Shown here one piece after another: positions 1 through 64,000 of a DNA stretch of 64,000 nt. The notes beneath the pieces are model-generated. The model was given only the letters and a program-made list of their open reading frames with translations, was not told the DNA's origin and searched no databases. Origin of the DNA: Gekko japonicus (lineage: Eukaryota); NCBI RefSeq assembly GCF_001447785.1, contig NW_015163130.1, positions 354,814-418,813 of the forward strand. Reading direction: 5' to 3'. Within the stretch, counting starts at the first letter, position 1. The number at the start of each line of letters is the position of its first letter. A program made the translations under genes and the position numbers.

Positions 1-197
1 CATCCAGTGATGGCAGGGAGTGTGGCCTTATGACACACTTTCGGGGATGGCAGGGGGTGTGGCCTTATGACACACTTCCGGTGATGGCAGGGGGTGTGGC
101 CTTATGTCACACTTCCGGTGATGGCAGGGGGTGTGGCATATGCTAATGAGTTGTGCTAATGAGTTCCCCTAGCTCTTTTTCTATGAAACGACCCCTG
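1..197 (-). mobile_element. Terminus of a non-autonomous DNA transposon (hAT-like) with ~37-40 bp subterminal tandem repeats
   Basis: Repeated gtgatggcaggggg(t)gtggccttatgacacacttccg units end in ...ctatgaaacgacccctg. The same terminus recurs at 7447-7600, 22320-22465 and 43284-43410. Confidence 0.6.
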
Positions 198-825
198 ACT
201 GGGGCTTTCCTTGTTCATTCTTTCTTATGCTGCCCAATAGTTCCTCCTGAGCATAACAAAAAGCTGCCATTTGCTGATTGGGAAAAGTAGTTTCCTCGGT
301 ATTTCTTCTTCAACCCTCTACCACCTTTGATCTCATTTTGAGAAAGCCCAGAGGAACAATGAGAAAATCATGGAAAGACAACAAACAGACAACAATGTTG
401 TGAGGAAGCCTGGAGAAAAATCACTACAGTTTGGCACCCACATTGCCGTATGGAAATACCCAGTGAGTGTTTCTGTGTGTTCATTTACAATGGATTCCTG
501 TCATTCCAAGGGGACATGGTGTGAGTGCTAAGAGCCAGATTGGCCTGATAGACAACCCACTTGGATATGTACACTGATTCAAAAAAAGGTTCCAGAAGTT
601 TTTGTGAGACTTGGAACACACAGTGGTGCTTCCTTGGGAGTCACTAAAGAGAGCAAATAAGCAGCAAAACAAGAGTTTAGGAAAATGCTGCAGTTTGGCA
701 CTCAAACTGAAAGAAAACTTCCATGTGAAAGATCCCAAATTGCGTGCAGGGAAAAGGATGTGGGGATATGTGGGTCAGCTTTGCAGTGGCTGGTCTAATT
801 TCTCCATGGTCAGGGACAAAGGGTA

Positions 826-2070
826 GAGTTTGGGGACAGGACATCACCATGTTACCTCTTCCCTGTGTTATTTAATATCTATATGCACCCCCTTGCCCAG
901 GTTTGGGCTGGGTTGTCATCAGTATGCTGATGACACTCAGCTGCATCTGATGATGGATGGCTGTCTGGATACTGCCCCAGACATTCTGGCTGAGGGCTTG
1001 AATGCTGTGGCTGCGTGGTTAAAGCAGAGCCAACTGAAACTGAATCCAGCAAAGACCAAGGTCCTGTGCTTGGGTCGTGGGGTGACTGAACCAGGGATCC
1101 CGCTCTCAACACTGGATGGGGCGCCGCCGCTAATACCTGCACTAGTGGTAAAGAGCTTGGCTGTGGTCCTGGATTCCTTACTTTCCATGGAGGCCCAGGT
1201 CACAGCAGTTGTAAAATTTGTATTTTTCCATCTGCGGCAGGTAAGGCAACCTTCCCTCTGTGACCTAGCTACAGTGATCCATGCAATGGTCACCTCCAGG
1301 TTGGATTAGTATATCTCACTCTATGCAGGGCTACCCTTGAAACCGCTCTGGAAGCTGCAGCTGGTCCAAAATGCAACAGCCTGTGTCCTTACAGGGACAT
1401 CCCTAAAAGCACATATACACCTGGTGCTTCACCAGCTGCATTGGCTACCAGCTGAATTCTAGATCAAGTTCAAGGTCTTAGTTTTTATATTTAAAGCCCT
1501 ATGTGGACTGGGACCAACATATCTGCAGGATACTCTCCCTCTATGCAGCCCCTGAAGGGCTCTGCACTCTTCCACCCAACATCTACTGGTTGTCCCTGGC
1601 CCCAAAGTTGTCCACCTAACCTCAAACAGAGCCAGCCAGAGCGTTTTCGGCTCTGGTGCCAGCCGGGTGGAACACCCTCCCTAGTGAGATCTGGACCCTG
1701 CAAGATTTAATGCATTTCCACAGGGCCTGTAAAACAGAGATATTCCACCAGTCCTATGGTTGAGGAGGTGACAACTCAACCACAATGGCCTCCCCCGGCC
1801 CCGCACTGCTTAGCTATGCACCTCAGCTGCTTACTCACCCACCCACTCTTCCTGTACTGCTCAGATATGCAACTATATCAAAACTGGAACCTCATCCTGT
1901 TCACTAAATTGTTTAACTGGCACCTCTTAAGGTTTTTATATGTACAAATTGTTTTTAATTGTTTCATGATTGTATTCTGTTTTAAATTTTGTATGGTTTT
2001 AAGAATATTGTGACCTGCCCTGAGCCTGCTTGCAGGGCAGGGTGGGATGAAAGCCAAACAAAATAAATAA
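826..2070 (+). mobile_element. L2-clade LINE, 5'-truncated, degenerate reverse-transcriptase C-terminus plus 3' tail
   Basis: ORF 830-1309 contains CHQYADDTQL (YADD RT motif), LKLNPAKTKV and VTSRLD. Downstream KLQLVQNA and LHQLHWLP motifs are broken by stops and frameshifts. Ends in an aaataaataaat tail. Confidence 0.85.
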
Positions 2071-2818
2071 ATGGATGGTTAGATAGGCCAGGATAGAGTT
2101 GATTCTGGGCTCTGTACACACATGACATCCCCTCCTCCACTCGCCTGCTTTTAAATAAGGCGAGTCATAATAGTTGCATCTGGATTTATATTCCTCTTCT
2201 GGCATACATCCCTATTAGAGCAGATATTAAAGGCATGTGACCTCCTGACTTGGCTGGTCTGAATCCAAGCTAAAGCCAGAAGTTTCTAATTTTGCAAGCC
2301 AAAAGGTTTACAGGCGACTGGAAGTTAGCGGATGTATCATGTAAATGTGGTCTATTATCTGCTATCAAGGTTTACTTTTACTCAGAGACGCAGTTTGCTC
2401 AAGAGAGATTACACTGTTGCTTCCAGGAATACTAAACAGCAGACACTAAAAATGCACAAGTAGTCATTGCTTATTCCTCTGGCAATTGATTGCTTTGATG
2501 AGAGATCTTTCAGCTCAACAGTGTTTCAGGGGGCTTGGTCAGCTGCAGCAGAAAGTGGAAGTGGGTAACTTATACCCTGCAAAGTCCACTTGTGGATGGA
2601 CACGCCACAGCATAACATGGAGTTAGGCCCCACCTTTCAGAAAGAGGCTTCAGGTGGCCAAGGAGGAGCCTGAAAGCTGGGCATTCTGAGGACCTGAGAG
2701 GACTAGCCAGCTTTCAACAGTAGACACCAAATAAGGAGACACTGAATCCAGACTTTGGTGATCTCTTCAGCAAATGTCTGCAAATAATATAATCCAGACA
2801 ATGAGACTGTGTACCTGG

Positions 2819-3166
2819 TAGGGTTGCCATATTCCTGCTGGGAATGGGAGACCTCCTCGCCATGGGCCTTTCCTACCATTCTTCAGCTTGGTAGCAGGAG
2901 AAAAATGGAGGGAGAATGGGTGTGTGTGTGTGTGATCACTGGCCTCCTGAAGTGCTGATGTCATTTCCAGTGTGACTGGAAGTGCCATCATCACATTGCT
3001 GGTGAAACTGTAGTGTTCAGTCAAAATGCTTTGCATAAACCATAGAGTATGGGCCGAGTGCTAGAACACTGCCACTGATGTGATGACATCATTATGTCTC
3101 CAGTGAGCCGCCCCTTGCCCAATGATGAGTCACCTGGCAGTTGCCAGTCTTGTGCTGGCTATCCTA
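2819..3166. mobile_element. MITE with TAGGGTTGCC-type terminal inverted repeats (long variant)
   Basis: Starts tagggttgcca and ends tggctatccta, with an imperfect internal palindrome. Confidence 0.55.
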
Positions 3167-3178
3167 GGGGCTGTTGAC

Positions 3179-3414
3179 AAGGGTTTGCCAACTTTTGGTG
3201 GGGGAATTCCTGGAGATTTGGAGGTAGGACATGGTGAGGGCACTGGGGAAGGGAGGGAGCTGGGGACACTGGGGAAGGGAGGGAGCTCAACAGGGATGTG
3301 ATGCCAGGACCCTCTCCAAAGTTATCATTTTCTCCAAGGGAACAGATTTCTGTAGTCTGGAGATGTTGTAATTTCATGAGAACTCCAGGCCCCACCTTGA
3401 GGTTGGCAACCCTT
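3179..3414. mobile_element. ~220-bp hAT-type MITE (TAGGGTTGCC...GGCAACCCTA family)
   Basis: Same body (cctggagatttgg...cattttctcca...ggttggcaaccc) as the copies at 36543, 45212 and 56184. Confidence 0.7.
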
Positions 3415-4714
3415 GCTGGCTCACCCCAAATATATCTGAGTGGGCTGTGTTTGCTCATCTAAATGTACCAAATGGGTGTCTACATAAGACCAAACTAGAT
3501 GATACAAGGGAAATATGGATCTCCCAACTCCATATATTCCTCATTATATTTTTGAAGGGACAGGAGACTGGGTATTTGCATGGGAAAACCAGTAAATGTA
3601 TGTACCCCACCCTTGCATTTCCCATTATTTTGACATATGTCAGGATGAGAGCATATGTTTGCTGAAATAATGTTATTTGGGGTTTTGGTGGTCATGAGAC
3701 TGTTCTGCACGTGCACAGAATCATTCTTTTATTATCCCCCATAGGTAATAAGCTCTAACTTAGAAATCAAACTCTGGGGCCAGACCTTAGTAAGAACCTG
3801 TTTCAAATCACACATTTTCAACAGAGTAAAGTGGCTTGTAGAAGCAGAGGAATGTTGGCTCTTGCCTTGGAGTGGAGAAGCAATTTCCAAAACATCGGTG
3901 GGAAGTTGGGAATCCTTGGAGACACAAAGCTGGCTGCTCAGGAATACTTTAGAAAGCCTGCAAAACATGTGGAAAGTTGTTGCAGGCTCAGAGTAGAAAT
4001 TCCCAGAGCGGCTGCATGTAGGAAAGCATTATCCTCCAAGGTTGTGGATTTAACTCCTGTGTGGCATGCAGACTGCAAGGAACTTGGAAAACACCTTTGC
4101 CTAATCCTCTTTGCAGTCATCCCTGGGTAGCCTTTAGTAAGGCTAGGCTCCCTTAGATGAGAAAGAGGGCTACGCTGTACATTTAAATCAGCTTCATTAT
4201 CTGGGGCTCTCACACAGAACCCAGGGGGATTCTGGTCTTGTGTGTGCGCCCTTTGTTGGAGATCTCTGGTCATGTCACAGAACTTTACTTCCCAGAGTTC
4301 TGTGGCTGGTAGCCATTGCAGTGAAACAGCTTTATATTGCATCTAAGCTCCCCCCACCCCCCCATTTTTTACTTTAAGGAGCAGTTCTTTATTTAGAATT
4401 AATAGAAAGGAAGAGATGCCTGATAACTGCTAAAAGCTAGTTTAATACCTTAGAAGGATGGTATAGCCTAATAAAGTCCTGGTAATTTTCTAACATGTGC
4501 AAGATATAGTTTTCTTATGGTCTCACAACTTGTTCTTTATTTGGGAGCTCATCAGATGGAAACCCTGTTTGAAACTGGGTTCCTGTGTGCTAGGGTATGT
4601 ATGTGTGTAATGGGGGAGGAGTTCAACTAGAGGTTAAGAAAGGAGTGTAGAAGGGCTGCAGCAAGCTCAGGCAGACCAAAGTCCCCATTTTATTTTCCAC
4701 CTGGAAGGAATACT

Positions 4715-4978
4715 ATTTATTTCTATTTCTGTCCCGCTCTCCCTGCAAACGGGCTCAGGGCGGGTTACAAAGTCACACAGTCTCAACAACAATAGGTAAA
4801 TAATGAAAACAATAATTTAAAACAGTAATAGAAACAGCAGTCAGGCTTCATGTTGCTATACTCAGTTTAAGCTGATCATAGAGGGAGCGATTTCAGTAGG
4901 GGAGGTCAGAGATGGATTTTGGATGTCCGCCGCCTCAACTGAAATCCGGCAGAACAGCTCCGTTTTACAGGCCCTACT
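4715..4978 (-). mobile_element. L2-clade LINE 3' end fragment
   Basis: Reverse complement resembles the 3' end of the 826-2070 element (agggcctgtaaaacggagctgttc...cgccctgagcccgtttgcaggg...aaataaat). Confidence 0.6.
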
Positions 4979-6585
4979 ATGCATGATGGGGGGGGGGGGG
5001 GCCCCAGGGGGCCTCCCAATTGCCCTAATTGCATCTCTGTGCCACTGCCATAAAAAGGCTGCACCAGTTGAATTTCTATAGTATAACCCATTAAAAGGCA
5101 CAAGACCCTTGCTAGAAGGAAGGTGATAAGTCTAATAACTGAACCAAAGAAAGTGGGTCTCCGTACTGGCTTTGTCCCTGAATGAGGGTCTTCTGTCGAC
5201 TCTGCCTGGAACTTTTCCGGCCACTGAAATGGCTTGGGCCCTGTCCAACTGATCACCTGCCTACTTAGTATGTGCATAGCATGTCAGCATTTAAAGTACT
5301 TTGCATACATTATCTCAGTGATCCTTGCAACAGGCATGTAAGGTCAGCCAGTATTATCCATTCCTTATTGCTGATGTGGCAGGGATGGGTAGGTAGGCTG
5401 AGTCTGGCTTGCCAAAGACACCTCACCCGCAGTGGACTTCTTGACAAAAGTGAGATTTGAACCAAGGATTTCTGGGGCACAGTTAGTGGTTTAAACTACT
5501 CCACTTACACCCTCCTGTCACTTGCCTCATGTTTTATTATGACTGAAAAGAAAGGGAAACATCCCGTTAACACTAGCATCTGTTCACCTAGTTTGAACGT
5601 CATTACGTAAGAGCCGTTCTCCGTTGTTTATGGAACGCGCTTCCCCAAGTGTTTACCAGTCCTATTTCTTTTGCGGGCAGGCAATAGGTGCCGGGGTTCA
5701 GTTCAGGGTATTTCGATGTACCGAGATTTAATTTGGGGGGATGCTCGGTATTTTCAAATATAAAATAGTTCAAAATACTTTTACTGGCCATGTTGTTTTC
5801 TAGGTTTTGCTTCCATGATATCACTTAAGCCTGTAACGGAACCTTGAGAACTGGAAACAGGGCAGAAAGAAGGCGTCCTCTGGAATCCAAATTCTCAGAG
5901 CCTCCATGCCAATTTTCCATCAGAGTTGAGGACCAACCTTGATCATAAGACTAATTGGCATTTGGGTCTCATCTTGGCACAAACAGGGCCCTTTAAGGAC
6001 CTTCTGCCAGGATCCAGATTCGGATGAGACTGTAAAAAAGCAGGGAGGCTCCTTGGCCGTGATGCTCATAACAGTTAATTCTATAAATAACTTATCTTGA
6101 CCATGGAAACATTTTGTTCCTTTAAACCAATTTGGGATTTTTTTGTTTTGTTTTTCCTCAAACATCCTTCTCAGCACTATGTAGGGCTCTCTTCCCATGC
6201 TGCATTTCAGAGTTGTTTATCAGCCAGCTGAAATGCACGCACTTATCTTTTAAACAAACAGCAAGGTCCCAAGAAATGGTCAGTGTGGTATTAGGGAAGG
6301 AGTGAGGTTATGGCCAACCAGTGACCTCAGCTTTGCTGGAGGATATTATTTCTGCCTCCCTACAGGAGCTCTCACCATGGGCAGAAATCCAGCTGGATAT
6401 CTTGTTGTCCATCAGTTGAATTTCTGTCTGTCACCAAGCTCTCAGAATCAGCTTGGACTGCAAATTGTGGTAGTCTGTCTTAAAAGCACAGGGGCCCTGC
6501 CAGGGAGGGGAAAAAAATTACATCTCTGGTAGCTAAGCGGCAAACATATGGCTTTTCTACTATCATGGCTTGCCCACAAAGTGTT

Positions 6586-6767
6586 AATGTTGCCAACTGC
6601 CTGGAGAAAAAAATGTCCTATCCTTTTAACAGAGGCTCAATGAGATGTAATTTACCAGATGGTGTCATTTACCTCCATGCCACGAAAAGCTTCAGCTGCC
6701 TGTTTCTACCCATGAAGTCTCTGTGAAAGGGCCAGGACAGTTTTCTCTATGCCTGTTGATGACCCTG
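6586..6767. mobile_element. Old fold-back MITE with long imperfect TIRs
   Basis: gttgccaactgcctggagaaaaaaatgtccta...caggacagttttctctatgcctgttgatgaccctg form degenerate inverted arms. Confidence 0.45.
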
Positions 6768-7446
6768 CAGATACTCCTGGGAACTGTAGTTTGGTAAGAG
6801 TGCAGAGAATTCTGTTAGTAGGATACTGAGGGGAGGGAAAGGCTGTTCAGTCAGTTTTAAATCACAACGTAGCCCCGCTCTCTGTTGCTAATGCCTGAAG
6901 CTCCCTCTCAGGACACTTTCAAGGTGCCTTTGTCCCCCCTTAAAATTCACGCCACCTTTCCCAGGAAACCTTGGGGCACCCCTCCAAGTCCTTCCTCCAG
7001 CTCTTCAGAAACTATGCCAGACCGTATGTAACTGTGTTTGCAAAGATTCATGGCCGGTAACCATGGCCCCTGTCTCCCCTCCGTCTAAATTCAGACTGAA
7101 AGTCCTGATTTAAACCTGATGCTGGCGAGACAGAAGAGTGACTTTGTCTGTGCCCAGTATCTCCCTCAAAACTTAGCCCTTAGCTGCTATGCATATGGTG
7201 TTATTAGTGTACCAGAGATCCACAGCCAGGGGTGATGGTGGAGGAGGGATGGCATTGTGCTGGCATAACAGTAATGCACACATAGTCACTGTGTACGCAT
7301 GTAGCTGCCCAGTTTAAACGAGGCACTCAGCGGGCAAAGTCCCATGTGAACGTTCTCTCCCGACAGAGAATTTCCTGCGTTGTGCAGGGAGTTGGCCTAG
7401 AGGACCCTGGAGGTCCCTTCCAGCTCTATGATTCTATAATTCTACG

Positions 7447-7600
7447 CAGGGGTTGTTTCGTAGAAAAAGAGCTAGGGGAACTCATTAGCATAACTCATTA
7501 GCATATGCCACACCCCCTGACATCACCAGAAGTGTGTCATAAGGCCACACACCCCGACATCACCGAAAGTGTGTCATAAGGCCACACACCCCGCCCACAA
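7447..7600 (+). mobile_element. DNA transposon terminus, same family as 1-197
   Basis: caggggttgtttcgtagaaaaagagctaggggaactcattagcat... with tandem subterminal repeats. Abuts a CR1 3' end at ~7365-7445. Confidence 0.6.
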
Positions 7601-7800
7601 CGGTCCCAGCCGCCGCCGCCGGCCTTGCAGCTCCACTACCGAGCCCCATGAAACTTACCCTCCCTCTTCTCCTGCCTCCTCTTGGCTGAATGAGGGACGG
7701 AAGCGGGGCGGCCGAAAGCAGGGGGCGGGGCTTTGTCATGTTCCCCGCCCCCGTACCTCACCCATGGGAACTGCGATCCCCCGCGATGCCCACCGAAATG
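7600..7800 (-). promoter_or_regulatory. CpG/GC-box-rich promoter-like island with minus-strand splice donors
   Basis: Three GGGGCGG/CCCCGCCCC boxes, CGGAAG ETS core and high CpG density. Minus-strand donors AGG|GTAAGT (exon end 7659) and ATGG|GTGAGG (~7762). Confidence 0.5.
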
Positions 7801-8278
7801 ACCTCTGATTCTACGACAGCATCATGGTTAAGCCCCTCAGGGCAGGGAACACTTTTGCTTACATTAAGCTGTCAAGCATCAGGACACTGATATCCATGCC
7901 AAGAGGAAGATGGTGGATGTGGCCCAGGTTTTATGGTGAGAATGTGGGAATGCTGACACATAGGAGATGACGGGTGAGGAGCAAGCCGCCTCCTGAGCCT
8001 GCAAGGGGGGACACTGGCCTGCTGCCTTCCATGCCAGGCACTGCAGAGGAAACCCAGGAAGCACATGGATGGCTCTATTAAACAGAATAAAAGAGAACAG
8101 AACTGCTCAAAAAACAACAACAAACCCCGCCCTTTGCAGCTGACAAAGAGATGCTTGTGAGCACACACTTCACAAGCGAGAAGGATGCTGTGGGTGTTCA
8201 CAATCAGGGTGATGACAGCAAAGTTTGTTCCTGCTCCTGTGTTTTTAGCAGCAGAACAAGGCACGGTCCTTTACCAGG

Positions 8279-8286
8279 TGACGTCA
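8279..8286. promoter_or_regulatory. Full palindromic CRE (TGACGTCA)
   Basis: ggTGACGTCAc read directly, ~500 bp from the CpG island. Confidence 0.4.
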
Positions 8287-8949
8287 CATCTCTCCCTGCC
8301 AGGACAAGCAGCCCCTGCTTAATTTCTGCTGTTAAAAGCTCAGAAGAAAAAAGACGGCCACCCACATTGCCAATGTGGTCTAGTGTCGGACTAAGATCTT
8401 GGAGGGCCAGGTTCTGATGCCCACTCTCCTGCGGAAGCTTGCTGGGTGACCTTGGGCCTGTCTGTTGCACACTCTCAGCTTCAACAACCTCACAGGGGTG
8501 TTGTTGGGAGAAAACAGAGGAGGACTGGGAAGAAAGGCAGAGAATAAATGAAGTAAAAAAATAATGTCTGACAGGACTTTTGTATTTCTGCAACAGCTTC
8601 AGGCCCAACAGAAAGTGAATTAGCAAAACTTTCCTGGTCAGCACCTTTATATGAAAGCAGGCTATTCCTGTTGAATTTCTGCCTGTCACATAGCAGTTGT
8701 CATGTGAACCAGCCATTTTGCTCTCTGTTGCAGATACCCTTTGTATAAACTGTGAAGGAGACGAGCAGAAAAGTCTTTCTTTGGTTCCCAAGAAAAAGCT
8801 GTTTTGTTTACCTCAGTTTTTAATGGAATGTAATTGTGCTACTTGTTTTGCATATACTGACCGGTTAGTTTTAAGTTGTTTGAAGTATTTTGTTTTCTAT
8901 TCTGATGTCAAATAAGCTGAAAATGGTCTTTTAAATAAATTAAAAGTCT

Positions 8950-9790
8950 GACATGAATAGAGGGAATGCTTATTAAATTTGCAGATGATACTAAATTGGG
9001 AGGGGTAGAAAATATGGTAGAAGACAGAGTCAGAATACAGGATGATCCTGACAGGCTGGAAAACTGGGCTTAAACAAATAAAATGAATTCACTTCAACAG
9101 GGATAAATGTAAAGTTCTGTATTTATTTAGGAACAGTGGGACAAGGTACTGGAAGGGAAGGAGACGGAGATATGGATATGCTCGGTCTCCTTCCAACCTT
9201 CATCCTATCTTAAGGCATGTTGGTAGCGCAGTAAGGAAAGGTAACCCTTCTCCGACACTGATGCTGCACAATGCCAGGACCATTAATAATAAGACCATGA
9301 CTCTGCAGAATTATTTTGCAGAGCAGCAAGAGGACCTGGAATACATGACTGATACCTGGGCAAGGGAGGGTTGAAGCTGTTGCTTTTGGGGTGGTGGTAG
9401 TGGTATATAAATCAAATCAAGTAAAAATCAAATGCATAATTATAGAATGGGGGAGACTTGTCTTGGCAGTAGTATGTGCAAAAAGGATCTAGGGGTCTTA
9501 GTAGACTATACACTGAACAGTTGTCAGCATGAGAGGGAGGGCAGGGAGGGTTGCATCAGTGCCTAGTTCTTGTGGCCCTTTCTTACATGCCCAGGGAAAT
9601 TTCAATCACCACTTTGGGGTCAGGAAGCAATTTTCTCCAGGCCATTTTGGCCAGGGATCCTGGAGAGGGTTTTTGCCATCTTTTGGGCATGGAGCAGGGG
9701 TCACTGGGGGTGTGGGAGGAGGTAGTTGTGAATTTCCTGCGTTGTGCAGGGGGTTGGAATAGATGACCCTGAAGGTCCCTTCCCACTCGA
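8950..9790 (+). mobile_element. CR1 LINE fragment (RT C-terminal part and 3' UTR), interrupted by an L2 fragment at ~9128-9420
   Basis: Translates LIKFADDTKLGG...RIQDDPDRLENW...FNRDKCKV, resumes after the insert and ends gggttggaatagatgaccctgaaggtcccttccc. Confidence 0.8.
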
Positions 9791-10284
9791 TTATGATGAT
9801 GTGTGTATGTAAAGTTCCATCAAATCACAGCCAACTAATGGCGACACCATAGGGTTTTCAACTAGATGTGTTTTGGGATTTCTGTGAAAGCTACAATCCT
9901 CTGTGCCTGTCCACCCTACAAGATATCACTTATGGACCTTTTTTTGCCTAGAGGTATGACATAAATGTAAATGATAAATAAATAAAATAGCTTACCATTC
10001 AGAACTGTTGTAAGGATTACAGAAATGCTATATGTAAAGTGTTCCGAACATTCTAAAATACTCCTTTAAGTGCTATGTATTGTTAAACAGCAACAGGCCA
10101 AATTCAGTGTCTTTCCTCACTTTTGGAAATGTTAAAAGCGATTCAGATTCAGAGCACATATTTTCTAATTGTTGCAGAGAAATCCAAAACATGAACCTCC
10201 GAAGGGAGAATTTCTTTCCCATTCACAGAGTCAAGCATCATTATCATCCCAAAATATGGTCCCACACGGTTATTAAAAATATCT

Positions 10285-10290
10285 TTTATT
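10285..10290 (-). terminator. Candidate distal poly(A) signal (AATAAA) for ADRA2B
   Basis: tttatt on the + strand within a non-repetitive AT-rich block that resembles a 3'-UTR end. Assignment to ADRA2B is inference. Confidence 0.4.
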
Positions 10291-10940
10291 TGTTAAAATA
10301 GCTTGTTAGATTTTTTTTTAAAGTAAACATCATTTGTTATATACAAGGGGGCTTGCAGGAGATCACATTCATTGAGTACACACGCCACCTTGAGACGTGG
10401 GCAGAGGCGGACCCCGCGGTTCATGTTGGCTCTCATTTCCAGCACTCCGACCATTTCGGAGGCAGCCCGGAAATCTGTCTTCTCTTTTAAATGACAGCAT
10501 AATGTTTCCTAGAGCAATCCATTCAGATCAACAAGAGAATGGTGAGCACTGCGTGAATGGTACAGTTTGGTCCACATCACATCAGGGTTGCCGGGGTGCA
10601 ACCCAGAGATTGGATGTTTACCTTTTAACAAAGCAATGAGTTCACAGCAGGAGAAACTGTGGCCATTATGTCTCCTGTTTATTCTTTCTTGGGTTTCTTG
10701 CTCACCCTTTCCAAGTCTGATGAAACAAGCAGAACTTCAGTTTTTGGCCCACAACTAGGGTTGCCAGTTGTAACCTGGAGAGTATGTGCATTTAAAAACA
10801 AACAAACAGACAAACAAAACCTCTGATCAAACAGAAGATGAGACAGCCCCTTCCTCTCCCAGGCTTTTTGTGCTTTGTCCTTCCCTATCCACAGGAGGGC
10901 AGCCACAGAGTTCTTTACTGTTACACTGGCTCCTTGCAAA

Positions 10941-11260
10941 GTGATTAACACATGGAATTCACTGCCACAGGAGGTGGTGGCAGCTACAAGCACGGACGGC
11001 TTCAAGAGGGAATTAGATAAACATATGGAGCAGAGGTCCATCAGTGGCTATTAGCCACAAGGTATAGATAGAAACTTTGGGGCAAGTGCTGCTCTGTATT
11101 CTTGGTGCCGGGGGGGGGGGAACAGTGGGAGGGCTTCTAGTGTCCTGGCCCCACTGATGGACCTCCTGATGGCACCTGGTATTTTGGCCACTGTGTGACA
11201 GTGTGTTGGACGGCATGGGCCATTGGCCTGATCCAACATTGGCTTCTCTTATGTTCTTAT
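10941..11260 (+). mobile_element. CR1-type LINE 3' end
   Basis: tggaattcactgccacaggaggtggtg (WNSLPQEVV)...ttcaagagggaattagataaa...ggcttctcttatgttcttat tail. Confidence 0.75.
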
Positions 11261-13658
11261 GCCTCGCTGCATATACAGTGTCAAAAGTGATCTCTATCGT
11301 AGAAACCAGCAAACCTAACTCCTGTTGCAGCTTCCATCCAACCTGCAGCATGGATGCATCAAAGGAACCCCAAATTATACATCGGCTTGAAGGCTATGTA
11401 CAAAGTAAAAGATGCAAATCCACAGAAGCTTTTTGCAAGCTCCGCAGCAGAGAAGCCTCGGATTCTGATTGGCAACTCGTTTTCTTCAAGGCCAGTTTTA
11501 GCAATGGAGTCCGAGGTGGAGGGCCAAGGCCAGAGCGGCTTGTTGGCAAGCTGTGGTACCACACATCTCCCTCCACCATAACTTCTTCATTAGGTAATGG
11601 GGGAGCAAGGACCTCTCAGGGCCTAGCTTTGGACAAGGGGCTTAGAATGTAAAAAGAGCCCTCAAGGATCAGACCAAGGAGGGTCCTTCTAATCCAGCAT
11701 CTTAATGCTAATCTCCAGAGAGTTCACAGCCAGGCATGGTCAACAGCCCTCCCCCATCATCTGGCATAGCACCTGCACTCAGGGAAGTTCCACTTTCCTA
11801 TCAGGAATCGATAGGTGTATCTTCCAGGTATTTGTCTTTTAGCGCCCTAAACCAGCAGGCTTCTCCTTCTTTGTTGCTGACCTCCTTGGTCTCAGCCATC
11901 CAGGGCCACAGCTTACCATGTAGCATTGCCAGCCTTTCAGTCCACCCCTGTCACTGTGCCTTTTACAGCTGCTCAATAGGCGATAGTTAGCAGGTTGATA
12001 ACATTACCTTCCATGCCCCCCCAAAGCTACACTTGATAATTCCTGTTTAATCAAATTGATGGAAAAGGCACGGCTACAGGACTGGTTAGAAAGCTCGCAA
12101 CCCCTAGTTCCATTAACAGAAAGCTGGCCTATTAGAGACAAGCGGCTCCCGACGAAATCATTCTAGGAAAGTCAAGCAAAGTTTGCACAAAAATAAGACT
12201 GTGATGCTCGTTCTCAAGCTGAGGCTTCTTCGGTGCAGGATTTTGACAATCTTGGCAGGTAGTCTGAACAGCTTTGCTTGTTGTCATCTAGCCCTTAGAC
12301 AGAGTAAAACACCTCGTACACAAACATTCAGTATTAGACACGGAATGTCGCTTTATAAAACACATCGCATTTTATGGATCTGGAATAGACTGATGCCACC
12401 ACCGAATCCAGAGCCAGAGGTATATCATCATTTATGGCAGGCACCGCAGAGTTTCCGATTTTGCCACGAGCACGATAAAGATCCCAGAACGGAAATTACT
12501 TCCCTGCTGTTTATAGTGATACGATCTTTTATAAAGCACAGGTTTAGCAGGTGGGGGGGAAAGAAAAGAAGGGAAATAAAACAAACCCACAGTTCCTGTC
12601 AACTCCAAACAGGTGCTCTTTCCTGATGAGCCATCTCATTCTGAGTCCAGTTCAGTCACAGTTTCATTCAAGATCAAGGTTACACCCACTATTTCAAATC
12701 TTCCTTGATATGGGTTTAGCAACCAGACCACTAAAGGTTTGTTGCTGTCTGACCCTCAAATCACCAGCTAGAGGAAAAGGCGATTCCAGATTGCTGGCAG
12801 CATTGGGGGGGGGGGGGGGGGGGGCATGAAGAGGGAGAACCCNNNNNNNNNNNNNNNNNNNNNNNCTGACCAACACCCTGTGATCCATGGCTCTTGCCCT
12901 CTCCCCTTCTTTGCACAGATTCCTAACAGATTTTACTGAATGATTTGAAAAAGGACTATGTTTTCCCTGGACTGGAGGGATGGTAGGAAATACCTTGGCC
13001 TGGCAAATGTGTTTGCTGTGCAGCAGCTGAAGGCACAGTGCCTTGCCAAAAAAGAACCCCGCGTTCCTACCCATGCAGCTGCAATCCAACAGGGGTATCC
13101 CAAGGCCCTTGCTATGCTGCAGAAGATGCTGGATGCAACTTTCGGAGTCTGCCTGTCTTGTCCCCCAGTCAGCATCCTCTGCAAAGTATCCTCAGATGTT
13201 CCTCTCAGGCCTCTCCCTGCTTCATTTGCACTCCTGAAGCAACCCCTGGGGTTATCTGGGCAACAGGGTCAGCCCTGTCTAACACTGGAGATAGAAATTG
13301 GACACATAACTCAAGACAGCGATTTTCACACTTTGTACCCTCGGGGAATCTTTTCCTCATTAATTTTTCAGCTGAAGAATCCCTGCACATCTAACATGGA
13401 ACAACCATTTGTGTTGCAGAGTCTTCTGCACTGTTTTTCCAGGGTGCTAGAATCCCTATTTTGAGGCAGGTTGGTCAACCCTTGTGGGACCTTTGGATAT
13501 TGAAGCACACCATAGAAGACAGCTGTGTATTACAGGGAAGAGACCAGCAGTAGCAGGGTAGCTATTTTCCAGAGAAGCTGGCGGGCCATTGATGGTGGTC
13601 TTCTCACGGAAAGATCCCAACAATTGTTTAAGAAGTCCCCCATTTGTACTGGAGCTGT

Positions 13659-13920
13659 CAAAGGCTTTCACGGCTGGAGTTCATTAGTTGCTGTAGATTT
13701 TCCGGGTTGTGAGGCCGTGGTCTTGGCATTGCAGAACCTGACATTTTGCCAGTAACTGTGACTGGCATCCTCAGAGGTATAGCACAGAAAGATGGAGTAC
13801 TCTCTACTCCATCTTTCTGTGCTATACCTCTGAGGATGCCAGTCACAGTTACTGATGAAACGTCAGGACCTACAATGCCAAGACCATGGCCTTGCAACCT
13901 GGAAAATCTACAGCAACTAA
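13659..13920. mobile_element. Penelope-like element remnant inserted as a 116-bp-arm inverted repeat with 14-bp TSD
   Basis: Arms 13684-13799 and 13805-13920 (inner 50 bp perfect, 5-nt loop). Direct repeat tgtactggagctgt at 13645-13658 and 13921-13934. Contains ctgaggatgccagtcacagttactg..gaaacgtcagg, typical of squamate Penelope termini. Confidence 0.75.
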
Positions 13921-14189
13921 TGTACTGGAGCTGTTTGGAAAAAAAAACCCAGTTGAACAGATCTTCTTATCTACTGCAGAGCTGCCTCCCACACACAATT
14001 CAAAGAACACCTTCCTAGTGTTCAGAACACCACCCATTTCCTGAATCTTGTTTCCATTAGGGATGCAAAACGTGCAGAACTAAAATTTACATTTATTTCT
14101 GGAGGGGGAAATAAAGGGGATGTTTGTGAAAGACCTGCAAGTTCTAAGCTTGGTCTTGAGATTCAGGGGTGGGGTGTGGAGATAGATCA

Positions 14190-14499
14190 TGGAAGAAGAA
14201 GAAGAAGAGGAGGAAGAGGAGGAGGAGATTGGATTTATACCCTGCCCTTCACTACCCAGAGGTGTCTCAGAGCGGCTTACAAACTCCTTTCCCTTCCCCT
14301 CCCCACAACAGACACCCTGTGAGGTAGGTGGGGCTGAGAGAGCTCTTGACAGAAACTGCTCTTTTTCAAGAACAGCTCTTATCAGAACTACGGCTTGCCC
14401 AAGGTCATCCAGCCAGGTGCAAGTGGAGGAGTGGGGAATCAAACCCGGTTCTCCCAGATTAGAGTCCACACACTTAACCACTATACCAAACTGGCTCTC
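14190..14499 (-). mobile_element. tRNA-derived SINE (Squam3-like) with (CTT/CTC)n tail
   Basis: Head gagagccagtttggtatagtggttaag...gggtttgattcccc (A and B boxes). Near-identical copies at 19655 and 61932-62215. Confidence 0.85.
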
Positions 14500-16789
14500 A
14501 AATGAGTGTGGATTCAAAAGAAGGGCATGTTTTGGAGAGAAGCAGTCAGCAAATTAATATATTCTGGTGTTCAGGGGGAGAGGAAGCCTTTGAATAAATT
14601 TTCCCAAAAGAGACACAGAATGAAAAAGTAGGAGGGTGAAAGAAACTATCCTCCTCCCCAAAGTTTCCAATCAGCAGTTCACTGAAAAAAAAATGTTCTC
14701 CATAAATCTCAGCTACTGGGATTTCCAAAGAATGGCTCTGCTTCCAAGTCCAGTAACCTTTTTCTTACTATCCCTGCCCCAATCATGCCTCGAATAAGCA
14801 GAAATTCTGCAGGTAAAATTTCTTCTGGCCTACAGTGNNNNNNNNNNNNNNNNNNNNNNNNNNNNNNNNNNNNNNNCTGATGGAAGAAAAGTTGGTAACC
14901 CTAGATTTAGAACACGCAGGTAAGATAGTTGCCTCTTTTTTGGAGAGCTGCTCCTCTGCCTTTAACCACAGATTGGCATATGAAAGATACAGGTAAAGCT
15001 TTCCTCCCTGTTTTACCTCCATATCAGAATAAGCTTTACTGACTTAAATGTTGTGCTCTAAGAGGCACTAGAACAGGGTCAGTAAAAACACAATGGACAA
15101 CCCAAGAAGAAATATCTGATTTTCTGGCAAAGCTTCTCTTCATTCCCATCCTATGAAAATCTCTACCTGTTGAAATTCAGAGAAGCCTGGTTAGGGAGAA
15201 AGTGTCACCACTAAAGAAAGAAAAGGCTTTGAAGTCAGAGGGCAGGCACATCAGAGTTTATACATGGCTCAGTTTTCCTTAAAATCTAAATACCCTTGAG
15301 AACTCAACAAAAGAAAGCATGAAGTCCAGTTTCTCTGAACTGAAAATTGGAATGGGAAAGCAACTCCTTGCCCTCCTAGTAAAGTTGCCAATAACCTGGA
15401 GAAAAAGTGTCTTGTCCCTTGAAGAGAGGCTTACTCTGTAGAAATAGGCAGTTGAAGCTTTTTGTGGCACAGAGGCAAACAATATCACTTAGTAAATTAC
15501 ATCCCACTAAGATTCTGTTAAAGGGGAAGGACATTATCTCTCCAGGATGGCTGGTAACCCTACACCCCACCCACGCAGCCCCCCCACCTTTCCCTCTTTC
15601 ACCTGATCTGTTCCCCACACCCAGGCCACTCCATACAAAAGAAACTCTCTAAGCCATGCGGCTCTTCTTGTAAATAATAGTAAGACAGCTGACTTTTTCA
15701 CCAGTCCCTTTAGCTGAACCTAGCAGCAGCTTTAATGTGCAGAACTCAGCAAGGAGATCATGTTTTGCATTATGCTGATTTCTACACATCATGCCCAAGA
15801 GATTAGATTAGGCTTTCTCCTGGTCAGTTGGCAACCTTGAACAGCCAGATGCCACAAGCCATAGCACTTTAAAAAAAGAAAAGAATTGCCAGTAGTTGGG
15901 CAAGATGTGCACAGCAGCAAAAGTTTAACATCTAGTCAAACCTCTCTTCCCTTTGGAAAATCCCACTGATCCGCAGTTAGCTGGGGTGGCAATTAACTTT
16001 GCCCTGGGAAGCATCACCTTCTGATTCCAGCTGATCAGGCTGCTTTTAAGAGGCATAGAAATAGGCCAGGTTCTCCCCACCCCCAGCCAGCTGGCAATCC
16101 TAGTGCAAAACCTACACCAAGAATTTTAGTCCCAGGTTCCCAAGCAGCGAGAGAAATAGATACTTGGTATGCTTCCCACTGATAGATGTCAAGGCATTTC
16201 ACAATGGCTTGGCTTTAGGCCTAAGATCAGACAGATTTTTTTTTTGGGGGGGGGGTGACTTGCCTGGATGGCAGTTCACATGAGGAATGCCAGCTGTCCA
16301 GAGGAGGACAGTCTTCCCAGCTCTTGTACCTTTGAATGGCAGCTTTGTATTCACGAATCATCATGTGACACTTTTTTCAAGGCACAAAGAGAAATATTTC
16401 CCTCTGCTAACATCTGTACATCATGCTGCTGCTGCGGGCACAGGAGCTGGGCTACTACTGGCAAAGGTGTCATCCTAGATCACACTCTCATTTGGCCCCA
16501 AGGTATGGAGGAAAAAGTCAATTTGATTCATCAAATAACCTAGAAGATTTTTGGCACTGGCATGCGGTCTCTTTTTTTGGAGGGGTGTGTGTCTTTTGAC
16601 AGAAATATATATAATATATATATATTATGTCAAGACGGAACCAAAATGAACTTTCTGGAAACACTCACCTCACTCCCCTTTCTGCAAACACAAAAGCCAA
16701 CCAATAAAACAGATAGTTTGCTTAAATAGCACGATAAGTTCCTTCGAGCATCTCTAACTGTTCTCGGTCTCTCTTTCTATCTCAGCATC

Positions 16790-18103
16790 TCACCAGGCAG
16801 TCTGAGTCCATTGCCTGCAAAGAATCTTCCGGAACGCCTTGCGGAAGTCCTGGTTGAAGATGGTGTATATGACAGGGTTCAAGGAGCTATTACAGTAGCC
16901 AATCCAGAAGAAAAATGTGAAGGTGCTGTCTGGGATCTGACAGTGCTTCTCGGGGCAGATGGCCCTGAGGCTGTAGAGGAAGAAAAAAGGGAACCAACAA
17001 AGGACAAAGACTCCAATCACCACAGCAAGAACAAAAGTAAACCTCTTCTCTCGATTCAGGTGTGTCTTTTTCTTCCAAGGGTTGGTGCTGAGGGCCCTCC
17101 TCACCAGCACAACCTCCCCTTTGGCCGTGGCCAACGTGTCCATACCCTTCGGCGAGCTTTGTGGGGTACCATTGCTCTGCTTCACGCTGTTATGAGGAGA
17201 GCACTCCGGTGGACTGGATCCTGAAAATGGTTTCTTCTCCGGCTGGGGCTCAGAAGGGCTGGAGGCGGTTGCTGACTGTGGGGGCTTTTCCTCCGGGCTC
17301 ACGAGAGAAATCCTTCTCGTAGAGAGAATATGGGTGTCTGGTTGGTCCCCTTCTTGGATAGGTAACTGATGCCCATTGAGTTCCCTTTCTGTCTGTTTCT
17401 GTTTGGGAGATGTTTCACTGGATGGGCCAGTGACAATCTGAGGGAGCCCTTCATTCACTTTTACCTTCGGCTTCTTCGCTCTAGGCCCCTGCCTGCTTCG
17501 ACGCTTGGCTATGAAGTAGATCCTGAGGTACACCAAGATCATAATGACACAGGGCGCAAAAAAGGAACAGGTGCTGGAGGAAATGATATACCATGGCTCC
17601 TCATTCAGTTCACACTTCCTTTCTTCTTCTTTTGCGTTCTTTGGGTTTTCGTTGAGGACCAACGGGGGCAGAGAGATGACGGCGGCAATCAACCACACAA
17701 CAAGAATGGTGCACTTGATTCTCCTCGGAGTCCTCTTCGAATTGTACTCAATGGCCCGGCTGACGGACCAGTAGCGGTCCAGACTGATGGCGCAGAGATG
17801 CACGATGGAAGCGGTACAGAAGAGGACATCCAGCGCCAGGTAGGCCTTGCACCAGGTCCTGCCAAAGTACCAATAGCCCATCAGCTCATTGGCGAGAGAG
17901 AAGGGGATAATGAGGGTCGCCACCAGGATGTCCGCAGCTGCCAGAGATACCAGGAAGAGGTTCTGTGGGGCTCTCAGAGACCTGCTGGTCAGCACCGCGA
18001 TGATTACCAGGATGTTGCCAAAGATGGTGAAGAGAATGAGGAAGGTGATAACAGCGGCGATGGCAGCGGTGGCTTGGACTGTGTAGCCCTCATGGCTACC
18101 CAT
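16790..18103 (-). CDS. ADRA2B: Alpha-2B adrenergic receptor, intronless, 437 aa
   Basis: [30 protein letters not shown]..., LALDVLFCT (D3.32), SLDRY, CWFPFFF, NPVIY, C-terminus [11 protein letters not shown] matches the alpha-2B subtype. ATG at 18103 is in a perfect GCCACCATGG Kozak context; a weaker in-frame ATG lies 5 codons upstream at 18118. Confidence 0.97.
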
Positions 18104-18299
18104 GGTGGCCACAGTCATTGAGGGGAAAAAATGGCCTGACAGGTCCAGAGGGGAGGTGCAGCCCACTTCCTCAGTTCTGCAGGATGCTGAGGGTCCACAG
18201 CTCCGAAGCCCCCATTGGTGCCTGGCCCAGAAGTGCTGTTGGAAGGCCAGAGGGAGAGAGAAGCTGGGGCTCAGTTTCCAGCACCGCTTCCATACTGGG

Positions 18300-18960
18300 A
18301 TCCTGCCAGCAGGAGCATCTGCTCCTTCAGCCGCGCTGGGAAACTGCGCTCTGGCGGCTAGCGAGCGGCTCAATTGCAGCGCCGCTCCCCCCTAGCCATA
18401 GCGGCAATCCACCGCCTCCGCCTCCCTCGCAGCGCTGCCTCTGGCCCCTGGGCTCGCCTTCGCCTTCTCCCACATCCAGGTGGCTCCGGATCAGAGGAGC
18501 ATCACGGGCTGCAAACGGACCGCGAAGTTTCTCCTGCTCTTCCTTTCTGGGAAAGTTGAGAGGCACACGCCGCGCCGGCTCGCGGAGCTCCACACGGCTG
18601 GCTCGCTCTCTCCTGGCTGAGGAAAGACCCAGCCTCCCTGTGCTTTTTGAAATGAACTGCAGAAGAGGAGGCTTGTCCCACCCCCACCCCTCCCCACAAC
18701 ATCTCTGACGCTGATGTCAGGCAGTTTCTCCGGCTCTCACTCTATCCCCTTCTTGGAGGGGAGAAAAGAAGCAAGGAGACAAAAGAAAGGGGTGTGTGGA
18801 GGAGGCAGGGCTGTGCCGGCGCGCACACACAGGCTCGTTCAGCGGTGCCAACCACAAGGGAAGTCACTGGCCTCCTTTCAGGGGGGTCCCCCCTAGGAGG
18901 CAGGCTGCTGCTGATCTGTCTTCTGTCTCACCTCCCTCGCAGGGCCTGGGTGTGTGTTTC
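18300..18960 (-). promoter_or_regulatory. ADRA2B CpG-rich promoter / 5' leader
   Basis: GC- and CpG-rich block directly upstream of the CDS, with CRE-like tgacgc/tgatgtca at 18706-18719. Confidence 0.6.
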
Positions 18961-19654
18961 TGGGCAGGGTGCTTTCTTTGTAACTAAATTACGCTGATAG
19001 CCCTGCATATGACTCAGAGAGCTTTCAGCCTGGTGTGCTGCATTTCACCCCTTCTGGAAAGGTTTGGTCAGGCTTTGAGAAATTATAGTGTTTGGTTGTT
19101 TAAAAAGAAGACTCCGGGTGTGTGTGGGGGGGTGGGGAGGTGAGAGAAGAGTCTTTTTGCAAAACGGGGCAAATGTTTGGCACCTGTTGCTTCCCTGTTA
19201 AAACCCGGCACACCCCATATTCTAAGGCTGAAATTATAAACACGGAGTTAGGTCTGGGGCACTTGTTTTTTGACCCCGTGGCACCATCCAGCCAAAGCTA
19301 AGCATGGTGAAGTTTTTACTAATGGCAGGGATTTCAGCTTTCTTCACCTCTTGTCTCCATTCCCCACCTGGCCTGTGTGTGTGTCTGAATTGCCCAAGGT
19401 TTCCTAGGAAGCTTCCCTGGCAGAACAGGGATTCAAACCTGGGGGGGTCTCCCAGCCTACTTTGACACTGAGACCACCATGCTGGCTGGCTGAGGTGAGA
19501 GGAGGAAGAGGCTCAAGGCAGTCAGACTAAGAGAAACCAGTAGGGGACCCTGGGGGTGGGCAATGGCCAGACAAGAGGGGCCTGAAAAATGAGAGGAAAA
19601 GGACCAATCCTGAGGGGAAAGTCTGAGAATGGGCAGAGGAGGTGCATGTTTACC

Positions 19655-19936
19655 AGAGCCAGTTTGCTGTAGTGGTTAAGTGCATGGCCTGTAATCTGGG
19701 AGAACTGGATTTGATTCCCCACTCCTCCACTTGCAGCTGCTGGATGACCTTGGGCAAGCCATAGTTCTGTCAGAGCTGTTCTCTCAAGGACAGTTCTGTC
19801 GGAGCTCTCTCAGCTCAACCTACCTCACAGGATGTCTGCTGTGGGGAGGGGAAGGGGAAGGAGATTGTAAGCCACTCTGAGACTCCGAGTGAAGGGTGGG
19901 GTATAAATCCAATCTCTTCTCTTCTTCTTCTTCTTC
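19655..19936 (+). mobile_element. tRNA-derived SINE (Squam3-like)
   Basis: agagccagtttgctgtagtggttaag...gatttgattcccc...gggtataaatccaatc(tct)n. Confidence 0.85.
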
Positions 19937-19949
19937 AGAAGCTATAGAG

Positions 19950-20135
19950 TTGGGTTGCTAACCTCTAGGTGGGGGCCTGGAGATCTCCCAGGATTACAAC
20001 CGATCTCCGGACTCCAGAGATCAGCTCCCCTGGAGAAAATGTCTCCTTTGGAGGGTGGGATCTCCGGCTTCATGCCCTTCTGAGCTCCCTCCCTTCCCCG
20101 GGTCCACCTCCAAATCTCCAGGACTTTCCCAACCC
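19950..20135. mobile_element. TAGGGTTGCC-family MITE, partial
   Basis: gggttgctaacctctaggtgg...ccctggagaaaat...aaatctccagga. Confidence 0.6.
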
Positions 20136-22489
20136 ACAGGTCATCTATCGATTCGACATAACCTGCTACATCTCTGGCCATCAACAGCAGGCATGTGTCC
20201 ATCTTATAGTTTCCCTTCCCTCCTTCCATGTTTTTATTATAACCACGGCCCCCAACGTGGTGAAAAACACAAATCACATACGACGTAACCACTGAGTGCT
20301 GCCACTGATTTTCCATGAATGTGTCTCAGTTTCACCACGCAGGTATGCCTGATATGTGTCGGCATTCATAAGAACAATTAAATGCATGAAGATTACAGGG
20401 AACTGAAATCTGGAAGCTCGCCCTGAGTTGATGGCTATCAAAGGCACAATGGGAAGGGAGGTTTGTTTATGTGACAAATATCACAAATTTTCCAGAGTGA
20501 AGAAAGATACGAGCAGCTCCTCTTCCCACCCGCACAGTGAGTTATTAAAAGTATCCGAATTACTTAGGTCCAGAATTTCTCTGGCTGAAGCACAATTCAA
20601 CACTGTTCAGTCAGAGCCAAATTTTCTGTCAGCATCCCCCCCCCCCGCCAAACAGAAAGAAAATATTTGGGATGGGCCAACAAAACAGAAATCATACCCA
20701 TTCAGAGCCCGAGGGACTCTGCAGCCCTGTGGCATTAAGTGCTTTAAAGACAGACAGTCTCTGCCCCAGACAGCTTACACTGATAAGTGGAGCCAACAGA
20801 AACACGAAGGCTGATGGAGGGGAGACTGAAGGACTCATCAAACATTTGCAAGATGGGTATGTCTAGGCTCCCAGAGCCATTTCATCAAACCACATTACCC
20901 AATATTTTGGCGACAGGGATTTTGGAGAAGAACTCCCCCCCCTTACGGGTGTTTAAACAGATCAGAAAGTGGTGCCTTCCCTTATGCAGAAATGATGAGG
21001 TTGAAATATCTCCATTAAGGAGCTGCTAGGCTGTTTGTCTGCCAATTCCTTCAGCAGAAAGAATTAGCTTGCTTCACAGTCACAGACACTGGTTCAGAGG
21101 TGAAGAGAATTTGCTCCCCAAAATTCTCCCTTGTCTTTTGCCTTTGTAATTCACCTTCTTCCTTATGTGTGTCATGCCTTAGACAGTTTTTATTTCTTTT
21201 TTAGTTTCTAATTGTATAATCCTAATCCTCTTGCATTGTTTATTGGATGTTTTATGCTGCTGAACTGTTTGTTGTATGTTGTAATCCACCTTGAGTCTCA
21301 GCAAGAAAGGCACTATAAGTATAAAACGGCGATATCAGACAATCTCCAGATTATTCTCTGACAATTCACTATCACATTTTTATCATCCCCCCCTCCCCCT
21401 GCAGAGCTCAGGACAGAGTATATCATTCACCCCTCCTCCATACTATCTGTGGCTGACACCCTATTATATTCCCCTTTTGATATTTGAAAATTGATATGTT
21501 GCCCATTATAGGGAGGGAACTGAACCTAGAAACCTGGGATCCAGAACCTGAAAAGGGTAGTCAAATAGAAAAGAGGGCCAACAATAAAAGCGTAATATAT
21601 ATATAGTATATAAAAAGATACGTGTATTTATTAACATTTTTAACGAATTTATTATTTATTTAATTATTCTCTTCTCACCCGTTATAGGTGACATGTAATG
21701 GTTTGTAATACTAAATAGCACACAATGATATGCAAAGGTTATGTAGTAGATGACAAGGGAGAGGTTATGCCATTTGATTCCTGAAAATCCTGCTGGAACA
21801 GTAAAGAGATGCCACCAGGACTAGAGTTCTGAAGTAAAATTCTACATAATGAGTTATCCGAATACTGATTTCCGCTCTAACTCGTGTTCATTTTTTTCTT
21901 TTTCATAAGCATAGTTATCAAGCTTTTAGACCAGCAACCAAAGATGGGTCTCCCTCATGCTCATTTTAGGGAAGGGAGAAGCCATGTTTGTCTGAGCTAC
22001 TGCAGACCCACCAATTCCATACTGGTCAGAAAGATGTTCTCCCCCTGTCTCTCTTCAGTAGAACTTCTCCACTTTGAAATCTTAGCCCACATGGTCTTCT
22101 TCCCCTTCCCCTTGGCCTCATTGACCTCCCTGGCCCTATTTGGGGAGGCTTTGGTCTGTAAGTGCCCCTTGCATGCCGAAGGTCCAAGTCTAAGCAGCTT
22201 GAAAGGGTATTTTGAACAGCAGGTGTTGTAAAAGTATTCTTTGGCTGAGAACCTGGAGAGCTTCTGCGAGTCAGAGGGCAGTCATGTCGCAAAAGGTGGG
22301 TGTGGCTGGATGACCACACTTCTGGTAACATGGGGGATTGGCTTAATATGCTAATTAGCTGTCCTGTCAGGGGTGTGGCCTAATATGCTAATGAGTTTCT
22401 GCTCTTCGGTGTGGCCTATTATGCTAATGAGTTCCTGCTGGGCTTTTTCTACCAAAAAAAGCCCTGCTTACTACTCTTCCTGCCCGGAC

Positions 22490-22711
22490 CTTGGGCTTGC
22501 CAGGTCCGGGTTGGAAAACACATGGAGATTTGGGGGCTGGCGTCTGGAGAGGGCAGGGTTTGGGGGAGGGGAGGGACTTCGGTGGGGTATAATGCTATAG
22601 AGTTCACCTTCCAAAGCAGCCATTTTCTCCAGGTAAACTGATCTCTGTGGTCTGGAGACCAGTTATAATAGTGGGAGATCTCCAGCCACCACCTGGAGGT
22701 TGGCAGCCTAG
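22490..22711. mobile_element. TAGGGTTGCC-family MITE adjoining a second transposon terminus (22320-22465)
   Basis: gggcttgccaggtcc...cattttctccaggtaaactgatctct...ggttggcagccta. Confidence 0.65.
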
Positions 22712-23091
22712 CCCCTAGCAATCTGGCTTGGGGTAGGCAGCATTCCTAACATCCTCTTAGTGATGCGGGATTGTATTTGTGAGAGAGCGAAAAATCCATC
22801 CCTAGAGAAACTCTGTGACTAGCAAAGTACAATCATCTCATTCTCCACCTTCCAGTGATTTTTTGCCCATTTTTTTTAGTAGCCCAAGAAAGGCAGTTGA
22901 GATTTGTGAAGCCATGAAATAGGAGAATTAAATATCTTTCTCCCTCTCTGTGTGGCCCTGATGTAATTTTCCATTGAAAGGGTCCAGAAGAGCCCAGCAC
23001 CGTTCTGTCAGCAGCACCTCACACAACCCTTTACATAGAGCTTTGTAGAAACACTTGTGGGTGGCGGCGGTTTGGGAATACTTGGCCAAGG

Positions 23092-23108
23092 AGCGCCCTC
23101 TGCTGGTT
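23092..23108 (-). promoter_or_regulatory. Candidate CTCF site between ADRA2B and ASTL
   Basis: Minus strand AACCAGCAGAGGGCGCT closely matches the CCASYAGRKGGCRS core. Confidence 0.55.
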
Positions 23109-23865
23109 TAGCCAAAGCTATTGCCAAAGCCTGACAATAAATGAAAAGAACCAATATATCTATATCGATATATATTCCCGTCCCTTTTCTGTTAACACAC
23201 TGCATGATTTCCCAGGCTGCAGTGTGCAAGCTACATGCATATGAGCAGAAGCTATATTTCATGCAGTAGCCAAAGTCACCTACCCTCCTTAGTGCACTAG
23301 CTAGTCTGGATGAGCTGCTGAAGACATATGTGATGGATGGGGTTGCAATATAAGTTTCTCCATCAGGACAAATAGAAGCCCCTGGGGTCACTTCAGGCTG
23401 GGAGAGACAGCCCAGGGGGAGGATTAAAGTTCCCTTTAGCCATGTTCAGTGGTCACAACTGGCCTCCTCTGTGCCTGGAAAGCAAATTTCAAGAGATAAC
23501 TCCCAGCACACATCTGGTCTAGAGGAACAAACCTATCAATTCCATATCATGTAGTCAAGTCCTGGCCAGTAGAGGCTGCAGGGTTTACTCCACCTTTTCC
23601 TACACAACCCTCAGGAAAACTGAGTCTGTAATTTAAATTTTATGAACCCTCGATCATCCGACATTGCTGCACAGAAACAGAACTTGATAGCTACCTGGAG
23701 TTCCTGCAGAAGTCAGGTGTGTGTTTAATACAAAAGTGGAACATTAAGATGACTTATACTGTGCCAGCATTACTGAGGCTGTCCAAAGCAATGGAAGAAA
23801 GATGGCACCTCTGTTACACAAGGAAGTCCTGCTCTTACTTTCCAGTTCTTCAGGCCAAAGAGAAA

Positions 23866-24238
23866 ATGAATGACAGGAGAGAAATCTCATGTTCCTTGTA
23901 AAGTGGTTGCTGCTCGTTAACAATAAATAATAACAACATCTTATCATGTTCCTCAGGGCAAACCTGAGACATCTACACCAGACTTATTTCATTCCTCCCT
24001 CCTCAAGCTAACCACCTTTTTTTAGAGTGACGGTTATCTAGACACCTGCTGTGGAATGAATGACAGGAGAGAAATCCCATGTTCCTTGTAAAGTGGTTGC
24101 TGCTTGTTAACAATAAATAATAACAACATCTTATGTTCCTCAGGGCAAACCTGAGACATCTACACCAGACTTATTTCATTCCTCCCTCCTCAAGCTAACC
24201 ACCTTTTTTTAGAGTGACAGATCTAGACACCTGCTGTG
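23866..24238. repeat. ~190-bp direct tandem duplication (2 copies)
   Basis: atgaatgacaggagagaaatc...ctagacacctgctgtg occurs twice with a few substitutions and two small indels. Confidence 0.9.
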
Positions 24239-24349
24239 CTTAATTTGCATCAAACTTCAATATCTTGATCAGTACAGGAAGAGAAATTANNNNNNNNNNN
24301 NNNNNNNNNNNNNNNNNNNNNNNNNNNNNNNNNNNNNNNNNNNNNNNNN

Positions 24350-25032
24350 CGGCGCTGGGTGGTGCAGGTACGGCCGGGGGGGGGGGGGGGGCTAAGAGGT
24401 AAGGCACAGTGAGGTGGTGCTGGAGGTGGGCTCCTTTGACCACATGGTTCACTTATTTACAATTAACCAGGCTATGGCACCATGCTGGCAAACAGGACTC
24501 CAAGTTCCTGCCTCGACTGCTGAAATCTGGTGGAAACTATCAGAATTTTTAGTGGAATGACATGGTTTTAGTGTGGCCATCCAACTTCCATCTAAGCAAA
24601 GAAATTGACTCCAGACTACAAAATGTGGTGATTTAAGACTCCAGCTGCTAAGTGACATAAAACCAGACACTGGGAAGTTGGTATCACTTCATCAAGCCCA
24701 TGCATTGCATTAAGAATTTACTGAACAGTGAAATGGTTACTAAATGTGGTATCTGAGAGTCTTGCTAAATGACTATCAGTCTTTGAAAAGCTGGTATCAC
24801 TAAGTCAGGTTCATCCATTTTGCTGAATAAATTAAACGAAAAAGTTCTAATCGCATTTTGAATAAATGCACAATTACTTGTTACTGTTCTGATTGAATTC
24901 TGTTGCTACTGTCTTCCTTAGTGGGTCATGTGAACCATTTTTCTGAATAGTGCTTTTTATAGGGTAGGGGGCTTTGGGGATGATTTTATGGAATCAGGGG
25001 GGCAGTGGCTTGAAAAAGTTTGGGAACCACTG
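24350..25032. mobile_element. hAT (Charlie-like) non-autonomous element; left end probably lost in the gap
   Basis: Right terminus aaaagtttgggaaccactg corresponds to a CAGTGGTTCCCAAAC-type TIR. Confidence 0.5.
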
Positions 25033-25769
25033 CTTAGGGTTAACTACAGGCCCAGTTTAAATCATTTACTCACAGTTGTGGAGCTTACAGGGTGGGATGG
25101 GGACAAGTTACTTTCTCTGCCTTGCAAGGTTATGCAAGGATAAATGGAAGAAAGAAGAAACCCTATATTTGGTACCGGAGCTTCTTACAAGGAACAGATG
25201 CGGCAGACGTGTGCTGTGGAAGAAGCTCATGGAGTTACTGTGGTTCCCTAGCAGCACTAGAACTCTCCCTCCCCCACCCCATAATGAGGAGGCATCATCA
25301 GCTATCGTTGGCACCAACTAAGTCCAGCCTGTTTTAAACCTGCTCATGAGTGTGTTATGACAACGGCACACACAAAAATAGTACCATGTTAAGTACAGAA
25401 ATATTTTCCAAAGAGCCTTTGAAGTCCAGGATGAAACTGGACCATCAGTTAGAAAGCAGAAAGACCATGCAATTGTCTGCACAGAAAATGCAAATTGCAA
25501 ATTTGTGCAGTCACACAAGGGCTGAACCCTTAACCTTCACTTGGGTTTGCTTTCATTTTTTTACTAGCGTTTTTCATCTTTTATAATGCATTGCCACAAG
25601 GGCTTGGCCCTGGCTAGCTCAGGCCCAGGAGAAGTCATCAGTCACACCATGCTGCTGGTAGATAGAACCGAGGCATGCCCCAGGGGCACAAGAGTTGCTT
25701 CACTATGCCTCCCCCAGCCTGTCAGATGGAAAGAGATACAGACTCCTGGTGGATGTTAAGGAGTAAACT

Positions 25770-26050
25770 CCCCTCTCCCTTCCTGTTGGCAGCAGAGGAT
25801 AGGACTCGCAAGAATGAGTTTAAATTAAGGGCAGGAAGTTACCGACTGGAAATTAGGAAAAACTTGTTTACAGTAAGAGTAGTGCAACGAAGGGATCAGC
25901 TGCCTAGGGAGGTGGTGAGCTCCCTCTCCCTGGCAGTCTTTAAGCAGCATCTGGACAAACACTTGTCAGGGATGCTCTAGGCGGATCCTGCATTGAGCAG
26001 GGGGTTGGACTGCATGGCCTGGATGGCCCCTTCCAACTCCGTGATTCTCT
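25770..26050 (+). mobile_element. CR1 LINE 3' end
   Basis: EDRTRKNEFKL...IRKNLFTVRVV...LPREVVSSLSLAVFKQHLDKHL, then ggccccttccaactccgtgattct. Confidence 0.85.
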
Positions 26051-26922
26051 GCACAGCTCCAAGGCACATTGAGGCTACACAAGCCTGCCACTTGCATTTA
26101 GGGACTGAGTCAGATGTATCATTTTGATCTCATCTGCTGGAGCTCACCACACTCATTTTCAGCTTCATCTCTGGGCCTTACTCCAACATCCAAAATGATC
26201 ACTAATGATGGCTGCAGCCTAAAAGCAGCACAGATGTTGTCGACTCACAGAGCTGCAAAATTGCTGGAACTCTTAACACTGACAGAAGATTTGGCTACAG
26301 CACACTTCTGCTGCTGGAAGTCGGCCAGATAAAATAGCAGGGCCAGCCTGCAAGTACCTGCTGGGATAAGAAGATTTTCCTTCTGTTCAAGGCATATGGA
26401 AAGCTGGGGCTGTCAATACAACAGAGGGCTCTGTACTGCCCACAGTCAGATACCCAATCCTTAGCCTGCTACTGTCAATCCACTGCTGCTCATCCTCCTT
26501 CTATGCAACTGAAAGCTGCCAGTCAAGAACCCTCCCAGTTGGCATTTCTCCCCAGGAGGCCCCCCCCCCATTTGATGGGGTTAACAGACTCCAGCACCTT
26601 TCTTCAAGGTTGTTTCTGACAGCCCTGAGAGTCTAATTATCCTGTCTGCCTCTTAGGCAGTTTTCTCCTCTTCCACCCACCTTCAAACCTTATTCCAGTG
26701 ACACCTTTTGAGGCAGAGCCTAGAATTCCTTTCTTTTAGTTCTCGGAGGAACTCTCCTCCTCCTGCCCATCTGTCACAACAGTCCAACCAAAGAGGTCAC
26801 GTAAGGCATCCCCTTTCCTACCAAGATGCCTCCAAGTAGAGACAGGTCATCAACATCAACAATAAGCCCCCATACCCATCCATCTCCCTTCCAGAACACT
26901 TTTGTAATTTCAGCAGCTAGCT

Positions 26923-27038
26923 TTTATTTAGAAATTAGGGGTGGGGTGGGGGGCTGTTTTGTCACCTCTGTCCCAAAAATGTAGTAGAAGCATTCAAGCT
27001 AGTCAGCATACGATGAAAGGGAATGCTTAAAGTTTATT
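26923..27038 (-). terminator. Two candidate ASTL poly(A) signals (AATAAA at 27033-27038 and 26923-26928)
   Basis: tttatt hexamers ~190 and ~300 nt downstream of the ASTL stop. Confidence 0.5.
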
Positions 27039-27223
27039 TTGCTCATTTGTACAAGGATGGCTACAAATAAGGAGGTGGCCAATCCATAATGGAGCGCACG
27101 TTCCTTTCAGGATGCTTCTTTTTGATTTCACCTCCAAGTCCCTGGGATTCAGGTGCCCAGGCTGGCAATTCATCCTCAGGGTCACTGTCATGTGCTTTGC
27201 TATTTTCTCTCTAGCAAAGACTT

Positions 27224-30200
27224 CTAACCAAGCTGATGGCCAGAAGTTGGGTTCTCTACAGGAGAGTGGGTTCTGTGCTCTGGTGCTACTTCCTTCATTT
27301 GGATCATTTCTTCCTGTCTCATTGCAGTGTGGGTCTCTGAGGCTGGCACTGATGCCTCTGCAGAGGGACCAAGTAGCTCCCCATTGCCTACCGCTGAAGG
27401 ACTCCCTTTGATTGGAAGGAGCCCACTGTAGCCATTTCCCCCTTTTAGATCTTGGCTTCCTTGGCTTACATGTGGCCTATGGTACTTCAATTGAATTCTA
27501 ACTTCATTCGGGCTGAGAGTTTGGGGATCCACCAGTGAGACTCCTGTGGTAGCAGTAACTCCTTCAGTGGACTCCATATCTGTCAGATACATACCTTTGG
27601 AACTTATCTCCAAATGAAGGGTTGTCTTGGTCTTCTCGCTGTCAGGAACAGAAAGGGCCATTTCTGTTGTTCTTCCATCACCTGGTATGGGGCTTCCCAT
27701 CATCTCCAAGACTAGTTTTCTGGTGGGACCAACTGAGATGTTCATTGCCTCTTTCTTTCCATTGATAATTGTGGGTTCTTCCATGAAGGAAGGACTGGAG
27801 GGTGCATAACCAGACTGAGAAGCAAGTCTAACAGCTGTATTGGTAGCTGCTATAATACCTGCACCATTCTGTGCAGCCGTCTCTGATCCCAAGTTTAAAT
27901 TCATTGCAGTAGTCATTTCTCCTAATACAAATACTCCACTCTTCCCTTTTTCCAGGAAGGGCTTTGTCTGTCTCCCTTCCACAGTTTTATATGTTGGCCA
28001 GATAGTTTCAGGTTCTAGTGAGAGTTGTGGGATTCCTATCAGTTTTGTCTCAGAGTGTCCTTCATGAAGTCCCAGGGGGAAAGCTCTAGCAGAAGGCATC
28101 CTGTAGATTTCAGTGCTGGCATAAGTCTCCAAGTCAGCTTCCCCACTTTTCTTGGTATCTCTGCTTGTGAGGTCTCTTGCCTCAATTGGTATACTTGCTT
28201 GGATTTCCAAAGTCTGTATAGGAACAGCACTGGTTGAGTATGCCATGGATGCAGTTATGTTACCTCCTGTAGATGGTAGAGTTTCCTTTATAGGGCTGAT
28301 AGTAGAAGGTTCCCCTCTGTAGCTTACAACCTTGGGAGACTTCGGCAAGCCAGGGGTCACAGGCAGAGTCGTCCCTCTAGTGGTAGCATGAGACATTGCT
28401 GCTGACTGCATGTCTAGTAAAGGAGGGACAGTGGCCCTTTGGGCAAAGTCTTTCTCAGCGTCAGCTGTGGCCCATTTCACCCCAAGAAGCATCTCTTCTG
28501 TGGTATTTGCTAAATTAATAGGTTCCTCTTCTGTGAAGGGGCTCATTTCTCTAGGCTTAGAAGCGAATTTATGCAGGAATTGTGGAGATAAACTCTCAGA
28601 ACTCCCTGTAGATTGCATATTCCACAGTAGAGGAGGCTTTGTTTGTTCTTCTGTGTACTTCAAAGTTTGGTTACCAAGAGCCAAAGTGGTAGAAAAACTG
28701 GAAGGACCAATACTGGAAACTCCTGAAGTCCCTTCACTTGTTATTGTGATCTCTGAAATCTCCCTCTTATATGGCATTGTATGCTCCTGCTTACTCACTT
28801 TAAGTATTTCCACAAAATTGCCAAATCCAGTACTCTTGGTCGGGTTTCCAGACCCACTCGACCAGAAGAGGGCAGTTCTGGTTTCATGCATGGGCACAAG
28901 CATCCCTTCCAAGATGGAGCCATGTTCTTTGACTTCTGTTCCGGGACTTGGTTGGCTAGTAGACCCCAGTTTGAACTGTCTGTCTAGGAATGACAATCCC
29001 TTAGTTTTAAGTTCCGTGTTGGAAGATTTTGTTCCAGATGATGAAGCAACCATTTCTTGTCTCGGAGACATTGCTTTCCTTCGCCTGGCTTGTGTATCAC
29101 CATTCTGTGCTCCAGTAATGCCAGCTACTAGCGAGAAGTTAGTATGCGGCTGTGGGGTCTCTGCCCAACCAACCTGGGTGTAGGATGGCATTTGGCTCTT
29201 CTCTGACTCTCTGGTCAATGCTCCCTGCATAGATTCCTTTCCATGGGCCTCAGTTTGTTCAGTTCCAACTGGGATTTGGCTTTCGGTTTCTTCCCCCTGA
29301 CTCACAGTAACCTTTGGTTCTATAGACGTGCTCTGCATGGCTGTAGCAAATACTGTTTCTATGGTTTGGTTTACTTGTGGTCCTTCAGCTTGTACACCTG
29401 TAGTGGATGTAGTCAGTCTTCCAACAAGAGTTCTGAGCCCATATGTTGCAGTGTTACTTGGCTGTCCAAGAATTTGAGACCAAGAAGCCCCTAGCAGAGG
29501 GGTTCTTTCTGTGGGGAGCATGGCCTGGTTGGTTTCCATTGCTAGTGAAGCTGGCTCTGTAAAGGAATGTGAGTTGATTTTAGTTGGAGCTTGGCCAGAT
29601 TGCATTGGCATTTCAGTAGCTTGTACCCATTCAGTCTCGAAGAGAGAGCCTGAAGGTGTAACATTCTCTTCCCACCTACCCTTTCTTGTCAAACTAGCAG
29701 GCGGTAGAGAAGACCACTCCACTTCCATAGAAGGCACTGTAGGACCACTTTGAGAGAGAATGGCCTCCTTCCTTCTTGAAGCAGCAAGATGGCTTGTGAT
29801 CAGGGCCCAAGACGTGGCTGCAGCAGTAGCACCAACCTGGCCAAGGTGATGGTCTTGAACTGAACTTCCAAGGGCTAGAGCTTCCTCAGTATAAGGCATT
29901 TGTTCAAAATCATTTCCTGGAGAACTTCTTCTGGTGTTGGAGTGCTGGGCGTATACTGGTCTACTCTCCTTTGTTCTGTAGGAACTTTCAACTTTGTCTT
30001 CTGCCATTCCACTGAGGATGCCGGTGGTAAAGGATACTTGGCTCCCTGCTTCACTGCTCATGATTGCTTCCACTCCAGCAGCACGTGAAGCAGCAGCTGA
30101 GTTCTCAGAAACTTTTGGAGAGGTTGCTGCATGCACAGAGCTTGTTACTTTAGTCTGAACACCCTCCATCAGGGGCACAGACGTGAAATTGCCAAGTTCA

Positions 30201-31047
30201 TTTCCAGAGCTGCTGACTGATTGCGGGACTAGCTCCTCTGATTGTTTCTCCATCAGAGTAAACACGTATCCCTCAGTTGAGTGCAGAGGGCCATTTACAT
30301 CTTCAGACTCACTGCTCCCCATTACCAGTAGACTTCTTGTCTCTATAGGGGTAGAGGCTTCTGTCACATATTCTGCATGTGTGGCTCTCATGCTAGAAAG
30401 AGGCCAGTACAGAGCTTTCTCACTAGGCCTTGTAGCAGTTCTCTGGACAATTTCATTTAGAAGTGAAGCTGGACTTCTGGTCCCAAAGGAAGTGACATGT
30501 TTCACTTGAGGAGCAGTTCTTGTCATGGCGTCAGTAGTCTTTTGCTGACTTGGTGAGTAGGCCCCTTCAAAGTCTGAGGCCTTGGTTTTTAGCTCTTTTG
30601 CACTACTGGTTAGTTTCTCCAGAGCTTGCCACAGTGTGCTCCTCTGAGCTACCTGAACTTCTGTTTCTGTGGGCTGGGCTTCAGATGGCACTCCCTGAGC
30701 CACCGTTAGGTACTCCATTTTGCTGGCAGCCCCTGGAGGCGGTAGGGTTTGGTCATGCCTCTCTTGGGTCAATGTAGCTGCCAACGGAATTTTTGTTGTT
30801 GGGGTTCCTATTTCATCAGAGCCTTTCCCAGTAGGAGTATTCAACAGCTGGTTAATATCCACTTTGGTTTGGTCTTCTGGCTTCTGAAGAGTCTCTCTAG
30901 CAGGATGGGCCATTTCTGTGGCCTCAGTGATTGATCTAAGACTCTGGGCAGTGGAGAGTTTGATTTGGTTCACAGTTGTGCAGGGCTCTGGTTCATGTGG
31001 AATGAAGTCCTTTATTTTCTCCTGCAGAATTTTCTCTGTTGAAGTTT
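27224..31047 (-). CDS. ASTL: Ovastacin exon 9: giant terminal exon encoding a ~1,270-aa Ser/Thr/Glu-rich tail
   Basis: The 1249-aa ORF 27224-30973 stays open upstream to a phase-1 acceptor (ttcatcttaag|AA at 31047; alternative caacag|AG at 31035) that matches the phase-1 donor of exon 8. Confidence 0.8.
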
Positions 31048-31199
31048 CTTAAGATGAACACAGTAGATTAGAGCATCCCTCACCTTACCCGTATATCCTT
31101 TGTTCCCAGCCATGTGTTAAACTAGCATAATTAGGACTACTTCAGCTTTACTCCCCATGTACAACAATAGAAATGCAAGAATGCAACCAATTGTAGGCA

Positions 31200-31635
31200 T
31201 TCCATCCCAACCTGGTGGAATGAGCTCCCACTAGAGGTCAGGGCCCTGTGAGACCGTTTACAGTTCTGCAAGGCCTGTAAGACAGAGCTCTTCCGCCAGG
31301 CTTTTGGTTGTGGCAGCGGACATCAAGTATCATCTGGCCCCTCCTGCTACCATGCTGTTACCATCTGCTACAATCCATCATGGTCTTCTATTTTTGAGGC
31401 TCAGAATGATAACCCCCCCACCTTAACTGGGGTTGGGTATTTACCATCCAGAATCCCGCATGGGACTTAAGCCTCTCTGTTTTAAATTGACTAACACCGG
31501 GGCATCATAGTAATAGGTGTGTGATAGTCTGATCACCATCATTTAAGGATTTAAGTTTTATAGTTTTAATCTCTGGTTTTATTGTTCTGCCTATTCATGG
31601 GGGGGGGCAGGATAGACATTGAACCAAATAAATAA
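31200..31635 (+). mobile_element. L2-clade LINE 3' end in ASTL intron 8
   Basis: cctggtggaatgagctccc...ggcctgtaagacagagctcttccgccagg...aaataaataaa, same family as 826-2070. Confidence 0.6.
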
Positions 31636-31953
31636 AATTGTACGCTCAGGGAGTCACAACTGTGCTTCCCCTCATCACAAAGTGGCCTCCAACAGCATAC
31701 AGGGGCTTCCAGTAGTTGGCCTCTGAGAAGCTGTTAACTATGAGGTCGAAAGGCCATAAAATACCCCCCCACACACTGCAAAGACATTGGCTTAGCCACA
31801 GCTCCCCAAAACCAAGATTGCTAACTGAACTGCTTTAATCTACTGGAGGTTTTTAACCCATCAAGTCAGAACAGAAGATGCTGTCCTGAACCGATTGCTA
31901 CCCACCCGTCTCCAGAGATGGCAGCCTGTACTGATCTTCTTTCAATTCCTTAC

Positions 31954-32082
31954 CTGGCTGCAGGGCCACCTGAGAACACTTGTAGAGCTTGTTGACTCTG
32001 GCAATATCTGAACTGCTCAAGTTCCACCGCTGACCCAGGAAGGCGTGAGAATTGGAGAGTGGTGTGATGGTAGGCAGGCCAG
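31954..32082 (-). CDS. ASTL: Ovastacin exon 8 (5' end lost in gap 32083-32136)
   Basis: [42 protein letters not shown], donor CAG|GTAAGG. Confidence 0.92.
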
Positions 32083-32450
32083 NNNNNNNNNNNNNNNNNN
32101 NNNNNNNNNNNNNNNNNNNNNNNNNNNNNNNNNNNNATTCTCCATGTCCTGATGACTCTCCTGTAGTTAAGCTATCCTGCATAGGTCCCGATTACCAGCA
32201 GCTCCCTTGCAGTTGTCTTAAGAGAGCTCATGTAACTTTGAAGGGCAGACTGAGTGGCATGCATTTTCCATGACTTGGAGGCCATGTGCATGTATGTTTT
32301 AAGGTGGAGACCTCTTCAGGTGAGTGGGGACAGTATAGTCCAGTGCTAGGGCTTGAGACACAAGAGAACTCTGCCCTTGCAAGAGCAACATCTCCGTTAA
32401 CATGGAATGTCTCTTCAACAATACAGAAACTTTTTTTTAGTAGCTGGGTG

Positions 32451-32656
32451 CAATGTTCCCTCTAAACTATGGAGTCTTGTGAGCAAAAATTCTAGTGTGT
32501 GAGCTACTGGCATTAAAGTTGTGAGTAAGCGATTTGGATACTGCATAAATTAGTTTGCTTTGGAGCCATCCTTCCTGAGCTGAGACTAAAATATGTGAGC
32601 TGGAGGCTAAAAAGCTGTGAGCTGGCTCATACTAACTCAGCTTAGAGGGAACACTG
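32451..32656. mobile_element. ~205-bp hAT MITE (CAGTGTTCCCTCTAAG TIR) with 8-bp TSD
   Basis: caatgttccctctaa...cttagagggaacactg flanked by gctgggtg on both sides. Confidence 0.9.
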
Positions 32657-33062
32657 GCTGGGTGGATGGAAACTTTCCACAACCCCCTCCATCAAAAAAA
32701 AAGTTTAGGTAAAGTTTTATAGAGTTTGGGGGCTTATATAAAACATTTTGATCCCATCGTTCTTCCAAGGAGCTCATATATTTTTTCCTCCTTTCCCCAT
32801 TTTATCCTCACAACCTTAGGATCACAGAGTCAGAAGGGATCTCCAAGATTATCTAGTCCAACCGCCTGCACATTTCAGGAAATTCACAAATACCTCCCCC
32901 CCCCATACCTTGTGGGGTAAATTAGGCTGGCAGCCAGCAGAGGGCTGGGCTAAAATCACCAAGGAAGGCTTATGGCTTTAGGGGGTCTTGAACCCCGGTC
33001 TCCCAGCTCCCGCCCAGCACTCTAACCACTTTACTACTCTGGTCTTATACAGGCTTCCTTAC

Positions 33063-33144
33063 CTGCCATAATGCATGACAGATGAGTAGTCATAGTCTAC
33101 TAGCATGTTGGTGTTCCAAGACTTCATGAAGTTGATTTCAAAGC
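33063..33144 (-). CDS. ASTL: Ovastacin exon 7 (Met-turn)
   Basis: [27 protein letters not shown](R); acceptor cttccag|, donor |gtaagg; 82 nt. Confidence 0.95.
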
Positions 33145-33524
33145 CTGGAAGACAAGGAAATTATGTACAGTGATGTGATCTTCATGGCCCTAACGTGGCA
33201 ATAATTAATGGAGTTCCAGTTGGTCTCCAAGCTGGGGCTTTGCTCTGAACAGCAGCCCTGTACTAGGACAGAGCAGCACCCAAATAGCCTTTTGCCTCAA
33301 CTAAGAGGCATCTTGGGGAGCTGTTCCCCTACAATGGAGGGTTACGGGTGCCAAGGAGAGAGAGGAGGTAGACACCTTTAAGCCTGTGCATGTGAACAGA
33401 GGGGAGCCTACAGACCATGCAAACGTGCACACAAACGACAGCCTGACTCAAAGCAAAAATCTCTTCCATTTGGTGCTTCACATTATTAAAAGTGGTTCAC
33501 CAATACATTTGCACTAATGTATTT

Positions 33525-33856
33525 AGCTGTGGTGGCTCAAGTGGTTAAGACGCTGAACTGCAGGCTGTGGAAGGTTGGTAGTTCAGCAGTTCGAGACCTG
33601 AGTTGCCACATGACGGAGTGAGCTCCTGTCTCTAGTTCCAGCTCCTGCCAACCTAGCAGTTCGAAAGCAAGAAATTGCAAGTAGATAAATAGGTACCACT
33701 TTGGTGGGAAGGTAACAGCGTTCCGTGCACCTTGGTGTTTAGTCATGCCAGCCACATGACCACGGAAATGTCTTCGGCTTTGAAACGGAGATGAGCACCG
33801 CAACCCTAGAGTCGGACTCGACTGGCTTTCGAGCAAGGGAACCTTTACTTTATTTA
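33525..33856 (+). mobile_element. Sauria SINE (Squam1)
   Basis: tRNA-like head gtggctcaagtggttaag, body cctgccaacctagcagttcgaaagc...gtagataaataggtacc, Bov-B-like end and acctttac tail. Confidence 0.9.
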
Positions 33857-34228
33857 CACTAACAGCTTCAGTCTTTTCTCCCCTGGGAAATATAGTTTTG
33901 AAGAGAGGACTGTTTTTTGCATCCTTGCATTATAATTGCCAGTACTGTATCAGAAGCCAGTTATGTATATGGAGGACCATATACATTTGTAGCACGTAAA
34001 GATGTCCTACAGTTGAATTGTTTCAAACAGGTGTTTTATCAAATCTGATAGGGGATCAACAGCAAAGAAAGCATGTCTAGACCATGGAAATCACATCCCC
34101 ATCATATGATTCCACTCTGAGAACTGCTTCTTCCAAGAGACAAGCTCAAGTTCTGCCACCCAAGTTCTCAGCCTTATTCCAATGAAACAATGTCCCTTGC
34201 GCAGTGGAAGAACTGAAGCAGTACTTGC

Positions 34229-34410
34229 CTGTCAAGATATCATTCCAGGAGATGCTGATATACTTGTCTCTGTCTGCTCTAGAGTGCTCATGCCAGAAGC
34301 CCAAGATGTGCATGAACTCATGCAGAGCCACTCCCTTCCCCCTCCTGAGGCAAGCAGGAGCCAACGACACCACCTGCATCCCACCAATGCGGCCAACATT
34401 GGAGAAGCAG
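34229..34410 (-). CDS. ASTL: Ovastacin exon 6 (zinc-binding motif)
   Basis: [60 protein letters not shown]; HExxHxxGxxH intact; donor is AG|GCAAGT (GC-AG intron). Confidence 0.95.
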
Positions 34411-34742
34411 CTGGGGAGAGAGGCACAGAGAGGCTAAGGGAGAGACCGGGAAAGGCAGAAGTTGCATTGCTATGAAATGACCATCCAGCCCTCTGACCAA
34501 ATTGTAGGGAGCCTTAATGTAGTCTGTTTCCATTTCTGTGAACATTTCAGTTGGTTCAACGGAGAAGTGAAGCTAATGCAATGCTCTTGTAAATGCTACT
34601 GCAAGTCAGCTGTAAATTTCCAGAAGCCAGCCACCATTGAGGAGTCATTGGATGCCAAGTAGCAATTGGTAGCCATTGGAATTTGCTATTGGGGTGGCAG
34701 TCTGCTTTGGCTCCAATGTTGCATAGCCCCTCTGCATGACTA

Positions 34743-34760
34743 AGCCCTCTAGTGGCGGCA
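34743..34760 (-). promoter_or_regulatory. Candidate CTCF site in ASTL intron 5
   Basis: Minus strand TGCCGCCACTAGAGGGCT. Confidence 0.45.
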
Positions 34761-34936
34761 CAATGCTGCAGAAAGAGCCCTGCAGGATCAAGTGTGTGTG
34801 TGTGTGTGTGTGTATGATCCCAAAGACTACAGGGGATGAATCTATCCAAATACCCCCCCCAGCTGTCTCTGTAGGCACTCCTCCCCCCCCTACACCTCAA
34901 AAGTGAGCCTCATTCTCTCCCCTGGTCACTACTAAC

Positions 34937-35054
34937 CCAGAGAGAGGAACGATGGAGATGAAGTCCCTCTGATAGGAATACGGGATGAAATTGATGCAGG
35001 TGAACTTGGCAAAGTCTTCGAAGGCTTCCTGGATTATCCTTGCACTGGGTTTAT
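34937..35054 (-). CDS. ASTL: Ovastacin exon 5
   Basis: DKPSARIIQEAFEDFAKFTCINFIPYSYQRDFISIVPLSG; acceptor cttcag|, donor |gttagt; 118 nt. Confidence 0.95.
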
Positions 35055-36072
35055 CTGAAGAGGTAACCAAAACAAGGTTAGCAGCAATGGAGCTGCAGTC
35101 CTGGCTGTATCCATTTTCCCAAAAGATAATCAGTAAGCTGGATTTGCTACTCGTTTTCTCCTTTATTTGCCAGACCCAACACATTCTATGTAGGCCTGTA
35201 GCGCTGTCTTTACATACATCATTACATCCACGGGTAGCACATCTCTGTGACCCTCCACTGTAAGATCTAAGGAATCAATGCCACATTCTAATGACAGGCT
35301 GCCAGTTTAATACAAACTTGTCATTGTGCAACAGAAATAGATTTGTGACCAGATGTCAGGCGTGATCCCAGAACTGGTAGGAGAGAGACTCATGTGGAGC
35401 AAAGAGCTCATTCTTGATGGCTATACTTGTTTGCCAAGTCCTCTAGTTTACCAGAGCTAGAAGCTTGACTCCCCCTTTAAAGAAACATGATAATCCCTAG
35501 GAATTTATCTTCTTCTCTTCCTACCCTATTGCATCGAAGCACTGATCCTGTACAGAGTTTACCCATCATACATTGTAATCCCGTGTGTGTTTATTCTGAA
35601 GTTAAACCCCCACAGTGTTCAGTGGGGCTTGCAGCCTGGTAAACAGGCACAGGAGTGCAGCTGTTGTGAGTCAGACTTGCACCAACTCTTATGGTGCCTC
35701 TACCCAGCTCTATGCAATTACTCCCTCCAGCTTCTAAATGTCATCACCAATGCCTGAAGGCAGGGAGTGGAACCTAGCCATGGCGGATGGGGAAAGCAAT
35801 TCATGAAAAGCAAGTCTGTAGGTTCAGCACTTGCATTTTGTGATGCTTTCATTTATTTACATAAGGTGAAACATGTTGGCAACACACACACACACCACTC
35901 TGGATGCACAGGAATTGGCGAGTCTTCCTCCAGTACCCCTTCGTTTAGATTCTGGTTCAACCCAGAAAGTAGAAGCAGAACCCTACTTGCTGTTTGTCAC
36001 AGCATGTCTTCCTTTACCCCCCCCCCACTGCCCCACATTCCTAAAGAGAACTTTCAAGAGACTGTTCCTCAC

Positions 36073-36163
36073 CATATTTGTGAGAGATAACATAAGGAAT
36101 CTGGACAATCCCACCCTTCTTTGGCCATCTTGGGTTGGCAGATGAAAATAGCCGGAACGGACG
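36073..36163 (-). CDS. ASTL: Ovastacin exon 4 (start of catalytic domain)
   Basis: RPFRLFSSANPRWPKKGGIVQIPYVISHKY; acceptor cctctag|, donor |gtgagg; 91 nt. Confidence 0.93.
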
Positions 36164-36542
36164 CTAGAGGAGCAAGAGAACAGACATCAGTTTGAGTTCC
36201 ACCATCCACAACATTCAAGGGATTTCTGCAAGAATGTTTCTGGAGTGTAAGAAATCCAGTGTACTGGTTTCCCCAAGTAGAGATTGGAAAAACCCCACTA
36301 CTCAGGCCATGATGGTGCTAACCAAGATGACTTGGTCTGGCTGATAAAGAACAAGTTCGGGTCAGCCAAGCTTTACTTCCTCCCAGCCAAGCTGTCCCCC
36401 TTAAAGTTTTTTGGAGGAATCACTCAAATTGAGCCAGGCCCATCCCCCCCTTACACACACACACACGTCTTCCTCATTGCCTCCTGATCTTCTACACCTC
36501 CAGTGGTCACTTCAGACCCCTGGGCAATGCTTTCCATGGGCA

Positions 36543-36761
36543 TAGGGTTGCCAGGTCTGGATTGGAAAATACCTGGAGACTTTGGGGATGGATCCAGGAG
36601 AGGGCGGGGTTTGGGGAGGGGAGGGGCCTCAGCATGGTACAATGCCATAAAGTCCACTCTTTAAAGGAGCCATTTTCTCCAGGGGAGCTGATCTCTGCCA
36701 GATGGAAATCAGTTGTAAAAGTGGGAGATCTCCAGGCCCGACCTGGGAGCTGGCAACCCTA
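36543..36761. mobile_element. TAGGGTTGCC-family hAT MITE with exact 8-bp TSD
   Basis: tagggttgcca...tggcaacccta flanked by catgggca on both sides. Confidence 0.9.
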
Positions 36762-37328
36762 CATGGGCAGCACTTTTGAGTACTCAACTGGAGTAAATAA
36801 GCATTAAATTTTAAGTGCAAGGATAGAGCAACCCAACAGGCAACTACAGGCACTAGAAGTCCAGGAACTCCAGGCCAATCAGAAAATCCCAATCAGGAAA
36901 TCCTTGTGTATCCTCTCCCCAACAGAAAATCCCAAAATATCCCCCCTACCAGGATAGAGCTGCTTGGGTCAACAGAGTCCAAGAGGCAGATGTAGCCCCC
37001 CCCCCACTCCCTGGTTCCCTCCTTTGGTCATTTGCATGTACAGAGCTGGGGAAAGGAACTGCAGTCAGGCACAAGAGCGAAGGCATCATCCCTCTCCTGC
37101 CCCAGACCTTACTCCCAAAGGTCTTACATTGCACTCATTCATTTCTGCCTCGCCCACCCCCTTCCCTTTCTGGCAATCAGTTGTATGAAATGTGTTGACA
37201 AGAGGCTGAGGTCAGCAAAGCTCCTGCCCACCCCCTTCATGTGCAGCAGAATCAAGATCCACTTTAGGGTACCAAACAACATCAGCCAGCCACAAGAAAC
37301 GCCCCTCCGCAATTCAGTTTTTACTCAC

Positions 37329-37390
37329 TGCCTTGATGATGTCCCCTTCAATCAGGAAGCTGCTTTCTGGTGCCTCCAGAGGGATCAGCG
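37329..37390 (-). CDS. ASTL: Ovastacin exon 3 (propeptide with Asp-switch motif)
   Basis: ALIPLEAPESSFLIEGDIIKA; acceptor tttccag|, donor |gtgagt; 62 nt. Confidence 0.95.
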
Positions 37391-38149
37391 CTGGAAAGAG
37401 AGAAATGGAGGTCATCATTTGATGCTTACCACAATGCAAGTTCATAGATTCAACTGCCACATGCTCATGTCACTGGGGTTGAGAACTGAATTTGCTGTCT
37501 GCAAACATTAATTTTGGCTCATGCAGTTTTGGTGCCGAAATCCTGAATGCAGCATTGACACCAGTGTTGAAGCCCTAAGACGTGTGGACAGCATCTGAGC
37601 AGGCTTCGCCACCGCCAGCTACCACTGCGTGCCAGACACCAAACAGCATCAACAGGGCATCAAATAGCTACTTAATACTTGACTAGTTTTCATGCCTTCA
37701 GAGAAAACTGACACCAAGTATAGAGGAATGATTGTTTGGAGTTTGACAAAAAAGCACCCCAGATGTTCCAGGACTTTAATAACTTCTCCAGTTTCTTTTT
37801 AGACCCTTTGATTTATGTGGAGGAATGGTGTGTGTGTGGGGGGGAGACACACAGAGGCCAATGAGGCTTCCAGCTTCCCAGGGTCTCTGTCTTTCCCCCC
37901 AGCCCCTGGGATTTTAAACATACTCAAAGGCGTGTTGGTAAACCTTAGTGAGATGTCAGGAACCAGTTGCTTGCTAAGGTTGCCAGGCCTGGCTGAGGGT
38001 TTAACGCCCTTCATTACTCTTCCAGTGGGCAGCAGAGTAGAACCAGACTAAGCTGTGAAGCGGTTACTATTTTATAGAGTTGCTTAAAATCTGCGCGCAA
38101 TTGCCGTACATATCCAGGACATAGACTCTAGCTGGGGGCAATTACTTAC

Positions 38150-38257
38150 CTTGGTTAATGTCAAGAATGTCATCTTGGGAACTACTGGCCTCTGGCAAAT
38201 TGTTTTCCTGGTTGTCCTCCTCTTGGAATGCATCTTCATGGCCATTCACAAGCAGGG
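38150..38257 (-). CDS. ASTL: Ovastacin exon 2
   Basis: ALLVNGHEDAFQEEDNQENNLPEASSSQDDILDINQ; acceptor ttttctcag|, donor |gtaagt; 108 nt, phase 1-1. Confidence 0.85.
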
Positions 38258-39821
38258 CTGAGAAAAGCAATTTTGGGGGTAGCAGCTTCAGCCCAACTGC
38301 AAACTCCCACATGTCCATGGCTATCCCAAGGAACATCTCCACCCACCCGCCAAGGAGCTCAGGCAGACATACAAACTTCCTCTACATTTTATCCTCACTG
38401 TCACTCTCTGAAGTAGGCAAGAATGAGGGTGTGGCAGGCCCCCCAAGATCATTTAGTGGGCTTTGCGCAGATCTGAACCTGGGTCTCCCAAGGGTTAACT
38501 AACACACCACACCAACTCACACAGCTACACTCCTCTTTTTCTGAACACTGTCACTCTCTAGCTCATGACCACAGTTTGAAGAAGGGATTCTAGTTCTTAG
38601 GTGACTCTCAGGCTAGCCTACCTCACAGGACTGTTGTGAGGATAAAATAGAGGAGAAGAGAATGATGTAAGCCACCTTGGTTCCCCATTGGGGAGAAAAG
38701 TAAGGTATAAATGACATTAACAAAAGAAAAGCTAGCTCTATTTTTTTATTGTGGACAGGACTTCAGCTTCTCTCACAAGTCCCTTCAGTGAGCTGCCTCC
38801 GTGGAAGACAAACATCCCCAAACTTTCAGGACAGCTAAAGTGGTCACTGGCCCAAAATAAAATATAGCAGGATTTTTAACGTAGTAGAGCTGGGAGGGAA
38901 GTGTGAACCAACATTTGGAGGTAGAATTGAGACCTTCAATGTGCTATTTACTCCCCCCCCCCAACACAGGTTATTTCAAATTAGAGTCGTGCCCCCCTCC
39001 CCCCAAAAAAGCACATCCACTGCTACAACAGAAACAAATGGAGGAAAATATTATACAGGAAAAGTCTGTTTCTTTCATTCTTCTAATGCTGTACACCAGC
39101 AGTGCCAGTTTCCTTTATAATAAATATGAGATTTCACCACAAAGCCGGGTGCTTGCATAAAATAACTCTCATCCAATTAGACAAGGAAATGTTAGCAATG
39201 CCACAAATTACTTCTTTTACTTTTAAGAAAAAAATCAAAGTACATCATTTCAGTGATCCCAACAATGGGATTACAGTCAGGTGGCGGGGGGGGGGGGAGT
39301 GTGAGGGGAGCCTTGCCAAACAGACTGTTTGGGGAGACAGGCAAGCATTCATGCTCATGGAGGCCAAAGCAGGAAAACCACACAACAGCAGCTTGCTTGA
39401 GACACTTCATAACAGCTACTACAGGATTAACTATCAAGGGCTCCAGATGAGGCACGGAGATCCCCCAGAATTACACCTGATCTCCAGACCACAGAGATGA
39501 GATTCCCCAGAGAAAGTGGCTAATTTAGAGAGTGGACTCTGTGGCTTTATACCTCACAGAGGTCCCTCCCCTCCCCAAACCCCACTCTTCAGAAATTCCC
39601 CAACCTGGAGATGGCAACCATAGTCAAGGAAGCCTCCTCTGCCAGGCTCAAATCCAGACAGAACCCTCTCACGTTTCAAAGCCGAGTTTACCATCCTTTA
39701 ATGGTACCCAAAATGTGCCACACAGTAGGGCCAGCCTTGAGGGCAGCCAACTCTTTCCTGTGACTAGAAAACATCACCTACAGACACCCCCACAACAGGG
39801 CCAGAGAGAAAAGTCCTTTAC

Positions 39822-39879
39822 CTGGCCAAAGCCAGAAAACCCCCCAAAATACAAGCCAGTAGCCAAAGGGCACTCCCAT
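39822..39879 (-). CDS. ASTL: Ovastacin exon 1 (signal peptide)
   Basis: GCCATGG start, MGVPFGYWLVFWGVFWLWP, donor CAG|GTAAAG, phase 1 compatible with exon 2. Confidence 0.85.
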
Positions 39880-40013
39880 GGCCAAAACAACAGCTCCCAA
39901 GAGACCTCTACCAAAAGAGAACAAAACGGTTCTTCTCCTGGCTATTAATGGAGACGAAAATTACAATGCTGATGTTATGGACAGCTTAAAACAAATGGAG
40001 GCCTCTGTGGACC

Positions 40014-40049
40014 TTTATATAGCATTAAGGGCCAGTGCAGGCACACCTG
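40014..40049 (-). promoter_or_regulatory. ASTL core promoter: TATA box plus adjacent E-box
   Basis: TATATAAA on the minus strand at 40014-40021, ~135 nt upstream of the ATG; CAGGTG at 40044-40049. Confidence 0.6.
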
Positions 40050-40406
40050 GAAGAGGCCTTTTCATTAGGGATACAGTTTAACCCTTTGTGTGAAACAGGC
40101 CTCTCTAACTAGTCCAGTATTTTCGAGGGAGGCTGGCCTGATGCTTTAGGGTAGGTTGCAGACAGGGAATTAGTGTGATGGCTTTGTGTGTTGTTTGCCC
40201 TTGGCATTCCAGAGGTAACCACTCCTGCCTCCGAATGTGGAAGTCCTGTTCAGCTAACCAGTAACAGCCTTGGACATGTCTAATCCCTTTAAAAAGCCAT
40301 TTACGGCTAGGGACCATTGCTACATCCTCTGGCAATGAATCTCTCATGCCCTGAGGCTTGGGAGCAGGGCCAGGAAAGAAAAAAGGGACAAGCACCACTC
40401 GGCAGT

Positions 40407-40468
40407 TCTGCATTGTGCCCAGCACTGCCCTGATGCATTCTGCATTGTGCCCAGCACTGCCCTGATGC
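40407..40468. repeat. ~32-bp tandem duplication
   Basis: tctgcattgtgcccagcactgccctgatgc occurs twice in tandem. Confidence 0.85.
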
Positions 40469-40698
40469 TAAAACACAAGGGGAGTCCTTGCACCAATTGC
40501 TGTTGAAATTAAAATTCTCTTGGGAGATTAGACAGGATAAGGATACTTAGGGAGTGCCTGCGCCGTTCTGCCTGTGGTTAGAAGGTGCAAAGACTATTGC
40601 ACCTTTGGAAAGAGTATGGGCAAGACAGCTTGCCATTCAGGGGCAAAGAGAACCTTGCATACCTCCTTAAGTGGGGACAACCTCAACTTGTGCAGGGA

Positions 40699-40894
40699 TA
40701 AGGTTGCCAGCTCCAGGTTGGGAAATACCTGGAGATTTTGGGGGTGGAGCTTGTGGAAAGCGGGGTTTAGGACATAATGCCATAGAGTGCAACTTCCAAA
40801 GTGACCATTTTCTCCAGGTGAACTGATCTCTTTCCGTTAGATCAGTTAGAACAGTGGGGGATCTCCAGCCACCACCTGGAGGATGGTAACCCTA
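40699..40894. mobile_element. TAGGGTTGCC-family MITE
   Basis: taaggttgccagctccagg...ggatggtaacccta. Confidence 0.7.
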
Positions 40895-41328
40895 GTGATA
40901 CAAGAAATGTTTCCAGTTGGGATTGCCATCTCATCAGACAGCCATCACGGCTGTGTCTAGCAACAACCTGGTGGGCAGGGATGAGGATCTGATCATTTAC
41001 TGGATGCTGATGTATGTCCACCATGCTTCTAACAAAGACACAAGAGCAGGCCAGGCCACTGTTTTCAGGTCTGTTGGCAAAACTTCTTGCATGAAAGTGT
41101 CTTTTGCATCCTGACACAACATTTATAAGGGACTTAGCAGCAGAACCTGTTTTTAATGCAAGAGAACTGGCCTGGGACATATGTATTAATAATGATTCCT
41201 GTGCACATTCCAAGTAACAAAGAGAGATTTATATGAAGATTGCCTTGAATCCAAAGATATGTCTTGGTAGAAATTTGGCTCACCATGCAGAAGATTTCTT
41301 CAACCCTAAAAGAAGGGAAAATAGTGTG

Positions 41329-41347
41329 TGGCCACAAGGGGGCAGTC
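41329..41347 (+). promoter_or_regulatory. Candidate CTCF site upstream of ASTL
   Basis: TGGCCACAAGGGGGCAGTC. Confidence 0.55.
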
Positions 41348-42289
41348 AGATTCCACATCAACAAAAATTGTAGAAAGCAGTCCGGTGGTGTGGTGAATTC
41401 TTAAAGTGGGCAGAAGAATGCTCCATGCACAAGCATCCACTTGTCTATCTCTAAAGAAAGCTTTCACAAAGGGGATTAAATAGATATACAGATAAGAGAT
41501 TTGTCATTGGCTACTAGCCACTGTAGCAAAACAGAGCTTCCATGTTTAGAAGCAGTATAATTCTAAATATGGGAAGGTGAAGACAACAAGAGAAAGATGT
41601 GGGCTTCATGGCCAGCTTTTGAGCTTCTAGGGGCATTTGATGGCCACTGCTGGAAACAGGATGCTGAACTCAATGAGAACTCAATGACAAGAAAGTGATG
41701 GGGAAAGCTTTACTTGTTTAATTTCTGCTTGTTGGATAACTTGCTGTTCAAAGCAAAACAGGAGGGCCTCAAATAAAGTGGCCACACACTACTATGCACT
41801 GTGTAAGGGCTTCCTTCTGCACAGTGTGAGGGTGCTGGTTGCCTGGTCTGCATCTGGGAAAAGCAGGAATTTGTTATCTAGCCTACATGGAACCTCCATG
41901 TACAGAGGCAGTGTACCTCTGAACACCAGATACAAGGGCCAAACAATTGGGGCCAAACAACTGTCTCCTTTGTGGTCAAGGAATGTTGTGCACCTTGTCC
42001 TGACTCAGCAAGGACATTTTTATGCTCTTCAGCATGACAACAATGCTGCTTCCCTTACTTAGTTGTTGAGGAGTTGTGACATAGTTGTTGAGATATAATG
42101 CATGTNNNNNNNNNNNNNNNNNNNNNNNNNNNNNNNNNNNNNNNNNNNNNNNNNNNNNNNNNNNNNNNNNNNNNNNNNNNNNNNNNNNNNNNNNNNNNNN
42201 NNNNNNNNNNNNNNNNNNNNNNNNNNNNNNNNNNNNNNNNNNNNNNNNNNNNNNNNNNNNNNNNNNNNNNNNNNNNNNNNNNNNNNNNN

Positions 42290-42750
42290 CTGGTAGATGG
42301 TGTTCTGCAATTCAAGATCTAGCCACGTTCTTGGGAATTGCAGGTGTATCTTTGCAGGATTCTTGCTGTTCCAAGCAACACTGTTTTCTGGAGCTGAGCT
42401 GGTATTATTTGTTCAATACCCAGAATGTCCAGGTGTCTCTTGAGACTTCTAGGCACTGCTCCACGGGCTCCAATGACAACTGGCAAGATGGTCACCTTCT
42501 TCTCCCAAAGGCGCTCTAACTCTATTAATAGATCTTGGTATTTTGTGATCTTCTCCTGTTCTTTCTCTTCTATTCTGCTGTTCCATGGGATTGCAATGTC
42601 AATGATCCAAACCGTGTTTCTCATTTTTCCCCCTACAGTTGTGATATCAGGGGTGTTATGCTCCAGGTGTTTATCTGTTTGCAATTGGAAGTCCCAAATA
42701 ATCTTTGTTTCATCATTCTCTGTGACCTTGTCTGGTTTGTGTTCCCATTA
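42290..42750 (-). mobile_element. R4/Dong-clade non-LTR retrotransposon 3' fragment (restriction-like endonuclease domain)
   Basis: WEHKPDKVTENDETKIIWDFQLQTDKHLEHNTPDIT...IIDIAIP...EKITKYQDL...VVIGARG...QKTVLLGTARIL. Confidence 0.85.
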
Positions 42751-42993
42751 ATTTCTGGCTTCATGTGTGTTCATGTATGATATTATTTATAGTCAGTTTC
42801 AGCAATTTTACTGTAGTGAGTTGTAGTTGTTGTTATTATTATCTACATATAGTATGTCCTATCATGTTTAAAGGGCAATAACGAAGGGAACTGTCAAGTA
42901 AGCTGCACTGACACATCCTACACAGAATCTATTTCCTTTGCTATAAATGAACCTGTACCCTAATATAATCCCATGTATGAGTTCCAGGAACCT

Positions 42994-43195
42994 GGATAGC
43001 TCAGATTAGCCTGATCTTGTCCTATCACGGCTGCTAAGCAGGGTCGGCCCTGGGTAGTGTTTGGGTGGAAGACCACCAAGGAATACCAGGACTGTGATGC
43101 AGAAATAGGCAATGGCAAACCACCTCTGAGCATCTCTTGCCTTGAACACCGAATGGGGTTGCCATAAGTCAGCTGTGACTTGATGACACTTTCCA
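42994..43195 (+). mobile_element. 5S rRNA-derived SINE with RTE/Bov-B-type tail
   Basis: gcctgatcttgtc...gctaagcagggtcggccctgggtagtgtttgggtggaagacc (5S-like head) followed by ggcaatggcaaaccac. Other copies at 47417-47617, 62430-62632 and 63455-63640. Confidence 0.8.
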
Positions 43196-44753
43196 AGACC
43201 ATGCGTTCCAGGAGGTTGGGAAGAAGCAAGCTGAGGCTATAAGACAATCTGGGACTGCACCCACACTCATTGTTGGATATGGCCAGGGGTCATTTTGTAG
43301 AAAAAGAGGTGCAGGAGCTCATTAGTATAACTCATTAGCCTAACTTATTTGCATATGACACCCTCCCTGACATCACCAGAAGTGTGTCAGAAGGCAACAC
43401 CCACCGCTCAGGCTCCACTGGACTGTTTTGGATTCCTAGCTATTGGGGGGAGGACATGCAGATCTGCCCTCGCAGAGGAGGGAGAGCTTGTACCTGAATA
43501 AAACTTGGCCTTAAAGGTGCCACTGGACTGTTTTGGATGGGGGGCCCTCTGCAACTTACCTGGCTGCTTCTTGCCCTGACTGAGGGCTGCTGGGAGCAGG
43601 GGGTGTGGCTTGTTGCATGTGCCCACCCCTGGGCTCTTTACTGCCAGAGCACCGCTCCTGTGCACTCCTGCAGGAAATGACCCCTGGATATGGCACTATT
43701 TTTGTGCTACAATATTCCTATTTACAACTGGATCGGTTTGTCCACACATTTCTGGATGACTGGTATAGCACAACTGGTTTATACTACAGCACAAAATTAT
43801 GTGGCTGTTCATCTTGACAGTCAGAAATGTACAGCAAATGACGCCAGTTTCCCCACTAACCACCACTCCAAACCTCTCTTACACAGAGGCTTCTGTCAAG
43901 CCAGGATCCCCCAGGGTTCCACACACACCAAACCCTGTAGTAGGAGATGTTAATCCATGTGCCTTAACCACTCCGGCTAAAGGACAAAGTGCCTGCACCT
44001 TTTTCCAGATGGTGCCCTAACAAGGAATGTCAAACACAGAAGTTGTCTCCCAGCCTGCAGGAAAGGGCTCTGCTACCCCTGTGGAAGGATTGAGCTCAGC
44101 GCCTTGTTGTTTCCAGGGAAGAGGGTACTCCTTTTGCAACTTTTCTTGGGAGAGTCAGTGTGGACTTGGAGAGCCACTGTCTCTTAGGAACAAACAGCTG
44201 GGCCTTTACTTAGATAGGGGATAGCAGTATGAACTGGAATAGGTCTAATCTCACCCCAGCCATTAATCCGCTCCCCGCCATCAGTCGTAGGTGGAGAATA
44301 ATGCGGACTCAGTTTACAAGATCAGGAATGATGTATGCCGCATGCTCGAAATACTTGAAATATATAAACCAGAATTACAACAGTTGGGCTGAGACCCCGT
44401 GAGAGCATGAAGGCACATTTCTGCTGTGTCTCTGCGTGCGTAAGCAGGCCAGTGGGAGAGAACATCTGAGTGTGACTAAGTTTAGGGACTGTGTCGGCGC
44501 CCCCCAAGCGAGTGAGCGGCTGTGTCTGGGATTCTGTTCTCGGCACGAAAGCTTTGATTTGCCTGAGTGGGCTGAAACGAAGTGGCTGAGTAAATTTAGC
44601 ACGTATGGAAAATTTCTAGCTGTGCGTGTGGGTGGCTGATGCGCGCAGAGGGACTTCAGCGGCTTTTTAGAGACGGAACACCAGCGGAGGGGAAACCATG
44701 GTGAGGGTGACAAATCGCAAGAGATGGCCTTTTTATCGCCCCTTTGCTGGTCT

Positions 44754-45191
44754 CAGGGCCGGCTCGCTCACTAGGCGAACTAGGCATTCGCCTAGAGAGT
44801 GCCGGCCCCTAGGGGCGCCAAACTGCACCCACCCACCCACACCAAAAGCCCTGCATTTCCGCGGCTGGGTGACCCCTGCCACCGCCTGCCGCCTCTTTGG
44901 CTGGCTAACTTCTCCCTGCCTGCCCCCTCGGCTTCCCAGCGGAGTGCTTCTCCTCCTCCTCACAACCGGGGACTGGCAGTTGCAGTAGCAGCAGCAGGGC
45001 CAGGGGAGTGGCGGCTTGTGAGTGCCCTGCCAGTCAGCCTCTTCTCTGGGTGCCCTGACGAGGGGCACCAAACTACACCTGCCCCCCGCCAAAGCCCCCC
45101 GCTGGCTCTGACCAGGGGAAGCGCAGGGGGGCATGGGGGGCGCCATAAGGGATCCTCGCCTAAGGTGCAAAATAAGCTGGGGCCGGCCCTG
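44754..45191. mobile_element. hAT non-autonomous element (CAGGGCCGGC TIR) with exact 8-bp TSD
   Basis: cagggccggc...gccggccctg flanked by gctggtct on both sides. Confidence 0.9.
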
Positions 45192-45211
45192 GCTGGTCTT
45201 TTGAATGGCAC

Positions 45212-45432
45212 TAGGGTTGCCAACCTCCAGTTCGGGCCTGGAGATCTCCCGGAATTATCACTGATCTCCAGATGAAAGAGTCCAGCCCCCCTAGAGAAAA
45301 TGGCTGCTTTGGAGGGTGGACGATACGGCTTGGAAATAGGGCTTGATGTCCCTCCCTTCCCCAAACTCCACCCTCCCCCAGGCTTCACCCCCAAATCTCC
45401 AGGTATATTTCAGCCCAGAGTTGGCAACCCTA
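45212..45432. mobile_element. TAGGGTTGCC-family hAT MITE
   Basis: Perfect TIRs, TSD aatggcac/aatggcag; a further copy follows at 45606-45808. Confidence 0.88.
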
Positions 45433-46573
45433 AATGGCAGCCTGACAGGCAGAAGTTAAACCAGTGAAGCAAACATCGGGAGATGGGGAAAACCTTGTCA
45501 TTTCTGCACGTCAGGCTCTTGCTATAGGCACAGGAGCAGGGCCAGTAGAAGAAGGTGGCAACTGTCCTAGATTAAGGGCCAGTCAAGGGCATATTCAGGA
45601 GCAGATAGGGATGCCAACCTCGTGGTGGAGCCTGGGAAACTCCTGGAATTACAGCACATCTCCAGACTCCAATTCCCCTGGAGATAATGGGTTTGGAAGG
45701 TGGACTCTATAGCACTATACCCCAATGAGGCCCCTCCCCAAACTGTACCCTCTTCAGGCTCCACCCCCAAATATCCAGAGGTTTCCCAACCTGGAGCTGG
45801 CAACCTACCCCCCACCGGGGGCCGGAAGGTCCCGGCAACCCTTGGAGCAGAGCAGTCTGGATCATGGGGTGTCACCCTGAATTAAGCAGGAGAGGAAGAT
45901 CTTTCTGCCCAAACAATTTCCGCACGCTAGCTCACTTGCGGGAAAAGGCACCGGAGCCAGGCCCAAAGGAAAGCGGCTGCCCGGCTGCCACACACTTTGG
46001 TAATGAAGGCGTGGCGCCACTTCCAAGGCCTGGATCTGACAAAAGCAGCAATCCAAACCAGCTCAGCGCTGGGTCACAGGAAGTGCTTAAGGGGCCTGAG
46101 TTAATTCAGGCTGCCAGAGAAGACAAAGGGGGAAGCTGGAAGATCTTAATCACACCCGAGACAGACACAGAGACGGCAGGTGTAGCTGTGCATCTACGCC
46201 AGGCAGGATGTGGATGGGTTTCCGAAGCAGCAGAGCTTAAGTGCCGGGCTCTGCGGATCGTCAGCTAGTGGCAGGTGGCTGCAGGGCAGATGCAGACTGA
46301 GCTCTTTGTGTGGCCCCGTTTGACCCGGAGAGGAAAAGATTACCAAACGTATCCCTCCTCCCTCCGCAGAGTGACCCCCAACCTGCCACTCACAGCTGAC
46401 TCCTCCTGCCAAACACCCCCGGCTTTGGCTCCTGCTCAGAAAGGATGGCAACCAGCTAACATCCAGAGATGGTCTGATTGACGGGCGCCAGAGGTCTGCT
46501 GGGGTCCCTGGCTCAGAAGGGGAAGGCATCGATCATTGTCAGCTTCCTCAGCTGGCTCTGTCAGTGTAAAGAC

Positions 46574-47145
46574 CGCAAAAAGAAGAAAGAAACTGTGAGG
46601 TAACTGCGCTAGATAATATTTCAATAATAATCACAAAATTGTACAAAAATGTGTGCAGATAATTATATAAATATACAAGACAATAGAAAATGATGTGTTG
46701 ACGATGGTCTCCGGAATGCTGTATCATTTCGATACTATTCTTCTTCCGAGAGTGAATGAAAACAGCGACTCTTGGTCTGTCTTTTCAACTAGTAGGTATC
46801 AAAAATCCATAATATTCACCGATGTATCATGACTTAATTGCAAGAATTTCTCTGACAGAATGTTCCTGGGGCAAGGTGCTTGTATAAGGCATTATACAAA
46901 AGACAGACCAAGAGTCGCTGTTTTCATTCACTCTCGGAAGAAGAATAGTATCGAAACGATAGAGCATTCTGGAGACCATCGTCAACACATCATTTTCTAT
47001 TGTCTTGTATATTTATATAATTTTCTGCACACATTTTTGTACAATTTTGTAATTGTTATTGAAATATTATCTAGCGCAGTTACCTCACAGTTTCTTTCTT
47101 CTTTTTGCGGTCTGTTCAGTGACTGTGTGACCATCATTTTTGAGC
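46574..47145. mobile_element. Penelope-type fold-back insertion: 216-bp inverted arms, 112-nt spacer, 18-bp TSD
   Basis: Arms 46570-46785 and 46898-47113; direct repeat ctctgtcagtgtaaagac at 46556-46573 and 47146-47163. Family assignment is inferred from the architecture. Confidence 0.7.
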
Positions 47146-47416
47146 CTCTGTCAGTGTAAAGACAGCAGAGTTGGCCCCAGTCTGTTCTCCCCTGGCCGCC
47201 ACAGTCAGCTTGAAGAGGCATATTCTGCTGACAGTTAGGTCAAACCTGATTTCGACCAAGCAGTGGCAAAGGGCAAAAGATTCCCTGACGCCAGTCTCAA
47301 CACAGCCATGGACTCTCAGCGGGCCACAGAAAGATCCTTGCTTGATCAGAGAGGTGGAAGTGGTTTGAAAAAGGAATCACAGCTCATAGTGGGCCCACCC
47401 ATCCCACCCTAATCTT

Positions 47417-47617
47417 GATGGCCCAGGTAAGACTAATATGGTTAGATCTCAGAAGCTAAGCAGGGCCAGCCCTGGTTAGTACTTGGATGGGAAGCCGCCA
47501 AGGACATCCAGGGTTGCTACGCAGAGGCAGGCAATAGCAAACCGCCTCTGTTCATCTCTTGCCTTGAAACCCTTATAGGGTCGCCATTAGTCAGCTGTGA
47601 CTTATCAGCACTTTCCG
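47417..47617 (+). mobile_element. 5S rRNA-derived SINE
   Basis: gatctcagaagctaagcagggccagccctggttagtacttggatggga...ggcaatagcaaaccgcc. Confidence 0.8.
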
Positions 47618-48235
47618 CCACCACACTCACCCCACTGTTGTCTCCGCCAAACAGGGCTGGCGGAGTTTTGTATAGCTTCCAAAGCCTGTTTGTCCAGAGA
47701 CAACAGTAGGGAAAAAGAAATGGGCATAAAGCAAGGCTTCCTTAAACCATTTTCATCTGTCTCCAGTCTCGGTGGCTTTAGCCCAGATGCTCTCGGCCTC
47801 CATCCACCCATCTGCAAGAATAAGGACGAATCGTACTGAGCAATAAGAGTTACTGACTGAGAGAATGTTATGCGAAGAGCTTTGAACACCTGAAAAGTGC
47901 TAAATGCTAAGTTGGCAGCGTAAACTGCGTACTTTCCAACTGTGCCTGTAAATAGACACTTAAAAACAAGATCAACAAAAGTTTTCTTTCCTGATCCTTC
48001 TCTTTCTGAAAGGACTGTTGTCTTGGTAATGGGCTTCCAACCTGGACTGATCCTCTTGGAGCCCTCTAAAGGGTACACGTTTCCCAGAGCAGGTGGGAAA
48101 CAGGGGTAGAGAGGTCAGAGTGTTTTCCCCTAAGTAAAATTATTCCCCTCAAAGCTTTACAACCTAAAACTTAATCCTGACAGAATCTGAAGAATTGTGC
48201 ATGCACACCAAAGCTTGTACCCAGAATTAAACTTT

Positions 48236-48681
48236 GGTCCCTGCCACATGGCAGGAAAAAAAACCGGGCAAAGTGCGGCTTTTAAAAGCTGCACCAAAAT
48301 AGAGATGCTGCGGCGGGATCCCACGGATCCCCTGAGCCACGGCGCCGTTGCTCCCCGGCACGATCAAATGCCGGGGAGGAAGCGACAGTCGGGAGGGGGA
48401 GGCTGCCGAACTGTGCATGTCTGAGCATGCGCAGTTCGGCCAGGAGCCGGGGATCCGCCAGCGGAAGGACGCGCCGGCGATCCCACGGCCGGCCTTGATG
48501 CGCCCTTTCCCGAAGAACCACCTAGGTAGGTGGTTTATTTTTGATGCGGGGTTTTGGGTGGAAGGGCCGGATCGGGAACGGGCGCGCCACGCTTCCCAGA
48601 TGTTGCTGTGGGATCGCGGCCGTTTGCTGCACCCCCGATCCGTCCCTCTCCCGGCCCAAAACCTCTCGTGTGACCGGGGCC
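48236..48681. mobile_element. CpG-rich PIF/Harbinger-like MITE nested in a Penelope-like 3' remnant (48186-48720)
   Basis: Imperfect TIRs ggtccctgccacatg / cgtgtgaccggggcc, 3-bp TSD ttt, internal palindrome gccgaactgtgcatg..catgcgcagttcggc. Confidence 0.65.
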
Positions 48682-48779
48682 TTTGTTCATCTTAAAAGGT
48701 GCCACTGGATCCAAACCTTGTTTAACTAGAAAATACAGAGGTTCTCTGGGTCAGCAGAAAGGCAAATCAGGGACTTCAG

Positions 48780-49382
48780 ATCTCCTCTGTCTTGTTGGGG
48801 GTTATACTCCCCCCTTGAAAAGCCAGATTCACAGCATGGGAGTGCTGCTTGACAGAGTGTTCAGAAGTTGCAGCTAGTGCAGAATGCTGAGACTAGACTG
48901 CTGTTCGGGGCCAGCTATCGGGAGCATATATTCCCAAAACTACAGCAATTAACAGTAGCATCTGATCCACTTTTGAGCCCAATTCAAGGTTTTGGTTTTA
49001 ACCTTTAAAGCCATAAACGGCTTGGGACCAGGGTATCTGAAGGGCTGGGAATGAAAATTGCAGGGAGATGCCCTCCTGACCGCCCCAATTAAAGATGCTT
49101 GTTTGTTGGGCCTTTTCCCTGGCAGCCCCACAATCCTGGAGCAGTCTCCCCAGGGAGGTGCAGCTGACCCCTTACTGTCAGTCTTCAGGAAGCAACGGAA
49201 GGCAGTGTTATTCAGGACTGCATTTGATTTCACTTTTATTAGTCGCAATCCTAGCTGGAGTTTTTAAACTGTGACTTTTTGTGGGCTATATACTTGTTTT
49301 TATTGTGCTTTTAAAATAGTGGTTTTTATTATATTGTCCCTTGAGTTTCACAAGGGAGAAAGGCACCTAATAAATAAATAAA
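48780..49382 (+). mobile_element. Degraded L2-clade LINE 3' fragment
   Basis: KLQLVQNAE...AQFKVLVLTFKAINGLGPGYLK and an aataaataaataaat tail. Confidence 0.7.
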
Positions 49383-49849
49383 TGGACAAGGACACATCCT
49401 CTTAGCTCTCCAAAGAGGTTTCTAGCCACAGCTGCAAAAACTCACTTGAAAGTAGAACTTCAGGAAGGTGGGAAACTACTGTCAGTGCAGAAGGAGAAAA
49501 ACGGTAAAGGCTTAACCTGCTGAATGTCTTCCTGCTTTGCAGCTGTTAAAGGCACAGAGCTTGCCAGGAAAAAATGTTGGGAGCCTTCTATGCATGGGCC
49601 TTGAAACTAGTTTTTTTTAAAAAAATTAATGAAAAGAAATATTCCTTTGATAACCTTTTCACCGCCATCACAGCAAATGTATAAGAGAGGAAGTTCAGTT
49701 TTCCTCTTAAAAACCTCCACCCAAGCCACTAGATGGATCGGATAAAAATGATTAATAACCCATAACATGATGATTCAGCCTTCTTGGGAAACAGCCCTTT
49801 TACATCCATCCAAGCTCTATAAATGGCACTTAGGCTGATTGAATGGGTT

Positions 49850-50425
49850 GAGGCCAGAACCAGCGGGTTGAAATTAAATCAGAAGAGCTTTCTGCTAAAC
49901 ATTGGCTGCGTTCAAACACACTAAATAATCTATGACTTTCTAGCTGGATTTTTACTGTATGAAATGGCAAAATCCAATTCAAAAGTGGATTGAAAGTGGA
50001 TTATTTAGTGTGTGTGATCACAGACATTAGGAAGAACTTCCTGACAGAGCAGTTCCTCAGTGGAACAGGTTTCCTCAGGAGGTGGTGGGCTCTCTTTCTT
50101 TGGAGGTTTTCAAACAGAGGCTACATGGCCATCTGACAGCAATGTTGTTTGTGTGAATTTAGGCAGATCATCAGAGGGAGGGCAGGAAGGGTTGCCTCAG
50201 TGCTTAGTTCTTGTGGCCCTTTCTTACATGCCCAGGGAAATGCTGATTGCCACTTCGGTGACAGGAAGCAATTTTTCTCCAAGCCAGTTTGGCCAGGGAT
50301 CCTGAAGGTTTTTTGTTATCTTCTGGGCGTGGAACAGCAGTCACTGTGGGTGTAGAGGAGGAGGTATTTGTGAAGGGGGTTGGACTACATGACCCTGGAG
50401 GTACCTTCCAACTCTATGATTCTAT
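49850..50425 (+). mobile_element. CR1 LINE 3' end with a nested 122-bp MITE (49904-50025, 3-bp TSD att)
   Basis: ctaaac[att-MITE-att]aggaagaacttcctgacag...ccttccaactctatgattctatg; the MITE has long TIRs (cacactaaataatc / gattatttagtgtg). Confidence 0.8.
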
Positions 50426-50722
50426 GATGCCCCCAACACTGGTCAACGTTGTTGAGGTATTTTCACAACAAAGAGGAAGCTGGATGTAAATAAACCAGCA
50501 CACTCTGAACTGTTGGCAGGGTTTGGGAACAGGACCTTTGAACCCAGGACAATTGTACTTCTCCCCTCTACACCAGGAACAGAAGGCTCATCTCTGAGAC
50601 CAGCACTTCAGAGAGCAAGCTACAGTTGAGAAGGGAGGGACCAGCGGGCTATGAACGAGAGATAAAACGACAGAACCCAAAAATAACCCCAAGGACTCAA
50701 CCCTCAATATAAAAATGGTTAT

Positions 50723-50728
50723 TTTATT
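50723..50728 (-). terminator. Candidate DUSP2 poly(A) signal with nearby AU-rich element
   Basis: AATAAA on the minus strand with TATTTATT ~15 nt upstream; implies a ~1.8-kb 3' UTR. Confidence 0.6.
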
Positions 50729-51961
50729 GCAACAGGTGATAATAAATATAAAGTGCAAGAGACATTAAAAATCAATGTCAGTTGATAACAAAATTCTCCT
50801 AATCGCATGAATGTACAAACTGTATATTGCTCGATGGGGGGAGGGAATGACTCTGGGCACAACCCACCAGGAAGTTCCCCTGCACAAGCCTTATTGAAAG
50901 GAGTAGGAACTGGGCAGGAGTCATTCCCAGTGGTTTGTGCCCACTGTTGTCCAAGACAACACCTCGGAGGAAGGAAAGGGAGGTTTTCTTTGGCTGCAAA
51001 AGGTGTTGTCTGTTGTCAGTGCATTCAGAAAAGGAGATTCATCCCTGCAGAACAGGAGGCTGGCTGGTTCTCTCCCCAGGCTCATTCTACTGGCAAGGAA
51101 GGCTGTACAGCACTGGGGCAGCAAATGTTCCTGTCCTGCAGTTCTGGAGGAAGGGGAGACTCTTGCACCCCCCATGCCTCCCTTTTTCACAGCATATATG
51201 AACAACCAATAACTGGTTATAGAGAATGCTTGTTGGTCATTGGCTGACCTACGTAAGGCTGGTGATCAAAGGGCCAAGTGGATGGCACCATGTACTCTAG
51301 TGGGACATCAGTAGTTCAGCGTAGAACTGAATTTCCATGGGCATTTCAACTTGAGCCTGAAGCTGAGGAGGATGGACAAAGAGAGAAGATTACCCTGAAA
51401 ATAGCAGAAAGAAAAATCTCTGCCAACAATTGAGGCCCAGAAGCTGGAAAGACCGGCAGAGGGAAGTGGTCTGCCTCAGTCACTGGTCTGCCAGTTCACC
51501 ATCTCCATGGGTGACATGTTAAAATGTTAGTCTCATGTGAAATAGACTGTGCTGGTACCCCTATTAGCCAAGGACCTTGCTGGATCACCTTCTGCTAGTG
51601 CCATTTTCTCAGACTATTTCACAAAAATATTGGAAAGAGGGAGAAAGATGCTTGCCTTGATTACCTGGAAGAATACTAATAGCCTTTCCTGGCTCTTTTG
51701 CATGCCCTGCTCCCATTTGTTAGACACAACATCATGTGACAACCCGGCAAATTGTTTACTGCTGAACAGCGCTAACCTCCCCAAATAACTCAAGGAGATT
51801 GAGAGTTTGAACCACAGGCTTCACAGTGACACAAAGACACTCTGGCAGAGAGATAAGGAGGATACAGGCACCACCAAGTGCTAGTTTTGGGGTGACACTG
51901 ACATGACAAAAGTACATCCTAACTTGGATTTCTTTTACAACTCCAGTGAGAGAGTTCTGGC

Positions 51962-52165
51962 CAGTGGTCCTTCTAAGCTGAGTTAGTGTGAGCTAGCTCA
52001 GTTTTTTAGCCTCCGACTCACACTTTTTTGTCTTAGCTCAGGAAGGATGGCTCCAGAGCAAACTAATTTATGCAGTAGCCAAATCGCTCGCTCACAACTT
52101 TAATGCCAGTAGCTCACAAAGTAGGATTTCTGCTCACAGGACTCCACAGCTTAGAGGGAGCATTG
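51962..52165. mobile_element. hAT MITE (same family as 32451) in the predicted DUSP2 3' UTR
   Basis: cagtggtccttctaagctg...cagcttagagggagcattg flanked by the 8-bp TSD gttctggc. Confidence 0.9.
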
Positions 52166-52504
52166 GTTCTGGCCTTACAATGATTCACCAATGGAGGAAC
52201 TGGGACGGCTCACCCTCCACCCTGTCTAACCCACCCTCCACCGCCCTTATCCAAGATATTTATTGTGCAATAAGCAGGTTAAGAGCAGGGCAGTTTAAAA
52301 CAACCAAGAGAGAAAGTCTTGTCTGGCTGCAGAAGGGATTCCCCTCCCCAAAGGGATCCTCCAGCGTCATTTAGTGCAATCAAGAAGTGCTATTGTCCTG
52401 GGATGTAAACAGAAACAGGCATCTCAGTCTCTCTGTCCTTGGAAGGAGGGCTGCCCACCCCCTTCCTATCAACTGGCTCTGCAGGTGATAAAGAGGCCAC
52501 GGAG

Positions 52505-52719
52505 CTAATGGCACAGCACCTCCGTCTCAAACTGCAAAAGCTGCCCCATGAAGCCAAAATTGGGTGAGATGACCCCACGGCGCTGCTTGACGAAGTCGAA
52601 GGCTTCCTCCAGGCGCACCCGGCGGCTCTGGATCAAGTAGGCAAGGCAGATGGTGGCGGAGCGGGAGATGCCAGCTTGGCAGTGGACCAGCACTCGCCCA
52701 CCACTGTTTTTGACTGAAT
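52505..52719 (-). CDS. DUSP2: Dual specificity phosphatase 2, exon 4 (catalytic loop)
   Basis: DSVKNSGGRVLVHCQAGISRSATICLAYLI...ISPNFGFMGQLLQFETEVLCH*; acceptor ttcctgtag|. Confidence 0.97.
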
Positions 52720-53651
52720 CTACAGGAAAAAGAAAGAAAGAACAGTTACTTTATGTCTCCAAGAGCAGAGGCTCAACTGCCAGCAGCAACCATAGACTGG
52801 AACATACCCTAGACATTTCTATTGCCTTTCAAAGATATGATACATGGCAGGGAAGTGTTTATGGGTTTAGTGGACCCATTTAGCACTCCTCATCCCAACA
52901 GGTGCTGATCATACAGGAACTGTGGGGCATCAGACCCCTTCTTGTGCCACATTTACCCCTCAGGAAGGACATCCCACATCTGGACCAGACTATGCTATCT
53001 AGCACAACATTTTGTTTTGAGCAGCCAGGTGTCCGTAAGAAAGTCTCCAGCTAGATAAGTAGGCAGTCACTTCTTTGATTGCACCCAAAGATATACTGCT
53101 TCTGTATATGAAGGTTCCATTTAGTTATCACAGCTAACTGCTGTCAAGTCATATCCTCCATAAATTGCCCTCATCCCTTTTAAAGGAACACTATGTCGTC
53201 TAGGAGCATGGGAATCCCAAAAGCAGTCGCTAACCAAATGACTTTGTGTAAAGTTTCAGCCCACAAAGTAGTGTCAAGTGGTACAGCAGTAAGGTACTGA
53301 GTTGATCCATCTACATAGTGTCTTGTTTAAGAATATATATTTGGGTTTCTTGACATATCAAATGTCACAGCATTAACAATATTTGGATTTTATATTGAGT
53401 ATCTGCTACAGAAATCAGCAAGATTTCTAAGTTTTGCAAGCTCTTTTCTACCACTGAAAGATATAACATGAAACGGATATGAATAACTGTCCTATCACAC
53501 TTTTACATCTAATGGGTGGCAAAATAATACCTGGCAGGATGATGCAAGTGCTCTTGACGCCCTGCTAGAATGGTCTGGTTGTCTACATTGGCTCATAAAG
53601 GCCTTATGCTCCTTTACAACCTAAAAAGGCTGGCAGAAAACAAGCACCTAC

Positions 53652-53871
53652 CAATGAAGCTGATGGCTTCCTGGAACCAAACGCTGATCTCAGCCATGTG
53701 GCTGTCCTCCACTGGGATACTCTTGTAGAGAAATTGTCCTTCGAAGTGGTTGGGGCAGCTGGAGGACACATTGAGCACGGCAGTGATTCCCAGGGACTCC
53801 AGAACCTCCCTGTTGGAGGAGTGATAGCAGCTGCCCAGGTACAGGAAGGGGAGAATCTCTACTGGCCCACC
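53652..53871 (-). CDS. DUSP2: DUSP2 exon 3
   Basis: GGPVEILPFLYLGS...IPVED...ISVWFQEAISFI; acceptor ttgcag|, donor |gtaggt; 220 nt. Confidence 0.97.
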
Positions 53872-54714
53872 CTGCAAAAGAAAAAGAGAGGACCCATTAG
53901 ACTTCTTTGCACCGTGCCGAAATGATTAGCGGGGAGCAAGGTTAATGGGGGGGGGGAGATATCCCACTCTTGTCACTGGAGTCAGCTAGATGCTTCCCAG
54001 ATGGCAGCACATTATAGGAGTTACAAGTGGGACAGACCTTCCCCTCACAAGGGATATGCACTATGATACATCCTTTTCTCTCTGCCTAGCTTCCCATAAG
54101 TTCCAGTAGGTGCATTTGAAATAGAAGGGAGAGATTAAGACCCTGGGTTCAAATCCAACCTCACGTACTGATGATTGAAGATGTTGCACGGATCACTATG
54201 GACTGCAAGGTTTACGTAGGCAATCAATTGACTTACTAAAATATTCACTGATTAATTGGTGGAGTTGGAATTAAGAGTGCTCTTGCTTATTTTGAGAGTA
54301 TTTTAGTTCTGGTATATCATTGGAATGGGAATGAAACACACAGCACTGGGTTTTTTAAACTGTAAGTTTATGCTCTTCTTTAGACATCTCCAAAAGTCAG
54401 CTATACTGAATCAGAGAATATATAAGGGTAGATAATTGTTATTCGCTCTAAATCTCTGGGACAGGGTGGCCAACACAGCTCTAAAATACCCCTTTATTCC
54501 ACCTCAACTATCTTTTGTCTCACAAGTAGCAATTTTACTGTGGTTATTGATGGAACAAAGATTAGACTGTTCAATTAAATAAAAGCATGGGATATTAATT
54601 GTTTTAAGTAGCTGTTCTGGGGACTGTGTATATGGGGAGGTGTTCATAAGTGTCATAAGGTACCACCTCTTTGGCCCCTCAAATACACACACAGGTCACA
54701 TTCTGAGAACTCAC

Positions 54715-54842
54715 CTGGTCATACAGGGGAGTGATTGCTTCATTGCTGTTGTCTTCAGGGCTTCTCAGAGCAGGTGAAGGAGTTGACATCGGAGTCTCAG
54801 AGCAGAGTTCTGGGAAATTGGCTTGGAAATTCTCAAAACCAC
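54715..54842 (-). CDS. DUSP2: DUSP2 exon 2
   Basis: GGFENFQANFPELCSE...TPLYDQ; acceptor cttctag|, donor |gtgagt; 128 nt. Confidence 0.95.
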
Positions 54843-56183
54843 CTAGAAGACACAAGTTGGAAGAAGATGGCCTGTTAGCACATTTCACCAGGTGGAAATG
54901 ATACAAGCAGTATCCCAGGGTGTTGGTAACACTTGTACTTGGCTAGTAAGAGCAAGGAAGGATTTTGAGATTCATCCGAGGAACCTTCTAGGCCTTTCCG
55001 TCCATAGAATAGATTTCATAGTTGCTAATAACCCATTACCAGAAGGCAACCCATCCCTAGTAATACTAATGTTACTCTATTGCTAAATCCTGCTGTCAGT
55101 ACTTGTGGCAGGAGACAGTGGTATGTTATGTAAGGAGATGGACCAAGGATGAGGTTTTAGGATGCCAGTGTTTGTAGTGCCTTTGCCTTTCTTGAAGCTG
55201 GGTGTTCAGTCTAATGAATATGCTATTGTGGAGAGAGATACTGTAAATTTATGAATCCATTATTGGAAGGGTAGACATTTAGGAGACAGAAGACATATCC
55301 ACATTAGCAATTTTACTCCTGGAACAGCAACTGAACATGCCTCACAGAAGGGAATCTCTATTTTTCCTACTAGTGATTCCATGTTAAATTAAATGTTGTT
55401 ATTGCTACAATATTCAGGATTAGCTTTAAGCATCCCAGAAAGTCAGTGATAAAAGTTCAGCAGAGGTGTGTGCACGTGTGTGCAAGTAAAAGGCCAGCTG
55501 TGTTCCACTTCCTAAATTTCTTCCCATCTACCAATTTAAGATGTTGCTGAGTTTAAAGGAGACTTGTATACATACTTGGTATCACTTAGTTAAATTATAT
55601 AGACCTAATTTTTTTAAAAAAAGAAAGTACACATGTATTTTAAAAGTGAAATTTAAAAATTATTCTGAAAAAACACCCAAAACAAATCTGATAATCTTCC
55701 ACTTGTAAGATGAACACTTTTTTTGGAAAAACTGTTTCCATACTGGGTGCTGTTGCAGGTTGGTGTGGTCAAAATGTCCACACAATGGCCTGCTGGGTAA
55801 TTGACTGCAGCTAGGAGGAGAGGCAGCTGCTATCCAAGGATTCACTGTGCCCCTTGGCAGAACAGAGTTGGGGATGATATTGTATAATTCTCCCTCAATG
55901 TAGCCAGTACTATTCTCTCAGGAGGGCCTGTCTGCTTTCTTCCTCCAAGCCCCAGCTCAGGGCCAGGAAGCTAATCCTTTTTGTTCTTACAGTCAGTCCA
56001 TATCAAGCTCAAACCACTGCCAGCATCCCAGCTGTATGGGCCTAGGGGCAGAGACTTCCTTTGTTTTACTGATGCTGCTCAGCAAAGCACTATATGCCTT
56101 GATGGGTGCTCTATGCTGCTGCTACTTCTACATGGGGTAGGGTGGTTACAACCTCCCTGGCCACTGGCAAGGGTCAGAGAGTG

Positions 56184-56382
56184 TAGGGTGGCCAGCTCCA
56201 GGTTGGAAGACTCCTAGAGATTTGGGGATGGAGCCTGGGGAAGACAGGGACCACAGTGGGGTACAATGCCATAGAGTCCACCCTCCAAAGCCGTTTTCTC
56301 CAGGGGCACTGATCTCTGTGGCCTGGAGATGAGCTGTAATTCCAGGGGATCCCCAGGTCCCACCTGGAGCCTGGCATCCCTA
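56184..56382. mobile_element. TAGGGTTGCC-family MITE 20 nt from the DUSP2 exon 1 donor
   Basis: tagggtggccagctccagg...ctggcatcccta. Confidence 0.8.
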
Positions 56383-56402
56383 AGAGGAGAGCATCTTTTT
56401 AC

Positions 56403-56790
56403 CTTTGAGCAGGTAAATGCGCGAGGTCCCAGATCTGTCTTCCAACAGCAGCGCGTTCAGGAGCAACCTAGCCAAGCTGTCCGGCCGTAGCGCCGCCACC
56501 GAGCCGCTGGCCTCGTCCAGCACCACCAAGTGGGTCAGTTCTCCCTTGCGGAGCCTCCCCAACAGCGCCCTGTCGGGCACCAGCCAATCCAGGCTAACTC
56601 CGGTCCTGCCACGGGACCTGCGCCGGAGCAGCCCGTTCCAATGCACGGGCCGCGAGTCCACCAGGTGCGCCTGGCAGAAAGCGAGGAAGGGCCGGCAGTC
56701 CAGCACCAGCGTGCGGCCGCTTTCCTGGGGATCTCGCAGCAGATGGGCCAGGCTGGAACTCTCCAGGGGCAGCACCTCCTCGATCACCAT
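56403..56790 (-). CDS. DUSP2: DUSP2 exon 1 (rhodanese / kinase-interaction domain)
   Basis: GCCATGG start; MVIEEV...LVLDCRPFLAF...WNGLLRRRSRG (KIM)...VVLDE...IYLLKG; donor AAG|GTAAAA. Spliced CDS is 951 nt, 316 aa. Confidence 0.96.
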
Positions 56791-57230
56791 GGCTGGGGCG
56801 GGGCAATCCGAATCCGCGAAGAAGAAGAAGACGCGGCACAAAAACGGAGCAGCAGGCGCACGCTCTTGCGCAATGGCACCGGGCGCCCTCTCACTCTCAG
56901 CTCCTTTGGTTTGCTGCCGAGGTCGGCGCGGGCGCTTAAATACGCCGCCGATCCCAAACCGTGCGTAGGCCCGCCCCGGCAGCCCAGAGATGGAGGTGTG
57001 CGTCACCAAGGAACTCCCTTGTTTGGGCACGGCCCACTCACGTGTGGGGAGCTCCGCCGATCTCCGGCCGCCAAAGGGCTGTGCGAGTCCGGCTGGGAGA
57101 AGTCGACCGACCGCCTTATCAGGATGGGCCCATCTGGGTGGGAATGTTTACGTCCTCATTTGGAGCTGCGCGGCCCACACCTATAAATATATGGCTCCGC
57201 TTCGGAGATTCAAGTAGATGTGCGTGAGGG
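56791..57230 (-). promoter_or_regulatory. DUSP2 CpG-island promoter / 5' UTR
   Basis: TATTTAA on the minus strand at ~56936-56942, TGCGTCA CRE-like site at ~56999, CACGTG at 57039, several CArG-like 10-mers and CTATAAATA at 57181. Confidence 0.7.
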
Positions 57231-57502
57231 TTTGGGACGGTGTTTTTTTCTTGGGGACTGTGGGGTTGTGGAGCGGTGTTTTTTGTGGGGGGGGGGGGGG
57301 GAATACGTGTACTACCTGTGCGTGCATAAGGGAATTACAGGGTTAGAATCGCCCCGCAGAGAGGCCGAGCTGTTCACCCCACTCATTATCAGTCCTTAGA
57401 TAGATGAAGCAGCGCCTGACCCCTAGCAAGGCATGCGGGGGAGCCGGATGTGCTGCAGAGAAGGGCATTTGGGGGCTGAATACAGGCTTGCGAGTGTGCT
57501 TG

Positions 57503-57745
57503 TTGAGGTATTCTCTTCAGATGTGCCAGTGCTTAAAACATTCACAGCTGAATCCTAAGCAAAGCTACACCCTTCTATGTCCATCAAAGTCAAACGTGTT
57601 CTTTGCCTGCTGAGGTATTCTCTTCAGATCAGCCAGGCCTTAAAATAAAACATTCACAGCTGAATCCTAAGCAAAGCTACACCCTTCTATGTCCATCAAA
57701 GTCAAACGTGTTTAGAAGGGTGTAACTCTGCTTTGGATAGCACCA
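57503..57745. repeat. ~108-bp tandem duplication overlapping a small palindromic MITE
   Basis: tgaggtattctcttcagat...gtccatcaaagtcaaacgtgtt occurs twice; the second copy continues into the inverted arm agaagggtgtaactctgctt. Confidence 0.8.
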
Positions 57746-58239
57746 CAGGTGGAAAATCTTCTGTCCAAATTGGCTTTTGTGTGTCTGCAGGGTCAAATTA
57801 TGCTTTCTTGTGCCAAGTTCAATGAGGACAGCAATAAGATTATAATTCAGACAACATTTATTTAGATATTTATGCCAATTTTTCTCTCCAATGGGAACAC
57901 AAAGTAACTTACAACACTGGTTTCACCTTTGTACCATTTGCGAATTGTGTGTATGCAACTGTTATCCTGAAATGGTTTTCTCCTATTCGCTCTGAATTTT
58001 TTTGTGTAATTTCTATTCAGGATGAAGCCACAATTTTGACATTTCCAAAAAGGTAGGCTTCTCAGGTCTGAAGTTAAATGTCTTACTCAAGAATGTTTCG
58101 GGAGTATTGTTCCTGCCCACCCATTCCCAGTGAACCCATCTGAAGCGCCATTTTGGAGGTTGTATTCCCCTGTTCTTATTTATGAATCAGAAAACAGATC
58201 AAGAGACAGTCCCATTCTGTTAACATTTTAGGGTTTACC

Positions 58240-58517
58240 CAGGGCCGGATTTAGACTTGCTGAGGCCCTAAGCTATACAAAACCCAGAGGCCCCCTACTG
58301 TTTTAAATTACATCAGCTGGTCTCAGAAAAAATTAAAATATATACGCCTTTTTAATATTTGAAAATATATTGTATTTTAATTTTTATTAAAAATAATAAA
58401 GGATGTGTTTACATAATCACAGAAATAATTACATAATTTAAAATGACAAATAAGGCTCCAGCAGATTGCGAGGCCCTAAACTGTAGCTTATTTAGCTTAT
58501 GCATAAATCCGGCACTG
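58240..58517. mobile_element. hAT non-autonomous element with exact 8-bp TSD
   Basis: cagggccggattta...taaatccggcactg flanked by ggtttacc. Confidence 0.9.
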
Positions 58518-59478
58518 GGTTTACCTGTGCCTAAAATGTTTGATTCTTCTTAAGTGCCCTATGGCAAATCATAATGCTTTGAGTTCCTTGCAGATTTAGG
58601 GTAAGACCTTTACCGAGGGGAAGTATATCCAGCCCTGGCCCTGGTCTCTCTCGTATTGTGAGAACCAGACTTTAAAAGCTTGCTGTATGCATTTGCCCCT
58701 GGGATACAAAACATCTGAAGGGGATGGCATAGCTGTCTTAAATAATCTTGGTAAGACATAAAAACTTCTTCTTTTACACATGACTGGAGTACCAAGGGCC
58801 CGTTTACCTGTGTGAATGGGCAACGTCACAGAGAGAACTTCCATATACCCTCCTGTGGACTCAAAACCAATACATTTCAAGAGAGCTGGTTCAATCGCCA
58901 GTCACCAAAGGTACAAGTAAATAGAAATCAAGTATTGGGGTAAGGACAGAAATCGATCCTTTAAGCGCCATCTGGAATAATTGTAGAGCTTATTGTTTTA
59001 ACAGTTTTAACCCTACTTGTAACTGTTTATATTTAAATGTTGTTCACCGCCCTGAGCCCTGCATGCACGGGAGGGCGGTCTAAAAATCAAATCAAACAAT
59101 TTTTTTTTAAAAAAATAGTGTACATGCATGTATGGATCACCTTTTAGTTTAACCATTTTCCTTGTTACAGCCATCAAGTGGCAAGTGAATCTGGTTATAT
59201 AGTCCTGTATTTTTTCTCATTTACTGAAACAAGCTGTTCTGAGCAAAGGAAATTGACCCTGTTCATGATACATCACAATGAGGTTCCATTTTGTATCCCA
59301 CCATATCATGATCATACAACCATTATGCCATGAGGCTGGTACATCCCATATGCCAGCTGTCTGCTTTTTTCACACATCTTGTAGCAAAACCAACACGTGT
59401 AGGTCTCATGGGAAGAAAGCATTAGCTATATACACACGTCATTAAGAGGAACTGGCACAAAGTATAAATCTCACCTCC

Positions 59479-59496
59479 ACCCAGCAGGTGGCGATA
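59479..59496 (+). promoter_or_regulatory. Candidate CTCF site upstream of DUSP2
   Basis: ACCCAGCAGGTGGCGATA. Confidence 0.5.
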
Positions 59497-61744
59497 CAGT
59501 AGCTAAGAGATGTCAGCAGTCTGATGCTCACTTAAAAGCCTTCCAAGAGATAGCATGAGATGGGAAGCATGGACTGAGGATACTTGATGGCGTGTGTGTT
59601 CCTTTCCATTATCTGATTCTATGCCATGCTGTGGGCTCCATTAGGAAGAATACCACACGCCAAATGTAGATCTCCATTTCACTCTGCTTTGGCATAGCTG
59701 AGTCTTGAGTTAAGGGCTACATTCGCCAGGTTCCAAAGATGATTTAAGATGTAGAATGTATGAAGTATGATGGACAGATGCTGGAGATGTTTAACTGAAC
59801 TGGACATTAAAGAAAAAACATAGTACTAGATTTCTTTGAAAAGGAGACCTAAGTGAGGATGATGTGCACTGCAGTAGTTTCAAGCTGAAGGAACCTAGGT
59901 TTAGGATGGATGTCAGGAGGCATTTCATAGCTGTGAGTCTGTTTGCCCATTGGAAAAATCACCCAAAGTGGTTGAAAACCCCTTCCCTTGAGAGGGGGCC
60001 AGGCAAACATCTATAAGGGGTGATCTGGGTTGCGAGACTCCTGCTATTATGATCACAACAGAAATTTCAACAGTGGGGCAGGGGCAACAAGACAAGGGGG
60101 GGGGGGGGGAGAAGAGACAGATGATGGGAGGATATCCAAAAGGGGGTTTGAAATGTTTGTGTTTCAAGCCTCTCCTTTCTGAGCCCGTGTTGAGTCAGCC
60201 TCGCACTTCTTTTGCAGTTTACTGTTGGCTCGACACTGGCTCCTTTCACACCCCTTGCCAAGAGCTTTCTATGCTGCCTTTCCTTCATCTGAACGTTCCC
60301 TGTGGAAAGACTCATAGTGAGTTCTCTCTTAGGTGCTAGATGGCTCCATGACATGTGCAGCAGTGTAGAGGGCCATTAGAGACCACAAGAAATGTGCCAG
60401 CCACAGAACCATCCTTGGCCTAATGTGCAGCCTTATCGTACATTATCACACCTACCAGGAAAGCTTGGGGAAAAGAAGAGGCCAGTAGGATGGAGGCCTG
60501 TGGCCTTGTTACCATCACAAAGAGGTCTGAATTTTGGAATGTGCTTGAGCTTGGGATAATTTATTTTCAAAATAAAGGATTTCATTCCAGTTTACTTCAA
60601 ATCAGGGTGGGATGGAAGGAGGAGAAGGTTCACCCATCACTAACGGGGGGGGAGGAGTCAACACAATCACTCATACTTAGGCAGAATTTCAGGTGGGAAT
60701 CAAAATGAAAGGGTTAAACTAACAAGTTCACTGTAAAATCTGGTTTTCGGTGTCAGAATGGAGGTGACATCACAAAAGGGTTTGTGGAAGGAGTTCTAGG
60801 ATCCTTAGAGGCTCCTCAGACTTACAATGTGGATTCAACAGATTCATGAGGTCCATCAGTGGCCATGATGACTAAAGGGAACCTTCGTATCTAGGGGTAG
60901 CAAACTTTTGAATATGAGTGCTCTGAGACAACTTCAGAAGAAACCCTTGGCCAGGGCAACTGGTTGGCCTCTGTCTGAAACAGGATGCTGGACTAGAAGG
61001 CCCACTGCTCTGGTCCAGCAGGGCTCTTTTGATGTTCTTATGGATTATGGCTCTCTATAAAGATTTATTCTTGAGTGTTATTTAGGTGAGCCTCTCTACA
61101 GTTCCAGTGCTGGTGAGACAAGAAGAGTAGTAGGGAAAAAGAGCAGACAGAAAAATAATTCAAGATGAACATACAGGAAAACCACCTTGCCCTTTCAGCT
61201 GGGGAGAAATTGGTAGATAGAATGCAGAGCTGTTAAATCTTGCACACAGGAAACCAAGGGCAATAAACAACATATTATATTGGTTTTTACAAGACTCATA
61301 AAGATCCTACATATTGAGCACCATTTAGGAAGTGACTTCTGTCTTTTATAGAGTTCCACTGCAGCCTTTTTGATTCTGGAGAAACAATTCAAAAACTCAA
61401 AAAGGGCAGTTCTTACTCATGTTCCTTGCTCACTTGAGAACACATGGAAGTGCTATTTTTGAAACAAAAACACATCCAACACTAGAATCTGCCATATTTT
61501 TAGACTAGGAGCTGATACCAGTTGTTGTTTTGCTTTTTCATTTGTTTGTTTTTTTGCAGCAGATGCAATATCCCACATCGGGGTTTAGGGGGAGGAAAAG
61601 AGAGAGTCTAGAAAGAACCATTTTAGAATCTACACTACTGTTCCATCTCAGACAACCATATCTTCCTTCTCCCTTCAGCTGGGGATGGGATCACATATGT
61701 TCCCATGGTATTTTGGATGGAAACCAGGGCATTCAAGGCACTGA

Positions 61745-62215
61745 GGAGAAGAAGAGGAGGAGGATTTATATCCTGCCCTTCACTTGGAGTCTCAGAGCAG
61801 CTTACAATCACCTTCCCTTCCTTTCCCCACAACAGACACCCTGTGAGGTACATGGGGCTGAGAGAGCTCTGAGAGAACTGCTTTGAGAGAACTGTGACTG
61901 ACCCAAGGTCACCCAGCTGGCTGCATGTGGAGGAAGAAGAAGACAAGATTGGATTTATACCATACCCTTCACTACATGAAGGAGTGTCATAGCAGCTTAC
62001 AGTCCTTTTCCCTTCCCCTCCCCACAGGAGATACCCTGTGAGGTAGATGGGGCTGAGAGAGCTCTCTCGAGAACTGTCCGTGAGAGAACAGCTCTGAAAG
62101 AATGTATGACTGACCCAAGGTCACACCAGCAGCTGCATGTGGAGAAGTAGGGAATCAAACCCGATTCTCCCAGATTAGAGTCTGCACTCTTAACCACTAC
62201 ACCAAACTGGCTCTC
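61745..62215 (-). mobile_element. Two head-to-tail Squam3-like SINEs (one 5'-truncated)
   Basis: Repeated (gaa/gag)n-gatttata...ggctgagagagctct...gctgcatgtggag blocks; intact tRNA-like head at 62150-62215. Confidence 0.85.
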
Positions 62216-62429
62216 ATAGAGCACAGAGCTGGTAGAATGGACCATACCACTTCAAATTGCAGAGTTCACATTTTCAGAATTCCCTCACACGAATAATTCC
62301 CTCTAAGTGGAAAACCAGCACAGTAGGTGAAGGGGCTGGACTGGGCCAGAACTTTCCCCCTGGCATCCCCAGTCCTTATTGGCAAGGCCTTTTTTTCATG
62401 GGGGAGTTAAAAGTAGACTAGCCCTCTGT

Positions 62430-62632
62430 GGTGGAACGTGCTGTCTAGACTCGTAGCCTACTTATAGCGACCCCATGGGGGTTTCAAGTCACGAGACAAA
62501 CAGAGGTGGTTTGCCATTGCCTGCCTCTGCAGAAGCAACCCTGGGCTTCCTTGATGGTCTCTCCAAGTATCAACCTTGGCTCACCCAGCTAGGCTTCTGA
62601 TATCTGATGAGATCCAGCCAACCTGGGCCATT
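62430..62632 (-). mobile_element. 5S rRNA-derived SINE
   Basis: Reverse complement of the 42994 family (gtggtttgccattgcc...ggtctctccaagtat). Confidence 0.7.
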
Positions 62633-63747
62633 TAGATCAGATGATAGAGGGCCGGCCTTCTATCACTGCATATGTAGACAAGGCCTTATACAAACAACTT
62701 AAGCAGACCCTTGGAGTAGCAATATAGGATGTCATTTCCCAATTTTGGAGGCTCCCCAGCCCCATAGCAAACTGGGAACTCTGGGTGAAGCTGAGCCTGT
62801 GTGTGGTCCCAGAGATTGTGTGCCCTGCATGTAAGAATGACATTTTTTAGACCTCATAAACATAATGCCCTCTGCTTTGAATAGCAGATAAAAAGATACC
62901 CATAGGGAGCTCAGCAGCTGTATAAAGGAAAGGTGCATCTCTCAGATGATGCAACACAGCTGATTTGGGAAAGGAAAATGTCCTGGGCTGGCCCTGCTCC
63001 CTCCTACCCAAGGATGATGCAATGTTCTCTAGAAGCTGAAATATGTCTCTCTACCCCCAGCACCTCACGAGTTTCCTCTTCCCTCCCTACACAGCAGTGA
63101 TCTACTCCCCACCCCCAGTGTCAGCTCTCAGGGGAAACTTCTTTGCTTAGAATTACTGTTGGCAGTTTCAAATAAGCACCTTCTGCCATTTTTAGCTCTC
63201 CCCCACTTCCTGAACTATAGTTTCAGTTCTCAGAAAGGATAGTGCTAATATGGCAGCAGAAGTCATACATTTTCACAAATTCCTTTTCCCCCTTTCAACA
63301 AAGCATTGTTTTGTGTTCAAGCCTCAGTTTTAAGGGGCCGATTCCAACCAACGGGGTCCTTCCCAATCAAGATGCTTAACTTGAATAAACAAGGTCACTG
63401 CAAAATTTGGTGGGTTTCTTTAGACACCTAACAGCAGCAGGCTGCTTGTGTTGATGTAAGCTGTCATCAAGTTGCCACCAACTTATGGCAATCCCAGTAA
63501 AGGGCTTTCAAGGCAAATAAGAAGCAGAGGTGGTTTGCCATTGCCTTCCTCTGCAGAGTCTTCCTTGGTGGTCTCCACTCCAAGGCCTGGCCCTGCTTTC
63601 GCTTCTGAGATCTGACGAGATCAGGCTGTACCATGCCGCCTTCCCTCCTGAGAACAGCCTGCTGACATCTCTTTACATTTCTGTCATGTTATCCAAGATG
63701 ACTTCCAAGGAAGTCCTCTAGAGGAAGACTATATGCTACACACATGC

Positions 63748-64000
63748 TAGGGATGCCAGCCTCCAGGTGGGACTTGGGGATCCCCTGGAACTACAGTTCA
63801 TCTCCAGACTACAGAAATCAGTAGTGTTCCCTCTAAGGTGAGTTAGTGCAAGCTAGCTCACAGTTTTTTAGCCTCCGGCTCACACATTTTGGTCTTAGCT
63901 CAGGAAGGATGGCTCCAGAGCAGACTAATTTATGGAGTAGCCAAATTGCTTGCTCACAACTTTAATGCCAATAGCTCACAATGTAGAATTTTTGTTCACA
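63748..64000. mobile_element. TAGGGTTGCC-family MITE interrupted at 63822 by a CAGTGTTCCCTCTAAG-family MITE (runs off the window)
   Basis: tagggatgccagcctccagg...acagaaatcag, then tagtgttccctctaaggtgagttagtg... Confidence 0.8.

What the first reader, a model, noticed from the sequence alone, without database searches (positions are those of the whole stretch)
27224..39879. Giant ovastacin: intact astacin protease fused to a ~1,270-aa mucin-like tail from a single 3.8-kb exon
Seen: eight phase-compatible exons give a signal peptide, propeptide (FLIEGDI), [18 protein letters not shown] and the four catalytic-domain cysteines. The exon 8 donor is phase 1 and matches acceptors leading into an uninterrupted ~1,270-codon frame. 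That frame is S/T/E/P/A/G-rich and not tandemly repetitive. It has about eight N-X-S/T sequons, several basic clusters (RKGR, RRRK, RRK), no transmembrane segment, and no cysteine in the 1249-aa ORF. Known: mammalian ovastacin is ~430 aa with a short disordered tail and cleaves ZP2 after fertilisation. Inference: a ~1,550-aa secreted protease-mucin hybrid. The tail could be a heavily O-glycosylated spacer, tether or egg-coat component in a lineage with physiological polyspermy. An open frame this long with no stops or Cys argues for selection. I cannot tell whether it is already annotated in other reptiles.
Basis: partly seen in the sequence, partly recalled or inferred. Interest (0 to 1): 0.85.

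Follow-up and report, generated by a model that had tools for sequence, protein, structure and literature searches.

The report
Gecko ovastacin gene with giant disordered tail
This is a gecko's copy of the egg protease gene ovastacin (ASTL), whose last exon adds a roughly 1,270-residue floppy tail; the gene model is right, but the same long form is already annotated in other geckos and in most non-placental land vertebrates, so it is the normal state and not a new hybrid.

Summary
On the minus strand, nine phase-compatible exons (ATG 39879 to TAG 27224) encode a signal peptide, a propeptide (FLIEGDI), a complete-looking astacin catalytic domain and a 1,274-codon terminal exon. The exon 8 to exon 9 junction (31954/31047) gives the same residues as the junction in the NCBI ASTL models of two geckos (1,571 and 1,561 aa; tail 72-76% identical).

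The assembly gap at 32083-32136 hides the acceptor and about 17 bases of exon 8. Continuity there cannot be verified, and I did not fill it.

The tail has no Pfam or PDB match and no tandem repeats. It has one Cys, S+T of 23%, and AlphaFold pLDDT of 28 with no secondary structure. It is disordered and only moderately mucin-like. The frame is kept open in at least 17 squamate sequences, whereas neutral drift to the same divergence predicts about 14 stops.

It is not a reptile novelty. ASTL models of 870-2,744 aa exist in frogs, turtles, alligator, marsupials and echidna. Most of them end in a MAM domain preceded by a conserved KRSL motif. In this gecko a TAG replaces the Lys of that motif, and no MAM sequence is detectable downstream. 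The proposed link to polyspermy is not supported. Interest is modest.

The parts
39822..39879 (-). Exon 1: ATG at 39879 and a hydrophobic N-terminus (presumed signal peptide). Donor CCAG|GTAAAG, phase 1.
   Evidence: tblastn to gecko ASTL models P0001 and P0003; splice context. The signal peptide is inferred from hydrophobicity only.
38150..38257 (-). Exon 2: N-terminal part of the propeptide. Phase 1 in, phase 1 out.
   Evidence: 83% identical to P0001 residues 20-55; acceptor cag|CC and donor CAAG|GTAAGT.
37329..37390 (-). Exon 3: propeptide with FLIEGDI (astacin aspartate-switch motif). Ends in phase 0.
   Evidence: 95% identical to P0001 residues 56-76; splice sites.
36073..36163 (-). Exon 4: end of the propeptide and start of the catalytic domain (RPFRLF...ISHKY). 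Phase 1 out.
   Evidence: 100% identical over 24 residues to three gecko models; splice sites.
34937..35054 (-). Exon 5: catalytic domain with the first conserved Cys (FTCINF). Donor GG|GTTAGT, phase 2.
   Evidence: Pfam Astacin profile positions 14-56; 92.5% identical to P0001.
34229..34410 (-). Exon 6: zinc-binding motif [18 protein letters not shown] and two Cys. Non-canonical GC donor (CAG|GCAAGT), phase 1.
   Evidence: Pfam Astacin E 1.2e-22; PDB astacins 3lqb and 1ast at 4e-15 to 6e-13; donor read directly.
33063..33144 (-). Exon 7: Met-turn SVMHY. Donor AG|GTAAGG, phase 2.
   Evidence: Pfam Astacin profile positions 127-144; 97% identical to P0001.
32083..32136 (.). Assembly gap (54 N, length only estimated). 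It hides the 3' end of intron 7, the acceptor and about 17 bases of exon 8.
   Evidence: Left unfilled.
31954..32082 (-). Exon 8, visible part: end of the catalytic domain (GLPTITPL...KLYKC, fourth Cys). Donor CCAG|GTAAGG, phase 1.
   Evidence: Pfam Astacin profile positions 154-189, E 1.4e-5; 98% identical to P0001.
27224..31047 (-). Exon 9: a 1,273-codon disordered, acidic, S/T-rich tail plus the TAG stop (27226-27224). Conserved start motif (KDFIPHEPEPC) with the single Cys.
27209..27229 (-). Relic of the conserved tetrapod motif [V/I/L]-x-K-R-S-L-x-[E/D]. It reads G-stop-K-S-L-L-E: the gecko stop sits on the Lys codon.
   Evidence: tblastn alignments of Rhineura, Podarcis and Phrynosoma run through the stop to 27209; motif survey.
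27160..27192 (-). Frame-shifted relic just after the stop. It matches the C-terminal extension (HDSDPEDELP) of another gecko's longer ORF (P0004).
   Evidence: tblastn, 91% identical over 11 residues, in a different frame from the tail.
26923..27038 (-). Two AATAAA polyadenylation-like signals, 185 and 295 bases after the stop.
   Evidence: Pattern scan. Their use is not tested.
16790..18373 (-). Synteny anchor: single-exon alpha-2B adrenergic receptor gene (ADRA2B).
   Evidence: Pfam 7tm_1 E 1e-72; best PDB match is the alpha-2B receptor 6k41, E 7e-152.
52508..52750 (-). Synteny anchor: DUSP2 catalytic exon (VHCQAGISRS). A rhodanese-like exon lies at 56383-57030.
   Evidence: Best PDB match is DUSP2 1m3g, E 3e-39; rhodanese-like hit.

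Best explanation
This is the gekkonid orthologue of ASTL (ovastacin), lying between ADRA2B and DUSP2. It has nine exons, the number reported for mouse. Exons 1-8 encode a secreted zymogen with a standard astacin catalytic domain. Exon 9 (3.8 kb) is translated in continuity with them. It adds about 1,274 residues of fast-evolving, acidic (net charge about -31), S/T-rich chain that is predicted to be disordered.

This long C-terminal region is the usual form of the gene in non-eutherian tetrapods. There it ends in a conserved K-R-S-L motif followed by a MAM domain. In this gecko and its gekkonid relatives a stop codon sits exactly on the Lys of that motif. The protein therefore ends where the relatives' dibasic site lies, and the MAM part is gone.

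Shown here: the gene structure, the catalytic motifs, the junction, cross-species retention of the open frame, predicted disorder, the absence of a membrane span and of MAM, and the position of the stop.

Inferred: secretion; activation by removal of the propeptide; cleavage of egg-coat ZP2-like substrates, by homology with mouse ovastacin; the tail acting as a long, probably O-glycosylated, flexible spacer or retention arm that is constrained in length and composition more than in sequence; and K-R-S-L being a proteolytic processing site.

The confidence of 0.8 applies to gene identity, exon model and translated giant tail. For the proposed roles of the tail and of the K-R-S-L motif I would put it at about 0.4.
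For: Gene identity:
- Pfam Astacin matches exon by exon and PDB astacin matches.
- Flanking genes ADRA2B and DUSP2.

Junction:
- NCBI gecko models P0001 and P0003, and the UniProt model P0005, read ...QVALQP-E-TSTE..., the same as window donor 31954 plus acceptor 31047.
- Conservation runs right up to the acceptor, upstream of any Met in the exon. The first 30 tail residues are the most conserved block against non-gecko squamates (0.39). The exon therefore cannot be translated on its own.

Tail homology:
- 76%, 72% and 63% identity to three gecko models.
- Rhineura 34% identity, E 5e-105; Pogona E 3e-52.
- phmmer over 1.84 billion representatives finds only 10 proteins: 9 squamate ASTL or tail sequences plus one weak tick hit.

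Constraint and disorder:
- Neutral simulation gives 14 stops at 77% identity and 0 of 200 open frames.
- Mean pLDDT 28.3, no helices and only isolated single-residue strand calls over 1,200 residues. No Pfam or PDB match.

Long form elsewhere and MAM:
-.
- The KRSL motif is present in frogs, turtles and all non-gecko squamates examined; the window reads G-stop-K-S-L-L-E.
- No MAM match in the window above noise.
Against: - No transcript evidence could be examined. The junction rests on conservation and on gene models made by others.
- The gap at 32083-32136 hides the start of exon 8, so a lesion there cannot be excluded.
- The AlphaFold alignment had only 18 sequences, and low pLDDT is indirect evidence of disorder. 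A charge-hydropathy estimate from the numbers is borderline.
About 24% amino-acid divergence between gekkonid genera may be close to neutral at the residue level.
- A second gap (24290-24349) lies between the stop and ADRA2B and could hide sequence.
- The tail of Crotalus tigris is annotated as a separate 'mucin-22-like' protein.
- Function, glycosylation and cleavage at KRSL are all untested.
Confidence: 0.8

Rival explanations
1. The dominant transcript ends in a short alternative terminal exon or reads into intron 8, giving a mammal-sized enzyme. The giant exon would then be used only in a minor isoform.
For: NCBI lists several isoforms (X1, X2, X3) for ASTL in turtles, Rhineura, Zootoca and alligator. 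No RNA evidence was available here.
Against: The frame of 1,274 codons is maintained across geckos and other squamates. The exon's most conserved block abuts the acceptor. Both argue that the exon is regularly translated through this junction.
Confidence: 0.1
2. The 3.8-kb ORF is a separate single-exon mucin-like gene that merely sits downstream of a short ASTL.
For: Crotalus tigris models call the homologous sequence 'mucin-22-like', separate from an astacin. Logan ORF calls P0002 and P0004 stand alone.
Against: The first Met of the frame lies about 45 residues into it and is followed by no signal peptide. Conservation, including the motif KDFIPHEPEPC, lies upstream of that Met and reaches the acceptor AG. 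More than 20 independent models in other species join it to the astacin domain. P0002 and P0004 are ORF calls that simply start at the first available start codon.
Confidence: 0.04
3. The gene is a pseudogene in this species, with a lesion hidden in the assembly gap, or the tail is drifting neutrally.
For: The gap hides about 17 bases of exon 8 plus the acceptor. Tail identity between geckos is only 63-78%.
Against: All visible exons are open, 92-100% identical to gecko orthologues in the catalytic part, and have usable splice sites. A neutral tail would carry about 14 stops at this divergence. GC content differs by codon position: 0.52, 0.50 and 0.40.
Confidence: 0.03

Closest known systems
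NCBI/RefSeq models 'astacin-like metalloendopeptidase' of the geckos Heteronotia binoei (1,571 aa) and Paroedura picta (1,561 aa), and the UniProt Sphaerodactylus townsendi model (1,674 aa)
   Same: Same exon 8 to exon 9 junction. Same tail, 76%, 72% and 63% identical over about 1,274 residues. Same single Cys near the tail start. No MAM domain. The two gekkonid models end at the same position as the window.
   Different: A different species, with about a quarter of the tail residues changed. The Sphaerodactylus model carries a probably spurious N-terminal extension and a different last 17 residues.
Long-form ASTL of other tetrapods (Pogona, Rhineura, Podarcis, snakes, Mauremys, alligator, tammar wallaby, echidna, Xenopus, Spea)
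   Same: Astacin domain 48-85% identical. A long, nearly Cys-free, S/T-rich linker of 730-2,380 aa. A conserved motif at the linker start in amniotes.
   Different: These proteins continue past a conserved K-R-S-L motif into a C-terminal MAM domain (PF00629). The window has a stop on the Lys of that motif and no detectable MAM.
Mouse and human ovastacin (ASTL, 435 and 431 aa)
   Same: Nine exons. Signal peptide, propeptide and astacin catalytic domain, followed by a disordered C-terminal region of unknown origin (PMC12281054, PMC9848320). Same genomic neighbours.
   Different: The eutherian C-terminal region is about 150 aa, against about 1,274 here. I made no direct sequence comparison with eutherian proteins.
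Meprins (astacin plus MAM)
   Same: The relatives of this gene combine an astacin domain with a MAM domain, as meprins do (PMC9848320).
   Different: In meprins the MAM domain follows the catalytic domain directly, and TRAF, EGF and transmembrane parts follow it. In ASTL relatives the MAM domain lies about 1,000 or more disordered residues away, with no membrane span. This gecko has no MAM at all.

Membership tests
Astacin family (MEROPS M12A, Pfam PF01400) | Extended zinc-binding motif HExxHxxGFxHExxRxDRD | tested here: met
   [19 protein letters not shown] in exon 6.
Astacin family (MEROPS M12A, Pfam PF01400) | Met-turn SxMHY | tested here: met
   SVMHY in exon 7.
Astacin family (MEROPS M12A, Pfam PF01400) | Four conserved catalytic-domain cysteines | tested here: met
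   One Cys in exon 5 (FTCINF), two in exon 6 (CFSNVGR and APACL) and one in exon 8 (KLYKC).
Astacin family (MEROPS M12A, Pfam PF01400) | Uninterrupted catalytic domain | tested here: inconclusive
   Pfam profile positions 145-153 fall in the assembly gap 32083-32136. Not filled.
Astacin family (MEROPS M12A, Pfam PF01400) | Signal peptide and propeptide with an aspartate switch | tested here: met
   FLIEGDI in exon 3 and a hydrophobic N-terminus in exon 1. No signal-peptide predictor was run, so secretion is inferred.
ASTL / ovastacin orthologue | Conserved position between ADRA2B and DUSP2 | tested here: met
   16793-18373(-) best matches the alpha-2B receptor. 52508-52750(-) best matches DUSP2.
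ASTL / ovastacin orthologue | Closest relatives are proteins named ASTL; nine-exon structure | tested here: met
   Nine exons in mouse according to PMC12281054.
ASTL / ovastacin orthologue | Oocyte or cortical-granule expression and ZP2 cleavage | not testable with these tools
   No expression or biochemical data were available. In chick, a gene called ASTL marks the embryonic marginal zone (PMC9270967), so expression may differ in sauropsids.
Long-form tetrapod ASTL (astacin, linker, KRSL, MAM) | Linker of more than 700 aa, disordered and nearly Cys-free | tested here: met
   1,274 aa, one Cys, pLDDT 28.
Long-form tetrapod ASTL (astacin, linker, KRSL, MAM) | Conserved K-R-S-L motif near the end of the linker | tested here: not met
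   The window reads G-stop-K-S-L-L-E at 27229-27209. Another gecko ORF reads G-E-K-S-L-L-E.
Long-form tetrapod ASTL (astacin, linker, KRSL, MAM) | C-terminal MAM domain (PF00629) | tested here: not met
   There is no significant MAM match anywhere in the window. The best is 20484-20606, E 0.28 with my own HMM, and Pfam MAM does not match it. The gap at 24290-24349 is a caveat.
Mucin (PTS-domain glycoprotein) | Very high Ser/Thr/Pro content, usually in tandem repeats | tested here: not met
   S+T 23.4% and S+T+P 30.5%. In 50-residue windows S+T is 14-34%. No tandem repeats.
Mucin (PTS-domain glycoprotein) | Dense O-glycosylation | not testable with these tools
   No glycosylation predictor or data were available.

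The most novel reading that the evidence does not exclude
The ancestral tetrapod ovastacin was a large three-part protein: an astacin protease, then a disordered arm of about 1,000-2,000 residues, then a dibasic K-R-S-L processing site and a MAM domain. The about 150-residue eutherian C-terminal region, whose origin a 2025 review calls unknown, would be the stump of that arm. Gekkonid lizards would have independently discarded the MAM module through a nonsense mutation placed exactly on the processing site, so that the genome now encodes what used to be the cleaved product. As far as the searched literature shows, nobody has described this architecture.
Probability: 0.45. Interest if true: 0.55.

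Novelty: already known. Interest (0 to 1): 0.3.

Why it matters
As a scan finding it is ordinary: an orthologue of gene models already in RefSeq.

Its comparative context has some value for reproductive biology. Reviews of ovastacin treat the enzyme as about 430 aa, with a short disordered C-terminal region of unknown function and unknown phylogenetic origin (PMC12281054, PMC9848320). The database models collected here suggest that this region is the remnant of a much longer arm that ends in a MAM domain in frogs, sauropsids, marsupials and monotremes.

Geckos offer a natural MAM-less variant. That makes the role of the arm, of the KRSL motif and of the MAM domain testable by comparison. It also removes the supposed link between the long tail and physiological polyspermy.

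Tried and rejected
I therefore had no orthologous DNA and computed no dN/dS or codon-level tests. I substituted a neutral-drift simulation on the window's own exon.

2. MAM relic hunt.
- tblastn with the C-terminal 300-330 residues of 9-14 MAM-bearing relatives, my own MAM HMM on all stop-free pieces, and a squamate post-KRSL HMM on the six-frame translation.
- The top hit of the MAM HMM, 20484-20606(-), contains ...SLCGWEEE at E 0.28 and looked tempting. Pfam MAM does not match it.
- A genomic ORF from a non-gecko squamate (P0039) shows that the MAM start lies in the same exon as the tail. A relic 6.7 kb away is therefore not expected, and I treat this hit as chance.
- A weak Podarcis-only similarity at 26777-26890 (E 1.4) is also not significant.

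3. I briefly noted an alternative in-frame GT donor after exon 6. Reading the DNA showed this was my misreading, and it is corrected in the notebook.

4. Pfam and PDB searches of the tail found nothing. Rfam on 18000-41000 found nothing.

5. The antisense ORF 28410-29183(+) has no family match and I take it as a by-product of the sense frame.

6. Literature searches for a description of long ASTL or of ASTL with MAM found none. One search was polluted because 'mam' also matches 'mammalian'.

I did not build, fold or search the joined spliced protein.

8. I left the third homologous-protein search unused, so birds and ASTL forms of 300-860 aa were not surveyed.

Full report
**What is in the sequence**

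The finding lies on the minus strand. The ORF 27224..30973 (1249 aa) is real. The frame is open from 31048 to 27227, which is 1274 codons. The other two frames of that strand carry 69 and 72 stops, and 300 shuffles of the 3.8 kb never gave an open frame longer than 177 codons. The frame is not a chance product.

Upstream, stop-free pieces of the minus strand contain all parts of an astacin zymogen. Pfam PF01400 matches them exon by exon:
- exon 5: profile positions 14-56;
- exon 6: positions 56-116, E 1.2e-22;
- exon 7: positions 127-144;
- exon 8: positions 154-189.

Exon 6 alone matches crystal structures of astacins and a fish hatching enzyme.

**Exon model**

I derived the model from tblastn of gecko orthologues and from reading the splice sites.

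| Exon | Coordinates (minus strand) | Phase and notes |
|---|---|---|
| E1 | 39879-39822 | starts at the ATG; phase 1 out |
| E2 | 38257-38150 | phase 1 in, phase 1 out |
| E3 | 37390-37329 | phase 1 in, phase 0 out |
| E4 | 36163-36073 | phase 1 out |
| E5 | 35054-34937 | phase 2 out |
| E6 | 34410-34229 | phase 1 out; GC donor |
| E7 | 33144-33063 | phase 2 out |
| E8 | (gap)...32082-31954 | phase 1 out |
| E9 | 31047-27224 | includes the TAG stop |

Every split codon that can be read gives the residue found in the gecko orthologues (A, A, D, G, G, E). The total is about 1,556 codons if about 17 bases of exon 8 are hidden in the gap. 

**The assembly gap**

The 54 N at 32083-32136 lie exactly where intron 7 ends and exon 8 begins.
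- After the gap the sequence is already coding: two bases completing a codon, then GLPTITPL.
- Before the gap the sequence has no similarity to astacins.
- Pfam profile positions 145-153 are missing, and orthologues have six residues at this place.

The nominal length is enough for an acceptor plus about 17 exon bases. However, neither continuity nor frame across the gap can be verified from this window. I did not fill it. 'Intact protease' is therefore likely but not shown.

**The junction into the giant exon**

The donor CCAG|GTAAGG at 31954 (phase 1) and the acceptor cttaag|AA at 31047 give ...QVALQP-E-TSTEKILQEK... This is residue for residue the junction in the NCBI models of ASTL from Heteronotia binoei (P0001, 1,571 aa) and Paroedura picta (P0003, 1,561 aa), and in a UniProt model from Sphaerodactylus townsendi (P0005).

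There is also evidence that does not depend on those models.
- The first 30 tail residues, which lie upstream of the first Met of the exon, are the block best conserved against non-gecko squamates (0.39 identity, against a mean of 0.26).
- They contain a motif (M/K-D-F-I-P-x-E-P-x-P-C) shared with turtles and, more weakly, with marsupials.

A sequence conserved up to an acceptor AG, with no start codon and no signal peptide of its own, must be read through from exon 8. I could not examine transcripts.

**The tail**

Its composition is S 11.9%, T 11.5%, E 9.1%, A 8.0%, P 7.1%. S+T is 23.4%. The net charge is about -31.

Other features:
- one Cys, at residue 22;
- eight N-X-S/T sequons;
- basic clusters RRK, RRRK and RK;
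- no R-x-K/R-R site;
- best 19-residue hydropathy 1.09, so no membrane span;
- no tandem repeats;
- no Pfam family and no PDB relative.

AlphaFold2 with an 18-sequence squamate alignment gave mean pLDDT 28.3 and pTM 0.19. Over 1,200 residues there were no helices and only isolated single-residue strand calls. That is the signature of intrinsic disorder, with the caveat of a shallow alignment.

'Mucin-like' is a fair nickname for the composition, and NCBI names the Crotalus tigris counterpart 'mucin-22-like'. But the S/T/P content is well below classical mucin domains, there are no repeats, and glycosylation is untested.

**Is the tail under selection?**

The tail is 76-78%, 72-75% and 63-66% identical to three gecko models, and 69-79% identical to two further gecko-like ORFs from raw assemblies, with only 1-8% gaps. 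It aligns end to end with ASTL of other squamates (Rhineura 34% identity, E 5e-105; Pogona E 3e-52).

An exhaustive phmmer search of 1.84 billion representative proteins found only 10 matches. Nine are squamate ASTL or tail sequences and one is a weak tick hit.

I simulated neutral substitution on the window's own exon. At 77% amino-acid identity it gives 14 stops on average and no open frame in 200 runs. At 66% identity it gives 22 stops. Keeping about 1,270 codons open in at least 17 sequences is therefore selected.

Conservation is flat along the tail, and the catalytic domain is 92-100% identical between the same species. The constraint seems to act on openness, length and composition more than on sequence.

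**It is not a reptile peculiarity**

I searched the astacin part of the gecko model among proteins of 864-2,749 aa. This returned ASTL models from:
- agamid, lacertid, amphisbaenian, scincid, iguanian and cordylid lizards and snakes (1,412-1,854 aa);
- turtles (1,195-2,744 aa);
- Chinese alligator (1,545 aa);
- tammar wallaby (1,877 aa) and Tasmanian devil (1,578 aa);
- echidna (1,305 aa);
- four frogs (873-1,100 aa).

The linker between the astacin domain and the C-terminus is 730-2,380 residues long, with 17-27% S+T and few Cys. Most of these proteins end in a MAM domain (PF00629), which I confirmed in Pogona, Podarcis, alligator, wallaby, echidna and Spea.

The long tail is therefore the general non-eutherian state. 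It includes anuran frogs, which are generally monospermic (my knowledge), and marsupials. Orthology of the non-squamate models rests on NCBI's names and on 48-81% identity of the catalytic domain. I did not check their synteny.

**What is special about the gecko**

A short motif, [V/I/L]-x-K-R-S-L-x-[E/D], sits about 90-170 residues before the MAM domain. It is present in Xenopus, Spea, Pseudophryne, two turtles and every non-gecko squamate examined. Variants occur in Rana (KRSS), alligator (RRGL) and echidna (RRAL). A four-residue match of this kind is expected by chance about 0.03 times per protein, so its recurrence at one relative position is real conservation inside an otherwise fluid sequence.

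Alignments of Rhineura, Podarcis and Phrynosoma to the window run through the gecko stop to 27209. The window reads G-stop-K-S-L-L-E, so the TAG replaces the Lys codon.
- The two gekkonid models and one assembly ORF end at the same place.
- Another gecko-like ORF (P0004) has Glu there (G-E-K-S-L-L-E-K) and stops 25 codons later.
- The window still carries a recognisable copy of that extension, but frame-shifted, at 27192-27160.
- Downstream, all frames are full of stops.

None of my searches found MAM-coding sequence between the stop and ADRA2B. The best candidate (20484-20606, E 0.28) is not matched by Pfam's MAM model. It is also in the wrong place: a genomic ORF of a non-gecko squamate (P0039) shows that the MAM start is encoded in the same exon as the tail. 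The 60-N gap at 24290-24349 is a residual caveat.

My inference is that K-R-S-L is a dibasic processing site that separates the protease-plus-arm from the MAM module. Gekkonids would then have fixed a truncation at exactly that point. This is an inference only.

**Identity of the locus**

The single-exon GPCR at 16790-18373(-) best matches the alpha-2B adrenergic receptor (E 7e-152). The phosphatase exon at 52508-52750(-) best matches DUSP2 (E 3e-39).

The source is a gekkonid lizard, judging by protein identities. It is not human.

**How it most likely works**

- Shown: a gene encoding a hydrophobic N-terminus, a propeptide with the aspartate-switch motif, a full set of astacin catalytic motifs, and a disordered acidic tail of about 1,274 residues with no anchor.
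- Inferred from the family (PMC12281054, PMC9848320): secretion as a zymogen, activation by loss of the propeptide, and cleavage of egg-coat ZP2-type substrates with acidic residues after the scissile bond.
- Inferred from anatomy: the tail acts as a long, probably glycosylated spacer or retention arm that may be cleaved off, as the mouse C-terminal region is.

In chick, a gene called ASTL marks the embryonic marginal zone (PMC9270967). Expression in sauropsids should therefore not be assumed to be restricted to oocytes.

**Novelty**

I found no paper that describes it. A 2025 review states that the origin of the ovastacin C-terminal region is unknown (PMC12281054). The comparative picture is a modest, testable contribution: a long arm with KRSL and MAM as the ancestral state, the eutherian region as a stump, and geckos as a natural MAM-less form.

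Noticed in passing
34227-34228 (minus strand), donor of exon 6: Intron 6 appears to be a GC-AG intron (CAG|GCAAGT). No GT donor nearby keeps the frame with exon 7 or matches the orthologues (ILTG|FEINF).
   Followed up: partly
31035 vs 31047 (minus strand): A second AG lies 12 bases inside exon 9 (caacag|AG). It would be an in-frame alternative acceptor removing four residues (TSTE). The gecko models use the 31047 site.
   Followed up: no
20484-20606 (minus strand): A short stretch (...TFNNSLCGWEEE...) resembles the start of a MAM domain. It was the top hit of my own MAM HMM in the whole window (E 0.28), and two weak tblastn hits fall on the same spot. Pfam MAM does not match it and the location is not the one expected, so it is probably chance.
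   Followed up: yes
26777-26890 (minus strand): Weak similarity (E 1.4) to the Podarcis MAM start region (...GMP.xTS..G.L), at roughly the distance after the stop where a relic would be expected. A squamate profile does not support it.
   Followed up: partly
40222-40326 and 41199-41356 (minus strand): The N-terminal extension of the UniProt Sphaerodactylus ASTL model (P0005) matches these upstream stretches, which carry a stop in the window. That extension is probably a gene-model artefact and not coding sequence.
   Followed up: no
28410-29183 (plus strand): A 257-aa antisense ORF lies inside the tail exon. It has no meaningful family match, and I take it as a by-product of the sense frame's composition.
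   Followed up: partly
P0040, P0045, P0046 (Crotalus tigris): The rattlesnake counterpart of the tail is annotated as separate 'mucin-22-like' and 'uncharacterized' proteins, while other snakes have one long ASTL model. This is an annotation inconsistency worth flagging.
   Followed up: no
P0039 and P0043 (unnamed assembly ORFs), C-terminus: A non-gecko squamate ORF keeps KRSL, but its MAM start looks degraded: both Cys of C-x-F-E...L-C-x-W are replaced, and the ORF ends 28 residues after D-W-M-L-D-K-E. MAM loss may have happened more than once in squamates.
   Followed up: no
16790-18373 (minus strand): The ADRA2B ORF as listed starts at a TTG and is 527 aa. Similarity to solved receptors begins only near residue 96, so the true start is probably an internal ATG.
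   Followed up: no
12843-12865, 14838-14876, 24290-24349, 42106-42289: Four further assembly gaps in the window. The one at 24290-24349 lies between the ASTL stop and ADRA2B and limits the claim that no MAM exon exists there.
   Followed up: no
about 34650-34900 (minus strand), intron 5: A dinucleotide microsatellite shows up as H-T-H-T-H-T in two reading frames of the translation.
   Followed up: no
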